Positions 1 to 64,000 of a stretch of DNA of 64,000 nucleotides are shown here, piece by piece. Under the pieces are notes generated by a model. That model was not told where the DNA came from and made no database searches. It saw only the letters and a list, made by a program, of their open reading frames with translations. The position numbers and the translations under genes are program-made. Source of the stretch: a virus. The first letter of the stretch is position 1. Every line of letters begins with the position of its first letter. The stretch spans positions 1 through 64,000 of IMG/VR virus record IMGVR_UViG_3300025112_000010; one strand, given 5' to 3'.

Positions 1-8386: not shown

Positions 8387-9322
8387 CTAGGAGGCGACCT
8401 CCGGTGCCTTCACCAAGACCGAAGCCTTGGTTGGGCGTTTGTAGAAGCCGAAGTAGGCGTCGTCCTTGCTCTGCTCAAGGCGAGCAGTGAAGGTGACCTT
8501 GTCACCCTTGGCAACGTCCAGGTCCGATGGGATCGAGCCCCAAACCTTGAAGCCTTCGTCGTCCTTGACGAGCATCTTCCAGGTGCAGCCGAAGCGGCTT
8601 TCCTGTAGCTTGGTGGATAGCACGGTGCCGGTGACAACTCCTCGCCCCGTTGGGCACTCGGTGCCGTTGGCGAGTTGGTCTGCCTTCTCGGCAACCTTGT
8701 TGGCTTCCCACTTCGCTTGACGATCCAGGTCGGCCTTGACCTTGGCGGGCATGCCAGAGATCAGAGCCATCTGCTTGGGCGAGATCTTGCCGTACTTGAC
8801 AGCTCGGCTGATGATGTCGCGGAGGACATTCAACGACCAAGTTGCATAGCCCTTGGAGTCGATCCAACCTTGCTTGGTCAGCGAGGTCTGGTCCCACTCT
8901 CGTGCTACCTCGAAGAGGAACTCGACGCCAGCGTCTGCGAGCATCTTGATGCACTTCACTTTGCCTGCCTTCGCTTCGCGGAAGCTCTTGGTGGCGTGCT
9001 GGATAGCCTTGAAGGCGTTAGCACTCCCCATCTCCAGCTTCTCGGCACAGGTGGAACCCAGTGCGATGTAGCTGTTCGTCTTGGCGTGATAGAACGCACA
9101 AGTGTAGATCGCGTTGACCGAACCGCAGCAGTGGCACTGCCCGCCATGGTTGTGGTCGGAGAACTTCGCACCCGTTCGAGCTTGGTGGGCGTTGAAGATG
9201 GAACGCTCTTCCTGCACGAGCTGGATGGCGTCGTACTCGGCCTTGAAGACCAACTGTGCCACGTAGGTGTAGTCGGCGGGAACGATGGCAGATGGTCGGT
9301 GGATGTCAGTTCGCTTGGTCAT
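8387..9322 (-). CDS. Hypothetical 311-aa protein with a Cys/His cluster (HNHGGQCHCCGS).
   Basis: ORF track; start at MTKRTDIH after AGGAGACCTGACC. Confidence 0.6.
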   Translation of the reverse strand: MTKRTDIHRPSAIVPADYTYVAQLVFKAEYDAIQLVQEERSIFNAHQARTGAKFSDHNHGGQCHCCGSVNAIYTCAFYHAKTNSYIALGSTCAEKLEMGSANAFKAIQHATKSFREAKAGKVKCIKMLADAGVEFLFEVAREWDQTSLTKQGWIDSKGYATWSLNVLRDIISRAVKYGKISPKQMALISGMPAKVKADLDRQAKWEANKVAEKADQLANGTECPTGRGVVTGTVLSTKLQESRFGCTWKMLVKDDEGFKVWGSIPSDLDVAKGDKVTFTARLEQSKDDAYFGFYKRPTKASVLVKAPEVAS

Positions 9323-9344
9323 GGTCAGGTCTCCCTTGGTTGTT

Positions 9345-9440
9345 GTGGGCTGCGGTAGTCGCAAACCTCATATAAGTAAGTTATCGTCCCCAAAGCTTCC
9401 CGTCAACAACAATTCTTCCAAAGTTGGAAAGTTTCTTCGT
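9345..9440 (-). promoter_or_regulatory. Promoter and 5-prime UTR cassette, copy 4 (divergent variant).
   Basis: CCCGTCAACAA and CATATAAGTAAG blocks. Confidence 0.5.
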
Positions 9441-9478
9441 TTTTTCTACCCTGTATAGCGGGTTTTGCCATAAAGTTT

Positions 9479-9880
9479 TCAGGATTTATCTTCAGCATTG
9501 GGCACGAGCCCTTCGATGAAGGAGAGCAACTGGGCTCGAATCTCGGGGGTGATGTTAAAACAGCCTCCCTTTCGAGTAGTTTGTATCAGGTCTGTGACGT
9601 TGTTACAGCGTCGGGCGGCATTGCGGTCGAGTTTCTGCTGGGCGAGCCCTGCCTGGGCCTCCTCGACGGTGCAGAGGTGGATCGACGACCAACTGTCTGC
9701 TCCCTTCTGGTAGCCGCTCTTGTTGAAGCGTCGGTCGCACTCGGTCACCAGGATTCCCGTTGGGGTCACCCGTTTGACTTTGGAGATGGTGTAGGTGTCT
9801 CGGCCAAGGGCACCTCGGCCTACGCGAAACGCAACAGGATCTCCAGCGGCGTAACCTTCGGTTGTCAAGTATCTAAGCAT
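9479..9880 (-). CDS. Hypothetical protein (133 aa).
   Basis: ORF track; ATG at 9878-9880. Confidence 0.55.
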   Translation of the reverse strand: MLRYLTTEGYAAGDPVAFRVGRGALGRDTYTISKVKRVTPTGILVTECDRRFNKSGYQKGADSWSSIHLCTVEEAQAGLAQQKLDRNAARRCNNVTDLIQTTRKGGCFNITPEIRAQLLSFIEGLVPNAEDKS

Positions 9881-10035
9881 GTGTCAAGTATTCCTTCTGT
9901 TTTGAAAGCGAGGTGAGGGGCTGACTGTACATTCCATGAAGTGGCACAGTTCGGGATTCTGCGGTTGGGAAATATATTCAAACCTCTCGCAGCCGTCTCG
10001 GTGGGCGTATGAAAACCACCCACCACTCGCTGTGA

Positions 10036-10251
10036 TTACAAGTATTTTCGGTTGATGCCTTCGAGGCGTTTCAGTTCAGCGACGTCGGCTGCGTAGATGG
10101 CTTCTCCACCGTCCCCGTAGCAGCCTTCCTGGCCCTTGGTTCCGTAGCGGGCGACGTAGCCTGCGAGGTCGCCCCCGCAGCTCTCGATCCACTTGCTCTG
10201 TCGGAAGATCGCGAACGAGACGAGTGTTCGTGGGAGTGTTTTTCTGCTCAT
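10036..10251 (-). CDS. Hypothetical protein (71 aa).
   Basis: ORF track; RBS AGGAGACCCAGACC. Confidence 0.5.
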   Translation of the reverse strand: MSRKTLPRTLVSFAIFRQSKWIESCGGDLAGYVARYGTKGQEGCYGDGGEAIYAADVAELKRLEGINRKYL

Positions 10252-10263
10252 GGTCTGGGTCTC

Positions 10264-10383
10264 CTAGACGAGGTTGTTTCGGGTGATGAAATTCAGCATC
10301 GCGGCCCATCGGGCATCGCTGATCGAGTTGGTGGGCTTAACACCTTTGCCGTAGACGACGGCGTTGATTGCTCGGGCGAGTGT
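10264..10383 (-). CDS. Unlisted small ORF (39 aa, MTLARAINAVVYGKG...).
   Basis: Manual translation: ATG after GGAGACCAGATCG; its TAG stop overlaps the RBS of the next gene. Confidence 0.3.
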   Translation of the reverse strand, partial: TLARAINAVVYGKGVKPTNSISDARWAAMLNFITRNNLV

Positions 10384-10395
10384 CATCGATCTGGT

Positions 10396-10411
10396 CTCCT
10401 ATTATTAGGCG
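10396..10411. promoter_or_regulatory. CTCCTATTATTAGGCG palindromic motif overlapping the RBS of the small ORF.
   Basis: Read directly. Confidence 0.4.
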
Positions 10412-10436
10412 AAAGGTTAGGTCCCCGCAGAGCCCC

Positions 10437-10826
10437 TCAGAGGCTCTTGCGGTAGACGACGTAGCAGTGGGTGATCTTACGTCGGTCTGACTTGCGTCGA
10501 TCCGTATCGACGATTGTGCGACCGTGGGCACCAACCAGGAGGGCGTGCCCGTCAACCCGGATGATGAATCCGTAGGCATCGACTTCCTTGGCAAGTTGTA
10601 CCATCTTTGCTCGTGCCCCGCCAACCGTTTTCCCCTTGACCTGGGACAGGCGGCTGCGGACAGTGAACTTCTTGCGAACTGCACCCACCAGATCGCTGAT
10701 GTTGTGCAGGTAGCGGGTGACGTTCTCACAGCCAAAGGCTTGGGCCACTGCCAGGGCACAAATGTTCTTGTTGCCGTTCTGGCTGTTGTTGCTGCGGGCT
10801 CGTTGGGCTGCTCGGTTGATTGCCAT
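10437..10826 (-). CDS. Hypothetical basic protein.
   Basis: ORF track; start at MAINRAAQ after GGAGACCAAGACG. Confidence 0.55.
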   Translation of the reverse strand: MAINRAAQRARSNNSQNGNKNICALAVAQAFGCENVTRYLHNISDLVGAVRKKFTVRSRLSQVKGKTVGGARAKMVQLAKEVDAYGFIIRVDGHALLVGAHGRTIVDTDRRKSDRRKITHCYVVYRKSL

Positions 10827-10849
10827 CGTCTTGGTCTCCCGTTTGGTGG

Positions 10850-10942
10850 TCTCCGTTTGCGGTAGTCGCAAACCTCATATAAGTAACTTATCGACTGGCA
10901 AGTCTCCCGTCAACAGCAATTCTGCCAAAGTTGGAAAGTTTT
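10850..10942 (-). promoter_or_regulatory. Promoter and 5-prime UTR cassette, copy 5 (variant similar to copy 4).
   Basis: Conserved blocks. Confidence 0.5.
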
Positions 10943-11167
10943 TTATCTGGCCCTTTGATAGAGGGTTCGCTTGGCCCATCGCTTGCCTGACAGCAGGACC
11001 TCGACTCGGTGCCGCACCACTCGGAACGTGTTGCTGCTCACGTCGATGTCTACGCCGTCCAGCTCCACCGTCCACCAGGGCTCGCCTCGGTGGGTCAGCT
11101 TGAAGGCAACGAACTTCCCCACAGCGGTCTCAAGGGTGTAGTGACCTCGGCATACTTTTTTCCACAT
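10943..11167 (-). CDS. Hypothetical protein (74 aa).
   Basis: ORF track; start at MWKKVCRG after GGAGGCCAAGACC. Confidence 0.5.
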   Translation of the reverse strand: MWKKVCRGHYTLETAVGKFVAFKLTHRGEPWWTVELDGVDIDVSSNTFRVVRHRVEVLLSGKRWAKRTLYQRAR

Positions 11168-11183
11168 GGTCTTGGCCTCCAGG

Positions 11184-11609
11184 TTAGTTGGTGAGTCGGT
11201 ATCGGGCGATCTTGCGTTGGCAGGCGTTTTGCCCACCGAAGAGGTTGTCTCGGTTCTCGACCATCTCGTAGATGGTGTAGATGTCCTTCTGGAGCTTTCC
11301 GGCCTTGACCAGGGCTGTGAGGTCGGCGGGCTTGTGTGCGGGCAGGTAGCGGCTTGGCGTCCAGGCTGTGTCGCAGCCTTTGGTGTCGGCTTCGATGAAG
11401 GCCAGGAGAGCTGCTCGGTCGGTCGCGATCTGCGCCTTGGTTCGACGGTTGGCTAATCTAGCTTCCCACTTGGTGGCAGCTACCGTGGCTTGACGAAGAA
11501 ACCGTCTACGTCGTGGGGAGCCTTTGTCGGCTCGGGCTGCTGCAACCAAAAAAGCTCGAACGCTTTTCTTGTTCTGGTGCGTTCGGCAGAGGTTTTTGTC
11601 GAAGGTCAT
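11184..11609 (-). CDS. Hypothetical Arg/Lys-rich protein.
   Basis: ORF track; RBS GGAGACCAAGACG. Confidence 0.55.
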   Translation of the reverse strand: MTFDKNLCRTHQNKKSVRAFLVAAARADKGSPRRRRFLRQATVAATKWEARLANRRTKAQIATDRAALLAFIEADTKGCDTAWTPSRYLPAHKPADLTALVKAGKLQKDIYTIYEMVENRDNLFGGQNACQRKIARYRLTN

Positions 11610-11624
11610 CGTCTTGGTCTCCCG

Positions 11625-11715
11625 TTTGCGTTGCGTTGTTTAAGCTTCTATAAGTAATCTATCGGCAACGATCTTCCACGTCAACAGGGATTCCGGAAAA
11701 GTTTCGAGAAAGTTT
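11625..11715 (-). promoter_or_regulatory. Promoter and 5-prime UTR cassette, copy 6.
   Basis: Conserved block. Confidence 0.55.
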
Positions 11716-11973
11716 TTAGGACCGCAGGACGTTGCCTGCGGCGTCCATCGAATCGCCCTCGTTGATGTGGACAACATGAGCCTCGAAGGGTCCCTTGTTC
11801 AGCGGGTGGCGGTAGCGGGCTCCTGCCTTCAACGCAGGCCCAAGGTACTTGTATTCCTTCACACAGGAGGGATAGGAGCCAAACATGGCGAAGCTTCTCC
11901 ACTTGTTGTCGTAGCAGAGACGGTCCCCGGTCTCGGGGCAGACGACGATCTTGGTTGAGTTATCTCTGGGCAT
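11716..11973 (-). CDS. Hypothetical protein (85 aa).
   Basis: ORF track. Confidence 0.5.
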   Translation of the reverse strand: MPRDNSTKIVVCPETGDRLCYDNKWRSFAMFGSYPSCVKEYKYLGPALKAGARYRHPLNKGPFEAHVVHINEGDSMDAAGNVLRS

Positions 11974-12102
11974 TCTTGATTTCCTTTTTGGCTTGGGTTC
12001 GTCGGAGTTTCTTGCTTAGTGTTTTGAGGGTCTCAGTTCGCTCCCAGCGGGACTTCCCGCCGTTGGAGCCTACCATCCCTCGTTTGATCTTGAGGCTCAC
12101 TG

Positions 12103-12252
12103 TTAGCCCTCCTGGATTGCCTTGCGGCTCTTGGCACCTCGGGTGCGGTTGCGTTTGGTACGACGGTCCCCCATGGCACCGGCGCTGGAGTTGCGATCCT
12201 GGTGCCCCTTGCGGAGGGGACGGTCCTTGATGGTGATGATGATCTTTTTCAT
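12103..12252 (-). CDS. Small, highly basic protein (49 aa, MKKIIITIKDRPLRKG...).
   Basis: ORF track trimmed to the ATG that follows GGAAACCGAGACC. Confidence 0.4.
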   Translation of the reverse strand: MKKIIITIKDRPLRKGHQDRNSSAGAMGDRRTKRNRTRGAKSRKAIQEG

Positions 12253-12265
12253 GGTCTCGGTTTCC

Positions 12266-12481
12266 TTAGCTGAATTTCTTGCTGATCTTGGCGCTGTAAA
12301 CTTCGCCTTCTGGGATTTGGTAGCTGTCGCCGCTGACAAGCCTGTCAGTGTAGCGGACAGTGAAGGTGCCTTCGTTGCTCTTGTTGAGTCGGAACCCGGT
12401 AATCTGGACTTCGCGACCGCTCTTGAGTGTCAGGTAGGTTCCGACTGCTGTCTTGCTGACTCGTGGCTTTCGTTGTCGCAT
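12266..12481 (-). CDS. Hypothetical protein (71 aa).
   Basis: ORF track trimmed; RBS GGAGACGAGACC. Confidence 0.5.
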   Translation of the reverse strand: MRQRKPRVSKTAVGTYLTLKSGREVQITGFRLNKSNEGTFTVRYTDRLVSGDSYQIPEGEVYSAKISKKFS

Positions 12482-12494
12482 GGTCTCGTCTCCG

Positions 12495-12582
12495 TTTGGC
12501 GTTTCGTTAACTTCTATAAGCATCTTATCGGCAACGATCTTCCACGTCAACAGGGTTTCTGGAAAAGTTTCGAGAAAGTTTC
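12495..12582 (-). promoter_or_regulatory. Promoter and 5-prime UTR cassette, copy 7.
   Basis: Conserved block. Confidence 0.55.
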
Positions 12583-12861
12583 TCAGCGGCTCCAGCAGGC
12601 GTAGCCACCGTCTCGGGTTGGGTCAGCGTAGAGCGAGTCCACGTCCACCTCCACTCCCTCCTCGAACAGGAGGTCCCTCAGAGCCTCCTGCAGGTCGCTC
12701 TTGTTGGTCTGGGCTCCGAAGTCGGCGTACCACTCGCCAGACTCCTCGTGGACGATCTCGCCGTCTACAGCGAACTTGGTGCGGTAGGCCCAGGCTTGGT
12801 CGTGCGAGCCGTTGTCCCAGAAGATGGAAGCGGATACGAGGGTCTGCTTTTTGTCTGCCAT
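12583..12861 (-). CDS. Hypothetical acidic protein.
   Basis: ORF track trimmed to MADKKQTL after GGAGACCAAGACA. Confidence 0.5.
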   Translation of the reverse strand: MADKKQTLVSASIFWDNGSHDQAWAYRTKFAVDGEIVHEESGEWYADFGAQTNKSDLQEALRDLLFEEGVEVDVDSLYADPTRDGGYACWSR

Positions 12862-12935
12862 TGTCTTGGTCTCCATTAGAGGGGGTTGGAAGGGCATCCG
12901 TCTCCCCACCGTTTCCAGTGGGGGTGAGGGTGACC

Positions 12936-13136
12936 TCAGATTCCGAGGAAGGTTAAAGCTTCTTCGCTGACGGCAGAGACCCCTGGGATCTGAGATCCCG
13001 TGACCTCGCCCGTGCAGACAACAACGAAGAGGGAGTTGACCACTTCAAGCTTGGTGATGGTCTCACCGTGTACGCTGGTGATGAGCAGGATCAGAGCAGA
13101 GAAGGCTGCTGGCGTGTTGGCGGTTAAGTAGGACAT
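12936..13136 (-). CDS. Small hydrophobic protein (66 aa).
   Basis: ORF track; RBS GGGAGACCAAGAC. Confidence 0.45.
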   Translation of the reverse strand: MSYLTANTPAAFSALILLITSVHGETITKLEVVNSLFVVVCTGEVTGSQIPGVSAVSEEALTFLGI

Positions 13137-13149
13137 GTCTTGGTCTCCC

Positions 13150-13244
13150 GGTTAGTGTTGCGACTTGGTTAACTTCTATAAGCTACTTTATCGGCTGTCC
13201 CTGCTGCCGTCAACAGGGAAACCGAGAAAGTTTCGAGAATCTTT
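13150..13244 (-). promoter_or_regulatory. Promoter and 5-prime UTR cassette, copy 8.
   Basis: Conserved block. Confidence 0.55.
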
Positions 13245-13661
13245 TCAGGCCCCTAGGACGGTGACCTGCCAGGGCTTCGCACCGACTGCGAGGGACTTCA
13301 TCACAGCCTTGTCTGCGGCCTGCACAGTGTCGTAGCGAGCGGCGAGGTCGCTGTCCTTGGTGAGGCTTCGCCCACCTTCGCCAAGGTAGACCCAGACGCC
13401 GTAGCGGTTTTCGACCTGGACGGCGAAGGAGACCTTCTTGGCCTCTGCTGTCTTGGTCTCCACTGCTGCGACCTTCTCGCCCCAGGCGGCGTCCCATGCA
13501 GCCACAGCGGCTCGCATGTCCTCGATGTTCAACACGTCGGCTACGCTGCCGATGGTGTTGTAGTCGGCGTCCTGGAGCAGGACGGTGACGTTGACCCCGC
13601 CCACCCGCATGCCTGCGGGGGAGAGGTCGAAAACTTGGTGGATGTGGGATGGCTTTTTCAT
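13245..13661 (-). CDS. Hypothetical protein (138 aa).
   Basis: ORF track; RBS CGGAGACCAAGACA. Confidence 0.55.
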   Translation of the reverse strand: MKKPSHIHQVFDLSPAGMRVGGVNVTVLLQDADYNTIGSVADVLNIEDMRAAVAAWDAAWGEKVAAVETKTAEAKKVSFAVQVENRYGVWVYLGEGGRSLTKDSDLAARYDTVQAADKAVMKSLAVGAKPWQVTVLGA

Positions 13662-13674
13662 TGTCTTGGTCTCC

Positions 13675-13715
13675 GGTTTCGAGAAAGAAAAACTTAACTT
13701 CTATTGAGATTCTTT
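13675..13715 (-). promoter_or_regulatory. Truncated promoter cassette, copy 9 (only the -10-proximal block is retained).
   Basis: AACTTCTATTGAGA block. Confidence 0.35.
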
Positions 13716-13976
13716 TTAGCTCCGATCCACGCTCCAAGGTGCGGAGCTGATTCCGTAGCTGATGATCTTGACGTCCTCGCCCTGGAGGGTCGCCGTGGCT
13801 TCCCGGACGAAGTCGCCGTGGATGTTCACGTAGCTGGTCATGTTGCGGGCGACTCGTTCGACCACTCGGACCTGTCGGTTCTTCGCCGCGCGGTGGGTCT
13901 TCTGCATGCAGCGGATCTTGACCTTGCGGTCTGCGTGGGTGTTCTCGTGCAGGCGAGTCTGGGTGCTTTTGGTCAT
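13716..13976 (-). CDS. Hypothetical basic protein (86 aa).
   Basis: ORF track; RBS GGGAGACCAGACG. Confidence 0.5.
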   Translation of the reverse strand: MTKSTQTRLHENTHADRKVKIRCMQKTHRAAKNRQVRVVERVARNMTSYVNIHGDFVREATATLQGEDVKIISYGISSAPWSVDRS

Positions 13977-13994
13977 CGTCTGGTCTCCCGTTCG

Positions 13995-14080
13995 AGTTGT
14001 GTTGTTTAAGCTTCTATAAGTAATCTATCGACTGTCCAGTTCCCCGTCAACAGGGAAACTGGAAACTTTTCGAGAATCTT
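13995..14080 (-). promoter_or_regulatory. Promoter and 5-prime UTR cassette, copy 10.
   Basis: Conserved block. Confidence 0.55.
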
Positions 14081-14287
14081 TTAGATCCCCATTTCGTCGG
14101 CTTGTCGCAGCAGGTTGCCGCCTGTCTTCGAGCCCTCTTCGTGCCCGAACATTCGGGAGACGACGTCCTGGTAGGCCCAGGCTGCTCCCCACTGGCTATC
14201 GGGGCCTCGCTGCTTGGCTTGGCTCATGGCGTTCTCTGCGAGCATGTTCAGGGTGTTCAGGCTGATCTCGTTTTTGGTGGCTGGCAT
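14081..14287 (-). CDS. Hypothetical protein (68 aa).
   Basis: ORF track; RBS GGGAGACCAAGACG. Confidence 0.5.
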   Translation of the reverse strand: MPATKNEISLNTLNMLAENAMSQAKQRGPDSQWGAAWAYQDVVSRMFGHEEGSKTGGNLLRQADEMGI

Positions 14288-14304
14288 CGTCTTGGTCTCC
14301 CGTT

Positions 14305-14392
14305 CGAGTTAGTTGGTTAAGCTTCTATAAGTAATCTATCGACTGTCCGGTCCCCCGTCAACAGGGAAACCGGAAAACTTTCGAGAATCTTT
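14305..14392 (-). promoter_or_regulatory. Promoter and 5-prime UTR cassette, copy 11.
   Basis: Conserved block. Confidence 0.55.
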
Positions 14393-14842
14393 TCAGCATA
14401 CTTCGCCCATGTAGCCGTACATCTCATTGGCACTCAGCCAGATGATTGCGAGTTTCCGCTCTGCTGCCGTCAACAGCTCCTCGATGGCTTCGCACTTATC
14501 GATCTTCTCATTCCACTTCTCTTCGTGGGCGTCAGCCTTCGGATCGCAATACTGGAGGGGCTGGTTGTACCGCTGGGCGACTCGGGCGGCTTGCTTGTAC
14601 TTCGTGAGGTTAGAAGGTTTGCGGGCCTCTCTGCGGGCGTCCTGGGCCGCTTTGGTGCGGGAATGTAGCTCCATCCCGCAGTAGTGGATCTCGTCGGCGT
14701 AGTATCCGCACTTGGGGTTATCCGGCATAGCCGTCATAGCTGCTTGGCAATCCTTGATTGTGAAGCGGAGGCTGTCGTCGCTGCGGCCCTTTAGGGACTT
14801 GGGATAGTTCGCGTGATCGATTTGAGGGGCGTCGGTTGGCAT
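14393..14842 (-). CDS. Hypothetical protein (149 aa).
   Basis: ORF track trimmed to MPTDAPQ. Confidence 0.5.
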   Translation of the reverse strand: MPTDAPQIDHANYPKSLKGRSDDSLRFTIKDCQAAMTAMPDNPKCGYYADEIHYCGMELHSRTKAAQDARREARKPSNLTKYKQAARVAQRYNQPLQYCDPKADAHEEKWNEKIDKCEAIEELLTAAERKLAIIWLSANEMYGYMGEVC

Positions 14843-14857
14843 GGTTGTGGTCTTCGT

Positions 14858-14944
14858 TTCAGGGGGTTGGTTAACTTCTATAAGTATCCTAGACGAGGTC
14901 CCGGTCCCCGTCAACAGGGGAACCGGGAAAATTCCGAGAAAGTT
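14858..14944 (-). promoter_or_regulatory. Promoter and 5-prime UTR cassette, copy 12.
   Basis: Conserved block. Confidence 0.55.
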
Positions 14945-15427
14945 TTAGCTGGGCACTCGCGAGGCTTTTCGGCTCTCCTCGTACTCCCAGCATTGCTCCT
15001 GAGTCACGGGGTAGTCCAGGACAGCCTGGAGGGCTCGCAACTGCTTGGTCAGCTTCGCCCTGCGGGTCCTGACGTGGGCAGCAGAGGCTTCCCCGTCGCA
15101 GGACAGCATCTCGGGCTCCAGCTCGCCGTAGACGGCGTGGATCGCTGCCATCGTGTGGTACGTGACAGAGTCGAAGGGGTTGAAGCGGATCGCCTCGGCG
15201 GGACGAGTGACGACCTCTACCGGCAGCATGGGGGCATTGCCCGAGGGTGTCATCAGCGAGTAAGGTACTCCCCATACTTCGCCCTTCTTCGAGCGGCTCC
15301 CGCGATTCTCCAAGATCTCGACCTTGGCCTTCTTCGGGTTCAGCTTGACGATCTTGCCGAGAGTCTGCTCTCCGCGAGTCCTGCCAAAGGTGACGGTCAT
15401 TCCTACGGTTGCGTGTGCTTTCATCAT
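14945..15427 (-). CDS. Hypothetical protein (160 aa).
   Basis: ORF track; RBS GGAGACCAAGACC. Confidence 0.55.
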   Translation of the reverse strand: MMKAHATVGMTVTFGRTRGEQTLGKIVKLNPKKAKVEILENRGSRSKKGEVWGVPYSLMTPSGNAPMLPVEVVTRPAEAIRFNPFDSVTYHTMAAIHAVYGELEPEMLSCDGEASAAHVRTRRAKLTKQLRALQAVLDYPVTQEQCWEYEESRKASRVPS

Positions 15428-15444
15428 GGTCTTGGTCTCCAGGT

Positions 15445-15533
15445 TTCGAGGGGTTGGTGTTAACTTCTATAAGTAATCTATCGACTGTCCCGGCTCCCGT
15501 CAACAGGGAAACCGGAAAACTTTTTGGAAAGTT
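15445..15533 (-). promoter_or_regulatory. Promoter and 5-prime UTR cassette, copy 13.
   Basis: Conserved block. Confidence 0.55.
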
Positions 15534-15758
15534 TTAGAAGCCTTCGTCGATCAGGTACGCCACCACCTCGACAGCCGCCTTGCGGGTCTTGCTGATGTCG
15601 TGGAGTCGCGAGGCGTAGCTGTCGTCCACGAAGAAGACTCCCTCTTTCAGGACCGTCTGAGCCAACCAACCGCCATCGGTCTTTTCCACGCGGATGTAGC
15701 GACCCTTGTGTTCGGTGATGTAGGCTCCGCTGAAGGTCTTTGTGAAGTCTCTGGTCAT
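15534..15758 (-). CDS. Hypothetical protein (74 aa).
   Basis: ORF track; RBS GGGAGACAAGACC. Confidence 0.5.
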   Translation of the reverse strand: MTRDFTKTFSGAYITEHKGRYIRVEKTDGGWLAQTVLKEGVFFVDDSYASRLHDISKTRKAAVEVVAYLIDEGF

Positions 15759-15774
15759 GGTCTTGTCTCCCGTT

Positions 15775-15862
15775 TGGCGTCCAGTTGGTTAAGCTTCTAT
15801 AAGTTATAATCGACTGCTCCGGTTCCCGTCAACAGGGAAACCGGAAACTTTTCAAGAAAGTT
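15775..15862 (-). promoter_or_regulatory. Promoter and 5-prime UTR cassette, copy 14.
   Basis: Conserved block. Confidence 0.55.
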
Positions 15863-16108
15863 TTAGACGTCGTAGCCTTGGGCGGCGAGCATCCCCTTGG
15901 TCAGATGACGAAGGAAGTGGAAGACGTCCCCGTTCTGAAAGTCGATCTTGACGAGGGTGTCGCGGATCGAGGCGTGATGATCCCCGGCGTGGACACAGAT
16001 GTAGTCAACGATGTCTTGCCAGACCAGACCGTAGTGGCCTTCAATTCCGATGAAGTCGATCAGCTCTACGCCTTTTTCCTGGATCAAGTTTTCGAGGTAA
16101 GTTCTCAT
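15863..16108 (-). CDS. Hypothetical protein (81 aa).
   Basis: ORF track; RBS GGGAGACCAAAACC. Confidence 0.5.
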   Translation of the reverse strand: MRTYLENLIQEKGVELIDFIGIEGHYGLVWQDIVDYICVHAGDHHASIRDTLVKIDFQNGDVFHFLRHLTKGMLAAQGYDV

Positions 16109-16124
16109 GGTTTTGGTCTCCCGT

Positions 16125-16205
16125 TTGCGTGTGGTGTTTCGTTAACTTCTATAAGTAATCTATCGACTGGGATCTTAGCCGTCAACAGGGATTCCGAGAA
16201 AGTTT
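16125..16205 (-). promoter_or_regulatory. Promoter and 5-prime UTR cassette, copy 15.
   Basis: Conserved block. Confidence 0.55.
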
Positions 16206-16697
16206 TCAGCGGAGACAGGCTGCAAGACGTTTGACCCTACGTTTTAGGGTGTTTTCGTCGGAATTATTATCCAAAATAATATCGCAAAGATCTTTGGAAA
16301 CGGTGTTTGAGATGCCAGATTCTGGTGGTTTCCGCTCTGCAGCGTCCACCCAGATCGATAAATCGAAGAGTCCCTTCTCGCGGGCGTCGAGGAATTCTAT
16401 GCGGTTTCTTATCCCCACGTACATATCGTGTTGGGCGAAGATCTCCCGCGTGAGTCTGGAGGGGTCGTCGGCGTTGTACGCGCAGATCATGTCGAACCAT
16501 TCCTTGCGATGGTTGCCACGATCCTCGAAGGCTTCCTGTGGAGTGTTGTAGCCATACTTGACTTTTAGGGCATCGAACAGAAAGAGTTTGCAGGCGAACA
16601 TACTTGACGAATCGAAGGTTATGTCAAGTGCTTGTTCGAGCAGTTCCCCAACGGTGTCTTTGCCGTGGCGGGCGTAGCCGCAGATCATAAGTTTCAT
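16206..16697 (-). CDS. P-loop protein; dNMP-kinase-like.
   Basis: MKLMICGYARHGKDTV resembles the phage dNMP kinase P-loop (GxxxxGKDT); ATG overlaps the stop of the HD gene. Confidence 0.45.
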   Translation of the reverse strand: MKLMICGYARHGKDTVGELLEQALDITFDSSSMFACKLFLFDALKVKYGYNTPQEAFEDRGNHRKEWFDMICAYNADDPSRLTREIFAQHDMYVGIRNRIEFLDAREKGLFDLSIWVDAAERKPPESGISNTVSKDLCDIILDNNSDENTLKRRVKRLAACLR

Positions 16698-17299
16698 GCG
16701 ACCAACAGCTTTCCCCAGAAATCCAAAAAGGATGCTTCGGCTAGAGGTGGTGTGAGTACCTGCGTGGGTGACGTGTGGACGAAGGACGTTGCCATCTGGC
16801 ACCCTTCCCACTTCCATGCTCCGCTTCCCTTCATCAGCAGTGCGGCCTCTGCTCGGCAGACGGTGTTGTCGCACTCCTTGATGATCTCCCAGTCGATCTC
16901 TTTTTCATCCACGGGGAGCTTCCGAAGTATGGCATCCATCAGAAGATTTTCGACCTCTCGAAAAGCTTTCATCGAGGGGTGGTTTTTAATCGGGCGGCAC
17001 ATGTCTCCGATGTAGGCTTCGCCTGCATCATGCCAGAGAGCTGCGACCTGGGTGTCCCAATTGCCCCCGCGAAGTTTCACCTCCTGGGCAACGATCACCG
17101 AATGCTCGGCAACACTATAAAACCTCTCGCACTGCCCTCCGAAGCGGCAGAGCTTCGCTAGTGCAGAGACTATGTCGAGAAGATTCATGGTGTCAGGATC
17201 AGGGTTGAAGACGTTCAGGAATTCCCCTGAGAGAATGCTGATAATACCTTCGTCTTCGCACCCTGTTCTGTTGATCGCTAGATCATGCTTTTCAATCAT
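16694..17299 (-). CDS. HD-domain phosphohydrolase (YfbR-like 5-prime-deoxynucleotidase type).
   Basis: H...HD...D motif: AEHSVIV, LWHDAGEAYIGD. Confidence 0.7.
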   Translation of the reverse strand: MIEKHDLAINRTGCEDEGIISILSGEFLNVFNPDPDTMNLLDIVSALAKLCRFGGQCERFYSVAEHSVIVAQEVKLRGGNWDTQVAALWHDAGEAYIGDMCRPIKNHPSMKAFREVENLLMDAILRKLPVDEKEIDWEIIKECDNTVCRAEAALLMKGSGAWKWEGCQMATSFVHTSPTQVLTPPLAEASFLDFWGKLLVA

Positions 17300-18479
17300 T
17301 TGTCAAGTCCTTGTCAATCTGTTCGATGATGGCTCCGATGTGGAGCGAGTTGCGAAGGGTCTCACCGTGTTGTCGGTGGAGGGTAACCGCGCAGATGTCT
17401 CGCTTAGATCGGTAGCCATGTGAGTGGGAGTAAGTATCGCGCGGGATCAGTGTACGAAAAGATTCTATCACCTGTCCACCCACGTCTTGCCTTTTCTGGT
17501 GGTGGATGTGACCAGTGTACCAGTAGCGATGTTCGCATCGCCCAGACTGCTCTCGCTTGTCTTCTGCCATGACTTTGTAAAGTGCCTCTGGCTTGACCTT
17601 GTGCCCATGGTGAACACCGATCAAGTTGTTGCCAAATTCGTACCAGTGGAAACCATCGGGGCTAACGTCGATCTTGACTCGTGGATTCTTTTCGTAAGCC
17701 ACTTCCAGACAGAGGTTGAGCATTTGCGAAGTCTGCTCGTCATGGTTGCCGATGGCATTTATCACAGTCACCGTCTCGTGCTTCTCAAGGGCAGCATCGA
17801 TCATCCGGCGCATAATCTGGATTCCCACTCGGGCGACCTTCGCCCATCGCCCATCGACGTCCAGGGGATTCTTTCCCCGCCTCGTGACGTTCTCAGGGGT
17901 GTCAGTGTGGAACCAGTCTCCGAGGTTGCAGATGACTGCCTCAGAGGTCTTAGGGGAGGCTTCCATCAGTCGGTCGAAACCTTCCGCGAAGATCTTGTCA
18001 GCGATCTCGATGTCCCAATCCTCTTCTGCGTCCTCGTGCCAGCAGTAGAGACCAATGTGGGCATCCCCGATTGGGTAGACCACCAGCTCGTCATCGACCA
18101 TCCCCTTTTTTGTGGGGGCAAGTCGCTTAGGAAGGGGGGTGAAGTCTTGGCAGACATGTTTTGCATATTCTTGGGCGAATTCCTTTAGTCGATCCATGTC
18201 CGCTGACGATTTTACCCATTGGGCCTTGACGTTTCCGTCCTCATCGTATAGCGTTGAAGTACCCTTCACGAAGTGCGTTGACGGCACCGTGTGTGTCATG
18301 TCATGTTCAGGGCTGTGACCCTGGAGGGCTGCGCGCTTTTTGATCCGGGCTACCAACCCCCTGATAGTGGGGGCGCTGGAGCCTACCTCTTTTGCTATTT
18401 CCGCATAGCTCATTTTGTCTAGTTTTTCAATGATAAGCCGCTGCTTATCCGTATTGCAAAAATCGATTAGACCGGCCAT
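17292..18479 (-). CDS. Calcineurin-like metallophosphoesterase with an N-terminal helix-turn-helix.
   Basis: GDAHIG, GDWFH, GNHDE and GHIHH motifs; N-terminal SYAEIAKEVGSSAPTIRGLVARIKKR. Confidence 0.65.
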   Translation of the reverse strand: MAGLIDFCNTDKQRLIIEKLDKMSYAEIAKEVGSSAPTIRGLVARIKKRAALQGHSPEHDMTHTVPSTHFVKGTSTLYDEDGNVKAQWVKSSADMDRLKEFAQEYAKHVCQDFTPLPKRLAPTKKGMVDDELVVYPIGDAHIGLYCWHEDAEEDWDIEIADKIFAEGFDRLMEASPKTSEAVICNLGDWFHTDTPENVTRRGKNPLDVDGRWAKVARVGIQIMRRMIDAALEKHETVTVINAIGNHDEQTSQMLNLCLEVAYEKNPRVKIDVSPDGFHWYEFGNNLIGVHHGHKVKPEALYKVMAEDKREQSGRCEHRYWYTGHIHHQKRQDVGGQVIESFRTLIPRDTYSHSHGYRSKRDICAVTLHRQHGETLRNSLHIGAIIEQIDKDLTND

Positions 18480-18481
18480 TA

Positions 18482-19078
18482 TTACTCGTCCTCGGCAGAA
18501 GAAATTGTCGTAGGGTTTTCCAAGTCTGTCAGGTGGTTGAGGGTCTCGCCCTTCGCAAAATCTGACAACGACAGACGTATAACTTTAATTCCAAAGTCTT
18601 TCAGTTCAGCCCTCAGCCTTTTGCCAAGGTTGGTCGCAGTCTTCCGAGAATCGCCTACAAGCTCTTCGTAGGTGAGGTTAGAGATAACCTGGGAGATAGC
18701 CGCAATTGCGAAGTCTTCGGCTGTGTCATCGTAGTCGTAGCACTGCGTAAGCAACTGCTCGACATCTGAGATTTCATAGATAAGAACCCCACGAAGATGT
18801 AGGACAAGTCCGTCCTTGGTTGTTAGGTTCTGCTTCGGCAGTCGTTTGGTCTGCCGCTTGATGGGAATGACCGTGGGTATGTCTGTGACTACCGGCCAAT
18901 ACCAGTGGATACCTGTTCGACCAAAGACCCAAGTACCGTTGTCATGCTTGACAACTCGCACCTTGGAACCCCATCGCCACTTTACACCTTCCTGCGTTGT
19001 GTTCACTATCACGAAGTGTGGGATGAACATCACGAGAAAATCGTAGAGTCGCGTCAGGACTGGGAACAGCTCTCCCAT
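18482..19078 (-). CDS. SPFH/band-7 domain protein.
   Basis: N-terminal membrane anchor plus QNLTTKDGLVLHLRGVLIYEISD, a band-7 signature pattern. Confidence 0.55.
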   Translation of the reverse strand: MGELFPVLTRLYDFLVMFIPHFVIVNTTQEGVKWRWGSKVRVVKHDNGTWVFGRTGIHWYWPVVTDIPTVIPIKRQTKRLPKQNLTTKDGLVLHLRGVLIYEISDVEQLLTQCYDYDDTAEDFAIAAISQVISNLTYEELVGDSRKTATNLGKRLRAELKDFGIKVIRLSLSDFAKGETLNHLTDLENPTTISSAEDE

Positions 19079-19174
19079 AAATTACCCACCATGATTAAAG
19101 GGTCCGTTGAGACTTCCTATTATCGGTGGGTTTTATGGACTAATCCAGAGCAGTTTCTCCGCATATTAGGAGAA

Positions 19175-19203
19175 CTCAAAAATAAAGGGGGAGGGGTCTT
19201 TTT
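19175..19203. repeat. Motif CTCAAAAATAAAGGGGGAGGGGTCTTTTT, a near copy of 1142..1172.
   Basis: Read directly; the copy at 1262..1294 is the third member. Confidence 0.5.
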
Positions 19204-19298
19204 AGCGAGCGACGAAAAGAGAATGCCAGATTCGTAATTCAAACGGAGTGTAAAGTTGCTTGTGTGGCACTATTAACTCTCGACAGGGAATACAGGGA

Positions 19299-19865
19299 TT
19301 AGTCTTTAGATTCCATCTCTTCTTCTGCCACCGGCGCAGAGTCGTCTCGGCTCTTCTCAGAAGGGTGGAATGGTTGTGTTCCAAAGTCCCTGCCCTCTCT
19401 AGCAGCATCGCCATCTCCGCTCTTAGTTGGAGACTTCCTTTTTGAGTAATCACGAGCGTCCGCTGTGTTACCGTAGTTAAGTCCCTTGTCTGTGCAAAGG
19501 TAGAGGACTCCAACCAGTCGTGAGCGTCTGCTGGTCCCGGTAACGGATCGTATATATCCTTCCCGGAGCAGTAGTCCAAGAGGCTCTTGTAGGAAAGGTG
19601 ATTGAGGGTCTTCAAGGCTGTATAAATATCGAATGTCGGAGAGTGCAAGTCCGTTAGGTCCACCATCTTTAATCCTCTTCAGAAGTGCCCATCGGTTGAC
19701 AGGCTTCTTCGGGGCGGGTACTGGTTTGTCAAAGCCGAGGTGATCCATCTCCAGATCCTCTTCGGCTAACTCGCGTTCTTCCTCTAACTCCCGGCGAGAC
19801 TTCCGCTCTTTAGGTTTGGCCTCACGGGGAGGGAGGTGTACAAGTTCTTCGTGGGGATCATTCAT
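19299..19865 (-). CDS. Hypothetical charged protein (188 aa).
   Basis: ORF track; preferred over the overlapping 19202..19666 frame on composition. Confidence 0.4.
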   Translation of the reverse strand: MNDPHEELVHLPPREAKPKERKSRRELEEERELAEEDLEMDHLGFDKPVPAPKKPVNRWALLKRIKDGGPNGLALSDIRYLYSLEDPQSPFLQEPLGLLLREGYIRSVTGTSRRSRLVGVLYLCTDKGLNYGNTADARDYSKRKSPTKSGDGDAAREGRDFGTQPFHPSEKSRDDSAPVAEEEMESKD

Positions 19866-20092
19866 TGATAGTCTTTCAAAGAGTAGAGGTTTTTTCTAGG
19901 CGTAAATGTGAGACCTAACAGGTAACCCTTTTCTAGCCTTTTTCTGAGTGGTGTGTAGTGCGTTGCGTATGAGCAGCTATTTACTCTATGGTCGCTATAG
20001 GCTACTATCCAAACCCATTTGGTCAGGCATCCAGGATTACCAAGGGGACTATCTTCCATATCTGCACAACCTCTTTTTTGACGTGCCACCAC
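19862..20092 (-). CDS. Hypothetical small protein.
   Basis: ORF track only. Confidence 0.25.
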   Translation of the reverse strand: MVARQKRGCADMEDSPLGNPGCLTKWVWIVAYSDHRVNSCSYATHYTPLRKRLEKGYLLGLTFTPRKNLYSLKDYQ

Positions 20093-20229
20093 TTTAATCT
20101 TCTATACTGCCGGGGGTTGCCCCAGCGATCTGTGGCATAGTCCTCGGCATCAATCCTGTCCTTGAAGTGGACGACTGGCTCACTGTCCGGGGAGGGCTTC
20201 TTCTCCATCAGCTTGATTGAGTAAGGCAC
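20023..20229 (-). CDS. Hypothetical small protein.
   Basis: ORF track only. Confidence 0.3.
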   Translation of the reverse strand: MPYSIKLMEKKPSPDSEPVVHFKDRIDAEDYATDRWGNPRQYRRLKWWHVKKEVVQIWKIVPLVILDA

Positions 20230-20695
20230 TTAATATCCTTTCTAATTCTTCGACTCGGGCTTGAGTCTGTTCTACGTTGGCTACAAGGTCTTCGAGAATA
20301 GTTGCACCCATCGGGGTGAAACCTGCATGGACATAAAGCTTGGCTTGCATCGACAGGTTCGACATGTCAAGTACGCCTTCGTGCGGTTTGAACTCTGTCG
20401 TCTCTCTCGTCCGCTCAGGCTGTCCCTTTGGTTCTTGGATTCGGGCGAGGTGTTTGTACCACTTGGCAAACAACTCATTGCCTTGTCGTTCGTTGCTGTC
20501 GGCCCAAATCACCTGAAAATCGTCAGGGTCTTCGTTGGGATCTAGCGTTAGACGGAAGAGGCAACCGTTCCACATGAAGCGGACGAACTCAGCAGTCTCC
20601 TTCACCGGCATCTGGAAGACCTTCAGGTCCCCGTTCTGCTTCTTCAGGAAGTCTACAAACATCTCCTTCATCTCGCGTGGCATTTCTGTCTTCAT
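20180..20695 (-). CDS. Hypothetical protein (171 aa).
   Basis: ORF track. Confidence 0.45.
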   Translation of the reverse strand: MKTEMPREMKEMFVDFLKKQNGDLKVFQMPVKETAEFVRFMWNGCLFRLTLDPNEDPDDFQVIWADSNERQGNELFAKWYKHLARIQEPKGQPERTRETTEFKPHEGVLDMSNLSMQAKLYVHAGFTPMGATILEDLVANVEQTQARVEELERILSALLNQADGEEALPGQ

Positions 20696-20921
20696 GGTCT
20701 CTAAGCTCTCTTAAAAGTTTGTTGTCAAGTTCGGCACCTCGCATGCCGTTGTTAAATCCGTTGAGCGCCATCCTAAACAGCTCACTGCTCAGACTCGCGG
20801 TAGAGCCTAACGCCTGCCTCCCCTTCACTATCTCGTGAAGGGCATCCGCAAAGTCCTGGTGTTCCTGCGGGATCGTTACACTCACTCGCGTTCCCTTCCA
20901 GTTGTCGATCTTCCTCGGCAT
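20589..20921 (-). CDS. Hypothetical protein; possibly a ribbon-helix-helix-like DNA binder.
   Basis: RVSVTIPQEHQDFADALHEI pattern; start at MPRKIDNW after GGTGGA. Confidence 0.4.
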   Translation of the reverse strand: MPRKIDNWKGTRVSVTIPQEHQDFADALHEIVKGRQALGSTASLSSELFRMALNGFNNGMRGAELDNKLLRELRDHEDRNATRDEGDVCRLPEEAERGPEGLPDAGEGDC

Positions 20922-21081
20922 CAGGCTTCCACCTCTCAAGTGACTGTCGTAAAATGTTCTTCGCCATGTTGGCGCGGGATGTTCTAAATCCTTGCACCTC
21001 GTTCATCTGACGTGCGAGGGAGTCTATCACATCACACATCCATAACTCGTCGTCGTTGAGACGTATCTTAATCTCTTGCAC
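20782..21081 (-). CDS. Hypothetical protein (GTG start after AGGAGA).
   Basis: ORF track; overlaps the previous ORF by about 140 nt in another frame. Confidence 0.4.
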   Translation of the reverse strand: MQEIKIRLNDDELWMCDVIDSLARQMNEVQGFRTSRANMAKNILRQSLERWKPDAEEDRQLEGNASECNDPAGTPGLCGCPSRDSEGEAGVRLYRESEQ

Positions 21082-21090
21082 GGGATTCTC

Positions 21091-21324
21091 CTAGTCCTTG
21101 ACGCTGGGATCTCCCAGGCCAAATTGGAAGTTGGTTGAGCGGCTCCCTCCGTACTCTCTGTGCTTGGCTATTTCTGCCCGGCACTTAGGGTGCATCCGAT
21201 CTCCCCGGTTCTTTGAGTTGAGCTTGGGCTCCCCGCAGACTGGACAAATTCTAGTCATCACGGTGGGACCTTCATGTAGCGTTTCCATCTCCGGCTTGCG
21301 GAGGAACTTATCTAGCAGGCTCAC
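21091..21324 (-). CDS. Small zinc-ribbon protein (CPVCGEP...HPKC).
   Basis: ORF track; GTG start after GGAGAA that lies inside the palindromic motif. Confidence 0.5.
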   Translation of the reverse strand: MSLLDKFLRKPEMETLHEGPTVMTRICPVCGEPKLNSKNRGDRMHPKCRAEIAKHREYGGSRSTNFQFGLGDPSVKD

Positions 21325-21331
21325 AAGTGTT

Positions 21332-21347
21332 TCTCCTAATAATAGGA
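21332..21347. promoter_or_regulatory. TCTCCTAATAATAGGA palindromic motif.
   Basis: Read directly. Confidence 0.45.
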
Positions 21348-21392
21348 CTGTGCCCCCGAACCAAATGGCGGTAAAGTTTCAGGGGCACAGTC
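21346..21392 (-). terminator. Perfect 11-bp stem GACTGTGCCCC / GGGGCACAGTC with a 25-nt loop, lying between the vWA gene and the zinc-ribbon gene.
   Basis: Inverted repeat read directly; on the minus RNA it is followed by a U-rich CUAUUAUUAGG stretch. Confidence 0.4.
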
Positions 21393-21397
21393 AGGGT

Positions 21398-23923
21398 TTA
21401 CGAAATGTTGCGGATCAGGCGAGCCATGAATTTCCGCATGTTGGTAATCAGGTTCGGCAGGTCCTCGAAGTGGACGACGTTCTCTTTGCCGTACATCTTG
21501 TCGGAGTTACGAACCCCGTCGATTGCGATCTGCAAAACGTGGAAGCCTTCCTTGCGGCACTGGTCAACAGCCAACTTGGTTGCGTCCGTAGCCGACATCC
21601 CACCGAAGTGGCCGCAGGGCTCACCGTCGCTGACAACGATCAGCAACTTCTCGAACTTGGGATTGCAGAACTTCTTCATCTCGTGGCGGGCACAGTTGAT
21701 CGCCACATAATCGTAGTTTCCGCTGCCGGGATCGTAGGCCGCGATGCTATGCTTGTGCGGGTTGTTCTTCCCGTACAGGTATGTGAACATCGTATCGTTG
21801 TCCCCACCGCCGCGACCCCACCCACCGGTTGTGTGGCTGTAGATCTCATGCTCGATGCTAGGCAAGCCAACTAGGCACTCGTGGAGAAGGACACCGATGC
21901 ACATTGCGTACTCGGCTTTCCCCATGCTGCTCATGCTGGGGTTGTCATAGCAACTTCCCATAGATCCGCTCTCGTCAAGCAGGATGCCCACAGAGAGCCC
22001 TCGGGCTGACTTTGTGACTTCCTGCTTGCAGATTCGCAAGGACCGTTTCTTCAAGCCAGGGTTAGCCCTATGCTTGAGTTGAGCCTCTTTGATCATGTGA
22101 AGCTTGCGTCGGTCAATTCGCCCGTTTGGCTGCTCGGTGATGTTGAAGTTTCGGCTACCTGTTCGGTAAGAGAAGACCTTCTTCATCCGGTTGATATGCG
22201 GCTGCATCAGAGCGAGGTAATTCTCGTACTTCGCTGTCAAGGCAGGCGTAGGTTGCGGATGGGAGATCACAGTCCCGGCAGGAGACGAACCCTTCTCGGG
22301 TTGCCAATCTGGTCCTCGCTCGACTCGGTTCGCAGTTTGCTTACCCGACTCTTCGGATTGCTTGGCGTCCATCGGTGAGGAAACATCGTCGAGTTTCTTC
22401 ATCATCTGGATCATGTCCTGCATGGTAAAGCTGCCGTCCATGATGCCCGCCTCGACCAAGTCAGCGAGTTCCTTGTTGAGCTTCTTCTGAGTCTTCTCGA
22501 ACTTTTTGATAGCTCGTTTCTTCTCGCTGTCCTGTGAGGAGTCACCCGACTTCTCAGCATCTTTGTAATCCTCCAAAGCAGACTGGTGTTGCTTGACTAG
22601 ATCGTCGATGCTTTTCTGGGTAGCTTCCTTCGCTTGGGCGTTGCTACGAGCCTTACGCTCTGCGTCTAGGCGATCCTGGATCTCTTCCGAGGTAGGACCA
22701 GCTTTTTGCTCCTGGGGGCTCTGCTGGCTCTGCTTGCCGCCTTGCTGTTGCTCTCCACCTTGGGAAGGTGCAGCGTCTTGGCCTTGGGCCTCGGTGCCAT
22801 CGTCGTTGGAGGCTTGACCATCACCTTGGGAGGCTTGGCCTTGACCGCTCTGACCTTGACCGCTCTGACTCTCGCCACCTTGACCACCTTGACCCTGACC
22901 CTCTTGGCCTTGACCTTCCCCGTCAGAATCTTGACCACCCTCACCGGCTTCACCTTCGCCAGCTTCGCCTTCAGGTTGCCCCTCGGGTTGTCCTTCTGGT
23001 TGCTCGCCTTGGACCTTGCTCTTAATGTCTTCGTCAGACATGTCCAGGAGGTCGTCGTATTCCTTCAGGAGGAACTTGTAGTAATCGTGGATCTTCTGAC
23101 CGTATTCAATCACCTCGTCCTCTGTGCGAGGGAGGTGCGGGAACATGCCACGAAGCTCGTCGAAGACGCAGTGGTTGGTGAGAGTCTTCCACTCTTTAAT
23201 CTCTTTGGTAAGCAGGTATCCGCATCGGATAAAACCAAAGAAGATAGCGTTGATGCGGCTGACCTCGGGCTGCTCCTCACCCCAGTGGGCGATGCTGCTA
23301 CCGAACTCTCGCTTCTCGAAGAAGATCCGCTTGATCCCATGGTAGTAGGGAGCAAAACCAGGGGAGTGCAACTTCCCTGCGGCTTCGATACGCTCGTCTT
23401 CAAACAGACCCGTGAACATCGAAAGAACTGGCTCGGTGCCATCCCACTGCTTCATCTTTAGGAAGAGCTTGCGGGTCTCGCGGATGTGGTCTGCTTCATG
23501 GAGACCTAAGCCAAGGTAGAGATCGAGAACCTCCTCGCTGGAGGCAATCTCGAACGGCACTAGGTCCATCAGGATGAAGGGCTGCTTCCACTTTCCAATG
23601 TCGCGGAAAGATGCTGCGGCCCCTCCGATCTCTCCGAGGTGCGCGAATTCAACTGGGCAGTTTCGGGGGAGACCATGGACACGTAGAAGGTTGACGACGG
23701 CGTTGCGAATCATCGCAAGATCCATCACCAACTTGCTTTCGTTTTTGGGGTCAAGCTTGTACTGCTTGCGTGACCACTTGCTGGAGAACTGGTTGCTCTC
23801 TGTTGCTTGGTCTTCGTTGTAGAAGTTGCCAGCAGCTTCGTCGAAGAGATCGCCGCGACCGTCGCGTTGATCCTTGATTTTGTCGAGTGTGTCGAACCAG
23901 CTTCGTTTCTGCTTTTTCGCCAT
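21398..23923 (-). CDS. vWA-domain protein, CobT-like, with a long acidic Gly/Gln/Glu-rich low-complexity linker.
   Basis: C-terminal MIDAS motif ILLDESGSMG and vWA fold pattern; low-complexity region about 22690..23010; its neighbour is the AAA+ partner. Confidence 0.75.
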   Translation of the reverse strand: MAKKQKRSWFDTLDKIKDQRDGRGDLFDEAAGNFYNEDQATESNQFSSKWSRKQYKLDPKNESKLVMDLAMIRNAVVNLLRVHGLPRNCPVEFAHLGEIGGAAASFRDIGKWKQPFILMDLVPFEIASSEEVLDLYLGLGLHEADHIRETRKLFLKMKQWDGTEPVLSMFTGLFEDERIEAAGKLHSPGFAPYYHGIKRIFFEKREFGSSIAHWGEEQPEVSRINAIFFGFIRCGYLLTKEIKEWKTLTNHCVFDELRGMFPHLPRTEDEVIEYGQKIHDYYKFLLKEYDDLLDMSDEDIKSKVQGEQPEGQPEGQPEGEAGEGEAGEGGQDSDGEGQGQEGQGQGGQGGESQSGQGQSGQGQASQGDGQASNDDGTEAQGQDAAPSQGGEQQQGGKQSQQSPQEQKAGPTSEEIQDRLDAERKARSNAQAKEATQKSIDDLVKQHQSALEDYKDAEKSGDSSQDSEKKRAIKKFEKTQKKLNKELADLVEAGIMDGSFTMQDMIQMMKKLDDVSSPMDAKQSEESGKQTANRVERGPDWQPEKGSSPAGTVISHPQPTPALTAKYENYLALMQPHINRMKKVFSYRTGSRNFNITEQPNGRIDRRKLHMIKEAQLKHRANPGLKKRSLRICKQEVTKSARGLSVGILLDESGSMGSCYDNPSMSSMGKAEYAMCIGVLLHECLVGLPSIEHEIYSHTTGGWGRGGGDNDTMFTYLYGKNNPHKHSIAAYDPGSGNYDYVAINCARHEMKKFCNPKFEKLLIVVSDGEPCGHFGGMSATDATKLAVDQCRKEGFHVLQIAIDGVRNSDKMYGKENVVHFEDLPNLITNMRKFMARLIRNIS

Positions 23924-23962
23924 TTGCAGAGTTCCTTATGTTGGGGAGTGTTTCTCAGATTC

Positions 23963-24484
23963 TTAAAATGTACCAGAGTCGGAAGAATACGTCAAGGGGT
24001 CCTTGAGAATAAATCCATCTTCCTTGGAAAAAAGGGGTTTCGCCTTTAGAGTATGCTCACATTCGTCGCTACTGCTGAACCTGTATTGAAAGCATTGGCA
24101 GGAGGGCTTGCCTCTTTCGGTGAGTTCCAGGGTTCGGATTAGTCGCACGTCCCCCGCAATACACTTGGAGGCTATCACAAAGGTCTTGGAATCACCCTTT
24201 TTGGTTTTGGTCCTCTTGACTTGGTAGACGGTGCAGTCCTCGGCAGGGACCTTGAAGAAGGGGTTACCCTGCCCATGGTTTACCCGCTCGGCTAAGTCTG
24301 TGAGGACTTGGGACTCATAACCCTCTTGGGTCTGCACCCTCGTCTTGCCGCAGGTAACTTTGACTTCGGACGTCCATCCGGGCTGATCTAGCACTAAGGC
24401 ATAGTCCGTAGTGTCAGGAAAAGCCCCGTCCGTAACTTGGAGACGAGAGCCGGGAAACTTAGCTACTAATTCTTTTCGATTCAT
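23963..24484 (-). CDS. SWIM-type zinc-finger protein.
   Basis: SCQCFQYRF...DECEHT (CxC...CxH); start at MNRKELV. Confidence 0.5.
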   Translation of the reverse strand: MNRKELVAKFPGSRLQVTDGAFPDTTDYALVLDQPGWTSEVKVTCGKTRVQTQEGYESQVLTDLAERVNHGQGNPFFKVPAEDCTVYQVKRTKTKKGDSKTFVIASKCIAGDVRLIRTLELTERGKPSCQCFQYRFSSSDECEHTLKAKPLFSKEDGFILKDPLTYSSDSGTF

Positions 24485-24583
24485 GGTAATCGTCCTTGTG
24501 CGAGGGGGTGTTTTGATGTGTGTTAAATAAAGAGGGAGAACCGGCAGGAGACCAATCGAGACCGATCCCCCCTCCACCGATTT

Positions 24584-26116
24584 TTACTTACGTTTCTTGG
24601 CACCACCTTTGCGTTGCACCAACTGTCGGAGCTGGGTCTGCTCGGAGGAGTCACCCCCGTCAGCCTCGAACTTGTTGATAACGGAACCGGACAGAGCCAT
24701 CTCGTAAGGCATCCCTCGACCGACAGCAGTGCCTGCCGCGAGAAGCATACGAGTCGAGATCGACTTGGACATGTCGCCTTCCTCATGGAGCTTACGTTGC
24801 TCCCCAGCAAGGTCTACGAGCTGGTCTGCGGATGCAGGTTTCAGTCCAGGGCATCGCTTCAGGAGAATGTCCTTTTCCTTATCCCTTGGTGCCCAAGTCA
24901 TGTGGATGTGGAAGTCGAATCGCTCGATCAGAGCAATGTCCAAAGCTTCCGTTCCAGTGTACTCCATCCCGATGTTCGCCGTGGCGAAGAACGAGGTACG
25001 CTCATGCTTGTGGATGACAGGGCAGTTCTCGTCTTCGTCGATGGCGAGGTAGCCTTGGTTGTCCAGGAGAGGCAACAGAATGTTCTGGGCTGCTCCAGTC
25101 TGATCGCGGCTGATTTCGTCCAGGAGAATCATCCCCGGCTTCTGGATCGCTTGGGCGAACCGAGACAGGTTATGGATCGTGCCGTCCACGTTGGCAGTCG
25201 TGTTGCCAATGATCGCACTTCGCGGATCTTGCATGGCACCGAAGTTGACCGCAGTCAGCGGGGGCATTCCACAGAGTCGTGAGACGTAGTAGGCAAGCTC
25301 CGACTTACCGCAACCGGAAGGACCAGTCACTAGGACTCGACAACCATGCAAGGCACAGTAGACAGCCGTTAGCCAGTTCTCCGGAGTGACGAAGAAGGTG
25401 GAAGGGGCGGGTCGTTTTACCGAGGCCCAATCCTCTGGCTTCACCAACTCGTAACTCTCTTCGTCTTGCTGCTCGGTCGTCTCGGCGTAGGTGGCGAAGT
25501 CAACCGCAAGAGTCTCCTCTTCCGAAACAGTCTCCACCACTATCGTGACCTTGGTCACAGGGTCAACCTTCTTACCGGCTTGCTTGACCTGTGTGGACTC
25601 CAACGACTTTGAAGAGTCGCTTGATTTCTCACACTCGGCGTGGATACGAGCAGGGTTGATGTACCGAGGGTTGTCGGGATCGACCTTAACCTTGGGCATG
25701 TTGCCCATCGTCAAGAAGTCCAACAGAGCGGAGGCTCCCAGATCGGGAAGCTCAGGGTGGACAGCGTGAACTACTGCACCTTTGCCCAGCAGCATAATGT
25801 GGGTGAGTGTTTCTTCACCCGTCCACTCGATGGGGGTCTCACTGTCGAAGAGGACAGGAACAGGCTTGCTTCGCGAGCCTTTTTCTTTACGCTCGAAGCC
25901 TTTATCCCAGACCGTTACATCGTCGGTGATGCAGGTGGTATGGCGGCAGACGCTGTCGTCTGCGAAACGGTACTCGGTGCAGTTGCACGAGAGCTTCCCG
26001 TCATCGGCGTTGCGTTCGACAACGGAAGTCGAGCGGACTTTGTTGTCAGTGATTTGGTAGAACTTGAACTTGTTTGCTTCAGTCTGCAGAGCGATGTTGT
26101 AAGTAGTGGTCGCCAT
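24584..26116 (-). CDS. MoxR/CobS-like AAA+ ATPase with an N-terminal SWIM-type zinc finger.
   Basis: Walker A VLVTGPSGCGKS and Walker B MILLDEIS; N-terminal SCNCTEYRF...SVCRHT. Confidence 0.8.
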   Translation of the reverse strand: MATTTYNIALQTEANKFKFYQITDNKVRSTSVVERNADDGKLSCNCTEYRFADDSVCRHTTCITDDVTVWDKGFERKEKGSRSKPVPVLFDSETPIEWTGEETLTHIMLLGKGAVVHAVHPELPDLGASALLDFLTMGNMPKVKVDPDNPRYINPARIHAECEKSSDSSKSLESTQVKQAGKKVDPVTKVTIVVETVSEEETLAVDFATYAETTEQQDEESYELVKPEDWASVKRPAPSTFFVTPENWLTAVYCALHGCRVLVTGPSGCGKSELAYYVSRLCGMPPLTAVNFGAMQDPRSAIIGNTTANVDGTIHNLSRFAQAIQKPGMILLDEISRDQTGAAQNILLPLLDNQGYLAIDEDENCPVIHKHERTSFFATANIGMEYTGTEALDIALIERFDFHIHMTWAPRDKEKDILLKRCPGLKPASADQLVDLAGEQRKLHEEGDMSKSISTRMLLAAGTAVGRGMPYEMALSGSVINKFEADGGDSSEQTQLRQLVQRKGGAKKRK

Positions 26117-26190
26117 GGTAGTTGGTCTCCTGGGTAAAGTGGGGTTCGTTTCCGTCGATGTCTAAAACCTACCAGAGTCGGAAGTTTATG

Positions 26191-26673
26191 TCAAACGGTG
26201 TTTTCAAGATTTCTTGGGTTTGCTTCCAGAAAGATGCCGATAGTGCCTTGTTTCCGGGGTAAAACGACCGTAAAGAATCCAAAAATAACATCCTCGGGTA
26301 CATTCTTTATCGGTATGTGCATGTCAATAAGTTTAGTCCAATCTGCATCTTCTGGGATTGGAGGTGCGTCTGCTGCAATGAAGTCTTCGAGTACAATGTG
26401 GACCGTCTCTAGAATGCACTCCGCGTTTTCGCCGGAGACTCCATCCACAAAAGAACAGTCGCGTTGATCTAGTAGCTTCACATGGGAGCAGACCTTCTTA
26501 TTGAAGAATGCTCGACAGGTGCAGGTCCTGTCTTTGATAACGTGGATGTCTTCGCGGTTAACGATTCCATCTCTTACCTTTAACTTCTCGCAGAGGACTT
26601 TGTCCGACTTCTGTTTGAAAAGGTAGAAAGGTTTGTTGCTTATCTCTGCCACGAGTAGGGCTAAGTCATTCAT
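26191..26673 (-). CDS. SWIM-type zinc-finger protein.
   Basis: CTCRAFFNKKVCSHV; 4-nt overlap with the upstream gene. Confidence 0.5.
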   Translation of the reverse strand: MNDLALLVAEISNKPFYLFKQKSDKVLCEKLKVRDGIVNREDIHVIKDRTCTCRAFFNKKVCSHVKLLDQRDCSFVDGVSGENAECILETVHIVLEDFIAADAPPIPEDADWTKLIDMHIPIKNVPEDVIFGFFTVVLPRKQGTIGIFLEANPRNLENTV

Positions 26674-27038
26674 CTTGCTACTCCCCGCCAATTCCAAAGA
26701 CCCTCAAATCCTACGTTTTTATAAAGTCTCTTGTATGGAATTAGAATTAGAACTTCCTCTGTACGTTGGGGGAACCAAGGTCCAGGTTTCTGCTCTTGGT
26801 AATCCCTAATCGTCTTGGCAACGTGGGTTTCCCCCCAACGAAGATGTTCGGGGGACGTTGCTTGTGAGCCTTGGAAGAAACCTCTGCCCTGCTTTGCATA
26901 CTTGACAAAGACGAAGGACTCATTCCAGGAGGAGATACTTCCGCTCTGGGGCTCGGGGTGTTTTTTAGTAGGAGGGATGTAATACACCTTCCTCCCTACG
27001 TCTGTGTAGTTCAACTCCTTTCCCTCGATCTCTATCAC
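26670..27038 (-). CDS. Hypothetical protein (122 aa).
   Basis: ORF track. Confidence 0.5.
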   Translation of the reverse strand: MIEIEGKELNYTDVGRKVYYIPPTKKHPEPQSGSISSWNESFVFVKYAKQGRGFFQGSQATSPEHLRWGETHVAKTIRDYQEQKPGPWFPQRTEEVLILIPYKRLYKNVGFEGLWNWRGVAR

Positions 27039-27426
27039 AATGGTCTCCTAGAAAATGACCCTGCAGCCGAGGGGATTAGCCAAGGCTGCAGAGTCGCAAC
27101 ACAAACAAAACAACGAGAAACAGTAAGACCTCTTCTCAGATCCTACCCAAGTCGAAAGTGAAGGGCTTGCACCTCCGCGAGATGGGGCTCCCACCTGCTG
27201 CCTGTGACGATCCTCACCGGATTGGACCTTCCACAACTCTCGATGACTACTCTCGACCTTTCGGGTTCCACCTCGGGACTTAGCGAGAGTATCGTTGGAG
27301 GCTACTCACTTTTTAATGTTCTCCTTATTCAGATGTGAAAGAAACAGGGGCCGATTCGGGAGGTCCTACAAGCCTCGTCAGGTTGCGGTATCACCCCAGG
27401 TTACGTTTCCTGTGCCCCGTGAAAGT

Positions 27427-28338
27427 TTACTCGACAGAGGCAGTCTCGGCTGCGTTGTCAAGTTCCTGGATCTTCTTGATGTGATCCTGGGTTTCCTGGG
27501 TGTTGACCACTTCCAACTTGCAGTTGTAGGCAGTCTCGACCATGGCGATGGCTTGATCCAATCGCTGGAAGTAACCGGTTGAGCCACCTCCCGCTCCAGA
27601 GAGGAAGTCCGCAGCAAGCATGTTCAGTTGCTCGCCTGGGGCATCGCTCGCACAGATCGTACCAGCTTCGTCAAGAGCCTGCTTGACCGTCTCAGCAATG
27701 GACTGGGAGACGATAAAGGACATCTTGATTGGCTTGTCGTCCAACCCCGTCTCGGGGACGGTGACAGGATCTGGCTTTGCCAACTCTTCGACAGCCTCTT
27801 CGGGCTCAAGATCGTCTCGTCGCATCGCACGAACCATCGCACGAATGTCCAAGATAATCATGTTCTTCGTGATGTCCAGCAGGGACATGACGTTGGTCTG
27901 ATCGACGACCGGGAGCAGCTCCTTGGCAATCGTCCAGCGTAGCTCGCGGAGAGCTTCGAGGGGGATCGTCAAGTCGATGACGAACTTCTTATAGATCTGG
28001 GCGAGCAGATTCGCCTTGGTCGATTTGATCTTGAGTTCACGCTCGGCGTAATCCTCAAAGTTCTTGTAGCTGTCGCCAGCTTCGTCTTGCCAGTCCTTCC
28101 AGTAGCCGTTGTTGCGGCACTCATAGAGGGTCTCAGCCAGAACCATCTGGAGCTTGTCGCTTCCAGCTTGGGCAGCGGTTGAGATCTGACGGAAGGTATC
28201 CCGTCGCTCTTCGGGGGTCATGTCTTCCCGAATCATCGGGCAGAACACAGTGGATGTTTCGTCCCAAATACCCATCGCAGTCGTCTCGACCGTGACTAGC
28301 TCTGTGGACTCAACATCGGGGGTAGCATCTTGACTCAT
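27427..28338 (-). CDS. Hypothetical protein (303 aa).
   Basis: ORF track; RBS AGGAGG. Confidence 0.55.
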   Translation of the reverse strand: MSQDATPDVESTELVTVETTAMGIWDETSTVFCPMIREDMTPEERRDTFRQISTAAQAGSDKLQMVLAETLYECRNNGYWKDWQDEAGDSYKNFEDYAERELKIKSTKANLLAQIYKKFVIDLTIPLEALRELRWTIAKELLPVVDQTNVMSLLDITKNMIILDIRAMVRAMRRDDLEPEEAVEELAKPDPVTVPETGLDDKPIKMSFIVSQSIAETVKQALDEAGTICASDAPGEQLNMLAADFLSGAGGGSTGYFQRLDQAIAMVETAYNCKLEVVNTQETQDHIKKIQELDNAAETASVE

Positions 28339-28362
28339 GGTAGCCTCCTGGTAAATGTGGGC

Positions 28363-28385
28363 TCTCCTAACATTAGGAGAAGAGT
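28363..28385. promoter_or_regulatory. CTCTCCTAACATTAGGAGAAGAG palindromic hairpin motif.
   Basis: Read directly; about 25 nt upstream of the RBS of 27427..28338. Confidence 0.45.
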
Positions 28386-28442
28386 GGTAATCTTTCCGGG
28401 TATGGCACTAATCTAACAAGGTTCTCGGCGGACGTCAACCCC

Positions 28443-28940
28443 TTACTTGAATATTTCTTTTATTTCGTCTATCCGCACTGCGATGAATCCGGGTTTGCCC
28501 TTTCTCCACCGTATTTTACGGCACTGAAGCTCTACAACTTGACTATCGTCATTCCAGATTATTTCCTTTAACGAATCCAGAACGGGTTTTGTCAAATTGT
28601 CCAGATCGGTCTTCTTATCGCAGAAAGTCCAGGAAAAGGGAGGCTTGGCTGAAAGAGGGAAAGGAAAGCAGAAAACGATCCGCACCCGCACCAAGCCAGA
28701 GAGGTTCCGCTCCCCTGGCATGGAGTCCTCAAACTTCTCGCAGAGGTCCCGGATGTACTTCTTCTTTTTGGGATCTGTGTAGGCTCCTCCCCTGCCGATT
28801 CGCACCGACTGTTTTGCCTGGGGAGTCTCCTCGGCATAGAGGTAGTGGCGTTCCAAGACTTCGTAGTCTTTATGCCAGTTGTCAAGCATGTCGAGTGGTA
28901 GCATTAAACCTCTTCCTTTCTTGTTACATAAGTCCAACAA
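28443..28940 (-). CDS. rusA: RusA-family Holliday junction resolvase.
   Basis: DLDNLTKPVLDSLKEIIWNDDSQV signature. Confidence 0.7.
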   Translation of the reverse strand: MLDLCNKKGRGLMLPLDMLDNWHKDYEVLERHYLYAEETPQAKQSVRIGRGGAYTDPKKKKYIRDLCEKFEDSMPGERNLSGLVRVRIVFCFPFPLSAKPPFSWTFCDKKTDLDNLTKPVLDSLKEIIWNDDSQVVELQCRKIRWRKGKPGFIAVRIDEIKEIFK

Positions 28941-29052
28941 GTTTCGTTGTGACTATACAGAAACTTGGAAGGCACTAATGTGACGTTTGACCACCGCAGA
29001 ATACCCAAATTTCTTTTCAAACTGTTAAAAAGCTTCTTATAGGCTTCGTCTG

Positions 29053-30060
29053 TTAAGGGAGTTCGTGTAGCCATGGGAGGTCCGGATTATTAGTCTGCTG
29101 TTCGATTGTCCAATCCCGAAATTGACCTGCTGCATACTTGTTGAAACAGGGTCCGCACTGCGGGCACTTCTTCGCTCTGTTGTCCGAGGCAGAGGTGCAG
29201 GACGCACCTGACACAGGGAGTGTTCTAGTCTTGATCGCGTCCCAGATAAGATCGCACTTTCCTTTGACGATGTTCCAGTAGGAAGGGTCCCTCTCATAGA
29301 GGATTGACTTCATCGTCATCTTGTCCCGGTTTAGGAAAAGGAAGACGGTCTTTCGGTTCCCTGTCACCTTCTGGTAGGTGGCGGCTTGCATCTTGTGACC
29401 ATCGGTCAAAGAGCTAACGTCGGTCAATGAGGAGTAGGTGTGATCGTTCGTTGTTTTGATTTCAAGGTCGGCCTCGTCCCCTGGATCAATATCCCAGATC
29501 TGCTCAAAAAAGCTGTGGGGGTTCTTCCGCACTTTGTAAAGATTATCAGAGAGGAATTTCAATCGGTCGAGCGAAACAATTCCATCACCCTTGCCTGAGA
29601 GTCTCTCTTCTTCGAGGTAAAACTTAGTCTCCACAAACCTCCAAGGTTTGGTCTCCCGACTTGCGTATTGAGAGACTGCAGCTACTGCGTCTGGATGGTA
29701 ACCTTCAACGAGTTGGTTAGTGACGGTGTGCTGCCACATACCCTTTAACACGCCCATCGGTCCCAGGATGTGGTCCTGGAAGAACTCGTGCATGAATGTG
29801 CCGCTGTCCATCATCAGCATGTTCTTGAACTCGGGTGGGCTTGAGAACTGGGGGTTCCAGTAGTTGAGTACAAACTCCCGAGGGCAGACGTAACCAATCC
29901 CCGAGGGGTAAAGTCGGTCTCGCGTTCCGATCCTGCCGGGGAACACCTTAGAGAATGCGCGAATAGCATTGGGGAAGTTCGTGTAGATCTTAGGGTTCCG
30001 AAGTTCCTGTAGATCGGCTTTCATCTTATCTGCGGCTTTAAGTGAATCAAGGATTCCCAT
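29053..30060 (-). CDS. PD-(D/E)XK nuclease with a Cys cluster (Cas4/RecB-like exonuclease).
   Basis: GDGIVSLD, EIKT (ExK) and QAATY (QxxxY) motifs; Cys at the N-terminus plus CPQCGPC at the C-terminus. Confidence 0.55.
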   Translation of the reverse strand: MGILDSLKAADKMKADLQELRNPKIYTNFPNAIRAFSKVFPGRIGTRDRLYPSGIGYVCPREFVLNYWNPQFSSPPEFKNMLMMDSGTFMHEFFQDHILGPMGVLKGMWQHTVTNQLVEGYHPDAVAAVSQYASRETKPWRFVETKFYLEEERLSGKGDGIVSLDRLKFLSDNLYKVRKNPHSFFEQIWDIDPGDEADLEIKTTNDHTYSSLTDVSSLTDGHKMQAATYQKVTGNRKTVFLFLNRDKMTMKSILYERDPSYWNIVKGKCDLIWDAIKTRTLPVSGASCTSASDNRAKKCPQCGPCFNKYAAGQFRDWTIEQQTNNPDLPWLHELP

Positions 30061-30451
30061 TTAGTTTTTTCGCCTTTCTAAGTTTTCTAAGCTCTCGTCT
30101 ATACTCTTTGGGTAAGTGCTCTCTTTCGAGGATCTCAGGATCAAATTGAGTCCAAGAATGTCTTACATATTTGGTTCGGACTCTTCGGAGAAGATCGCCA
30201 TCCCTCCAGATTGACTCATAACTTCCAGTCTTAAAATTGTAGTTTGGGATCTGGTTTCTATCTTTCAAAAGTCTCCAGGCCACTACCTGATAGCGATTTG
30301 TGGAGAGTGACCAGTTGTAAAAGATTACCTGGGCAAATACCAACTTCCCAGCATCGTCATAGAAGTGATTTATCTCCGTCAAGTCTACTGTATCGCGAAG
30401 GGCTCCAGCATCGTTTAAAGTCAGGGCTGTAAGGAATAGTAGTGCAACCAT
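30047..30451 (-). CDS. Hypothetical protein with a hydrophobic N-terminus.
   Basis: ORF track. Confidence 0.45.
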   Translation of the reverse strand: MVALLFLTALTLNDAGALRDTVDLTEINHFYDDAGKLVFAQVIFYNWSLSTNRYQVVAWRLLKDRNQIPNYNFKTGSYESIWRDGDLLRRVRTKYVRHSWTQFDPEILEREHLPKEYRRELRKLRKAKKLNGNP

Positions 30452-30738
30452 GCGTCGTACTTATGTCGTTACATATAACCAGTAAAAATCTGTGTAAATC
30501 TTTGCGTCCGCATACAGAATCTTTACTGGTACTATACTGTGTTCAAGAGGTAAAGGATTCCTTAAATTATACCACCTTCTCCAGTATTGTTTACAGTTAT
30601 TTGTTCGTCTCATTCTTTCGATGGACGTAGGCCCATTTCAAGCTAGGGAGTATTAGGTAGACTTGATAGAGTCTCTTGAAGGGGACTACAATCGTAGTGG
30701 TGTCTGACTGCATCTGCCGCCACTCGTAGTAGTATTCA

Positions 30739-30900
30739 CTATTCATCACCGCTCCACCAGATTTTAAAACGAAGCCATTTAACCTGCCTCCACCTACGGA
30801 AGCGAACACTCCATTTCTTTTCGTGCTTCTCGTAGTAGACAGCAAACTCAGGGTCTAGGTCTTTGACCATCTCCAGAACACTATTGTACTTCTTACCCAT
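30739..30900 (-). CDS. Hypothetical small basic protein.
   Basis: ORF track trimmed to MGKKYNS. Confidence 0.3.
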   Translation of the reverse strand: MGKKYNSVLEMVKDLDPEFAVYYEKHEKKWSVRFRRWRQVKWLRFKIWWSGDE

Positions 30901-31249
30901 CACCGAATAACTCCGCGAACTTATCAAAGGGAATGCACACCCACTGCTGCGGAACAGTGTGGGCATGCTTTGCAAATGTGAAAACAAAGGCGGGGTCTTT
31001 GCTCTCCTGGCTTGCCTCCCTGCAGATCTTTACGAAGTCGGAAGCATTAAGTGTCAGACGATCCCCGAGGGTCTCTTTGGAATCCAAAACGAAGTCGTCT
31101 ATCTGGACGTCTCCCTTCTTATCTCCCGCTCCTGACATAGGCACCCGCTTACCTCCCAGGTCATCAGCTATCTGCTGCTCCGTCTGGAGTGTCTGGGCTT
31201 TGACACTCTGGCGTCTCTTCTTGCTCCCCATTTGCGACTCTGCCATCAA
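30893..31249 (-). CDS. Hypothetical protein; possible small PD-(D/E)XK nuclease.
   Basis: GDVQIDDFVLDSK pattern; RBS GGAGGAG. Confidence 0.4.
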   Translation of the reverse strand: MMAESQMGSKKRRQSVKAQTLQTEQQIADDLGGKRVPMSGAGDKKGDVQIDDFVLDSKETLGDRLTLNASDFVKICREASQESKDPAFVFTFAKHAHTVPQQWVCIPFDKFAELFGDG

Positions 31250-31341
31250 GCTCCTCCATCTTTTTTAAAAACCTGTCAGCCGCTTTGTCAGCGACATCTG
31301 CCGTAAAGGTGCGTCTCTCTTAAACCTGTCTGCATAATCCT

Positions 31342-31357
31342 CTCCTATTATTAGGCG
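31342..31357. promoter_or_regulatory. CTCCTATTATTAGGCG palindromic motif.
   Basis: Read directly. Confidence 0.45.
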
Positions 31358-31358
31358 A

Positions 31359-32438
31359 CTACCAAGGATCGGCTCCAAATGCCATTATCACATCCCGCCA
31401 TACTCGACGCATGAAATCGGGATCGGCTTCTAGCTTATCAATGAAGTCTCGCTTGATCCTGAAGTTGGTGCTTCCATAGTTCCAACCTGACTTCGGGTCT
31501 TTCGTAAGCATACCATGATCCGCGCAGAGTTTCACGATAACGGCAGCGTTGTTCACTTTGCCTTTGTCGTCACCCTTCAAGGACATGGTGAAGGTGTGGG
31601 TACACTTCGGTGTGAAAGTCTTGTTCTTATTCATCACACCACCGTAGATACCCTCCCCAAATTCAGTTTTGGAATCGTCCTGGACTTGGGCAGGTTTGCA
31701 GTATTCGATGATAGCTGCGGCGAACCTTTGCCCCTTTCCGTTTGGCAAGGTACGGTTGTCTCCGTACATAATCCCCAGCTTTTCCCGGAACTGATTTAGT
31801 GCGAGGACACAGGGTCCGCTAACACCGTCTTGGGTTGCCTTTGCGAGAGCAGCATTCCACTTGCGCATGGCTTTGTTGGTCAGTCGGGCACCGAGGCCCA
31901 TCTGCCAATCTTCGCTCGAACTTTCGTACTCTTTGTCAGGAGTCATCGCGGCGATTGAATCGACGATGATCAAATCGAACACCCTCTGCTCAATCGCTTT
32001 GGTGACTAGGTCTACCGTTTGCTCTGCCGAAGCAGGTACAGCAATCGAGTAGTTCTCCATGGCCCAACCGTTGAGTACAGCCCAGTCTTCATCAAAGCTA
32101 TTCTCCACGTCCACGAACAAGGCAGTCCCTGGAGTGAACTCCGTAAGATCCTTGAAGTGTGACTTGTGGACGTGCGTAGCTTTGTCGTATTCCTTGACTT
32201 GCTCTGCGGCTTTCAAGCAGCGAAGAGTTTTACCACTGGACTCGGCTCCCGCGATGATGTTGATCCTAGAAAAGGGCCAACCTCCTCCCGTTGCTCCGTC
32301 CAGCCCAACGAACCCCGTACACAGTCGTCGAAGGTTTCGGTTGGCTCCGGGAGATTGGATAATCCCGGCACCGAAACCATCGTTGACTGACGCACGAAAC
32401 TCGTCGAACGTCATCAAAGGTTTTTCTTTCTTTGCCAC
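31359..32438 (-). CDS. RecA-like recombinase (RecA/UvsX family).
   Basis: GLDGATGGGWPFSRINIIAGAESSGKT matches the RecA P-loop region. Confidence 0.75.
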   Translation of the reverse strand: MAKKEKPLMTFDEFRASVNDGFGAGIIQSPGANRNLRRLCTGFVGLDGATGGGWPFSRINIIAGAESSGKTLRCLKAAEQVKEYDKATHVHKSHFKDLTEFTPGTALFVDVENSFDEDWAVLNGWAMENYSIAVPASAEQTVDLVTKAIEQRVFDLIIVDSIAAMTPDKEYESSSEDWQMGLGARLTNKAMRKWNAALAKATQDGVSGPCVLALNQFREKLGIMYGDNRTLPNGKGQRFAAAIIEYCKPAQVQDDSKTEFGEGIYGGVMNKNKTFTPKCTHTFTMSLKGDDKGKVNNAAVIVKLCADHGMLTKDPKSGWNYGSTNFRIKRDFIDKLEADPDFMRRVWRDVIMAFGADPW

Positions 32439-32776
32439 TAGGCGCTCGCTTTGTCTTGACGGAATTGCTTACATGCTGAAACCTCTGTGCCCATCTTGTC
32501 ATCGACAAAGGCTTTTGCAGCAACGTAAGCAGGGGATAGTTCTTCGACTGGGGTGGGAAGTTCTACTTCCACCGAGATCTGGACAGACTCATAGTTCCCA
32601 AGGTTGATCGTCATTCGGGAACCCGCTCGAACCTTTGCAAGAGGTACACCAGGATAGGTCTTGACTTCGATGACTTCGACGTCCGTATCTTCCGTCGTAA
32701 CGACTGCACCTTCCTTATACGTGCGGGAGATTTCTAAGAGACCTTCGGAGGTTCCTTTGTCAGTAGTTTTTTTAGC
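32438..32776 (-). CDS. Hypothetical protein.
   Basis: ORF track trimmed to MAKKTTDKG. Confidence 0.5.
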   Translation of the reverse strand, partial: AKKTTDKGTSEGLLEISRTYKEGAVVTTEDTDVEVIEVKTYPGVPLAKVRAGSRMTINLGNYESVQISVEVELPTPVEELSPAYVAAKAFVDDKMGTEVSACKQFRQDKASA

Positions 32777-34100
32777 CATTAGCTTGGTCCTTAAAGTTCT
32801 GGGAGTTATAGAAACGAAGACGCTTGTTTCCAAGTGCTTTCATGTAGCGAGTATTCCAAACAGGATCGATAATCAGGAGGTTCTTTTTTCCTGAGTCTTT
32901 ACGTTGGATTCGTCCAACCACCTGTTCGATGTCCCCGGCGGGTGTTGCCAGGAATAGTGTATCAAGTGAGGGGATGTCTGTCCCCTCTGCCATCTTGTTA
33001 AACGTGGCGAGTACGATCTTCTTCGACTTGGACTCTTCCAGCTCTGCGGCCTTGACCGTTCGGCCTTCGACCTTCCCGGCATAGTAGCCTACGTCGGTGA
33101 AGCCTTGGGCCTCTAGCATCTTCCGGATGGTTGCGAGCTGCTCCGTTCGGTGGGAGCAGACAAGGGTGTGTCTTCCTGCACTTGCGGAAGTCAAAATCTG
33201 GGAGACCAGCCAGTAGGTGTACGCTTCATCCTCTGAGATCGACGTGACCCACTTCGAGTGGTTGATTCCACCACCGTGGAGCTTGAACTGGGAATCCCGG
33301 AAACGAGTCTGCCAAGGGATCTGCACATACTCAGCCGGGAGGCTCTTCACCTTGGTCGTGTGGACGACCGGTCCAATGTGGTGGGTCCAGACTTCGTCCA
33401 TCCCATCCTTGCGTCGGAATGTGGCAGAGACTCCTAGCCTGTATCTCGCGCAGGGGGACGATAGAGCTATGCTGAAGGTCTTCGCGGGGAATCTGTGACA
33501 TTCATCATAGATAACCATCCCGAACGTCTCCCAGAAGCCCACAGGGATGCTCTCGCGGCGAGCCCAGAGGGTCTGCGCGGAGGCTGTGACCATGTGGTGT
33601 CCTCGGTAATCCCACTCGTCTTGGCAGACGTTCCCGATACTCGCTCCAAAGAACTGCTCGGCTGTGTCCTTCCACTGCTGGGCGAGATCCGTCTTGGGAA
33701 CCACAACCAGGGTGGGGGTGTGAAGTTTAGAAGCAATGGCAGTACCCATCACGGTCTTCCCAGAGCCGCATTTGGCCTCTAGTAGCCCTCCATAACATCC
33801 TATTCGGAAATGCGACAGGAGGCTCTTTACGGACTGCTCCTGGCCTTCTCGCCACGATCCCTTGAACTGCGGCCAGACTCGGGGACGGTTGAGGGTCATA
33901 TCCCGGAGTTTCAGGTCCAATTCTCGGGCGTAGGCCCACTCGCGGGGAACACCAATCAAGCCTGGACGAGATTCGTCGAAGAGTTCAATCTCTTCGTTGG
34001 TCCCTTCAGGCATGAGGGTGAGTCTCCGCTTGATCCGCTTCAAAGGGAGTCCCTCTTTAGCAAGCCAGAGCATTCGGTCGTAGTCGGCTTTGATTGTCAT
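32772..34100 (-). CDS. Superfamily 2 DNA helicase (DEAD/DEAH-like).
   Basis: Motif I AKCGSGKT, motif II VIYDECHRF, motif III SAT. Confidence 0.75.
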   Translation of the reverse strand: MTIKADYDRMLWLAKEGLPLKRIKRRLTLMPEGTNEEIELFDESRPGLIGVPREWAYARELDLKLRDMTLNRPRVWPQFKGSWREGQEQSVKSLLSHFRIGCYGGLLEAKCGSGKTVMGTAIASKLHTPTLVVVPKTDLAQQWKDTAEQFFGASIGNVCQDEWDYRGHHMVTASAQTLWARRESIPVGFWETFGMVIYDECHRFPAKTFSIALSSPCARYRLGVSATFRRKDGMDEVWTHHIGPVVHTTKVKSLPAEYVQIPWQTRFRDSQFKLHGGGINHSKWVTSISEDEAYTYWLVSQILTSASAGRHTLVCSHRTEQLATIRKMLEAQGFTDVGYYAGKVEGRTVKAAELEESKSKKIVLATFNKMAEGTDIPSLDTLFLATPAGDIEQVVGRIQRKDSGKKNLLIIDPVWNTRYMKALGNKRLRFYNSQNFKDQANG

Positions 34101-34245
34101 AGTTTACTAGGTCTTCCTGCGGATATGTATTGCCAAGCAGAAGAGTCCCGGCTGTACAAATTCTTAAAGGGGAGCAGGAGCCAACCTCTAGGGGCACAGC
34201 TCTCTCGGCCTAACGTCCAACGTCTATGATAGAGACTCTCAGAAA

Positions 34246-34398
34246 TCATTCTAGCACCCAGAGGTGGTGGTCATCGGGAACAAACGTAATTGCAAATTCT
34301 CCACTAACAGAGCCTGTAGCTCTTACGAGCCAACCTTCGGGAACCCACATTCTATACGTGGAGGCTGTGACTGCCTCCCACTTGCATTTGTTAGCCAT
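34246..34398 (-). CDS. Unlisted small ORF (50 aa, MANKCKWEAV...).
   Basis: Manual translation; its ATG overlaps the MTase stop. Confidence 0.3.
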   Translation of the reverse strand: MANKCKWEAVTASTYRMWVPEGWLVRATGSVSGEFAITFVPDDHHLWVLE

Positions 34399-35137
34399 GT
34401 ATCCTCTCCTCTGCTATTTTGAAGTAACCGGTGTCAAGTTCAATTCCGATAAAGCTTCTGTTGGTGTTTTTGCAGGCCACTCCGGTCGTGCCTGATCCCA
34501 TCGCGAAGTCGAGGATAGTCTCGCCCTCTTTGGTGTAAGTCTTTGCTAAGTATTCCATCAGCGATACAGGTTTCTGCGTGGGGTGTACCTTGCCGCTGTT
34601 TGCTTCCCACTTGCCGGTGATAATCGTATCGGGATTCCTGTGGGTGTAGGTGCGGGTCTTCTTATCGGAACCGTTCGTGTTTAGTTGGTAGGCCGACTGC
34701 TTCCCCTTCTTCCCATAGTTCTTCACCGTTACCGGCTTATTTCTTTTGGTCATCTGCGGGTAGTAGTTTAGCTTACCCTTCCCAAAAACCAAAACACTCT
34801 CGTGCTTATTCATGGGCATTATCTTCGCGTTGATAAAGTTGCGGGGGATATGTTTGTCCCACACCCAATCATACTTGAACTTTTTGAGGTTGCTGTTGAC
34901 GAGTACGCTGGTGAACGGTTGCGTTGCCATCAACACAATCGCCCCTTTGGGTTTTATAACCCTTTCCAACTGCTCCCACATTGGCCCAAGAGGGATTATC
35001 ACATCCCACTTGCACGCGCTCGTTCCAAAAGGAGGATCGGTAAGGATCAGATCAACGGAATTGTCGGGGAGAGTTTGCATCACCTCGATGCACTCACCTT
35101 GTCTTAGATCAATCAATTTAATCTTAACCAGGGCCAA
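34391..35137 (-). CDS. DNA methyltransferase (beta-class N6A/N4C amino-MTase).
   Basis: LILTDPPFG (motif IV) precedes FAMGSGTTG (motif I). Confidence 0.8.
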   Translation of the reverse strand: MALVKIKLIDLRQGECIEVMQTLPDNSVDLILTDPPFGTSACKWDVIIPLGPMWEQLERVIKPKGAIVLMATQPFTSVLVNSNLKKFKYDWVWDKHIPRNFINAKIMPMNKHESVLVFGKGKLNYYPQMTKRNKPVTVKNYGKKGKQSAYQLNTNGSDKKTRTYTHRNPDTIITGKWEANSGKVHPTQKPVSLMEYLAKTYTKEGETILDFAMGSGTTGVACKNTNRSFIGIELDTGYFKIAEERIHG

Positions 35138-35276
35138 CCAGCCCTGTCTCCTAAGCCTGCGGGTGCATAAAGAGCCTTCCGGGGAACCAATAGGTAGTAT
35201 TTATGGCTTCTTAAAAAGTCCTTACTTGCCTGCCATGTCTTTCGATATTGTTTTTTAGTGCAAAACATATATAAGT

Positions 35277-37154
35277 CTATTTCATTTCCCCCCAGTTGGC
35301 TACTGTCTTGATGTCAGCACGAACTGGTACAGACATTTGGACGGCTCGTTCCAGCCAATAGACGACGTCCTTTTTGACCTTCGCTTCTAAGCCATGTTTA
35401 CACTCGACGACAACCTCATCATGGACGAAGTTCACGAAGTAGGCATCGGTGTTCCAGATCCCCTCGTCGATCCATTGCTGCCGGAGGTTGACCAACGCGA
35501 TGGCGATGTATTCAAACGCCGCAGACTGGATCGGGAAGTTCACGAACTGGTTGAAGCAATGCTTGAAGTGTTTCTTCAATTCCTCTCGGGTGATCCTTCT
35601 CTTCCTGCCGAAGATGTTGGTGACAACTCCATCGGTGTTAAGGAGCCTCTTCATGCGTTGGTGGTATCTTTTCACCCCGCTGTATGTGTTGAGGAATTGC
35701 TCAACAATGTCGTTCCATTGCTGCTCGGAAAAGTCTGGATACTCATACCACATTCGGCGTCCCGAGGCTGCGTAGATCAGAGAGAAGTTGCACTGCTTGC
35801 CGTAGGACCTGTTCCCTTGGAGAGCAGAGACTTGGTCGGTGGTTTGCTGATGAAGATCTAGTCCATGCCAGAAGCCGTTGTCTTCGTCTTCGTAGACGCC
35901 GCAAGCTGGACAAGTGTGTTGGATAACGATGTTAGATCCGGAGGCTCCGCAGCTCTTGCACTTCCAGTCTGTGTATGCCTTGGTAAAGCCAGGGTCACCT
36001 GTGACATGGGCACAGACCCTCAACTCGATCTGAGAGAGATCGCTCACGATCATGGAGAAACCATCTCGGGGGACGAAGCCTGTACGAATCGAGAGGTCGT
36101 CAAAGATCTTGTCGAGTCTTGCGGGTTGGTTCTGGAGGTTAGGGTTGGTATTTCGCGTTCTTCCCGTAAGGGAAATCAGCCAAAAATTGGAATGTATCCG
36201 GCTGTTCGGATCATTCATCGCCATACGGGAGAGAGGCTCGACGTAGGTGCCGATCATCTGGGAGGCTGTTCGGAACTGTTTGATCTTGTGGGCGACAGGA
36301 TATCTCCGGGAGAGTGTGTTCAACGCATCGGCGTCAAGCTTCCACCACTTCCCTGTTGGCACCTTATCCAACCCTCGGGTCGAGTATCCCAGCTCGTCAA
36401 AAAGTCTGACCGACATCTGGGGTCCGGACTTGATGTTCACGTTTCCGATCAACTCGTGGATCTCGGTTTCGTATTTGTCTCGGAGTTTCTGGTAACCGTG
36501 GAGCAGCTCTCGGGCTCGGTCGAGATCCCAATAGAAGCCCACGTACTCTAAGTCGGAAACCACCAAGAGAATCCTCATTCGGATCTTGATAAAGTTATCC
36601 CACAGACCCTCTCGCACGATCATCGGCTTGAGGTGTTTGTAGAGCTTTAACTCCCAGTAAACATCGTCCTTGGCATAAGCCTCAAACGTCGCCCCTCCGG
36701 CTTCCCAGGCAGGCATATAGCTCTGCATTTGGTAACCGAATATATCGAGGACCAGATGCTCCAGCTTCATCTTATTCTGCTGGCGGTTTTCGTCGAGAAG
36801 GTTGTAGCCAATCATCGGATCACGAATCCCATTGGGGTACTCGTGGGAGTCGATAATGCCGACAGCCTTTAGGCACTTGAGATCGTACTTAGCGTTATAT
36901 GCGATGGCTTCAATGTCGTCGTCGGGGAAGAGGTTTCTTATCACTTCCCGGATGACGTTCATATCAGTCAAATAGACGGTGATCTCTTCGGTAGCGAACC
37001 CCATGCCATGGAGCTTAAAATCAGTAGCCGAGAGATTGGTATCGTGGGCGTGTTCTACATCGAAGCAGAACATCTTGTGTTTTCGCGCAGAGGCGATAAG
37101 TTCTTGTGCGGTGTACATAGAGATCCAGCAAGAGAAAAAGAAGCCCCCGCTCAC
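35277..37154 (-). CDS. Family A DNA polymerase with an N-terminal 3-prime-5-prime exonuclease domain.
   Basis: Motif A DLSQIELR, motif B KQCNFSLIYAASG, motif C VHDEVVVE, Exo I FDVE. The start may instead be the ATG near 37118. Confidence 0.85.
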   Translation of the reverse strand: MSGGFFFSCWISMYTAQELIASARKHKMFCFDVEHAHDTNLSATDFKLHGMGFATEEITVYLTDMNVIREVIRNLFPDDDIEAIAYNAKYDLKCLKAVGIIDSHEYPNGIRDPMIGYNLLDENRQQNKMKLEHLVLDIFGYQMQSYMPAWEAGGATFEAYAKDDVYWELKLYKHLKPMIVREGLWDNFIKIRMRILLVVSDLEYVGFYWDLDRARELLHGYQKLRDKYETEIHELIGNVNIKSGPQMSVRLFDELGYSTRGLDKVPTGKWWKLDADALNTLSRRYPVAHKIKQFRTASQMIGTYVEPLSRMAMNDPNSRIHSNFWLISLTGRTRNTNPNLQNQPARLDKIFDDLSIRTGFVPRDGFSMIVSDLSQIELRVCAHVTGDPGFTKAYTDWKCKSCGASGSNIVIQHTCPACGVYEDEDNGFWHGLDLHQQTTDQVSALQGNRSYGKQCNFSLIYAASGRRMWYEYPDFSEQQWNDIVEQFLNTYSGVKRYHQRMKRLLNTDGVVTNIFGRKRRITREELKKHFKHCFNQFVNFPIQSAAFEYIAIALVNLRQQWIDEGIWNTDAYFVNFVHDEVVVECKHGLEAKVKKDVVYWLERAVQMSVPVRADIKTVANWGEMK

Positions 37155-37195
37155 CTAATAATAGGAGAACGGGGGGGGGCGAGTATCTGGCAAGA
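37142..37195 (-). terminator. Intrinsic-terminator-like hairpin on the minus strand. A GC stem flanks the CTCCTAATAATAGGAG motif and a U-rich tail follows.
   Basis: GCCCCCG ... CGGGGGGGGC stem with TTCTTTTTCTCTTG downstream on the minus RNA; follows the stop of 37203..38141. Confidence 0.5.
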
Positions 37196-37202
37196 CACTT
37201 CG

Positions 37203-38141
37203 TTAGTAGTTTACCTGTTGTCCACCGGCTGGTTGGCCGGGAGGACCTTGGTAACCACCTTGGTTTCCTTGCGGAGGCTGCTGGTAGCCCCCTTGTTGTC
37301 CACCACCCTGGTTGCCTCCACCTTGGAAGTTATTCTGTTGAGCGTTTGCCAACTCTTTCATGGCTTCCTCAACTTTCACAGGATCGGGAGCGATAAGAGT
37401 CGCCCAGTCATGGACAGCGTTGTCAGGGTATTGGGCCAGATCGACCATTCCCTGGAACGAGAAATCATCACCAGTCTTAGGAGACTGTTTGTCTCGGCTG
37501 CGGAAGATCTTGAAGTGGGCTCCACGAAGGGAGTGACCCATCGACTGAAGCTCTTGCATCTTTCGCTCGAAACGCTCCATCACATTTTGCTTGAAGCAAA
37601 TGATCGTCTTGAAGTTGTTGACCAGTCCCTGCTTGGATTGGAATCCAGTGCAGTCGATAGCCGACATCATCATCGCTTTGTAGCGACGTCCATCTTGTGC
37701 AGTCTCTGCACGTTGACACATAGGACAAGGAATCCCCAGCGGTTGCAAACAACTGTAGTAGTGCTTGAATCGTTGGGCACCTTCCCCGAACTGGGGATTG
37801 TGTTCAAAGACGATGATCGGTCCACCCGCAGAAGGAGCAGTGCCCCACTCCGTTAGGAAGATCACATCTTTGGACTCACCCTGCTTGATATAAAGACGAT
37901 GGATCTCGTCCTTAAAATCGGTTTGGTCAGGGTTGACCATGTCCTGTTGCATCCAATCCGGGGCTCCCGTACCAGCCTGTGGCTTTTCCGTATGTTGCGG
38001 AGTAGTTGGGGCTGCGGCGGGGGGAGTGGATACTGGAGCAGAAGGCTCCGGGGTTTGACCTGTACCAGAAAGGTAAGCAGGTGCAGCAGACTGCGGCGGG
38101 GTGTCATCTGGTTTGCCCATTGGGCTCTCTTCGTTGGACAT
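37203..38141 (-). CDS. Putative ssDNA-binding protein (zinc-binding CPMC cluster) with a Gln/Gly-rich C-terminal tail.
   Basis: Sits between the polymerase and primase genes; CLQPLGIPCPMC; tail GGNQGGGQQGGYQQPPQGNQGG. Function inferred. Confidence 0.4.
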   Translation of the reverse strand: MSNEESPMGKPDDTPPQSAAPAYLSGTGQTPEPSAPVSTPPAAAPTTPQHTEKPQAGTGAPDWMQQDMVNPDQTDFKDEIHRLYIKQGESKDVIFLTEWGTAPSAGGPIIVFEHNPQFGEGAQRFKHYYSCLQPLGIPCPMCQRAETAQDGRRYKAMMMSAIDCTGFQSKQGLVNNFKTIICFKQNVMERFERKMQELQSMGHSLRGAHFKIFRSRDKQSPKTGDDFSFQGMVDLAQYPDNAVHDWATLIAPDPVKVEEAMKELANAQQNNFQGGGNQGGGQQGGYQQPPQGNQGGYQGPPGQPAGGQQVNY

Positions 38142-38173
38142 GTTGTCCTCCTGGGGTTCTGGGCTATCGCCCT

Positions 38174-39175
38174 TTAAATAATGTTCTCTGCTTGAAGCAG
38201 CGAGGTAAAGAATAGCTTATCACACCCACCCATGTCAAGCTCCTTGGGCTCCCATGTGATGGTTCTAGGTTTCGACTGTAGGTTGACTAATTTCTTCATT
38301 CCTTCGGCTGCGCCTTTGATCCCGGCGTCGTCCATATCGAAGAACAAATAGACGTGGGTGTCAAGCTCTTGGAGGATCTTTGCTTGCTCGTCGGTGACCT
38401 TCGCCCCAAACGTACAGAGGACATCAAGCTCGTGGCACTGCGCCCAATACCAGATGTTCATCATATCGAAAAAGCCTTCGACGAGGATCGTCCTGCCATA
38501 GCCTTTCCAGTGCTGCAAGCCTCCTAAGATTCGACCGGTCTCCATGCCGAAATAGTTGTAGTATTTGCGGGAGTCATTGACGACAGTTCGACCTACTGCT
38601 CCATAGAGATGATCTTCGTAAGGCTCTCGGCAATAAACTGGCTGGACGATTCTCGCATAGTCATGGTGTCGGAGATCCCACCATTCACACATCCCCTGGT
38701 TTACATTCCTCTCGATAAGAAATCGACCTACGTGGGTGGTCTTAGAGAGTTGCCTTATCTTTGGCATGTGGGCAAGGGCTTCGTACTTCATCATGGCAAC
38801 AGGTTCTAACTCCGTTGTGGGTTGATACCAGTCGTCCAACCCTTGGGTGATCTTGTCGAGGGTGTCCCCGAGTGTGACTTGATCTGAGACTTGTAGGCGC
38901 ATGCCGAGGTCGATCAGATCCTGCCTGCCGGAAAGACTTCCCACTGTGCTGACCAGGGAGTGTAGGGGTCCCTTCTCACCACAGGTGAAACAGTGGTAGA
39001 CAGCGGGTGTCTTTGAGTAGTTGATCGAGCAGGAAGGCTTCCCGTCTGACCCACTCTTGTGCGTCCACTTTGCCAACGGACAGGTACAAAGCATCTGCCC
39101 TTTGTCACGAAACTTCTCGTTGAAGTCCGTCACCCCCGTCCTTGTCAAAATGTCTAACGCTCGCTCTCGCTCCAT
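38174..39175 (-). CDS. DnaG-like DNA primase (CHC2 zinc finger plus TOPRIM).
   Basis: CTCP...HCFTCGEKG zinc finger; LVEGFFD and FFDMDDAG TOPRIM motifs. Confidence 0.75.
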   Translation of the reverse strand: MERERALDILTRTGVTDFNEKFRDKGQMLCTCPLAKWTHKSGSDGKPSCSINYSKTPAVYHCFTCGEKGPLHSLVSTVGSLSGRQDLIDLGMRLQVSDQVTLGDTLDKITQGLDDWYQPTTELEPVAMMKYEALAHMPKIRQLSKTTHVGRFLIERNVNQGMCEWWDLRHHDYARIVQPVYCREPYEDHLYGAVGRTVVNDSRKYYNYFGMETGRILGGLQHWKGYGRTILVEGFFDMMNIWYWAQCHELDVLCTFGAKVTDEQAKILQELDTHVYLFFDMDDAGIKGAAEGMKKLVNLQSKPRTITWEPKELDMGGCDKLFFTSLLQAENII

Positions 39176-39184
39176 CGGTGATCC

Positions 39185-39367
39185 TTATGGAAAAAGGGGT
39201 CCGGGTTGTGCCGCTTTATAAAGGTCTCGCAGTTCGTCTGCGGTGATACCTGTCATAGGCTCGCCGCAGTACAAAAACTTAACGGGGAATCTTACGGTCC
39301 TGTTCTTTCCTACCTGGAAGATGTGAATCCACTTGCCATCTATAATCTTGTGGAGCCTACTTGCCAT
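39185..39367 (-). CDS. Hypothetical small protein.
   Basis: ORF track trimmed. Confidence 0.35.
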   Translation of the reverse strand: MASRLHKIIDGKWIHIFQVGKNRTVRFPVKFLYCGEPMTGITADELRDLYKAAQPGPLFP

Positions 39368-39611
39368 GCGTGTGTTGCCAGCCGTTCTGCCAATGCGCCC
39401 ACTCACGCATAATGACGTAAGGGTTCTGGTCTTTCTTCTTGGCAGCAAGACCTTCAACGTAGGGATGGTCGTCAGGTCCCCCATGCTTCCTTATCACAAA
39501 CTGCTCATGGTAGAACGCCTGCGTACCAAAGGGAGCCTTCGCTCGGAAGATCGCTTCCCTATCGGTGACGTTTGAGATTGTGATTCGCTTTGGCCCCTCG
39601 TTGCGGCCCAT
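39357..39611 (-). CDS. Hypothetical small protein.
   Basis: C-terminal part of ORF 39357..39866; the N-terminal part is low complexity and overlaps the neighbour. Confidence 0.4.
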   Translation of the reverse strand: MGRNEGPKRITISNVTDREAIFRAKAPFGTQAFYHEQFVIRKHGGPDDHPYVEGLAAKKKDQNPYVIMREWAHWQNGWQHTHGK

Positions 39612-40053
39612 GGTTCGTTTTGAACGGGATGCTTTTCTTTTTCCCTTTTTGGAATCGGAATCCTGGCTTGGCGTTTTTGGCGGGGACTGCTGGGGGCTCT
39701 CCGTCGATGACGAGCTGGGAGAGCTGGGAGAGGGAGTCTGCGATGAAGACTCCGGCTTGGGCAGTGAGGGCGTCCCCGATTGAGCCATAAGCATTTGTAA
39801 ACTGCTCGACCGTAACTCCGGCTTTGCTGGCAGCTCGGGACATTCTGTGGAGGGCTTCTTCGGCATCTAGGGTCTCCTTGTTATAGAATTGTTGGTACTC
39901 CATGTACCCTTGACTGTAAAGTTTCTTAATCGGGATCTTGATGACTGCAGTACTCCAACCCTCGCAGCCAAACTCACCTCTGTTGTAGGTGTGGAGTCTG
40001 TATTCCCCTTGGGAGTAGTCATGGTAGTGGGCTATCGCTCTCACCTTGCCCAC
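39559..40053 (-). CDS. Hypothetical protein (164 aa).
   Basis: ORF track. Confidence 0.45.
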   Translation of the reverse strand: MGKVRAIAHYHDYSQGEYRLHTYNRGEFGCEGWSTAVIKIPIKKLYSQGYMEYQQFYNKETLDAEEALHRMSRAASKAGVTVEQFTNAYGSIGDALTAQAGVFIADSLSQLSQLVIDGEPPAVPAKNAKPGFRFQKGKKKSIPFKTNHGPQRGAKANHNLKRHR

Positions 40054-40283
40054 CCATGTTTGCTTTCTAATTCAGCCAAAACATCACCCCAAAGGTTTTT
40101 AGGAGTTTCGCCTGTAGCATAAAGTGTCTTGTAGGGTATGTCCATCCAGCGGGGCTCCTTGCCTCCACCCCTGCGAACCATTACGCAATACGTGAGGGGT
40201 AGTTTCATTTTTATATCCCAACCGTCGCGGAGTGCGGGGTGTCGAAAATTAGCTCGTCGAAGTTCATCGTAGTAAGATCCCAA
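40041..40283 (-). CDS. Hypothetical small protein.
   Basis: ORF track. Confidence 0.4.
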   Translation of the reverse strand: MGSYYDELRRANFRHPALRDGWDIKMKLPLTYCVMVRRGGGKEPRWMDIPYKTLYATGETPKNLWGDVLAELESKHGWAR

Positions 40284-41524
40284 TTTGTTATCAGATCCTC
40301 GTGATGGTTTTCACCTTTGGAGTCTCGCTCCTTCAGGTTCTTCCAGGTCATTTCGTTTTGTAATCTCTGGTCTTCGTCGGCAATCATTTCGATGACTACG
40401 TCGGGGTCGATGATCCACTCTCGGGCGTATCGGATTTTGTATCCACGTTGCTTGTCTGTCTTTTTGGAGTTGTCGGTGACGTCTCCTTGCTGTGTAGTAA
40501 CCACCCAAGGAACGTCACTAACTTCTGAAGCGGTTTGTAGATCCCCCACGATTTGAGCAGCACTACCCCAGTCGCCTCTTCCTTTCTCGCCGGTAAAGCG
40601 GTATCCACCATCAACGACAACGAGGTCGGGCTCATATTCTTTAACGAGAGCAGTAACATCACTGACTGTTTGCACGAGTTGCTTGTCAGCGATGAATATG
40701 TCTCCTTCGTCATACTTACCGTAATGGAGTTGTTGCTCCCATCGTCGCTCTGTGAAATAGTCCAGTTCAGCATCTCGGAAGTCTCCCCAGGGGAGTTTGT
40801 GGTGGAGGACATCTAATCTCCTTTCAAATCGTTTGGTTGACATTTCCATGGTAACGAGTAGCACCCTTTTTCCGAGTCCCATAGCGAAGTCGGAGAAGAT
40901 ACAGCTCGCCCACGATTTACCGGTGTTGGCTGTGGCAGCAATGACATGGAGCTGTCCGTTAGCCCAGCATTGGATTCGGTCGTTGAGACTGTTCCAAGGT
41001 GTAAGGACTCCAGGAAGTTCAAGAGAGGCTTGGAGGTCAAGGTATTCTTCAAATCGTTTCTCTCCATCTTGCCTAAAGGATCGGACGACGGCTCCGCGTT
41101 TTCCAACTTGGTTTTGGAGAGCGATCTCTGCAATCTTGCGGAGGGCTGCGTCGGGGTCCTGCCCTTCAAGGGATCTGGCGACTGCTTTGAGTTCATTGGT
41201 AATCGTCCCTCCTAGTTGGCGTTTTCGTACTTGGTCGCAGAGGTAGGCAAGGGGCTCGTCTGCCGGGGGGAAGACTAGACCCTTTATGTTGTCTTGGACT
41301 TGGGAGGGCGTCGGCCAAGCTCCAAAGTCTTGCTGGTATTCGGTCTGCCACTCAAATCCTTTTCGGGCAGTTCCCGAGAGGTCTCGTGAAGAAATTCCAG
41401 CGGTAGTTAACTCAATCAGTGACTGTTCGGTAAGAACCGCTTTAAGCAGTCTCAGGCCCAGGACGTCTTCCATCGGTGAATTCTTTCTGTCGATCTTCGC
41501 GGAAGTTATGACCTGTGACGACAA
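40211..41524 (-). CDS. DnaB-like replicative DNA helicase.
   Basis: RecA-fold Walker A ATANTGKSWAS; LVVVDGGYRF; length and organisation fit DnaB. Confidence 0.7.
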   Translation of the reverse strand: MSSQVITSAKIDRKNSPMEDVLGLRLLKAVLTEQSLIELTTAGISSRDLSGTARKGFEWQTEYQQDFGAWPTPSQVQDNIKGLVFPPADEPLAYLCDQVRKRQLGGTITNELKAVARSLEGQDPDAALRKIAEIALQNQVGKRGAVVRSFRQDGEKRFEEYLDLQASLELPGVLTPWNSLNDRIQCWANGQLHVIAATANTGKSWASCIFSDFAMGLGKRVLLVTMEMSTKRFERRLDVLHHKLPWGDFRDAELDYFTERRWEQQLHYGKYDEGDIFIADKQLVQTVSDVTALVKEYEPDLVVVDGGYRFTGEKGRGDWGSAAQIVGDLQTASEVSDVPWVVTTQQGDVTDNSKKTDKQRGYKIRYAREWIIDPDVVIEMIADEDQRLQNEMTWKNLKERDSKGENHHEDLITNWDLTTMNFDELIFDTPHSATVGI

Positions 41525-42143
41525 TAGGTGTCACAGCTTCGCGGAGGGCTTCGGTGAGTGCTTGGTAATGGTCTTTGAGAAACTCTGTGTTGTGGTTCGT
41601 CGTGATGATCGTACACAGGTTAGCATCTATGCGGGTACGAACCAAATGCTCAATGGCTTGCTCCGAGAATTTTACGTTTCCCTCCCGGACTTGGAGTTCA
41701 TCGATGACGAGGAGAGGCACAGTTTCCGCGCGATCCTGGACAGAATATTTCTGGTCGAAATCGTGCTGCTGGATGACCTGCTGGGGGTAAGCTCTGGCAG
41801 TGATCCAGTATCCGATGATGCCCCGCTGGCATGCCGCTTTAAGGCATATAGAAGCAAGACCTGTCTTTCCCATGGAGTAATCTCCCATGAGGAGCAGTCC
41901 TTGACTGTCTTTGACTCGTTGCTCGACATGTTCTATCCAATCTAATATGCGGGCTTTGTGTGGGCACTCGCTCGGAATTTTTTCCAGAGTGCAGTACCAA
42001 TGTCTTTTGGGTATCCCCATCCGCTCCAGGTGTCGCTGTGTAATCTCACCACCCCGATTGCTCGGTGTCCCAGTTTGTTTGGGCTGCTCGGTCGGCAATT
42101 CCATCTTGGCCTTTATGTCCTCCGGCTGGCTTGGAGAATCCAT
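41442..42143 (-). CDS. DnaC/IstB-like AAA+ helicase loader.
   Basis: Walker A GDYSMGKTGLA; Walker B LLVIDELQ. Confidence 0.65.
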   Translation of the reverse strand: MDSPSQPEDIKAKMELPTEQPKQTGTPSNRGGEITQRHLERMGIPKRHWYCTLEKIPSECPHKARILDWIEHVEQRVKDSQGLLLMGDYSMGKTGLASICLKAACQRGIIGYWITARAYPQQVIQQHDFDQKYSVQDRAETVPLLVIDELQVREGNVKFSEQAIEHLVRTRIDANLCTIITTNHNTEFLKDHYQALTEALREAVTPIVVTGHNFREDRQKEFTDGRRPGPETA

Positions 42144-42834
42144 CGTTCATCGCCTTTCGCATCGCTAGAAAAAAATTCGTGCTGCACAAGATTCCTGGCG
42201 TGGGAACCTCGCAAGAGATCCAGGGTTGATTCGCCTTTACCTCTTCCCACTTCTCAAAGATGAATTTGAGGTAAGCAGTGAAGAGGGAAAGGTTGGAATC
42301 CACAAGCTTGTAGATATTCAAAACTACCTGCGCGTTTTTGGGGACGTTCAGGAAGGTGGCATTGGACGCGAAGATGTTTTCAAACTCTTCGCGGTAAATC
42401 TGGACAACTGCTTTCTTGATCTGCGGGGCTGTCGCCTGATCCAGTTGGTCCTGTGTTGGTCGTTGTTTGGTCTTCCTCTTACGCTCTTGCTTCTCTATCG
42501 GTTCCGGCTTGGCTAATGCTTTAGTCAAAAGGGCCGACTTAATGTCAGGCTCCTTGTGGGCATGCCATTTAAAGGTATGGGTAGAACTCCACCCCCCTAA
42601 AGCATATATGACTCCACCGGGGCTGTCAATAGAAATCATCCAGCCTAGGGTGATTAAAGCTGGGATAGCCATCAGAGTGTCGATTCCCAGCTCCTCTCCT
42701 AATATGTGGAGAGCGGGTGGGGTAACCTCCTTCCACTCCTTATGCCTCATAGCTAAGTAGAGAAGAACGGTACAAGGGTCTACGCCCTTACACTTTCCGG
42801 AAGAGATAAACTCCTCGATGTTATTTATTTCCAT
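42046..42834 (-). CDS. Hypothetical protein; possible replication organiser.
   Basis: Position next to the loader and helicase only. Confidence 0.45.
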   Translation of the reverse strand: MEINNIEEFISSGKCKGVDPCTVLLYLAMRHKEWKEVTPPALHILGEELGIDTLMAIPALITLGWMISIDSPGGVIYALGGWSSTHTFKWHAHKEPDIKSALLTKALAKPEPIEKQERKRKTKQRPTQDQLDQATAPQIKKAVVQIYREEFENIFASNATFLNVPKNAQVVLNIYKLVDSNLSLFTAYLKFIFEKWEEVKANQPWISCEVPTPGILCSTNFFLAMRKAMNDGFSKPAGGHKGQDGIADRAAQTNWDTEQSGW

Positions 42835-42847
42835 GTCCGGAAGTATA

Positions 42848-44797
42848 TCATGCGGTGATGGTCATTGTCAACACCGGTCGGGTAACTCTCCAGATTGTTT
42901 TGTCCTGGAGGGATGTAATATCCACCAACCACTCAAAATTGGTGGTGGTCTGTCTCGCCGTGAAGTTGACGGAGGTGGTGTCGTCGGTGTTGATTACTGT
43001 CGTGGAGATGTCCCCGCCGGAATCGTAGATTCGGAAGTCCAAAGTCTGAATCCCTACCCCGGTTGTCTCAGAGTGGGTGAAGGAAATTGTATAATCCTCC
43101 CCTACGATAGTGTGTTCCTGGGTGAGGTCTACCGTACCTGTGGCTGTGCCTGCCGCTGGGGGTACTGCTTTGAAGGACATGACAGTCCCTGCAAGATTTA
43201 TGTTGTACCCGCTTTCGGTCACTACCCACTGGTTGGTTGGCCCATGGAGACTTGGGTGTAGGATTAGGTTCTGCGAAGTGTAGGTCGTGGAGCCCAGATC
43301 CTCGGTGGATTCAATCACAAGGTTCTGCTTGCCCTCTCCGTCCTGCCACTGGGTGTCTATACCTACGACCAATCCCGTGATTACAGTCTGGGTGCCATCC
43401 GTCAATTTTGGATCTCGGAATGTTACAAGATCGTTGATTGACACTCCTGGCAAGATGACAGTCTCCACCTTCCAACTCTTCTGTGCCATCTTTCTCTCTT
43501 GGAGATGACGTACCCCTACTTGAAAAAGTGTGGCGGGGTGTTCTATGTAAGGATTATCAATCTGCTCGGATAAGGGTCCATGCTTACTTTGAAGATCGGA
43601 GTCATCTATCGTCATCTCAATCTGGAGGTCGGTCCTTTCTGTGGCAGATCGTGTGGGACTTCTCTGGGACTCCCCTCCAGGGCTTCCTCCCCCACCTGCC
43701 ATGTTCCCGTTAGGAGGTCTCCCATTTAGACGTCTCGCCATCTCTTGGAGTGCATGATCTCCCTTCTTGTTTTTCTGGTCCTCCTTGGGTTTAACTTTCT
43801 TCTCCTTCTTGGGTTGCGGTTGACCTAGAACTGAAATGTCGATCTCTGAGGCTGCGGAGAAGAAGCCTGTTGTTTTCTCTGCAACAAACTTAGCACCAGT
43901 TGACCACATACCCTCCCAATGAGAGAACGTAGCACCGGCTACCACTACCTCTGCGTTTTTCAAAACCTTTTGTTCGTGTTCCTCTCCATGCTGCCTTGGA
44001 ACTTCGACGATAAATTCACCCTCTTTGGCGGGTAAGCCTTTGTTTAAGCAGCGGACTCTTGAGCCTTGGCTGTCGCCTTGACCTCCTTGCCCTGAGCCTC
44101 CTCCTGAGTCCTGCAACTCTACAGGAGAGGTGGGCATCTGCGAGACCCAGCAGCCCCGGACCTTAACACGACTGGGGATTATTTCTTCATTCATCGCTCG
44201 CTGGGCTGAGATGATGAACTCGTCTGGGATCGTATAAGCTGCTGCGGCTGTTAGGTCGGTCCACTCTTGGAGTTGGAGTATCCCAACTTCATCCACATAG
44301 AGTGCGCCTAATCCCGCCTGTGCGACCCGTTTAAGCTCGTCTAGGATATTTGACCCTGTGATAGGTCCGCATACTGTGCGAGCCGCTAGAGAGACGCTGT
44401 AGATCCCTGACGGGACTCCTGCGTATTCGTCAAGGATTGTGGTAGCGGCTGCGGTGGCTTCCCCGATATTCACCTCAGTGTTGACCGGCTTCTTCGTCAG
44501 CCTCGCGAAGAAAGATTTTACGGCAAAGCCTATCATCCTCTCTGAGATTCCGGTCTTCTCGTCGATCCCTTCGAGGAGCCCGTTGACGTAGAGCTTGCTG
44601 CCGTTGAGGATGGTTATATCCCCGCTGGCTACATTGGCAACCGTAGAGGTGGTTGTGGTGGTGATGTTGATCACTTCGGCAAGATTAGTCTCGCCGTAGT
44701 TGGAATCTTTGTTCACCACTGAGAGGCTTGCGGTGTAAGAGCCTCGGTACGATGCCCTAGAGGACCAATTGATTATGTCAGAAGTCGTTATTGTCAT
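42848..44797 (-). CDS. Large hypothetical structural protein (649 aa) with a Gly/Ser/Gln linker and a Lys-rich segment.
   Basis: ORF track; beta-rich C-terminus. Confidence 0.5.
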   Translation of the reverse strand: MTITTSDIINWSSRASYRGSYTASLSVVNKDSNYGETNLAEVINITTTTTSTVANVASGDITILNGSKLYVNGLLEGIDEKTGISERMIGFAVKSFFARLTKKPVNTEVNIGEATAAATTILDEYAGVPSGIYSVSLAARTVCGPITGSNILDELKRVAQAGLGALYVDEVGILQLQEWTDLTAAAAYTIPDEFIISAQRAMNEEIIPSRVKVRGCWVSQMPTSPVELQDSGGGSGQGGQGDSQGSRVRCLNKGLPAKEGEFIVEVPRQHGEEHEQKVLKNAEVVVAGATFSHWEGMWSTGAKFVAEKTTGFFSAASEIDISVLGQPQPKKEKKVKPKEDQKNKKGDHALQEMARRLNGRPPNGNMAGGGGSPGGESQRSPTRSATERTDLQIEMTIDDSDLQSKHGPLSEQIDNPYIEHPATLFQVGVRHLQERKMAQKSWKVETVILPGVSINDLVTFRDPKLTDGTQTVITGLVVGIDTQWQDGEGKQNLVIESTEDLGSTTYTSQNLILHPSLHGPTNQWVVTESGYNINLAGTVMSFKAVPPAAGTATGTVDLTQEHTIVGEDYTISFTHSETTGVGIQTLDFRIYDSGGDISTTVINTDDTTSVNFTARQTTTNFEWLVDITSLQDKTIWRVTRPVLTMTITA

Positions 44798-46536
44798 TCG
44801 TCATCAGCCAAATAGAATTCGGGAATCACAGAGCTGTTGGATTCTTTCCCCCAAATCTGATGTTGCAGATGGAGGATCTTATCCTTTGCTATTCTTTCCA
44901 AATCATAACGCCTAATCATCCCTTCCGATTCTAGCACTTGTGTTGCCCTAGTTGGAGGGATTACGGGCGTACCCCAAGTATATTGGGGATCGAATCTTAA
45001 TAAAGCCCAATCATAGTTCTGGGCGATTCTTGTAAAGGCTATTGTGACGTTCTCTTTATCTCCGCTCTCGGTTGCTATTCGATCATGGAGGTCGGTTGCG
45101 ACCAAGACGTCCGCTTCCGGCCAAGGGTCGGAGAGGGCTTGGTGCTTCAACTTGGAATTCAAAGCAGAGTCATACCTCTCAAGGGCTTCCCCATCCCATT
45201 CCAATCCTGTGACGTTAACCTTCTCCCGGCGAGCCTGCCTTAAAAAGTCTCCCGTAAAGGAACCTAGCTCCAAAACAGAGTCACCCAGCGTAAGGGAACA
45301 CTTGGCCGCAGCTTTGAAGATCTGCGGCATGAACGCCTGCTTTGTAAACCCATAGCGGTATTTATATTTGGCTGTCTCCTTGCGGTACTGGCTCCCTTTA
45401 CAGACTGCTTCAAAATCTAGTGCCACCTGGGACTGCTCGTATCTTCGGGCGTAAGTGGCGGCATCTCTTATAGCGTCCGCTTGCATATCGGGATCTGCCA
45501 GGAAATCTAAAGTTCTATCAACCATTGCTCTTACATCAGGGACAGCCCACAATGCGTCGTTCCTCGGCTCCCAAAGGGCAGGCTCTACCAACTGGGAATT
45601 GTCCTCCCCTAGTAGCTCAGGAAGTGCCGTATGTTTGCTGACAATCTGGGGGTGGCACAATGCCGCGCACTCTACAGTAGGAACTCCAAAACCTTCACCC
45701 TCAGATGTGGTGATTCTTAGATCGCTAAGGAGTATAAGCTCTCTAAGCTCTTCTCGGGAGAGACCTTTGTTCCAATCAAAATCTGTGTAGATGACTTCGT
45801 CTTGTAAGCCATAAAGGCTCTCCATCTTCTTCAGATCAAAACCTTCGGGATGCCCACCCTCTTGGATCTGATTCATCTTGGTGTGAGCTAGAAGTCTGAT
45901 TCGTTTGTCAGGCATCTCCTGCTTCAATTGGCGAATGTAATCAAAGGTAGCATCCCACCTCTTGTGCCAAATGTTTCTGTCCATGTTAAGTACGATGAAG
46001 GTGTTGTCCCTCATAGGATACTTCAGTTTGTCCTCCCACTTTTCTCTAAGCTGGGATCTGTCATGCTTGATTGGATACCAAACTCGGGGATCATACCCAT
46101 GGGGTATCACCAAAGAAGAAGGGAACACAGGTTGCCAAAGCTTTCTAGCAAACTCTGTCAAGTGCGTCAGCCCTTCTGGAGGCATTCCTGTAAAGTGCAA
46201 GGCTGCATCGTCCTTGATGGTGGAGCCTTCATAAGGGAACCAGAAGAAACACGGGCAGTTTGCAGGAGCTGACGTTGATCCAAGATAACCCTGGATGCCT
46301 CCTGGATGGTGGAAGAAGATACAAGCGTCCGGTGCAACGCCGTGGATCTCAGGGTCCAGCTCCTTCATGTCGAAGCCGTTTGACATTCTTCGCTCGTCTA
46401 CACCCTCGATCTCTATGATAGGCATAGGGACCTGCTGCGAGAGAAGTGTTACCTCGTGCCCAAGCTCTGCGAGTCCTTGGACAAGCAGTCGGACCTGTTG
46501 GCCGAAACCCGCTAGGGAATGATGGTGATTCTCCAC
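44794..46536 (-). CDS. Bifunctional family 1 glycosyltransferase (GT-B fold) fused to a C-terminal SAM-dependent methyltransferase domain.
   Basis: EX7E region SEGEGFGVPTVECAA; MTase motif I VLELGSFTGDF. Confidence 0.6.
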   Translation of the reverse strand: MENHHHSLAGFGQQVRLLVQGLAELGHEVTLLSQQVPMPIIEIEGVDERRMSNGFDMKELDPEIHGVAPDACIFFHHPGGIQGYLGSTSAPANCPCFFWFPYEGSTIKDDAALHFTGMPPEGLTHLTEFARKLWQPVFPSSLVIPHGYDPRVWYPIKHDRSQLREKWEDKLKYPMRDNTFIVLNMDRNIWHKRWDATFDYIRQLKQEMPDKRIRLLAHTKMNQIQEGGHPEGFDLKKMESLYGLQDEVIYTDFDWNKGLSREELRELILLSDLRITTSEGEGFGVPTVECAALCHPQIVSKHTALPELLGEDNSQLVEPALWEPRNDALWAVPDVRAMVDRTLDFLADPDMQADAIRDAATYARRYEQSQVALDFEAVCKGSQYRKETAKYKYRYGFTKQAFMPQIFKAAAKCSLTLGDSVLELGSFTGDFLRQARREKVNVTGLEWDGEALERYDSALNSKLKHQALSDPWPEADVLVATDLHDRIATESGDKENVTIAFTRIAQNYDWALLRFDPQYTWGTPVIPPTRATQVLESEGMIRRYDLERIAKDKILHLQHQIWGKESNSSVIPEFYLADDE

Positions 46537-46581
46537 ATACTACGATCTTCATAATGCCCTACCTCCTTTTCTAAATAAATT

Positions 46582-47178
46582 CTAAATATGGTAGCCTAAC
46601 TGGGACATTAAATCCCAGTTGATAGCGTCCTGGATAACCTTCATGGAAGGCTCCGGGATCTCGTCTAAGTAATGGTGACCGGTGTAACGATCTTCCTCAA
46701 AAGTCTTCTCGCTCTGTTGGAGATTAGGTCCGATAGTATTCGTCACGCGGGTGAAGGTCTTCTGCATCAAACCAAAACGCTTCCCCACTCTATCCATAAC
46801 CTTCTGGGGATTCTCAATCAGATCTTCTATCCTGACAATCTCTTTAGGCTGTGGAATGGTGAGCCAGTTAGCATAGCGTTTATTGAAGTTCCTGCATAAT
46901 TCTCGGACGTTCTTTTCTCGCCAATCCGGTCGCCTCCGGAGCTGCTTCCCGAAATTGAAGTAGCTGGGAAACCATGCGTAAGGATGTCGGATAGAAATAA
47001 GATGCCCCCAGTAGAGCTTGCAAAAGTCCACCCTGTCGTAGAGAGCATCATGTTTATGGACAGGGGTATTTGTTTGAACAGGGACCCCGAAGGTGTTTAG
47101 AACATACAGGCACAAAACATTTGTACCTGTACGCCTAGCACCCCATTGCTTAATGGAATCTACTTGCACTTGTTGCAA
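46582..47178 (-). CDS. Sulfotransferase-like P-loop protein.
   Basis: WGARRTGTNVL resembles a PAPS-binding loop; weak. Confidence 0.35.
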   Translation of the reverse strand: MQQVQVDSIKQWGARRTGTNVLCLYVLNTFGVPVQTNTPVHKHDALYDRVDFCKLYWGHLISIRHPYAWFPSYFNFGKQLRRRPDWREKNVRELCRNFNKRYANWLTIPQPKEIVRIEDLIENPQKVMDRVGKRFGLMQKTFTRVTNTIGPNLQQSEKTFEEDRYTGHHYLDEIPEPSMKVIQDAINWDLMSQLGYHI

Positions 47179-47510
47179 CTCTTCTTAGGAGGAGGTGGGT
47201 TACGATCTGTACCTTCGTTCCCGCTGAGTCCAGCCTCTGCCCACTTGGACTGGGGGTAGCCCAGCTTCTCTGCCCCGTATTTGCAACCGTACTTTTCAGT
47301 CTCGACGAATCGTGCAAGGTTAAACAAACCGGAGTCTGCGACGGAACAGCCGCAAACCCCGCATGCCATAAGCTCACCCCTTGGCTGTACCAGAGGGCAC
47401 TCCCGGCAAATCTCCAGCCTTGCCAGCATCACTTCCTTGCTTACTGTTGTTCCGTTTATTAGAGCGCTTGCTAGGCTTGCCGTTTTTTGGAAGAGGTTCT
47501 TCTTTGCCAT
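47160..47510 (-). CDS. Cys-rich zinc-binding protein (CRECP...CGVCGC).
   Basis: ORF track. Confidence 0.45.
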   Translation of the reverse strand: MAKKNLFQKTASLASALINGTTVSKEVMLARLEICRECPLVQPRGELMACGVCGCSVADSGLFNLARFVETEKYGCKYGAEKLGYPQSKWAEAGLSGNEGTDRNPPPPKKSCNKCK

Positions 47511-48957
47511 CGTCTATTGTATCCGTAACTGCGAGACCTTTGACCGGAGACTTCTTAGCCTTCGGTTTCTTTTTAGTGGGTTTAGCTTCACCATCTGGAT
47601 GGAAGTTTCTACGTCGAGCATCCATCTTGTTGTCCTCGATAGACATCTTACCATAACCCATCTGCTCAAACATTGCAGGGCTTTGGTGGATACCTCGACG
47701 ACCTATGTACAACCCCCGGTTTACATTTGGGGCAAGCAGTAGAAAACCGGCTCTTTGCATTGAACACAAAGTCGCTGCGTCTTGCCCGGTTGCCGGGGAG
47801 TCCCAATACTTGGCAAGCTTGTCTTTGTATTCCTTGTTAACAGGGAAGGGCTTAGTGGAGTCCTTAGCACACTTCTTCAACACCTCTCGAAACCAAGGTC
47901 GAATAGTTTTGTTGGGCCTGTCATGGTAGAACGACTTGAGGAAGAGACGTTGATACTCAAGTATGGTCGGGGACATACCTTCCCAGCATTTGCGGGAGAT
48001 CAAGTAGCCCCAGAGATTTGTCCTGGATGCGTGGACTGTAGAGAGCTGCTCCTTCTTCTCCTCGCTACCCAACAAGCACTTGCTCCAACCTTGGACTACT
48101 CCTACATTGTCATAATTCTTCTCTCCCCAGAGCATAAGATTTCGACAGTACGTCAGGTACTCCGGCGAAGGAACCATGTCATCTTCAAAGATGTAAGCGT
48201 ACTTGTAATCCATGTTGGTGAGGAGTTGGTGACGTGCATCAATGATGTTCCGTCCGCAACCAAGATTGATCGGCCTGTGTATACAGTGGGCATGTGGGAT
48301 CAACTTTTTGGCAAGCTCTTCATGCTCAACCATCACATGGGTGTTACCAATTAAAGGTCTGTCGATAAAGATGTAGACGGGGTGCTTCTTCTCTCGAACC
48401 TCTGGGTTCTTACAGAGACCTTCAAGGACTTCTTTAAAGTAGCTCAACCGGTCGCATGCGATGATCGCTATAGCTGTGTCGGATTGGATAGCGGGATCAT
48501 AGTCGTCCGCTAGATTGTAAGCAACCGACTCCCAATCAAGATTCTTGGGGACTGCATTGGCTTCTTTGTAAACTACGTCGGGAAGATGGTCAGCCGCTTC
48601 TACTCTAAGCTCATCCAGCTTCTTCTTCATAAAGCGACCAGGGTCTGCCAAATCTCGCCAAACATTAGGAGAACCCTCTGGCTTCATAGCGAAGAGACCT
48701 TTTGTCTCAATGTCTCGACCTCGCCAGTGGCCTTGGCTATTGAGCTTCATTACGACCTTTAAAGAGCCGTCCTGTTTTCGCAGTAGAAGTTGGAGACCTT
48801 CTGCAGCTCTACGAAGAGCCCAGGTTGTAATCTCTCCCCCATTCTCTACTTCCTTGTTTTCCTTTAAAGAGATTTCGTGGGAAGGTTTGTCCGGCGGGTA
48901 TGCCGTGAATTTCACGGTCTCATTGATTGCGTCAGTTCCATATCCAATAAGATTCAT
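47374..48957 (-). CDS. GT-A fold (family 2-like) glycosyltransferase with a Lys-rich C-terminal tail.
   Basis: IAIIACDRLSYF N-terminal strand; DxD-like YAYIFEDDMV. Confidence 0.45.
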   Translation of the reverse strand: MNLIGYGTDAINETVKFTAYPPDKPSHEISLKENKEVENGGEITTWALRRAAEGLQLLLRKQDGSLKVVMKLNSQGHWRGRDIETKGLFAMKPEGSPNVWRDLADPGRFMKKKLDELRVEAADHLPDVVYKEANAVPKNLDWESVAYNLADDYDPAIQSDTAIAIIACDRLSYFKEVLEGLCKNPEVREKKHPVYIFIDRPLIGNTHVMVEHEELAKKLIPHAHCIHRPINLGCGRNIIDARHQLLTNMDYKYAYIFEDDMVPSPEYLTYCRNLMLWGEKNYDNVGVVQGWSKCLLGSEEKKEQLSTVHASRTNLWGYLISRKCWEGMSPTILEYQRLFLKSFYHDRPNKTIRPWFREVLKKCAKDSTKPFPVNKEYKDKLAKYWDSPATGQDAATLCSMQRAGFLLLAPNVNRGLYIGRRGIHQSPAMFEQMGYGKMSIEDNKMDARRRNFHPDGEAKPTKKKPKAKKSPVKGLAVTDTIDDGKEEPLPKNGKPSKRSNKRNNSKQGSDAGKAGDLPGVPSGTAKG

Positions 48958-48981
48958 ATCAGTCTTCTTTCAAAATAAATG

Positions 48982-49527
48982 TTAAGTTCCAAAGGGGTGG
49001 GCTAGCCACGTACCAGGGTTGCATTGTAAACCACCTGACCATGTTATACCAAACGGAGCCAAATCTATAGAGCCTGAACAACTTCCGGGAATAGCAACTG
49101 CAAAAGGGGAATCAGCGCGAATGGGATCGGAGGCATCATAATTGCTACACTCCCCATCACCTGTCGCCCTTAGTTTAAGTATCATTGTACAGGCTGCGGC
49201 ATCTACAAGTAGGTAGAGTTTTCTGTTGTCAAAATCCCCACTACAAACTCCAGGAGAACCGTAGACGTCATCCACAGACTCCCAGATGTTGAAATCAGTT
49301 CCTCCACAATTTGTAATGCCTGTATATGTTACAGGTTTTCTAACATTAAAAAGAGAGCAGCTTGAGCAAGAACTATTTGAAAAGCCTGTCCCTTGTATGT
49401 CAAAGGTTGCTGGAAGTGTGCAAGAGCATATTGTAGGTGGGGTGGGACCCGTAGCACCGCAACAACATCCATAGAATACGCCGCTGTCTCCAAAGATGAC
49501 TCCATTTGCACCTACTGAAATTGCCAT
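48982..49527 (-). CDS. Cys/Gly-rich secreted-type or structural protein (GCCCGATG, 20 Cys in 181 aa).
   Basis: ORF track. Confidence 0.45.
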   Translation of the reverse strand: MAISVGANGVIFGDSGVFYGCCCGATGPTPPTICSCTLPATFDIQGTGFSNSSCSSCSLFNVRKPVTYTGITNCGGTDFNIWESVDDVYGSPGVCSGDFDNRKLYLLVDAAACTMILKLRATGDGECSNYDASDPIRADSPFAVAIPGSCSGSIDLAPFGITWSGGLQCNPGTWLAHPFGT

Positions 49528-51003
49528 CTAACTACAATCGTAAACAGAGAATTTCTTGAGACAACCGTCACTGTCTAAACCTAAGACGTAAGTTGGTATG
49601 GCAGAGGACCACACTACTGCGGAGAAGGGTCCATCGGGGCACTCATCCAACTTCATTTCTAAAACTTCATTGGTGATCGTCAGACCACTTCCATAGTTGA
49701 TACCTAGCGAGCATTGACCTGCGGTCTCTAAACCCCTTCGATGCCCGGCTCGGCCCGCTAGGTGGTCATTATTTATTTTGACTAGACCTAGCTCCTCCCC
49801 TAAGACTGTAAAACCACACCCGAACTGTATCAAAGCGCGGGACTCCAATTTAACAAGTTTACGAGGTCCCATTGGGATAGGGGTGTAGCTACTATAGCTA
49901 GAACCTTTACCACAAATATTCTCGTCGGAGAAGGTGTAGCTTACCTGTACTGTAGGTCCTGCGACTAGAACAGTGGACACTCCGTTATAGTTAGTACCGC
50001 TGATCATAGGACCCCCGTAGAACTGCCCCGTCGTTGAGTAAGATACTATTCCTTTATCTTTTACGGAAGGGAGACTCAACTCCGGCCAAAAAACAAGATC
50101 GTCTGCGGGATAATCGTGCATGATTGGATCTATGCTCTCTAGAGCATAGCCATCATGGCATAGATACATGTTCTGCATCCACGGTTTTTGGTTAGGCTTT
50201 ACGTCACAGTCTAGGTGGATCTCTTTCTTCTCTGTGCATACAAACTGCCCGCCATTGACGTTGTCGGTGAAAGTAGCTTTGGCTACCAATTCAAATTGTT
50301 GGGACTGGGTTCCGTTAGTTTCCAGAGTGGCTTTAAGATCTGTGGATTGCTTGATAGTGACTGCGGGGACAGCTTCATCTGGATCTTGGACTATCGACCA
50401 TGCAACGCCGTCAAGTGTTGCAATCTCCCTCCCTGTAGAATCTTTACAGTCCCATTCTGTATTGAGTTTGTAGGAGGTCTTGTCCTGGCATAACATATCT
50501 GCCAGACCTTGCAGCTTCATCTTGACGTGGAAGAGTTTACACTTCTGGTCACCGCTTTTCCCGCCGCTTGGTTGGCTATCACCTCCTCCTGAAGACTGCC
50601 CTGGTTCGCAATCATAGGTTACTGTTCGAGTTTGGGACAACTCAGAAAAGCTACCAGCCTCATCGATAGCTTGCACTCTCCAAGAGATCTCGTCACCCAT
50701 CCGGATGTCGGAAACCAATTGGAGGTTGTAAGAAGTTCCTGCCTGCTTAACTGACTTCGTAGTAGGTCCCACGAAATTTGAGTTAAGTGACCATTGCAGA
50801 ACATATTTCGTGGCACCCGAAACTGCGTTCCACGTCAGAACAATCTCAGAGTTCGAGGAGCCAAACGTCATATAAGGACAGATCGTAGAACCATCGTTAG
50901 GTGACGTCAGCACAGGGGCATCCAGAAGTCCGTCAGACTTCCAAGTAGTCGCAGGCTCGGCTGAGACTATAGCAATCTTCTGACGAATCTTTGGATCAGC
51001 CAT
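49528..51003 (-). CDS. Structural protein with a fibronectin-III-like beta-sandwich region.
   Basis: YVLQWSLNS...SWRVQAIDEAG pattern; sits downstream of the tape measure gene. Confidence 0.5.
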   Translation of the reverse strand: MADPKIRQKIAIVSAEPATTWKSDGLLDAPVLTSPNDGSTICPYMTFGSSNSEIVLTWNAVSGATKYVLQWSLNSNFVGPTTKSVKQAGTSYNLQLVSDIRMGDEISWRVQAIDEAGSFSELSQTRTVTYDCEPGQSSGGGDSQPSGGKSGDQKCKLFHVKMKLQGLADMLCQDKTSYKLNTEWDCKDSTGREIATLDGVAWSIVQDPDEAVPAVTIKQSTDLKATLETNGTQSQQFELVAKATFTDNVNGGQFVCTEKKEIHLDCDVKPNQKPWMQNMYLCHDGYALESIDPIMHDYPADDLVFWPELSLPSVKDKGIVSYSTTGQFYGGPMISGTNYNGVSTVLVAGPTVQVSYTFSDENICGKGSSYSSYTPIPMGPRKLVKLESRALIQFGCGFTVLGEELGLVKINNDHLAGRAGHRRGLETAGQCSLGINYGSGLTITNEVLEMKLDECPDGPFSAVVWSSAIPTYVLGLDSDGCLKKFSVYDCS

Positions 51004-51398
51004 TACACACCCCCGCAGGCGAGGGCAGAATATTCAGTGGTGACAGATATAACCTGGAACATCCCAGAGACCGAGAAGATCCTTCCCCTAACAGTAGGAG
51101 AATCCAATTGGACAAATTGAACTTGAAGGTCATCATCCCAGTAACCGGTGAATTGGTACTCGGTAAGAGACGCGGTGTTATAAAGGTCATAGAGGACTTT
51201 GAATTCGGCGGGTGTTGCAACTTGGATAGTCCAAGACAGTGTACCATCTCCATGCACAATTAAATCATCCGCTTCCTGAAGAATTACCGCACCTGCTGTG
51301 GGTGTGGTCGTCATTCTCTTTCGGGGAACGTATAAGCTGTAGCTAAAGGATAGAGGTAAATTTACCGCATTCAACGTAGCTTGGTAAGCCATTGCCAT
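51003..51398 (-). CDS. Hypothetical tail-associated protein.
   Basis: ORF track; start and stop coupled to the tape measure gene. Confidence 0.5.
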   Translation of the reverse strand: MAMAYQATLNAVNLPLSFSYSLYVPRKRMTTTPTAGAVILQEADDLIVHGDGTLSWTIQVATPAEFKVLYDLYNTASLTEYQFTGYWDDDLQVQFVQLDSPTVRGRIFSVSGMFQVISVTTEYSALACGGV

Positions 51399-54300
51399 TA
51401 GACTTCTCCTACAGACATGTTAGCACTTGAGATTGCCTTTCCGATGTGACGAGTCACGTTATCCATATCTACGTTGTTGTTGATGTCCATTCGGACTGTG
51501 CGGTTATCGTTGTTATTGGTAGTTGTACCCCCGCCTCCTCCACCAGAAGGAGCAGTACCTCCCAGTCCCATGTAATGGGAAGGTGCAAGTCGTCCTAGTT
51601 GTGGACCCTTCTTCGCTAAGGTGTTAACCATTCTATCAATACCACCAGAGGCTACCTCTACATTCTGGTTCCAAATGTCCACAAGAGAGGGACTGTGGTG
51701 TGTTGTAGGCTTGGATTCATGCTTAATTGCTGCCATAGTAGCTTGTACTGCCGCAATCATCCTCTGAGATTCAACCGTCCAACCTGCAAGGAACGCATTG
51801 ACCCAGTGGACTGGTGCAGCTCGGAAGTCGTTCATCACTTGGATCATGCTGGCTCGTACAGCCAACTGCATCTGGTGGACACGTTTCTGCACCTCATCGA
51901 TTTTGGCTTGGACTATAGCAGGATCACCACCCGCACCTCCTACAGCTCCCGCGACTTGCGCCTCCTGGGCTCTCTTCTGCGCGAACTGATTTACGAGTTG
52001 ACCTCGGGTTCGCATACGCTCAATAACTGCGTCCAGGCGTTTGACCTCGGTGTCATTACCATGACCTAAAGCCTTAGCCCGTCGCTGCTCAAGTCTTTCC
52101 AGGTTTTGCTGGAAGCGTACTGCTGTGTCGGCAGCTCGCATAGCCAGAGCTTCTTGCTGGAAACGTATGTAGTAGAGACCTTGGTAAAGAAGTATCAATT
52201 TCTGGACACTGTCCACCTGCTTGAGGAGAGCATCGGTAACTCGCTTCTCAAGGTCCGCTTCGTTCTTTGCTACGTCAGGCTTCTTACCAAGTTTCTTATC
52301 GGCATCTTTAGCCATAGCCTCTTGGGCTTTTTGGATACGATCTCGGGCTTGGGCTGCCAATAGCTCTTCGTTTTTGCGAGCCTGCTCTCCTACGATTCCA
52401 AGCTTTTTCATCTTGGCTCGCTCTTGTTCAAGGATCTTTTCGTTCTCTAGCTTGGCAGCTTCTACACGATTCCCTTTGCGTTTGGCCTCGTCGATCTTCA
52501 ACTGGCGGTTAAAATCTTTACGGGACTTCTCCAGTTCCACCTTCTTCTTCTTCTCGTCTGCTATCTCCTTATCCTTTTTTTCCTTCTCTTTCTTTGCAGC
52601 TTCGTCTAAGTCCTCTAACCTTTGTCTTTCATTATCTGCCATTAAGTCTTGTACTTCCGCAACCTGCTGATAAGTCCTCTCCATCTCGTCTAGAAGCTTA
52701 TTAAATTCTTTTTGACGCTCTACCTCATCTTCAATTGCATCCAACTCCTCTAACCTCTTCGTATAGCTTAGTTGGATTATTCGTAGCTCCTCCAGTCGCA
52801 AAGCTAACTTCTCCTTTATGGAGTCTTTCTGGTCATTTATTTTAGACGTCTCCTTGTCAAGCCCTTCCAAGTCTGCGTCGTGGATCTCCTTGACAAGGTC
52901 TGCATAATCCTCTGCTCCTTCGGCTAAGGACTCCTGGGCTGCTACAAGTTCCTGCTGGGCGAGTCTCTGATCAACCCAAGCCGCTGTTATCTCCTCGGAG
53001 GTTAAGACCCCATCATTCCGCATCTGCCTAACGAACTCTAGATACTCTTGGTTATGGTCATTGACGACCTTTAAATCATGTACATAACCTCTTAACCGTT
53101 CTTTCTCAGCCTCATGCGCCTCTGCGGCCTTTTGGCGGGCGGCAGCATCATCCCCCGCCATGTTCATCTCCGTCAGCTTCAAGGCTACTAATTCTTCTTG
53201 TAATTTTATACGACGCTCATGCGCCTCAATGTGCTCCTCAACAGTTCGTTCGGTGTCTTCAACTACAATTTTTAAAACCTTTGCAGTTCTAAGGGTCCTA
53301 ACACCTACTTCGTATTGTTTCTCTCTGGTGGCAAGATCCGCTTTTAGCGATGTCTTTACGTCTCCATCCTCCAGCCTACTTATCGTCCTCTTCAGAGTTA
53401 TCATCGCAGCCATCTGCTCTTCTAGGCTTGCGGTTAGACCCTCAACAGACTTTCCACCTTCATCCCAACTCTTCGTCAACTCATTAAGTTTTGTCCCTGT
53501 CAGAGATGCGTTCTTTCCTAGATCATCATAGAAGGCGGCAGCATCTCTAACCTCTTTGCCCATCCTCTTGGCACCCTCTGAGTTCTGCATCCAGTCAAGC
53601 TGATTCATCTGTTCAGCAGACATTCCCATGCTGGCAGCCATATCCGCAAAGGATTGACCTACCTTTTTGGAGTCGTCCGCTAGAAGACCAAACCAAATTA
53701 AGAGCCTCTTAACCAAGCCTATTAGAAAACCTACAGCCATCGCCAAACCCCAAATGGGAGATGTGAGCAAAACTATAGAGCTTATTAAGGTTCCCCCGAG
53801 AATAGCTGTGAGTCCTACAAGAATGGCTGTGAGGTATTTTACAACTACGGCGACCCCTTCTATAACAACGTAGAAACCTTCCCACCCTCCTACAGCCCAA
53901 AGTACAGCCTTCATCACCGTTGCCATGACGGTGCCTACGACCTTCAGACCCAAGTATAGACCTTCTAAGAAAGCCTTACCTATAGCCCACACAGCCTTCG
54001 CCACTACGTTCAGCACCTCGGTAAAGAACTCAAAGTCTGCAACCATTACGGCTATAATCGCAACCAAGGGGGAGAGGAGTACAAGTAGCGCTGCAGCGAC
54101 TATAAGAAAGGCTTTCCAGAATACAACTACCAACGTGATGGCTGGGATCAATGCGCCCAGGGTTGTCAACAAAGCCCCTGCTACTCCAAGGACAACAGAG
54201 AGTGCTGCCGCTGCTGCTCCAAAAATTGCAATAGACTTTACAAAGGATGCCACTACGTCCTTATTAGCTTTAGCCCACTCATTGAAGGCTCTCACCATAC

Positions 54301-55417
54301 CCGTTATCTTGTCTATTGCTTTCTGTAAAACGCCTTGGAAGGTTTGGAAGATTGTGATGCCTAAGCCTTGGACAATCGATTTAAGCTCTGTGAATGAGCC
54401 TATGACAGAGTCCATGCGGATCTCAGCCATTGTTCTTGCGGCACCTGTAGCATCTTCTATGTATCCCTGAATCTTCTTCATCGCATCAGAACCTTGGTTC
54501 TTCAGCGCAAGCATTTGTCTACCGGCACGAACACCAAAGATCATCAAAGTGTCAGTGGCACTGATGTTGGCGTCTTCAAAAGTTTCAACAATCTCCGTAA
54601 GAGATTTGATTTCAGGGTTGATGTCTTGTATCGTGAGTCCATATTTCCCTAGAGTCTCCTGAGCTTTCTTTGTCCCTTTGGAGGCTTGTGATAATACTTG
54701 ACCAAGTCCCGCACCTGACACAGAGCCTTTGATGCCTGCATTGGCTAGAACACCAAGAGCTGCTGCAGTTTCTTCAAGAGATTGACCAAAGGCTTCTGCG
54801 ATTGGTGCAGATAGTTGGAAAGAGAACCCCAGCTTTTCAACAGAGGTGTTAGTGTTTGCTGCAGTAACGGCGATAACGTCAGTAACACGAGCTAGATTAG
54901 AAGCCTCGATGTTAAAGGCTCGCATCGTATCTACTGCGATTTCAGAGGCTCGTGCAAGTTCAAGGTTACCTGCTGCAGCAAGATTAAGAACCTCGCCTAC
55001 ACCAGCTAATACCTCCTCAGTGTTCAGACCCGCTAACGCCATGAACTTCATGGCTTCTGCAACCTCTGTTGCTGTAAAGCGAGTAGTCTCTCCTAACTCT
55101 TGGGCCTTTGCTGTGAGTTTGGCGAAGTTCGCGGCAGCTTCTGTGCTTGCCTCACTGGCATCCTTCATCACCGCTTTGACATCTTGCATCGCCTGTTGGA
55201 ATTTACCACCCAGGAGTACAATGGGCGTCAGAGCAGCAGCGACCACTAGAGAGAAATTACGAAGACCTCGACTTGCGCTTGTAAGGGCAGAGCCTACCTG
55301 CGTGGCTGCTGCCCCTAACTTCTGCATACTTGCTTGAACGGTTGTTGCACCGTTTTGAATCTGCCGTACCCCCGTCATGGAGATGTGCAGAATCGCTTGA
55401 CCTAATTTACTCGCCAT
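51398..55417 (-). CDS. Tail tape measure protein (1339 aa).
   Basis: Length, extended coiled coils, a central cluster of hydrophobic helices, and position after the chaperone pair. Confidence 0.85.
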   Translation of the reverse strand: MASKLGQAILHISMTGVRQIQNGATTVQASMQKLGAAATQVGSALTSASRGLRNFSLVVAAALTPIVLLGGKFQQAMQDVKAVMKDASEASTEAAANFAKLTAKAQELGETTRFTATEVAEAMKFMALAGLNTEEVLAGVGEVLNLAAAGNLELARASEIAVDTMRAFNIEASNLARVTDVIAVTAANTNTSVEKLGFSFQLSAPIAEAFGQSLEETAAALGVLANAGIKGSVSGAGLGQVLSQASKGTKKAQETLGKYGLTIQDINPEIKSLTEIVETFEDANISATDTLMIFGVRAGRQMLALKNQGSDAMKKIQGYIEDATGAARTMAEIRMDSVIGSFTELKSIVQGLGITIFQTFQGVLQKAIDKITGMVRAFNEWAKANKDVVASFVKSIAIFGAAAAALSVVLGVAGALLTTLGALIPAITLVVVFWKAFLIVAAALLVLLSPLVAIIAVMVADFEFFTEVLNVVAKAVWAIGKAFLEGLYLGLKVVGTVMATVMKAVLWAVGGWEGFYVVIEGVAVVVKYLTAILVGLTAILGGTLISSIVLLTSPIWGLAMAVGFLIGLVKRLLIWFGLLADDSKKVGQSFADMAASMGMSAEQMNQLDWMQNSEGAKRMGKEVRDAAAFYDDLGKNASLTGTKLNELTKSWDEGGKSVEGLTASLEEQMAAMITLKRTISRLEDGDVKTSLKADLATREKQYEVGVRTLRTAKVLKIVVEDTERTVEEHIEAHERRIKLQEELVALKLTEMNMAGDDAAARQKAAEAHEAEKERLRGYVHDLKVVNDHNQEYLEFVRQMRNDGVLTSEEITAAWVDQRLAQQELVAAQESLAEGAEDYADLVKEIHDADLEGLDKETSKINDQKDSIKEKLALRLEELRIIQLSYTKRLEELDAIEDEVERQKEFNKLLDEMERTYQQVAEVQDLMADNERQRLEDLDEAAKKEKEKKDKEIADEKKKKVELEKSRKDFNRQLKIDEAKRKGNRVEAAKLENEKILEQERAKMKKLGIVGEQARKNEELLAAQARDRIQKAQEAMAKDADKKLGKKPDVAKNEADLEKRVTDALLKQVDSVQKLILLYQGLYYIRFQQEALAMRAADTAVRFQQNLERLEQRRAKALGHGNDTEVKRLDAVIERMRTRGQLVNQFAQKRAQEAQVAGAVGGAGGDPAIVQAKIDEVQKRVHQMQLAVRASMIQVMNDFRAAPVHWVNAFLAGWTVESQRMIAAVQATMAAIKHESKPTTHHSPSLVDIWNQNVEVASGGIDRMVNTLAKKGPQLGRLAPSHYMGLGGTAPSGGGGGGTTTNNNDNRTVRMDINNNVDMDNVTRHIGKAISSANMSVGEV

Positions 55418-55825
55418 CTAAAAATCCTCATGTACTGCCATGTCCGTAGGCAAAGTTGCCCTATCTTCATGGTCGTCGAGGCTCGTCGATGGTTTGAGTG
55501 AGTCTAAGAATTGGGCGTACTCCCGCTCCTTAGCATGCTGGGCATACCGGATACTGTCCGCTGCTATGCGGCGTTCCTCGTACTTCCTAGTCGAAATACT
55601 TCTGCCCCACTCACCAAGCTGGAAATAAGTAGCTCGGTAAACGAGGTCAGGACTCCAACTATACTCAGAGCCAAATTGGTCTACCAACTCCGCTACGGAG
55701 TTGGCAAGGTTTCTTTCGTCTGGTCCTCCAGTGCTTCGTCCGTCGTCGGGGCTTGGTCCGTCTTCCCCGCTTGGAAGATCTTGTCCATCCCCATCATCAT
55801 AAAAAGCTCTTTCATCTCCTCCCAA
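55418..55825 (-). CDS. Frameshift extension ORF (T-like), -1 frame relative to the chaperone.
   Basis: Opens after a TGA at the start of a 133-nt overlap with 55693..56187; a U5 tract (GCUUUUUAUG) lies in the overlap. Confidence 0.45.
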   Translation of the reverse strand: MGGDERAFYDDGDGQDLPSGEDGPSPDDGRSTGGPDERNLANSVAELVDQFGSEYSWSPDLVYRATYFQLGEWGRSISTRKYEERRIAADSIRYAQHAKEREYAQFLDSLKPSTSLDDHEDRATLPTDMAVHEDF

Positions 55826-56187
55826 TCAATAACTGCCTTTGCAGCTTCAATCAGTTTCATCCAATCCAGGAGCGGTCGCTCTTCCCAGAACTTTGCATCC
55901 TCTTGGGTGATAACTCCTGCTACCGTTCGTAACGCAGGTGCTGTGGATTGATCAGAAAGAATACTACCAATGATGATAATTGGATTGGTATCGTCGTCGC
56001 CCATCATCCCAATGGTGGCGATAATCCGTACAAGGCTGTTTGCGCACTTGACAGTATCCTCCATTGAGAGTTCTCGCACAGTTAGGGTGGTTCCGTCTTT
56101 GAGTGTGATCTCACGTCCGCTGTTAAGCATACGTTCTGTAACTGTGACTTCTTCTGTGGGCTTTGCAGCCTTTTTCTTCTTAGCCAT
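55693..56187 (-). CDS. Tail assembly chaperone (G-like).
   Basis: Position immediately upstream of the tape measure gene and overlap with a -1 frame ORF. Confidence 0.55.
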   Translation of the reverse strand: MAKKKKAAKPTEEVTVTERMLNSGREITLKDGTTLTVRELSMEDTVKCANSLVRIIATIGMMGDDDTNPIIIIGSILSDQSTAPALRTVAGVITQEDAKFWEERPLLDWMKLIEAAKAVIDWEEMKELFMMMGMDKIFQAGKTDQAPTTDEALEDQTKETLPTP

Positions 56188-56471
56188 TAGGCGCTCCGTA
56201 TCGGTTTCTTTTTCACTCGATACAGAACATCCCGCAGGTTGTTTTGCTTCTGCACGAACAACTGGGGTTCGACGGAAGCTTTGCCGTTTGCGTGATCTCG
56301 AAGGATCTCGGTTAGGCGCTGGTCTGCGAAAGGTAAGTTGAATGTGAAGTAGAAGGCGTCAACCTTCTGGCGACCTTTGGACATCTCGGGGACGACGTTG
56401 ATAAAGTCAACGCCCTCAAGGGTCCAAACGTATGCTGCCATATTCAAATCTTTGGTTCTGTACTCGAACAT
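56187..56471 (-). CDS. Hypothetical tail protein.
   Basis: ORF track. Confidence 0.5.
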   Translation of the reverse strand: MFEYRTKDLNMAAYVWTLEGVDFINVVPEMSKGRQKVDAFYFTFNLPFADQRLTEILRDHANGKASVEPQLFVQKQNNLRDVLYRVKKKPIRSA

Positions 56472-56535
56472 TAAAATTTAATCCTGTTACTCTTGTTCAA
56501 AATCTTACTACCCCGCCACGATTGACGGGATAGGC

Positions 56536-56949
56536 TTACACTACGTCTGCGTAAGGCTTGGAAACGGTGATACCCGTAGTTGTCAACGAAGTAGTCGTGA
56601 TGGAAGGCGTAGTTGCCGTACCTGCACTCTTGCTCCAGACCCAACCGTAGAAACCATCGCCTGGGGGACGATTAGCATTGCTGCCGCCGATGTCATCAGA
56701 GTTGCTGTCGTTACCGACTGAAACACTGTTGGTCACGAGTTGAGCAGCGTTGGTAGACAACCACTGATCAATTGCATCACCAATAACTGCACGAGTCATC
56801 TTCATGGACGTCAACAGACCTTTAGGATCTGTAACAGTCATCACGATAGTGCCCGAATTAACGGAAGGCGTGACAGTGAAGTCAATCCAACTCGCTTCTT
56901 TATCGGCGTAGTTATGACCTGCGCCCGCACTAGGTTCTGAGAAAACCAT
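56536..56949 (-). CDS. Structural protein (Thr/Ser-rich C-terminus).
   Basis: ORF track; RBS GGAGAA. Confidence 0.5.
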   Translation of the reverse strand: MVFSEPSAGAGHNYADKEASWIDFTVTPSVNSGTIVMTVTDPKGLLTSMKMTRAVIGDAIDQWLSTNAAQLVTNSVSVGNDSNSDDIGGSNANRPPGDGFYGWVWSKSAGTATTPSITTTSLTTTGITVSKPYADVV

Positions 56950-56977
56950 GGTATGGTTCTCCTTTCAAAAAAGTAAG

Positions 56978-56997
56978 TTCTCCTAACAAGAGGAGAA
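56978..56997. promoter_or_regulatory. TTCTCCTAACAAGAGGAGAA palindromic motif.
   Basis: Read directly. Confidence 0.4.
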
Positions 56998-57002
56998 ACG
57001 AA

Positions 57003-57251
57003 TTAAAGTTGGCCTTCTTTGAAGAGCCGTAAAGCATCTCGCCTGACACGTCGTCGCGAGAGGTGTCGGTTGCTTAGGCTGGCAGAAACTGCCGCCAAAC
57101 AATCGAATAGTTGCCCTGCAGTGGGACTTGCCGAATTGTCTCGGCGTTCGCCGGGAACTCGGAAGTTCTGCACTTCAGGTTGGGTGTTAATAGACTGACC
57201 TGTTAGGTACGTCTTCACCGCATCATAAACTTCATCAGAATTGTAAGCCAC
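57003..57251 (-). CDS. Hypothetical protein.
   Basis: ORF track. Confidence 0.45.
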   Translation of the reverse strand: MAYNSDEVYDAVKTYLTGQSINTQPEVQNFRVPGERRDNSASPTAGQLFDCLAAVSASLSNRHLSRRRVRRDALRLFKEGQL

Positions 57252-57265
57252 GATGACCTCCTTCT

Positions 57266-57745
57266 TTAAGAGTCTACGATTGTTCCGAAATTGCCCGAGG
57301 TGTCTTTCAACACTTCAAACTGAATCTCGAATCGAACTTCCTCTTCCCGCTGCATGTTGTATTCACGGTTATCAAACGTGATGCACTTAGGGAATGTGAA
57401 TGTTCGGGTTCCGCAATTAGGGCTTGAGCCGGTGATTACCAAGGCTACTTCGTCTACCCAGCAAGAGTCGTTGTACCCAAGGGTCAACGTCGAGCCAGAA
57501 AGATTGGCAACAGGTAACATGAACGCGATACGCAACTGCTCCAAACTCACTTCGAGAATGGTAGTAGTAACATACATACGCTCAACGGATCGAGCTTTCT
57601 TCACAACACCTGCGGCTTGATCGGCAATCACTTCGATGTACTCGGGTTCGTGACGAACCGTCGTGCCACCCATCGTGTAGCCAATATCAGTACCGTTGAT
57701 TGTGATCGAAGCGGAACCAATGATAATATTGTCTGCGTCAGCCAT
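57266..57745 (-). CDS. Putative major tail (tube) protein.
   Basis: Size, beta-rich composition and position upstream of the chaperones; inference only. Confidence 0.4.
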   Translation of the reverse strand: MADADNIIIGSASITINGTDIGYTMGGTTVRHEPEYIEVIADQAAGVVKKARSVERMYVTTTILEVSLEQLRIAFMLPVANLSGSTLTLGYNDSCWVDEVALVITGSSPNCGTRTFTFPKCITFDNREYNMQREEEVRFEIQFEVLKDTSGNFGTIVDS

Positions 57746-57846
57746 AGAATTTACTCCTGTTTAGGCGTCTTGCAACTACAATAGAAACGTCCACATCCAC
57801 ATTCAGCCCCTATTTTATCTCCGCAAATGGGAGATACAACAGGACT

Positions 57847-58338
57847 TTAAATGGTATCGCAGATCTGATTGACCCACCAAACGTCGCATTCGACCTGGGA
57901 TCTGAAGGTGTCGTCCTCATCGTAGAAGATAGGCTCGACGTCCTGCTCTGCGTATTGAGTCTGTTTATTGGAGATAGACCGGCTGGAAAAGTCCAGGAAA
58001 GCTCTATTAGTTAGAGGTCCCTCTTGGTTCTGATCGTCCTGGTCTAGGAGGTGGGCGATCCTGTCACAGATGTCCTGGCAGACAAAGTCATCCTTTGCGA
58101 AGGCTCGGAAATGGATGCGGGACTTTTTCAACTGGCTCGGCCCGTTTTCAATCGCCCTCTCAGTCTGGAAGATTACTATGGAGAGGTAGGGGTAGATTGC
58201 CGTTCTCAGAGGTTCGCCCGTCAAGATCCTATAGCCATCGGGGTCAAGGACCTCGTGCCCCGTCAAGGTTACCAGACCTGAAGGTCCTGTATCCTCTCTA
58301 AGTTTGTTTACTATTGCTCTTCCTAATTCTGCACTCAT
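57847..58338 (-). CDS. Hypothetical neck or tail-completion protein.
   Basis: Position only. Confidence 0.45.
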   Translation of the reverse strand: MSAELGRAIVNKLREDTGPSGLVTLTGHEVLDPDGYRILTGEPLRTAIYPYLSIVIFQTERAIENGPSQLKKSRIHFRAFAKDDFVCQDICDRIAHLLDQDDQNQEGPLTNRAFLDFSSRSISNKQTQYAEQDVEPIFYDEDDTFRSQVECDVWWVNQICDTI

Positions 58339-58352
58339 CAGGGTCCTCTTTA

Positions 58353-58898
58353 TTAAGGGGGCGTAACGCCAGTTTTGGATGCCTTGAGAAGTGCAGCGCC
58401 TATGCGTCTGACTACGTCATCAAAGAACTTATCGCTGTTAGCTCTCCATACAGGAAGTATTGAGGGGTGGGCCTTTGAGCCCTTTGTTTGAAGTACCATG
58501 ATAATGGCTAAGGCTTGACTAACTCCAGCGGACCCGCTCATCCCCATCTTCCGTCTGACATACTCTACAATTCGTGCGTAGTCCGGTTTGTGCGCGGGGG
58601 CTCCCTGTTCTAGATTTAGACCATAAGGTACGCCAAAGGCTCCTATGTCTACGAAGGGTCCACTGGTGTTATTAACTCCACCCTTGACTGTCATCCTTGA
58701 GTGGTAGTCGCCTGTGAAGATGGACTGGTTCTTTTTGATCCTCTTTCGGATTCTAGGAACCAAGACGTGCATCGCAGATGTGCGCAAGATCTTTGCCATA
58801 GTTTGAGGCATCTGGTAGGACATGCTTGCGATATAACGGGACCAGTGGGTTAATCCACTGTTCCATTTAACCTTTACCGAATATACACCTGTAGGCAT
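58353..58898 (-). CDS. Hypothetical head-tail joining protein.
   Basis: Position only. Confidence 0.45.
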   Translation of the reverse strand: MPTGVYSVKVKWNSGLTHWSRYIASMSYQMPQTMAKILRTSAMHVLVPRIRKRIKKNQSIFTGDYHSRMTVKGGVNNTSGPFVDIGAFGVPYGLNLEQGAPAHKPDYARIVEYVRRKMGMSGSAGVSQALAIIMVLQTKGSKAHPSILPVWRANSDKFFDDVVRRIGAALLKASKTGVTPP

Positions 58899-59551
58899 TA
58901 GACTAGCTCCATCACAAGAGTAGTGTGGTGCATGTGCCCCCGGTCATCTAACTGGTGGTGTAGCCAAATCACTTGGTAGGTCTGGGCAACTCCCGCCTGG
59001 GATGTGACAGAGTAGGAAGCTCCTACAACAGTAGCCCAAGGTTGTTTGAAAATATTCTGGTGCTTGGTGAATCCTGTAAACTCATAAGTCAAAGGGGCTG
59101 CTGCATCCTCAAATTTCCAGACCGACCCTGTCCAGTAGACTATGTAATCTCCTGCTATGGAGTCCTCATACCGATCACGAGTTTTGCTCCACGTCAAAGT
59201 CTGGGAACCTGCGGGCGTCCCTATGACAATAGTCGTAGGCATAAAGGCACCAAGCCCCGAAGGACCTGACATGTTGGGCGGGGTTCCCCATGGGACTGCA
59301 ACATGGTCGTTCAGCTCCACAGCCGGGGAGTAGACCATAGTCACCTTGCGAGCCTTGTCCATGTCGAACCCAGGCTTTTTCAACTCTTCATCGTGCTTGT
59401 CTACTGTAGAGATCCGGCACTTGCGAGATGCGTAGATCTCCAATGCGTTACCCATCGTTACCCCACCTCTTCCGTTATCTATACTCTGCAACCTCTCTAC
59501 GGATACCGTGTGGGGTAAACCAAAGAGGTTGATCCTGGAGTTTGCTGGCAT
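58898..59551 (-). CDS. Hypothetical structural protein.
   Basis: ORF track. Confidence 0.45.
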   Translation of the reverse strand: MPANSRINLFGLPHTVSVERLQSIDNGRGGVTMGNALEIYASRKCRISTVDKHDEELKKPGFDMDKARKVTMVYSPAVELNDHVAVPWGTPPNMSGPSGLGAFMPTTIVIGTPAGSQTLTWSKTRDRYEDSIAGDYIVYWTGSVWKFEDAAAPLTYEFTGFTKHQNIFKQPWATVVGASYSVTSQAGVAQTYQVIWLHHQLDDRGHMHHTTLVMELV

Positions 59552-60252
59552 TAGTCTTCTCTCCAGGGATTGTAGTCGGCAGGCGTCATGCCATCAGTGG
59601 CACCTAAGAACATATCAACGAAGTTTATGTATCGTGCCAAGAGCCGATCCAGTTCCAGGTAACCGGTTGAGAAGTCGGTCTCGTTTCCGGACCTCTTGTA
59701 CGTGACTGTGAAGTCAGGCCAGACAGCTTGGATCACATCGGGGGTAGCCATCCCACTGGAACCTGGAATAAGGTTCTCAAGGGTCCACAAGAGTGTGGCT
59801 CTCTTTATGGCTGCGGGGACCGTCGAACGTCCAAAGGAACCGACAACTTTGACGTTGCTTTTGCCTTTAGGGAATCGACTCGTTTTGGTCACGCGCCGCA
59901 GTGTGTCCGCTGTACGAAGCATATCCAGATAGTGTTCCTGGACTTTGAAGTCTTCGTCTTCTGTGTAGGTCGTTAAGACTGTCGTCCCATCGTCGTCCAA
60001 CTCCTCCACTGAGGTAATTGAAATGGCAGGGGCTACTATCTCAGGGGGAAAGAACAACCGATAATAGTCCCCACCATCGTAGACGACTGTCTTAGTTTGG
60101 GCGTAGAACCAATCGTTGGTAAAAAGTTCGATGAACTCCTCAACGATGGCTATCTCGGCTGTGATCTCCGCGTCGGAGAACGCCACAAGATCCACTACCT
60201 CACCTGCCACTTTGTGGGTACGAACTTCAGTATAGGTAGCGTAGTTGCCCAT
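59551..60252 (-). CDS. Putative head-tail connector or adaptor protein.
   Basis: N-terminus YATYTEVRTHKVAGE resembles gp6-like adaptor N-termini; weak. Confidence 0.4.
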   Translation of the reverse strand: MGNYATYTEVRTHKVAGEVVDLVAFSDAEITAEIAIVEEFIELFTNDWFYAQTKTVVYDGGDYYRLFFPPEIVAPAISITSVEELDDDGTTVLTTYTEDEDFKVQEHYLDMLRTADTLRRVTKTSRFPKGKSNVKVVGSFGRSTVPAAIKRATLLWTLENLIPGSSGMATPDVIQAVWPDFTVTYKRSGNETDFSTGYLELDRLLARYINFVDMFLGATDGMTPADYNPWRED

Positions 60253-60256
60253 TGGG

Positions 60257-61441
60257 TTACTCCATGAGGATCTCCCGAATCGCTCGGGTGACAGTAGATA
60301 TGTTTGCTACTACTTTGACATCTCTGGAGCCCACAATCAACCCGAATGTGGTTCCGGTTGTGGCATCCAGGACTATGTCGAAGTCGGCGGGATTAACGGT
60401 GGAGTCGAACTCGGAGCCTTCGGTAACGTCGTAGACCTCTCGGAGCTTACGAACGAACTCACACCGGTCTCCTAATAATAGGAGAGTTCTCTTCATAGAG
60501 ACGGGACCTACCTGCGTGGATCTAATATCGAACTGCGGATCAATCGACGGTATGAAGGGCTCTGCTGCCTCTAAGACTTGCTGGACTGTGATTGCCTTCA
60601 GTAGCATGTGGGACGTCTCACAGTCGTGTGCGAGGGCTCTGGTGGGTCTTCCTGCACCAAACCTATGGACTGGAACTAGAAGTGGGTATTCCCCTATAAC
60701 ATCAGCAGGCCAAGTGTTTGAAAATAAGACCAGCCCTGGAACACCTAAGACCCCTGCAAGGTGTGCAAACCCTGAGTCTGATCCCAGGAAGAGGCTGCAT
60801 CGGGCAAGGGTTGCCACCTGTTTGCTCATGTCCTCATCTACGTCAGATAGCTTCGTAATGCGGTCGTCGGAGAATCCGGGTTCATCCTTGGTTCCAAGCC
60901 AGACGACGTCACAGCCCGCTTCTCGGATCGCGTAAGCGACTTTCTTCCAGTTGTCGAAGTCCCAGACTCGATTGGGGTTGCTGGCAGTGGGGTGGATAGC
61001 CACCGTACAGTTGAGGCACTTCACCAAAGGCTTGAGTCTCTTGACCTCAAACTCCCCAGGACCATGGGAGATGCCTGCCCTCTCGGAGGCTCGCTCATAG
61101 TAGGAGCCTGCTCGGAGGCTTCGTCTCTCGTTGAAGACATGGCTGTATTCCACGAGGTGGTCAAACTTGTTTCGTATTTGGGGGGTGTTGAACTTCTGGG
61201 TTTCGATTGCGTGGGCTACACCCTTCATGCGGGTGATGAGCTTGGTCTGGTGCCCTTTAACAATCGCCGTCACCTCTGCACCCGCTTCAGCAAGCACAGG
61301 AGCGAGTCCTCCAATGGCTATTACAACGTCGCCTACTCCACCTGTAAGCTTGAGGGCAATCTTCTTACCCTTCATCTCAGCTAGGGGTGGTAAACCACTC
61401 AAAGGTTCGTCGGTTGAGTTGCTCATAGAAAAGCCTTCCAT
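60257..61441 (-). CDS. Glycosyltransferase family 9 (heptosyltransferase-like). The last ~78 codons may be a separate small ORF.
   Basis: KKIALKLTGGVGDVVIAIGGL N-terminal signature; GVPGLVLFSNTWP region. Confidence 0.6.
   Translation of the reverse strand: MEGFSMSNSTDEPLSGLPPLAEMKGKKIALKLTGGVGDVVIAIGGLAPVLAEAGAEVTAIVKGHQTKLITRMKGVAHAIETQKFNTPQIRNKFDHLVEYSHVFNERRSLRAGSYYERASERAGISHGPGEFEVKRLKPLVKCLNCTVAIHPTASNPNRVWDFDNWKKVAYAIREAGCDVVWLGTKDEPGFSDDRITKLSDVDEDMSKQVATLARCSLFLGSDSGFAHLAGVLGVPGLVLFSNTWPADVIGEYPLLVPVHRFGAGRPTRALAHDCETSHMLLKAITVQQVLEAAEPFIPSIDPQFDIRSTQVGPVSMKRTLLLLGDRCEFVRKLREVYDVTEGSEFDSTVNPADFDIVLDATTGTTFGLIVGSRDVKVVANISTVTRAIREILME
60469..60486. promoter_or_regulatory. TCTCCTAATAATAGGAGA palindromic motif, here inside the 3-prime part of the GT9 ORF.
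   Basis: Read directly. Confidence 0.4.
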
Positions 61442-61455
61442 ATAAACCTCGCGTA

Positions 61456-61854
61456 TTAGGGTGTGGGACTTAATTTAAATTCGACAAGCCCTCTTCCGGC
61501 TACTTTATAAGCTCCAGAGTCGGCGCTGTCAAATATCCCGATCTCCATCCGGTTCTTTCCGGCAGAGAAATTCGAGGTCGTTAAGTCGGCGGCAGCTACT
61601 GAAAGGGTGAGGACTGCTGCCGCAGTGACAGATCCAAGCGAGGTCACTGTAACCGTTGACGTCCCTGTGTCCGTTATCGTGATCGTCGTCGAGGCGTCCC
61701 CGTCGTCCTTCCATATTTTCACCTGCGCCGTATCAGCAAGAACAAGAACAACGGGGGTGACCCCGTCCTCTTCGTAAAGAGAAATAGTCCAGATCTCTTT
61801 CGAGGCTTGGATGAAGGAAATTGTATCAAAGTTAAATGCGCCTGCCATCAGCAC
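61456..61854 (-). CDS. Hypothetical Thr-rich structural protein.
   Basis: ORF track. Confidence 0.5.
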   Translation of the reverse strand: MLMAGAFNFDTISFIQASKEIWTISLYEEDGVTPVVLVLADTAQVKIWKDDGDASTTITITDTGTSTVTVTSLGSVTAAAVLTLSVAAADLTTSNFSAGKNRMEIGIFDSADSGAYKVAGRGLVEFKLSPTP

Positions 61855-62150
61855 TTCTCCAGTTCTACGGAACTTGGTCCGCTTCTTTGTAACGCTACTG
61901 CACCGGGATTAAGCACTTGCTTTTCTAGTACAACCGCACTTGGTCCTACCCTGGCTAAACTCACCGCACTTATTCCCTGCTTCTCTAATACAACTGTACT
62001 CGGCCCTTGGCGGGCTAGTGCAACTCCCCCTACGCAAATAGGGGTATCAGCTACAGCGGCTTCTATGTAGCCAAGGGTGACTACCTCCGCAACGCTTCCC
62101 GAAAGGGTTCCGTTTCCAAACCCCAGGATAATGATCGTATTGACGGACAT
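61848..62150 (-). CDS. Small protein with three tandem ~16-aa repeats (ALARQGPSTVVLEKQ-like).
   Basis: Repeats visible in the translation and as ~48-nt DNA repeats at 61880..62030. Confidence 0.5.
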   Translation of the reverse strand: MSVNTIIILGFGNGTLSGSVAEVVTLGYIEAAVADTPICVGGVALARQGPSTVVLEKQGISAVSLARVGPSAVVLEKQVLNPGAVALQRSGPSSVELEKC

Positions 62151-63985
62151 TAAGTGGTCTCCGTGATACTGGTTGGCGAGGTAGCATCATCCAGCGTATA
62201 AGTCTTCGCCGTTGTAGCTCCGTCAAGCTCTTTCAAGGTCTTGGTTGTACCGCTGATTGAGGACTCACCTAAGTGGGCAATTATCTCATAAAGCAATTGT
62301 GCCGCAGTACCGGTCGATCCCGTTGATCGGTAAGCTTCCGTAAGAGCCGTCGTAAAGATGTCGCTTACGGAGAGATCATTCAGAGCTGCAATCGCTGACT
62401 GGGAAGCGTCGTGTTCAGTCTGCGAGAGTGCTGCTGTCATCGGGACAACTGTGTTGGCACCATCGGTGCCTCTCATGTCGGTGTTCGTAGTAGTGGTGTC
62501 TACTAGATCCACATTTACTACAGCCCCGGACAAGGTTGTAATAGCACCTGCTGAAACGATGTCGGTCGCGGCTATGTTATTCAAAGCGGTGATAGCCGTC
62601 TGCGTAGCATCATGCTCTGCCTGCGAGAGCGAGGCTGTCATAGGAACAACGGTGTTGGCACTGTCCGTGCCTCGCATCGCGGACCCGTTAAGTCCTGTTA
62701 CATCTGTGGTGATGTCGGTAAGGGAGTGCGTATCCTTTGCAAAGCCTGTACCCTTCACATCTGTAAGGTGTGTGATGATAGTAGTTTGATTAGCCGCTGT
62801 AGCGTCTCCACCCCCGCCCCCGCCGCTGCCGACATCGTCTACGGTCTTAGTAGTTACAGCATCAGCATTGTCGAAGAACACTTCAAAGTTTGTAGAAATA
62901 TTGTTCGCTGTGCTTTCCTCAATTGTGTTGTTGAGATAACCTTGTACAAGGCTGTCGGCTGCTCCACCAGCGGAGATTACCATCGAACTCCAGTTAGAGG
63001 GAGCGGACGCAGCAAGTAATGCAGAGTCCGTTCCTCGCATGTCCGTATTAGTTGTGGTGGTAGTAACCAAGTCCACAGTGTCAACATTAACAACAGCGCC
63101 GGAGAGTGTTGTTATAGCTCCGGCTGAAACGATGTCAGTCGCGGCGATGTCATTCAAACCTGTGATCGCAGATTGCGTTGCGTCATGCTCCGTCTGCGAG
63201 AGGGCTGCGGTCATAGGTACAACAGTGTTTGCAGAGTCGGTGCCTCGCATATCAGTATTTGTAGTGGTAGTAGTGACTAGGTCAACTAGATCCACATTAA
63301 CCACCGCACCTGACAAGGTTGTAATCGCCCCTGCCGAAACAATGTCAGTTGCCGCAATATCGTTGAGCCCTGTGATCGCAGACTGTGTTGCGTCATGCTC
63401 TGTTTGACTAAGAGCCGCTGTCATAGGCACAACGGTATTTGCACCATCCGTTCCCCGCATATCAGTATTTGTTGTACACGTTCCGATTGTTGAGTTGGAC
63501 TTGTTGTAGCCAGTTCCGTTGTAGTCAAGAGCTACGTTCGCAGATACCGTGCTACTATCGTAAATTGAGTAAGTATCCACTTGCGGGAGTGAACCACTAC
63601 TGATTCCCATTGAAGCAGATGCCGCACCCCAGTCTTGACAATTAACATCAGGATAATTACCGCTCATAGTAACGGCTGTTCCTAGCCACTCGCCAATATC
63701 AACTCGTTCGTTTGAATCTACAAAAGCAAGATTTGAGTTCGTCAGAGTTCCGGTCACGTTGCCAAAGTCTACTCCTGCCTCTCCTGTAGCTGCAACGTCG
63801 AGCGTTCGTCCTGCCGTTGTTGCTTGTAATGGTCCTTCAGCAGAGGCTCCGTACATCGCGTCATACACAGCTTCTTCAACGACGTGCCAAGTCATCTTGA
63901 CCAGCAAGGCACCTGATTCATGGACAGACAAAACAAGCTGTCCAACCGTGTTCGTATCAGTAGCATCGAACTCGCAGTTATACAT
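62150..63985 (-). CDS. Fiber-like structural protein with four tandem ~63-aa repeats (NTDMRGTDxANTVVPMTAALSQTEHDATQSAI...).
   Basis: Repeats in the translation; ~190-nt DNA repeats at 62400..63430. Confidence 0.6.
   Translation of the reverse strand: MYNCEFDATDTNTVGQLVLSVHESGALLVKMTWHVVEEAVYDAMYGASAEGPLQATTAGRTLDVAATGEAGVDFGNVTGTLTNSNLAFVDSNERVDIGEWLGTAVTMSGNYPDVNCQDWGAASASMGISSGSLPQVDTYSIYDSSTVSANVALDYNGTGYNKSNSTIGTCTTNTDMRGTDGANTVVPMTAALSQTEHDATQSAITGLNDIAATDIVSAGAITTLSGAVVNVDLVDLVTTTTTNTDMRGTDSANTVVPMTAALSQTEHDATQSAITGLNDIAATDIVSAGAITTLSGAVVNVDTVDLVTTTTTNTDMRGTDSALLAASAPSNWSSMVISAGGAADSLVQGYLNNTIEESTANNISTNFEVFFDNADAVTTKTVDDVGSGGGGGGDATAANQTTIITHLTDVKGTGFAKDTHSLTDITTDVTGLNGSAMRGTDSANTVVPMTASLSQAEHDATQTAITALNNIAATDIVSAGAITTLSGAVVNVDLVDTTTTNTDMRGTDGANTVVPMTAALSQTEHDASQSAIAALNDLSVSDIFTTALTEAYRSTGSTGTAAQLLYEIIAHLGESSISGTTKTLKELDGATTAKTYTLDDATSPTSITETT
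62400..63430. repeat. Four near-identical ~190-nt tandem coding repeats inside the fiber gene.
   Basis: Read directly. Confidence 0.7.
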
Positions 63986-64000
63986 TCCAATTTCGTCGTG

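What the first reader, a model, noticed from the sequence alone, without database searches (positions are those of the whole stretch)
21398..26697. MoxR/CobS-like AAA+ and vWA (CobT-like) pair embedded among three SWIM-type zinc-finger proteins
- An 841-aa vWA protein has a C-terminal MIDAS motif (DESGSMG) and a ~100-aa Gly/Gln/Glu-rich acidic linker.
- Next to it sits a 510-aa AAA+ ATPase (Walker A GPSGCGKS, Walker B LLDEIS). Its N-terminus carries a CxC...CxH motif (SCNCTEYRF...VCRHT).
- The same motif recurs in the two flanking small proteins (SCQCFQYRF...ECEHT; CTCRAFF...VCSHV).

CobS/CobT-like pairs are known in phages. The triplication of a SWIM-like finger across three consecutive genes, one of them fused to the ATPase, is not a standard description. 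It suggests a nucleic-acid-sensing or chaperone module.
Basis: partly seen in the sequence, partly recalled or inferred. Interest (0 to 1): 0.7.

Follow-up and report, generated by a model that had tools for sequence, protein, structure and literature searches.

The report
SWIM-fingered phage MoxR ATPase/peptidase-vWA module
An uncultivated tailed phage carries, inside its DNA replication/recombination genes, a known kind of ATP-driven protein-remodelling pair (MoxR ATPase plus a peptidase-vWA adaptor) that has been decorated with SWIM zinc fingers, a variant I did not find described and whose target is unknown.

Summary
Four co-directional minus-strand genes encode a small SWIM protein, a SWIM-fused MoxR-class AAA+ ATPase, a second small SWIM protein, and an 841-aa protein with an acidic Gly/Gln/Glu linker and a C-terminal vWA/MIDAS domain.

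The N-terminus of the vWA protein is a zincin metallopeptidase-like domain with invariant HExxH and EDERIE motifs.

The ATPase is closer to CbbQ/NorQ/Midasin than to CobS. The vWA domain is of the CobT/NorD type. The pair is not a CobS/CobT orthologue.

- **Conserved parts:** in 11 of 12 distinct related viral lineages the order is RusA, a ~300-aa gene, small SWIM protein, SWIM-ATPase, zincin-vWA, always within the replication/recombination block.
- **Variable part:** the middle SWIM gene occurs only in this phage and one near-identical contig. Its finger is a paralogue of the ATPase finger.

MoxR plus metallopeptidase-vWA pairs in phages were already described (Iyer et al. 2021). The SWIM fusion and the SWIM partner were not found in the searchable literature, in GenBank phages, or in 185,579 species-representative genomes.

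I infer an ATP-driven remodeller with a protease-like adaptor, targeted by the SWIM fingers, probably to a DNA-associated substrate. This is a new variant of a known kind and of moderate interest.

The parts
26191..26673 (-). SWIM-A: a small stand-alone SWIM protein, 160 aa from the ATG at 26673 (the mechanical ORF starts at the TTG at 26697). The finger CTCRAFFNKKVCSH lies at 26482-26523. The C-terminal ~90 aa are an uncharacterised domain.
   Evidence: ORF; motif position. Homologues sit immediately upstream of the ATPase in 11 of 12 distinct related lineages. Y25, C59, C61, C70 and H72 are invariant in alignment A3. Pfam SWIM matches below threshold (14.6 bits against 19.6) and matches 5 of 11 members.
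24584..26116 (-). SWIM-fused MoxR-class AAA+ ATPase, 510 aa. Residues 1-65 form a beta-rich SWIM module (finger CNCTEYRFADDSVCRH at 25940-25987). Residues 66-~200 form an alpha/beta domain with no detectable relatives. Residues ~235-510 are the AAA_5 core plus the CbbQ_C lid (24584-25414).
   Evidence: Pfam AAA_5 E 1.4e-12, CbbQ_C E 1e-9, PHROG 249 E 1.7e-25. The profile hits Midasin (2e-27), CbbQ (5e-22), NorQ (6e-18) and CobS (2e-10) in the PDB. C44/C46/C57/H59, Walker A/B and the conserved ATANxG and STRML motifs (which I assign to sensor 1 and sensor 2 from general AAA+ knowledge) are invariant. The AF2 model of residues 1-235 has pLDDT 87 and pTM 0.78. 48 of the top 79 homologue clusters carry the motif about 200 aa upstream of Walker A.
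23963..24484 (-). SWIM-B: a lineage-specific small protein, 173 aa from the ATG at 24484 (alternative GTG at 24577). The N-terminal ~130 aa are beta-rich. The C-terminal SWIM finger CQCFQYRFSSSDECEH lies at 24053-24100 and is a paralogue of the ATPase N-terminal finger.
   Evidence: BLASTP against the ATPase N-terminus gives E 6e-6. hhalign against the ATPase family profile gives probability 88%, E 3e-6. A search of 1.84 billion representatives finds one close relative only. It is absent from that slot in other relatives. The finger region is a recombination patch relative to L006.
21398..23923 (-). Zincin-linker-vWA adaptor protein, 841 aa.
   Evidence: ORF. Homologues follow the ATPase in all related loci. 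See the sub-parts below.
23024..23746 (-). Zincin (gluzincin-like) metallopeptidase-like domain, residues ~60-300. HEADH is at 23486-23500 and EDERIE at 23384-23401.
22244..23023 (-). Linker. Residues 301-415 are Gly/Gln/Glu-rich, acidic and low-complexity (net charge -18). Residues 416-560 are a highly charged segment whose structure was not modelled.
   Evidence: Composition. Short imperfect DNA repeats. The length and sequence of this segment vary among homologues. It aligns only with the acidic linker of solved CobT.
21401..22126 (-). C-terminal vWA domain of the CobT/NorD type, residues ~600-841. MIDAS DESGS is at 21962-21976 and SDGEP at residues 765-769.
   Evidence: D650, S652, G653, S654, S765, D766, G767 and P769 are invariant. 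The profile hits CobT 9uka_G (1.9e-10) and NorD 9qhd_G (1.5e-7). VWA_2, VWA and CobT_C are hit by 10, 9 and 7 of 13 members.
27427..28338 (-). Conserved 303-aa neighbour of unknown function. It may or may not belong to the module.
   Evidence: tblastn hits at 21-37% identity lie upstream of the module in all 11 SWIM-bearing loci tested and in none of the SWIM-less loci. In 10 of the 11 the hit sits just upstream of SWIM-A (or of the ATPase in L018); in L012 it lies about 2.5 kb further upstream. There is no Pfam hit. It hits PHROG 17202, of unknown function. The co-occurrence may simply reflect shared ancestry of these phages.

Best explanation
This is a phage-encoded MoxR-type AAA+ remodelling machine with a protease-like adaptor, equipped with SWIM zinc fingers as targeting modules.

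**Shown:**
- The ATPase is a CbbQ/NorQ-clade MoxR protein with intact catalytic motifs.
- Its partner combines an intact-looking zincin site (HExxH plus a downstream Glu helix), a long acidic disordered linker, and a CobT/NorD-type vWA domain with a complete MIDAS.
- Each ATPase protomer carries an N-terminal CxC...CxH finger.
- A free SWIM protein is a conserved upstream partner.
- The whole set sits in the replication/recombination gene block of a clade of uncultivated tailed phages.

**Inferred by analogy with NorQ/NorD, CbbQ/CbbO and CobS/CobT:**
- The ATPase forms a hexamer.
- The vWA protein docks on it through the vWA domain and its C-terminus.
- The MIDAS grips an acidic residue of a target protein.
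- ATP hydrolysis pulls on and twists the adaptor's linker.

**Further inference:**
- The zincin domain cleaves, or is switched on to cleave, the captured target.
- The SWIM fingers (six on the ring plus SWIM-A) bring the machine to its substrate.
- Given the conserved position between RusA/UvsX/Cas4-like exonuclease and an Mre11-like exonuclease, the substrate is most likely a DNA-bound protein or a DNA structure met during phage replication or recombination.
- SWIM-B is a lineage-specific accessory that presents a copy of the ATPase-type finger. It probably modulates or redirects targeting.
For: **Identity of the ATPase.** Pfam AAA_5 and CbbQ_C score above their cut-offs. The PDB profile hits Midasin, CbbQ, NorQ and CobS. 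The catalytic residues are invariant.

**Identity of the adaptor.**
- The vWA domain hits solved CobT and NorD and has an invariant MIDAS.
- HExxH, T and EDERIE are invariant down to about 17% identity.

**SWIM.**
- The ligand residues are invariant.
- SWIM is the only recurrent Pfam family.
- In the model, CxC lies at the end of a strand and CxH at the start of a helix, in a region of pLDDT above 90.
- The motif is far beyond chance expectation.

**Conserved module.** SWIM-A, SWIM-ATPase and zincin-vWA occur in the same order in loci L003, L005, L007-L009, L011, L012, L014, L015 and L017.

**Link to DNA metabolism.**
- The window order is DnaB, primase, PolA, helicase, UvsX-like, Cas4-like exonuclease, RusA, then the module, then an Mre11-like exonuclease.
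- Distant SWIM-less phages (Bacteroides phage BS162P1, L021) also keep the ATPase/zincin-vWA pair beside PolA, a UvsX-like gene and a Cas4-like exonuclease.

**Structural neighbours of the zincin.** These include the DNA-dependent proteases Spartan/SprT and Wss1, and also IrrE, ArdC and CapP.
Against: - No experiment exists on any member, and the host is unknown.
- The gene position in a replication block is shared by descent within one phage clade, plus two distant phages. It is weak evidence for a DNA-linked target.
- SWIM domains can mediate protein-protein contacts rather than DNA binding (my own knowledge of MEKK1, Shu2/SWS1 and ZSWIM8).
- Iyer et al. proposed a virion-assembly role for the analogous pair in T4-like jumbo phages (PMC7824862).
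- One SWIM-ATPase lineage (L018) lacks SWIM-A.
Confidence: 0.4

Rival explanations
1. Host-takeover or anti-defence device. The machine is the same, but the target is a host protein (a defence factor, nucleoid protein or other early obstacle) that is captured by the MIDAS/SWIM modules and is unfolded and cleaved early in infection.
For: - The module sits among early/middle genes.
- The slot between the ATPase and vWA genes varies between relatives. SWIM-B's finger has been swapped by recombination between two otherwise near-identical phages, which is typical of host-interaction modules.
- The structural neighbours include CapP, IrrE and ArdC, which act in conflict or stress systems.
- The ATPase has weak hits to anti-phage ATPases IetA/IteA.
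Against: - The PADLOC and NCBIfam hits are far below any threshold and cover only the P-loop region.
- The core three genes are conserved at 30-40% identity across a whole clade. That fits a housekeeping phage function better than an arms-race gene.
- The SWIM-B patch has dN/dS of about 0.3, so it is not under positive selection.
Confidence: 0.2
2. The SWIM fingers are purely architectural. They are zinc-stabilised protein-protein interfaces that hold SWIM-A, the ATPase ring and the adaptor together or regulate ring assembly, with no role in recognising DNA or substrate.
For: - Known SWIM domains often mediate protein contacts (my own knowledge of Shu2/SWS1 with Rad51 paralogues, and MEKK1).
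- SWIM-A and the fused finger co-occur almost perfectly.
- The finger packs into a larger, confidently modelled beta-rich domain rather than standing free.
Against: - It does not explain why a third, paralogous finger on a different scaffold (SWIM-B) is added in one lineage.
- SWIM-less relatives of the ATPase/vWA pair evidently assemble without these fingers.
Confidence: 0.25
3. Virion assembly or maturation chaperone-protease. This was proposed for MoxR plus metallopeptidase-vWA pairs in T4-like jumbo phages and shown for a MoxR/vWA pair in tail development of Acidianus two-tailed virus.
For: The published proposal and precedent (PMC7824862). The two-gene architecture is the same.
Against: - In this window the structural genes (tape measure at 51398-55417 and its neighbours) are more than 25 kb away.
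- In every relative the module lies inside the replication/recombination block.
- SWIM fingers have no known role in capsid or tail assembly.
Confidence: 0.12
4. Auxiliary cobaltochelatase CobS/CobT that hijacks host CobN to boost cobalamin synthesis. This is the usual annotation of such phage pairs.
For: - PHROG 249 is labelled 'porphyrin biosynthesis'.
- The vWA domain is most similar to CobT among solved structures.
- The literature treats phage cobST clusters this way (PMC8651126).
Against: - CobS TIGR01650 scores 17 bits against a cut-off of 558.55.
- CbbQ, NorQ and Midasin are much closer than CobS.
- The adaptor's N-domain is a zincin with no detectable similarity to CobT's N-terminal part, even though full-length CobT is in the PDB set searched.
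- No cobalamin or B12-dependent genes were found among the 20 larger window ORFs screened against PHROGs.
- The SWIM additions have no counterpart in chelatases.
Confidence: 0.03

Closest known systems
Phage MoxR AAA+ / metallopeptidase-vWA pair (Iyer, Anantharaman, Krishnan, Burroughs & Aravind 2021, Viruses 13:63). It is often annotated cobS/cobT or 'peptidase' in cyanophages and other phages.
   Same: A two-gene core of a MoxR-class ATPase followed by a protein with an N-terminal HExxH peptidase-like domain and a C-terminal vWA/MIDAS domain. SWIM-less versions of the same core occur in Bacteroides phage BS162P1 and in Planctomycetes and Bacteroidales MAG contigs.
   Different: Here the ATPase carries a ~230-aa N-terminal extension with a SWIM finger, a stand-alone SWIM protein is a conserved third gene, and this lineage adds a fourth gene (SWIM-B). 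The location is the replication/recombination block, not a structural block. Direct homology to the jumbo-phage examples (ASV44729, ASV44728) was not tested.
NorQ/NorD, CbbQ/CbbO and CobS/CobT (MoxR AAA+ with a vWA adaptor)
   Same: An AAA_5 plus CbbQ_C ATPase. The adaptor has a C-terminal MIDAS vWA domain behind a long linker. The working principle probably matches that seen in NorQD cryo-EM structures (PMC13036017).
   Different: The adaptor's N-terminal domain is a zincin and not the N-domains of NorD, CbbO or CobT. There is no metalloenzyme client gene nearby. The ATPase has a SWIM N-domain. No NCBIfam equivalog threshold is met.
E. coli yehLMPQ-type clusters (AAA_5 MoxR, DUF5682, VWA_CoxE, SWIM protein)
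   Same: A SWIM-domain protein is encoded with a MoxR ATPase and a vWA protein. SWIM plus MoxR plus vWA is therefore not without precedent.
   Different: SWIM is never fused to the ATPase there. The vWA is CoxE-type, not CobT/NorD-type. DUF5682 is absent here, and there is no zincin there. Only generic AAA+ similarity is seen (hhalign 91.6% over the core). The SWIM-A profile versus YehQ is not significant. The function of yehLMPQ is itself unknown.
SPRTN/Wss1 with p97/Cdc48 (eukaryotic DNA-protein-crosslink proteases working with an AAA+ unfoldase)
   Different: There is no sequence homology beyond the zincin fold. The AAA+ class differs (MoxR versus classic-clade Cdc48). Coupling here is through a vWA/MIDAS adaptor. 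This is an analogy, not membership.

Membership tests
MoxR-class AAA+ ATPase, CbbQ/NorQ/CobS/GvpN group (Pfam AAA_5 + CbbQ_C) | AAA_5 core and CbbQ_C lid score above the Pfam gathering scores | tested here: met
   AAA_5 48.2 bits (cut-off 22) and CbbQ_C 38.9 bits (cut-off 20.6). The PDB profile hits CbbQ at 5e-22 and NorQ at 6e-18.
MoxR-class AAA+ ATPase, CbbQ/NorQ/CobS/GvpN group (Pfam AAA_5 + CbbQ_C) | Intact Walker A and B, sensor and arginine residues | tested here: met
   GPSGCGKS at 265 and LLDE at 331. K271, D333, E334, N381, R399 and R456 are invariant in 22 homologues.
MoxR-class AAA+ ATPase, CbbQ/NorQ/CobS/GvpN group (Pfam AAA_5 + CbbQ_C) | An adjacent gene encodes a vWA/MIDAS partner | tested here: met
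   A vWA protein lies downstream in the window and in all related loci.
Cobaltochelatase CobS/CobT | The ATPase meets the CobS equivalog model TIGR01650 | tested here: not met
   17.1 bits against a cut-off of 558.55. CobS is only the tenth-ranked solved relative.
Cobaltochelatase CobS/CobT | The partner has the CobT architecture, including the CobT N-terminal region | tested here: not met
   Only the linker and the vWA domain align with solved CobT. The N-domain profile finds no CobT even at E <= 10, and the domain folds as a zincin.
Cobaltochelatase CobS/CobT | Cobalt insertion together with CobN | not testable with these tools
   This needs biochemistry. No cobalamin-related gene was seen among the 20 larger window ORFs screened against PHROGs.
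SWIM zinc finger (Pfam PF04434) | A CxC-x(n)-CxH signature that is conserved in homologues | tested here: met
   All three window proteins carry it. The four ligands are invariant in alignments A3, A6 and A8.
SWIM zinc finger (Pfam PF04434) | A score above the Pfam gathering threshold | tested here: inconclusive
   Window SWIM-A scores 14.6 bits against 19.6. The window ATPase and SWIM-B have no hit. At family level SWIM is the only recurrent family: 12 of 29 segments (best E 2.1e-4) and 5 of 11 members. The model has only 38 positions.
SWIM zinc finger (Pfam PF04434) | A zinc-knuckle-plus-helix fold with four ligands around one Zn | tested here: inconclusive
   In the AF2 model CxC lies at the end of strand 42-44 and CxH at the start of helix 58-64, with pLDDT above 90.
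Zincin (gluzincin-like) metallopeptidase fold | HExxH on a helix plus a third ligand Glu on the following helix | tested here: met
   HEADH is at 142-146 on helix 129-149, and EDERIE at 175-180 on helix 165-186. Both are invariant in 34 sequences.
Zincin (gluzincin-like) metallopeptidase fold | Fold similarity to solved zincins | tested here: met
Zincin (gluzincin-like) metallopeptidase fold | Peptidase activity | not testable with these tools
   This needs an enzyme assay.
E. coli YehLMPQ-type MoxR/vWA/SWIM cluster | DUF5682 protein and a CoxE-type vWA alongside AAA_5 and SWIM | tested here: not met
   The yeh proteins hit DUF5682 and VWA_CoxE. No DUF5682 is present here, and VWA_CoxE is hit by 1 of 13 members only.
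Known anti-phage defence systems (PADLOC) | A significant match to a defence-system protein model | tested here: not met
   Only weak P-loop-region hits to IetA (4.3e-6, 24 bits) and others. There is nothing for the other three proteins.

The most novel reading that the evidence does not exclude
A virus-specific, SWIM-guided AAA+ protease. The SWIM fingers on the MoxR ring and on SWIM-A recognise DNA structures or DNA-bound proteins at phage replication/recombination intermediates. The MIDAS captures the protein, and the ATPase-activated zincin removes it. This would be a bacteriophage functional analogue of the eukaryotic SPRTN/Wss1 with p97/Cdc48 pathway that clears protein roadblocks from DNA, built from entirely different parts.
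Probability: 0.15. Interest if true: 0.75.

Novelty: new variant of a known kind. Interest (0 to 1): 0.5.

Why it matters
MoxR/vWA pairs are among the most widespread AAA+ systems whose clients are mostly unknown. The phage versions are routinely mis-annotated as cobalamin-synthesis genes.

This module shows that the phage adaptor is really a zincin-vWA fusion. One viral clade has added zinc fingers to both the motor and a partner protein, inside its replication/recombination gene block.

If the fingers target the machine to DNA-bound substrates, phages would have an ATP-driven protease for clearing or processing proteins on DNA. The architecture also offers mutable handles (finger, MIDAS, HExxH, Walker B) for finding the client of a MoxR system.

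If the target turns out to be a virion or host protein, the finding is still a useful correction of annotation, but it would be ordinary.

Tried and rejected
- **Full-length vWA homologue search:** it returned only three hits because the low-complexity linker swamped the word index. I repeated it with an N-domain alignment.
- **DNA search against phages:** a DNA-level search of GenBank phages found nothing. Protein searches with the ATPase N-terminal 235 aa and with SWIM-A found nothing even at E <= 1.
- **Zinc-site geometry:** the model coordinates were not in the sandbox, so the geometry could not be measured.
- **Family assignment:** NCBIfam and PADLOC gave no assignment.
- **Promoter and terminator scan:** matches were at chance level and gave no operon boundaries.
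- **Positive selection on the SWIM-B finger:** rejected. Synonymous changes are equally elevated (16 synonymous and 18 non-synonymous, dN/dS about 0.3). The patch is a recombination tract.
- **CobS/CobT reading:** rejected on equivalog score and N-domain fold.
- **YehLMPQ membership:** rejected.
- **Species-representative genomes:** a scan of 185,579 species-representative genomes found no SWIM-fused relative, only SWIM-less pairs.
- **tRNA scan:** none in the window.

Full report
**1. The observation**

The four ORFs exist as described, all on the minus strand:
- 26191-26697: small protein SWIM-A.
- 24584-26116: 510-aa ATPase.
- 23963-24577: small protein SWIM-B.
- 21398-23923: 841-aa vWA protein.

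The likely true starts are later than the mechanical ORF starts. SWIM-A probably starts at the ATG at 26673, in an ATGA overlap with the upstream gene. SWIM-B probably starts at the ATG at 24484, which is preceded by AAGGA. The only close relative found by a search of 1.84 billion representatives is a 165-aa protein that begins at that ATG.

Walker A (GPSGCGKS, 265), Walker B (LLDE, 331), MIDAS (DESGS, 650) and the linker are as quoted. The linker spans residues 301-415, is 27% Gly, 24% Gln and 14% Glu, and has net charge -18.

The pattern CxC-x(6-14)-CxH occurs four times in the six-frame translation of the whole window. Three of these are in frame in these three adjacent genes. Shuffled ORFs give 0.028 on average.

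**2. What the parts are**

*The ATPase.*
- It scores above Pfam thresholds for AAA_5 and the CbbQ/NirQ/NorQ C-terminal lid.
- A 22-sequence family profile finds Midasin AAA modules (2e-27), CbbQ (5e-22), NorQ (6e-18) and, more weakly, CobS (2e-10) among solved structures.
- It does not reach any NCBIfam equivalog. CobS scores 17 bits against 558, and GvpN 30 bits against 267.

*The vWA protein.*
- Pfam misses it when the window protein is scanned alone.
- Ten of 13 family members hit VWA_2 and seven hit CobT_C.
- The family profile hits solved CobT (1.9e-10) and NorD (1.5e-7) over the linker and vWA part.
- DxSGS and SDGxP are invariant.

- HExxH (142-146), T150 and EDERIE (175-180) are invariant in 34 sequences down to 16-21% identity.
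- The AF2 model (pLDDT 80, pTM 0.80) has the zincin topology.
- The N-domain profile has no sequence match to CobT or NorD, although both are in the PDB set.

*The fingers.*
- C44/C46/C57/H59 are invariant in 35 ATPase homologues.
- C59/C61/C70/H72 are invariant in 11 SWIM-A homologues at 15-21% identity.
- SWIM is the only Pfam family that recurs when the segments are scanned singly: 12 of 29 (best E 2.1e-4) and 5 of 11.
- The fused-type and SWIM-A-type finger profiles match each other (hhalign 81%, E 1.2e-5).
- SWIM-B's finger matches the ATPase N-terminal profile (88%, E 3e-6; BLASTP E 6e-6). It shares the C-x-C-x-x-[YF]-R-F signature, so it is a paralogue of the fused finger.
- The AF2 model of ATPase residues 1-235 is confident (pLDDT 87). 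It puts CxC at the end of a strand and CxH at the start of a helix, inside a beta-rich module followed by an alpha/beta domain.

**3. Relatives and neighbourhood**

The ATPase has many metagenomic homologues of about 490 aa at 31-41% identity over 95-99% of its length. Of the top 79 clusters, 48 carry the finger about 200 residues upstream of Walker A.

In contigs fetched from ENA, JGI, Logan and IMG/VR, the order is RusA, a ~300-400-aa gene, SWIM-A, SWIM-ATPase, zincin-vWA. This recurs in loci L003, L005, L007, L008, L009, L011, L012, L014, L015 and L017. In L015 the finger has a longer spacer. L018 has the fused finger but no SWIM-A.

The slot between the ATPase and vWA genes is variable. 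It is empty or holds a 58-aa ORF in L003, and holds an unrelated 275-aa gene in L005. SWIM-B occupies it only in the window and in the near-identical contig L006.

The wider block is syntenic across the clade: PolA, helicase, UvsX-like recombinase, Cas4-like exonuclease, RusA. In the window, DnaB and primase lie on the far side of that block from the module, and an Mre11-like exonuclease, an SPFH protein and an HD-domain protein lie on the other side of the module. The tape measure gene is more than 25 kb away.

More distant loci keep the ATPase plus HExxH/MIDAS protein without any SWIM. These include Bacteroides phage BS162P1, L019-L021, and Planctomycetes and Bacteroidales MAG contigs. In BS162P1 and L021 the pair again sits beside PolA, a UvsX-like gene and a Cas4-like exonuclease.

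No GenBank phage matches the SWIM N-domain or SWIM-A. No SWIM-fused relative was found in the 185,579-species genome set.

**4. How it most likely works**

*Shown:* the domain identities, the intact catalytic-looking motifs, the conserved three-gene core, and its genomic position.

*Inferred from the NorQ/NorD, CbbQ/CbbO and CobS/CobT paradigm:* the ATPase forms a hexamer that binds one adaptor through the vWA domain and its C-terminus. The MIDAS grips the client, and ATP hydrolysis strains the adaptor's linker. For NorQD this is now visualised (PMC13036017).

*Specific to this system, and inferred:*
- The adaptor's zincin domain provides proteolysis of the captured client, or is activated by the pull on the linker.
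- The SWIM fingers act as targeting modules. There are six on the ring and one on SWIM-A, plus SWIM-B in this lineage.
- The recurrent placement among recombination and repair genes, even in SWIM-less distant phages, points to a DNA-associated client. So do the zincin's structural neighbours, which include DNA-dependent proteases.

I put about 0.85 on the molecular identities, about 0.4 on the remodeller/protease-with-SWIM-targeting model as a whole, and about 0.15 on the specific 'DNA-roadblock protease' reading.

*Rivals:* a host-takeover or anti-defence target (0.2), purely architectural fingers (0.25), virion assembly as proposed by Iyer et al. (0.12), and cobaltochelatase (0.03).

**5. 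Comparison with what is known**

- The MoxR plus metallopeptidase-vWA pair in phages has been described computationally for T4-like jumbo phages and proposed to act in virion assembly (PMC7824862).
- Such pairs are widely called cobST. Liu et al. note that cyanophage 'cobT' is often annotated as a peptidase (PMC8651126).
- E. coli yehLMPQ shows that a SWIM protein can accompany a MoxR/vWA pair in bacteria, though with different vWA and accessory families.
- Full-text searches for SWIM together with MoxR and vWA, with von Willebrand and AAA, or with phage and ATPase found no description of a SWIM-MoxR fusion.

The finding is therefore a new variant of a known kind. It has the known core, plus a previously undescribed fusion and partner that appear confined to viral contigs.

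**6. Side observation**

Between the window and L006 the ATPase differs by 24 synonymous and 0 non-synonymous changes. SWIM-B codons 1-129 are identical. SWIM-B codons 130-196, which hold the finger, carry 16 synonymous and 18 non-synonymous changes. This is a short recombination tract that swaps the finger, not positive selection.

**7. Verdict**

The module is real, conserved and mis-served by the CobS/CobT label. Its novelty lies in the SWIM decoration and the replication-block context. The function remains inferred. Interest is 0.5.

Noticed in passing
window 24000-24199 (SWIM-B codons 130-196) versus L006 9927-10130: This is a sharp divergence hot spot between two otherwise 97%-identical phage contigs, with 34 differences in 200 nt. 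There are 16 synonymous and 18 non-synonymous changes. The rest of SWIM-B is identical and the ATPase has only synonymous changes. It looks like a short recombination tract that swaps the SWIM finger.
   Followed up: yes
window 27427-28338 (-): A 303-aa protein of unknown function (PHROG 17202, no Pfam hit) has tblastn hits upstream of the module in all 11 SWIM-bearing loci tested and in none of the SWIM-less ones; in 10 of the 11 the hit sits just upstream of SWIM-A (or of the ATPase in L018). It might be a fifth component, or it might just reflect clade synteny.
   Followed up: partly
window 26670-26673: There is an ATGA overlap between the stop codon of the 122-aa upstream ORF (26670-27038) and the probable ATG of SWIM-A. 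This suggests translational coupling. The 122-aa ORF has no detectable homologues in the related loci.
   Followed up: partly
window 21091-21324 (-): A 77-aa protein immediately downstream of the vWA gene carries a CPVC...HPKC zinc-ribbon-like motif. It is not conserved in relatives and has no Pfam hit.
   Followed up: partly
window 23963-24484, SWIM-B residues 40-112: The N-terminal beta-rich part of SWIM-B has weak similarity to repeat units of large surface proteins (InlB B-repeat/Flg_new_2 and Ig-like repeats; E 2e-9 to 1e-4). Pfam itself does not call it.
   Followed up: partly
window 16694-19078 (-): Downstream of the module the phage encodes an SPFH/Band_7 protein (18482-19078), an Mre11/SbcD-like exonuclease (17292-18479) and an HD-domain YfbR-like 5'-deoxynucleotidase (16694-17299). 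An SPFH protein in a phage replication region is unusual.
   Followed up: no
L001 (Bacteroides phage BS162P1) and L021: Distant SWIM-less phages still place the MoxR/zincin-vWA pair next to PolA, a UvsX-like recombinase and a Cas4-like exonuclease. The association with DNA metabolism genes is therefore older than the SWIM additions.
   Followed up: partly
L026 and L027 (Planctomycetes MAG contigs); P0042 (Gimesia maris): The closest cellular relatives of the ATPase core (39-49% identity) are planctomycete. In L026 and L027 they are followed by an HExxH/MIDAS protein without SWIM. This could hint at the host range or origin of the module, or these loci could be prophages.
   Followed up: no
L002 (Microcystis phage Mel-JY01, 4170-5852): A 560-aa AAA protein has 38% identity to the ATPase core. 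It has a different ~270-aa N-terminal extension without a SWIM motif, and no obvious vWA gene next to it. This shows that the N-terminal slot of this ATPase clade accepts different domains.
   Followed up: no

What the first reader, a model, noticed from the sequence alone, without database searches (positions are those of the whole stretch)
44794..48957. Carbohydrate-modification cluster inside the tail gene block: GT1 fused to a SAM-MTase, a sulfotransferase-like protein, a Cys-rich protein and a GT2-like protein (plus GT9 at 60257)
Three glycosyltransferase folds sit among tail structural genes:
- a GT-B family 1 glycosyltransferase with an EX7E motif, fused to a class I MTase with VLELGSFTGDF;
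- a GT-A enzyme with a DXD motif;
- a GT9 heptosyltransferase-like enzyme.

A possible sulfotransferase is also present.

This placement suggests glycosylation or other decoration of virion proteins. Several structural proteins here are Thr/Ser-rich. Alternatively the enzymes may modify the host surface.

A GT1-methyltransferase fusion points to a methylated sugar.
Basis: partly seen in the sequence, partly recalled or inferred. Interest (0 to 1): 0.6.

Follow-up and report, generated by a model that had tools for sequence, protein, structure and literature searches.

The report
Phage tail-end glycan-building gene module
An uncultured tailed phage carries, at the far end of its tail genes, a conserved set of sugar-adding and sugar-decorating enzymes that most likely coat its own tail or fibre proteins with a methylated (and in this strain perhaps sulfated) glycan, though the target has not been shown.

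Summary
On the minus strand, 44794-48957 encodes four proteins:
- a GT-A glycosyltransferase (527 aa, invariant EDD motif) whose nearest fold is GnT-I/GT13, not GT2;
- a small protein with six invariant cysteines;
- a sulfotransferase-superfamily protein;
- a GT-B (Pfam Glycos_transf_1, i.e. CAZy GT4-like, not CAZy GT1) enzyme with an invariant EX7E motif, fused to a class I SAM-methyltransferase fold.

A divergent GT9 gene lies at 60257-61441.

GT-A, the Cys-rich protein, the GT4-MTase and a ~650-aa protein keep the same order downstream of the tape-measure gene. This is seen in five distant metagenomic phage contigs (30-43% identity, 62-108 kb). The sulfotransferase is strain-specific. Its slot holds an HNH endonuclease, or a CmcI-type methyltransferase, in relatives.

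The enzymes have no transmembrane segments. No integrase or base-hydroxymethylase was detected. Several structural proteins carry Ser/Thr-rich tracts.

Best reading, inferred and not shown: late-expressed cytoplasmic glycosylation of virion tail or fibre proteins. The main rival is modification of host envelope glycans.

Unexpected: the GT4-MTase gene has a conserved 5' frame break (UUU CGG C). A +1 ribosomal slip there would restore the family's consensus N-terminus.

The parts
47374..48957 (-). 527-aa glycosyltransferase. It has an N-terminal beta-rich domain (res 1-95) and a GT-A catalytic domain (res ~158-465) with an EDD (DXD-type) motif at 48178-48186. The disordered Lys-rich tail (res 468-527) overlaps the next gene.
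   Evidence: - Family alignment: invariant E258 D259 D260.
- AF2 pLDDT 83.
- Foldseek PDB: GnT-I 6.9e-11, POMGnT1, GnT-II.
- Weak profile hit to GnT-I across the EDD motif.
- Homologue present in all 5 distant loci.
47160..47510 (-). 116-aa Cys-rich small protein. It is probably a zinc-binding partner and is conserved immediately upstream of the GT4-MTase gene.
   Evidence: - Six invariant Cys (C35 C38 C50 C53 C55 C76) in 5 genomes.
- phrog_13558, unknown function, E 2.3e-7.
- Found in L001, L002, L004, L005 and L006.
46582..47169 (-). 195-aa sulfotransferase-superfamily protein. It is a strain-specific accessory gene. The 5'-PSB loop KQWGARRTGT is at 47122-47151.
   Evidence: - Window protein: Sulfotransfer_3 E 0.003, sub-threshold.
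- 281 homologues; 33 of 40 hit Sulfotransfer_3.
- Profile against PDB: CurM ST 2.7e-8, TPST1 7.8e-5.
- Absent from all related loci.
44794..46552 (-). GT4-like GT-B glycosyltransferase fused to a class I SAM-methyltransferase domain.
- The main frame is 46536->44794 (580 codons).
- EX7E lies at 45670-45696.
- The MTase domain lies at ~44797-45363, with motif I VLELGSFTGDF at 45244-45276.
- The canonical ATG (46552) and its RBS are in another frame. The candidate +1 slip site UUU CGG C is at 46501-46507.
   Evidence: for the domains. for the frame break, dN/dS 0.042 and the rarity of CGG.
60257..61441 (-). 394-aa divergent GT9-family (heptosyltransferase-like) glycosyltransferase among the head/neck genes.
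   Evidence: - Pfam PF01075 E 3.1e-12, 46.8 bits against a cutoff of 22.
- Best PDB hit is WaaC at E 0.054 only.
- Far below the NCBIfam LPS heptosyltransferase equivalog cutoffs.
42848..44797 (-). 649-aa Thr/Gly-rich protein that always follows the GT4-MTase gene. It is a probable distal tail or fibre protein and the last gene of the structural unit.
   Evidence: - Homologues in all 5 distant loci.
- 2 of 6 hit phrog_1887 'tail protein', best E 2.1e-5.
- TTTTTST tract.
48982..51398 (-). Three tail-region genes between the tape measure and the enzymes: a 131-aa protein, a 491-aa FN3-like Cys-rich protein, and a 181-aa protein with 13 Cys.
   Evidence: Position downstream of the TMP. Sequences. 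The 491-aa family is conserved in all relatives.
51398..55417 (-). Tape measure protein (the anchor that defines the tail module).
   Evidence: phrog_1533 E 4.4e-76 and 23 further tape-measure and related PHROGs.
56536..56949 (-). 137-aa structural-region protein with a Ser/Thr-rich C-terminal tract (SKSAGTATTPSITTTSLTTT). It is a candidate glycan acceptor.
   Evidence: 26% S+T, 13 of 20 in the tract. A similar C-terminal tract occurs in the L001 and L004 homologues.
61456..63985 (-). Ser/Thr-rich proteins flanking the GT9 gene. One is a 132-aa protein (DASTTITITDTGTSTVTVTS). The other is a fibre-like repeat protein of at least 611 aa, with TTTT linkers, that runs off the window. Both are candidate acceptors.
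   Evidence: Tandem 210-nt repeat at 63020-63472.
42842..42871 (-). Best sigma-70-like promoter match in the region (TTGACA-18-TATACT, TG-extended). It sits at the boundary between the 649-aa gene and the replication module.
   Evidence: It is a consensus match only, and the number of sites in the region is not above chance.

Best explanation
The module is a phage-encoded, cytoplasmic glycan-assembly line. It is expressed together with the structural genes and decorates the phage's own tail or fibre proteins, and possibly head-fibre proteins.

Proposed mechanism:
- The GT13-like GT-A enzyme and the GT4-like GT-B domain each add a sugar from a nucleotide-sugar donor.
- The acceptors are Ser/Thr-rich tracts of structural proteins, or the growing glycan.
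- The fused class I methyltransferase domain then caps the sugar added by its own GT domain, as PBCV-1 A064R does.
- The small zinc-binding protein is a conserved partner of unknown role.
- Strain-specific tailoring enzymes sit in a recombination-prone slot and diversify the glycan. Here the tailoring enzyme is a PAPS-type sulfotransferase; elsewhere it is a CmcI-type O-methyltransferase or an extra GT8.
- The separate GT9 enzyme next to Ser/Thr-rich head-proximal proteins would do a related job there.

Shown: the enzyme folds and motifs, conserved synteny, purifying selection, soluble enzymes, and Ser/Thr tracts.

Inferred: the acceptor, the donors, the order of steps, and the timing of expression.
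For: - Folds and catalytic motifs are confirmed for all five enzyme domains.
- The order TMP - ~130 aa - FN3 protein - GT-A - Cys-rich - GT4-MTase - ~650-aa protein is conserved in five contigs at 30-43% identity. The core is therefore an ancestral part of the structural region, not a recent moron.
- The genes are tightly packed on one strand with the tail genes. The strongest promoter-like site lies only after the 649-aa gene.
- dN/dS is 0.04-0.07 across the cluster.
- No hydrophobic segment is compatible with a transmembrane helix in any enzyme.
- Ser/Thr-rich tracts occur in several structural proteins, and a T16 run occurs in the L006 tail protein.
- The closest folds of the GT-A enzyme are enzymes that act on protein-linked glycans: GnT-I, POMGnT1, GnT-II and ColGalT1.
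- The slot around the core is variable, as expected for a surface glycan under diversifying selection.
- Precedents exist. Cluster O mycobacteriophages carry an O-MTase plus three GTs that modify capsid and tail tube (PMC11600133, citing Freeman 2023). PBCV-1 A064R is a GT-GT-MTase fusion that builds a methylated capsid glycan (PMC9614988).
Against: - No acceptor is identified.
- Ser/Thr-rich linkers are common in phage fibres without glycosylation.
- Genes for receptor masking or seroconversion also tend to sit next to tail-fibre genes (own knowledge: P22 gtr, epsilon15, T5 llp).
- GT4, GT9 and WbdD-like MTases are classic LPS/O-antigen enzymes, and they too lack TM segments.
- The tail identity of the 649-aa protein rests on a weak PHROG hit in 2 of 6 homologues.
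- There is no detectable sequence relation to the mycobacteriophage GTs.
- Host and expression timing are unknown.
Confidence: 0.45

Rival explanations
1. Host-envelope modification. During infection the enzymes remodel LPS core, O-antigen or capsule at the cytoplasmic face of the membrane. This would mask the receptor used by the adjacent tail fibre. The benefit would be superinfection exclusion, or protection of progeny from adsorbing to debris.
For: - GT4, GT9 and WbdD-like MTase folds are typical of LPS/O-antigen pathways.
- The cluster is adjacent to the presumed fibre gene. That is where receptor-masking and seroconversion genes often lie (own knowledge).
- Accessory tailoring genes vary between strains, like O-antigen loci.
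- L006 carries sugar-nucleotide genes nearby.
Against: - No integrase or other lysogeny marker was detected in the 64-kb window.
- No membrane-embedded Gtr/Oac/Wzy-type protein is present, and no enzyme has a TM segment.
- The core is ancestral and syntenic with structural genes in five distant genomes, rather than moron-like.
- A second GT (GT9) sits among head/neck genes, far from any fibre gene.
- The GT9 is far below all LPS heptosyltransferase equivalog thresholds.
Confidence: 0.28
2. DNA hypermodification. The glycosyltransferases and the methyltransferase decorate hydroxymethylated bases of the phage genome to evade restriction.
For: - Phage GT-A and GT-B enzymes are known to glycosylate DNA (bioRxiv 10.1101/2023.12.21.572611, listed).
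- The cluster abuts the replication module.
- The window has MazG-like, YfbR-like 5'-deoxynucleotidase and dNMP-kinase-like genes.
Against: - No ThyA-like hydroxymethylase, C5-cytosine MTase or TET/JBP dioxygenase was detected in the window. The two DNA MTases are N6/N4 and Dam types.
- The cluster is syntenic with tail genes, and a promoter-like site separates it from the replication genes.
- A sulfotransferase and a CmcI-type sugar O-MTase as accessories fit glycan chemistry, not DNA chemistry.
Confidence: 0.07
3. The enzymes make or modify a soluble or secreted small molecule or polysaccharide unrelated to the virion (a generic auxiliary metabolic function). Alternatively, some are inactive structural relics.
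For: - The window's own GT-A, MTase and sulfotransferase sequences are sub-threshold for Pfam.
- The MTase glycine loop is GxxxG rather than GxGxG.
- The GT4 gene has a 5' frame break.
Against: - Catalytic residues (EX7E, EDD, PAPS loops) are invariant or nearly invariant in the families.
- Purifying selection is strong.
- Solved MTases share the GSFxGDF loop (2p7h).
- Placement with the structural genes is conserved.
Confidence: 0.1

Closest known systems
Mycobacteriophage virion O-glycosylation systems (Che8, Corndog/cluster O, Myrna; Freeman et al. 2023, as cited in PMC11600133 and PMC12619734)
   Same: A siphovirus-encoded set of several glycosyltransferases plus an O-methyltransferase. 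In the known system the glycans sit on Ser/Thr-containing C-terminal regions of structural proteins (capsid and tail tube). The enzymes are soluble.
   Different: - No detectable sequence similarity: tblastn of the GT4-MTase and GT-A proteins against 50,697 phage records found no mycobacteriophage.
- Here the MTase is fused to a GT.
- A Zn-ribbon-like partner and a sulfotransferase are present.
- The module sits at the tail end.
- The host is unknown.
- Glycosylation is not demonstrated.
Chlorovirus PBCV-1 A064R (GT-A + GT + class I MTase fusion building the methylated terminus of the capsid N-glycan; PMC9614988)
   Same: A virus-encoded, soluble, multidomain enzyme. A glycosyltransferase domain is fused to a C-terminal class I SAM methyltransferase that methylates the sugar just added. 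Further stand-alone tailoring enzymes are present.
   Different: - A064R's GT domains are GT-A or a new family, not GT4-like GT-B.
- It belongs to a eukaryotic algal virus.
- Its acceptor is known (major capsid protein Vp54).
- Homology with the phage protein was not tested directly.
GnT-I / POMGnT1 (CAZy GT13) GT-A enzymes
   Same: Best structural matches of the 527-aa protein (Foldseek 6.9e-11 to 1e-8). They share the EDD metal-binding motif and a weak profile match across it. POMGnT1 also has an extra N-terminal domain.
   Different: - Only 12-16% identity, and TM-scores of 0.3-0.5.
- The window protein has no Pfam PF03071 hit of its own.
- The N-terminal beta domain is unrelated as far as tested.
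- The known enzymes belong to the eukaryotic Golgi, whereas this one is a phage cytoplasmic protein.
O-antigen/LPS assembly enzymes (WaaG/WbdA-type GT4, WaaC/WaaF GT9, WbdD terminator methyltransferase)
   Same: The same fold families. Methylation serves as a glycan-capping step. The proteins are peripheral and soluble.
   Different: - The GT9 scores 17-30 bits against equivalog cutoffs of 135-467.
- The GT4's best NCBIfam hit is BshA at 27 bits against 274.
- The genes are embedded in a phage structural operon.
Marine phage Sulfotransfer_3 genes (OM43 phage MVGs, Synechococcus phage S-SRM01; PMC10580990)
   Same: A small PAPS-type sulfotransferase-family gene carried sporadically by marine phages, with unknown function.
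   Different: Here it is inserted inside a glycosyltransferase cluster, which suggests a glycan acceptor. Direct homology to those phage genes was not tested.

Membership tests
Pfam Glycos_transf_1 / CAZy GT4-like GT-B | Profile match above the curated threshold | tested here: met
   PF00534 36.8 bits against a cutoff of 26.4. All 27 family members match.
Pfam Glycos_transf_1 / CAZy GT4-like GT-B | EX7E motif in the C-terminal Rossmann domain | tested here: met
   E281 and E289 are invariant in 27 sequences, within S-x-GEGFG-x4-E.
Pfam Glycos_transf_1 / CAZy GT4-like GT-B | Intact N-terminal beta1 strand and Gly-rich loop in the same reading frame | tested here: inconclusive
   MKIVVCGESPSFPSGF is encoded from ATG 46552 in a frame different from the rest of the gene. 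It would be restored only by a +1 shift at UUU CGG C.
Class I SAM-dependent methyltransferase | Rossmann-like seven-strand MTase fold | tested here: met
   AF2 pLDDT 92, pTM 0.90. The top 50 Foldseek PDB hits are all MTases, from E 2.4e-7.
Class I SAM-dependent methyltransferase | Motif I glycine-rich loop and an acidic residue at the end of beta2 for SAM binding | tested here: inconclusive
   - The loop is G-S-F-T-G (GxxxG), with only the first Gly invariant.
- The acidic residue at the beta2 end (read off the alignment) is kept in most sequences.
- Solved MTase 2p7h has the same LELGSFKGDF loop.
- The window sequence alone has no Pfam MTase hit at E<=0.1.
GT-A fold glycosyltransferase, GT13-like | GT-A fold with a DXD-type metal-binding motif | tested here: met
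   EDD (E258-D260) is invariant in 21 sequences. Foldseek to GnT-I gives 6.9e-11.
GT-A fold glycosyltransferase, GT13-like | Profile membership in PF03071 (GNT-I) | tested here: not met
   The window protein has no Pfam hit at E<=0.01. Only 5 of 20 relatives carry a precomputed PF03071 hit. It resembles GT13 but is not shown to be a member.
   No hit for the window protein. One relative of 20 has PF00535. GT2 structures rank below GT13 and GT16.
PAPS-dependent sulfotransferase superfamily | 5'-PSB loop (K-x-x-G-x-x-R/K-T/S-G-T) and 3'-PB motif (R/K-x-P-x-x-x-x-x-S) | tested here: met
   K7, G10, R13, G15, T16, P63, W66 and S69 are invariant or at least 90% conserved in 40 sequences. The alignment to CurM ST runs across the RHPY...S motif.
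PAPS-dependent sulfotransferase superfamily | Profile match above the curated threshold | tested here: inconclusive
   The window protein scores 18.1 bits against a cutoff of 27. 33 of 40 homologues match Sulfotransfer_3 at E<=0.01, and the family profile against PDB gives 2.7e-8.
CAZy GT9 / LPS heptosyltransferase | Pfam PF01075 above threshold | tested here: met
   46.8 bits against a cutoff of 22.
CAZy GT9 / LPS heptosyltransferase | Equivalog-level match to WaaC/WaaF/WaaQ | tested here: not met
   17-30 bits against cutoffs of 135-467. PDB WaaC gives E 0.054. Heptose specificity cannot be assumed.
Phage virion glycosylation system (mycobacteriophage type) | Glycans covalently attached to virion structural proteins | not testable with these tools
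   Needs mass spectrometry or glycostaining of virions.
Phage virion glycosylation system (mycobacteriophage type) | Sequence homology to the characterised phage GTs and O-MTase | tested here: not met
   tblastn against 50,697 phage records found only Tetrasphaera phage TJE1 (26% identity over 37% of the query) for the GT4, and nothing for the GT-A.
Seroconversion / O-antigen modification modules of temperate phages | Membrane-embedded modifying enzymes (GtrA/B/C, Oac, Wzy-type) and a temperate lifestyle | tested here: not met
   The maximum 19-residue hydropathy is 0.9-1.0 for the four enzymes of the cluster and 1.74 for the GT9, too low for a TM helix. No integrase or repressor appears among the ORFs scanned in the window. 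The genome is incomplete.
Phage DNA glycosylation pathways | An enzyme making 5-hydroxymethyl-pyrimidine (ThyA-like hydroxymethylase, or C5-MTase plus TET) | tested here: not met
   None detected in the window. Only this window could be searched, and the whole phage genome may be larger.

The most novel reading that the evidence does not exclude
A lineage of uncultured siphoviruses, with no cultured relative and an unknown host, glycosylates its own tail or fibre proteins. It uses an ancestral three-gene core: a GT13-like GT-A, a zinc-binding partner, and a GT4-methyltransferase fusion. Strains diversify the glycan with swapped-in tailoring enzymes. In this strain that enzyme is a sulfotransferase, which would give the first sulfated, methylated phage virion glycan.

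In addition, in this sublineage synthesis of the GT4-MTase depends on a programmed +1 ribosomal frameshift at UUU CGG C. This would set or regulate the amount of enzyme.
Probability: 0.2. Interest if true: 0.75.

Novelty: new variant of a known kind. Interest (0 to 1): 0.5.

Why it matters
- Virion glycosylation by phage-encoded enzymes has so far been demonstrated only in actinobacteriophages (2023), where it blunts antibody recognition. Its extent in environmental phages is unknown.
- A deeply conserved glycan module with a variable tailoring slot, wired into the tail operon of an uncultured lineage, would show that the strategy is older and wider.
- It would give concrete enzyme families to search for: a GT13-like GT-A with an N-terminal beta domain, a Zn-ribbon partner, and a GT4-MTase fusion.
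- It would raise the question of what a tail glycan does in the sea. Possibilities include protease or grazing protection, host recognition, and evasion of host defences.
- The fused GT-MTase and the inserted sulfotransferase are also candidate tools for glyco-engineering.
- The conserved 5' frame break offers a testable case of +1 recoding in a phage enzyme gene.

Tried and rejected
- **DNA search for relatives.** Megablast of the cluster against 50,697 phage records gave no match. tblastn of the GT-A gave none, and tblastn of the GT4-MTase gave only a weak Tetrasphaera phage hit. There is therefore no annotated relative to lean on.
- **Host or taxon assignment.** DNA polymerase and tape-measure tblastn gave at best 23-36% identity over the aligned region, scattered across unrelated hosts. 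No host or taxon could be assigned.
- **Homologue search for the 649-aa protein.** Word-indexed search returned only its 98% twin, probably because low-complexity words dominated the candidates. A six-sequence profile against PDB gave only low-complexity noise. The tail identity of this protein thus rests on PHROG hits in 2 of 6 homologues.
- **Single-sequence PDB searches.** Neither the sulfotransferase nor the GT9 gave a significant hit. Family profiles were needed.
- **DNA-hypermodification idea.** A 222-aa ORF (16206-16874) weakly hit a 'thymidylate synthase' PHROG. It has no Pfam hit and no PDB ThyA/ThyX similarity, so I do not count it as a hydroxymethylase.
- **Foldseek of the GT-A model against viral structures.** This returned only generic GT-A proteins.
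- **GT9 conservation in the distant relatives.** This could not be tested. The fetched loci end about 10 kb upstream of the GT4-MTase gene, and only 90%-identical contigs were found with the GT9 query.
- **Sequencing error as the cause of the 5' frame break.** Rejected. The same sequence occurs in two haplotypes that differ at 5.7% of positions, across five assemblies.

Full report
**Context**

From about 31 kb to the end of the window, all genes lie on the minus strand.

Reading 5'->3' on that strand, the first genes are:
- a repeat-rich fibre-like protein (62150-63985, open at the window end);
- two small proteins;
- a GT9-family gene (60257-61441);
- neck and tail-completion genes and Ig-like major-tail genes (58353-58898, 57266-57745).

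Next come the tail genes and the cluster of the finding:
- a tape measure protein (51398-55417; phrog_1533 E 4.4e-76);
- proteins of 131, 491 and 181 aa;
- the four genes of the finding;
- a 649-aa protein.

A replication block follows: DnaC-like, DnaB-like, primase, family A DNA polymerase, N6/N4 DNA methylase, helicase and UvsX-like recombinase.

The element is therefore a siphovirus-type phage. It has no close cultured relative:
- megablast of the cluster against 50,697 phage records finds nothing;
- the polymerase and tape measure reach only 23-36% identity over the aligned region, to phages of unrelated hosts.

**The observation: GT4-MTase fusion**

The 580-aa product of 44794-46536 matches Pfam Glycos_transf_1 above threshold and PHROG 2170 'glycosyltransferase'.

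Thirty-two full-length homologues exist in metagenomes.

In an alignment of 27 of them, the GT4 signature S-x-GEGFG-x4-E is invariant, with E281 and E289 forming EX7E. The HKRWD segment is also conserved: H191, K192, W194 and D195 are invariant, and R193 is kept in at least 90% of sequences.

In CAZy terms this is GT4-like.

The C-terminal ~190 residues, carrying VLELGSFTGDF, are a genuine class I methyltransferase fold:
- 12 of 27 relatives hit Methyltransf_23, and 5 hit MetW.
- A profile of the domain hits solved MTases. These are 3dli at 6.5e-6 and 2p7h at 1.5e-5. The latter has the near-identical loop LELGSFKGDF.
- The AF2 model has pLDDT 92 and pTM 0.90.
- Its 50 best Foldseek matches in the PDB are all methyltransferases. 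They include the O-antigen terminator WbdD and the sugar O-MTase EvdMO1.

The glycine loop is GxxxG rather than GxGxG. The window sequence alone is sub-threshold for Pfam. Activity is therefore likely but not certain.

**The observation: the GT-A enzyme**

The 527-aa product of 47374-48957 has no Pfam or PHROG hit of its own. It has 20 homologues, some with GNT-I (PF03071) hits.

The family has an invariant A-x7-R-x2-Y, F-x-D, GCG-x3-ID and E-D-D (E258-D260).

The AF2 model (pLDDT 83) shows three parts:
- an N-terminal helix plus eight-strand beta domain (res 1-95);
- a GT-A catalytic domain (res ~160-465);
- a disordered Lys-rich tail.

Foldseek places it nearest GnT-I (6.9e-11), POMGnT1 and GnT-II. 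ColGalT1, TarP and other GT2-type enzymes come next.

A sequence profile also weakly aligns the EDD region to GnT-I.

It is therefore GT-A with a DXD-type motif, as claimed, but GT13-like rather than GT2.

**The observation: sulfotransferase, Cys-rich protein and GT9**

The 198-codon ORF 46582-47178 most likely starts at the GTG at 47169 (195 aa), as in its 99% twin P0056.

An exhaustive HMMER search found 281 homologues. Of the 40 aligned, 33 hit Sulfotransfer_3 and 13 hit Sulfotransfer_1.

The family profile hits CurM sulfotransferase (2.7e-8), TPST1 and many others.

The PAPS 5'-phosphosulfate loop (K7...G10..R13.G15 T16), an invariant His40, and the 3'-phosphate motif (P63..W66..S69) are conserved.

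The 116-aa Cys-rich protein (47160-47510) belongs to a small family with six invariant cysteines and an unknown-function PHROG.

The GT9 call at 60257-61441 is above the Pfam threshold. The protein is far from every LPS heptosyltransferase equivalog.

**Conservation**

Six metagenomic places that carry homologues of the GT4-MTase at 33-43% identity were fetched. Five of them are independent loci, on contigs of 62-108 kb (L001, L002, L004, L005, L006).

All five show the same order:
- tape measure;
- a ~130-aa protein;
- an FN3-containing protein;
- GT-A;
- the small Cys-rich protein;
- GT4-MTase;
- a 620-836-aa protein;
- DnaC/DnaB.

HMMs built from my alignments confirm that the GT-A, Cys-rich, GT4-MTase, FN3 and ~650-aa families are present in all five loci. 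The sulfotransferase is present in none.

The intervals around the core are variable:
- L005 has an extra Glyco_transf_8 gene.
- L002 has an AAA_33 kinase-like gene and a CmcI/RMNT-type sugar O-methyltransferase.
- L004 has an extra 419-aa gene.
- L006 has mannose-phosphate-isomerase-like, cytidylyltransferase-like and epimerase/dehydratase genes 8-10 kb downstream.

In the window's closest relatives, the slot between the Cys-rich gene and the GT4-MTase holds an HNH endonuclease instead of the sulfotransferase. These relatives are four assemblies of one haplotype, 94.3% identical in nucleotides.

Between the two haplotypes, dN/dS is 0.042 for the GT4-MTase, 0.058 for the 649-aa gene and 0.067 for the 181-aa gene.

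The core is thus an old, selected part of the structural region. The sulfotransferase is a recent accessory.

**What it most likely does**

None of the enzymes has a hydrophobic stretch compatible with a membrane helix. They act in the cytoplasm on soluble or membrane-face substrates.

They are packed without gaps behind the tail genes.

The single best sigma-70-like site in 11 kb (TTGACA-18-TATACT with TG) lies exactly between the 649-aa gene and the replication genes. This is a consensus match only. It suggests the cluster is transcribed with the structural genes.

Several structural proteins are Ser/Thr-rich, with dense tracts:
- the 137-aa protein (13 of 20 residues near the C-terminus; a similar C-terminal tract is present in L001 and L004);
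- the 132-aa protein next to the GT9;
- the repeat fibre protein (26% S+T, with TTTT linkers between ~70-aa repeats);
- the 649-aa protein.

The L006 tail FN3 protein has a run of 16 threonines.

The nearest folds of the GT-A are enzymes that extend protein-linked glycans.

Two precedents exist:
- Cluster O mycobacteriophages carry an O-methyltransferase and three GTs that modify capsid and tail-tube proteins (PMC11600133 and PMC12619734, citing Freeman et al. 2023).
- PBCV-1 A064R fuses two GT domains to a class I MTase that methylates the rhamnose it has just added to the capsid glycan (PMC9614988).

I therefore favour virion (tail/fibre) protein glycosylation, with methyl capping and, in this strain, sulfation. 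Confidence is 0.45.

The acceptor, the donors and the timing are inferred.

**Rivals**

*Host-envelope glycan remodelling (0.28).* This is the serious alternative.
- GT4, GT9 and WbdD-like MTases are LPS/O-antigen enzyme types.
- Receptor-masking or seroconversion genes often neighbour fibre genes (own knowledge).
- Against it: no lysogeny genes or membrane Gtr/Oac/Wzy-type proteins were seen. The core is ancestral and syntenic rather than moron-like. A second GT sits among head/neck genes.

*DNA hypermodification (0.07).*
- It has a precedent (10.1101/2023.12.21.572611).
- The window holds MazG-like, 5'-deoxynucleotidase-like and dNMP-kinase-like genes.
- No hydroxymethylase, C5-MTase or TET was found.

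*A generic metabolic or degenerate role (0.1).* This is disfavoured by the invariant catalytic residues and by purifying selection.

**An unexpected feature**

On the minus strand, a strong RBS (AAAGGAGGT) and an ATG at 46552 encode MKIVVCGESPSFPSGF. This is exactly the family's consensus N-terminus, comprising beta1 and the glycine loop.

The remaining 580 codons are in the +1 frame.

At AGC GGG UUU CGG C, a +1 slip of tRNA-Phe from UUU to UUC would read GGC CAA CAG. That would yield ...PSGFGQQ..., the consensus sequence.

Supporting points:
- CGG is the rarest sense codon in 12,103 codons of this phage.
- The same arrangement occurs in both haplotypes, across five assemblies. It is not a sequencing error.
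- The downstream frame is under strong purifying selection.
- There are no differences in the ~66 nt from the RBS to the slip site, against 11 in the next ~110 nt.
- The out-of-frame continuation is not conserved.
- Distant relatives have the N-terminus in frame.

A programmed +1 frameshift is a reasonable hypothesis. The alternatives are a GTG-initiated protein lacking beta1, or low-level spontaneous shifting.

**Verdict**

The functional interpretation is plausible and now better framed, but it remains unproven.

It is a new variant of a known kind: virus-encoded glycan machinery linked to structural genes. It occurs in an uncharacterised phage lineage, with an unusual enzyme combination and a possible recoding event.

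Noticed in passing
window 46501-46552 (minus strand): The GT4-MTase gene is frame-broken at its 5' end.
- A strong RBS and an ATG encode the consensus N-terminus MKIVVCGESPSFPSGF in one frame.
- The other 580 codons are in the +1 frame.
- UUU CGG C (CGG is the rarest sense codon) would allow a +1 slip that restores ...PSGFGQQ....
- The arrangement is conserved in two haplotypes and five assemblies. The downstream dN/dS is 0.042.
- Distant relatives are in frame.
   Followed up: partly
window 46582-47169; L009 3730-4095; L010 1082-1606; L002 8613-9982: The slot between the Cys-rich gene and the GT4-MTase gene is an insertion hotspot. It holds a sulfotransferase in the window. It holds an HNH_3 endonuclease in the 94%-identical haplotype. 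In L002 it holds a 237-aa gene plus a CmcI/RMNT-type O-methyltransferase.
   Followed up: partly
window 47374-47510: The 527-aa GT-A ORF carries a disordered Lys-rich C-terminal extension (res 468-527, pLDDT <50). It overlaps the Cys-rich gene by 137 nt. In relatives the two genes overlap by only 4 nt (ATGA). The extension is absent from all homologues.
   Followed up: partly
window 62150-64000 (minus strand): A fibre-like protein of at least 611 aa, still open at the window end. It has about five copies of a ~70-aa repeat (TNTDMRGTD...VVNVDLVDLVTTTT) and is 26% Ser+Thr. TRF finds a 210-nt repeat at 63020-63472. It sits two small genes upstream of the GT9 gene.
   Followed up: partly
L006 6271-8577 and 19069-21154: In a distant relative, the FN3 tail protein contains a run of 16 threonines. 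Mannose-P-isomerase-like, cytidylyltransferase-like and NAD-epimerase/dehydratase genes lie downstream of the replication genes. The lineage may therefore make its own nucleotide sugar.
   Followed up: no
window 48982-51003: The two tail-region proteins just upstream of the enzymes are very Cys-rich. The 491-aa protein has 14 Cys and an FN3-like segment. The 181-aa protein has 13 Cys, including a CCC run. This suggests disulfide- or metal-stabilised extracellular tail tip parts.
   Followed up: no
window 42842-42871 (minus strand): A near-consensus extended -10 sigma-70-like promoter (TTGACA-18-TATACT). It lies exactly at the junction between the last structural-region gene and the replication module.
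   Followed up: no
window 4631-5626, 7772-8302, 16206-17299, 34391-35137: Nucleotide and DNA-modification genes:
- a Dam-like D12 methylase;
- an N6/N4 methylase;
- a MazG-like pyrophosphatase;
- a YfbR-like 5'-deoxynucleotidase;
- a 222-aa ORF with weak dNMP-kinase and 'thymidylate synthase' PHROG hits but no Pfam or PDB support.
   Followed up: partly
window 18482-19078, 21398-26116: An SPFH/Band_7 protein is present; one is also found next to the ~650-aa gene in L002. A CbbQ/NirQ/MoxR-type AAA+ ATPase (510 aa) sits beside an unannotated 841-aa protein.
   Followed up: no
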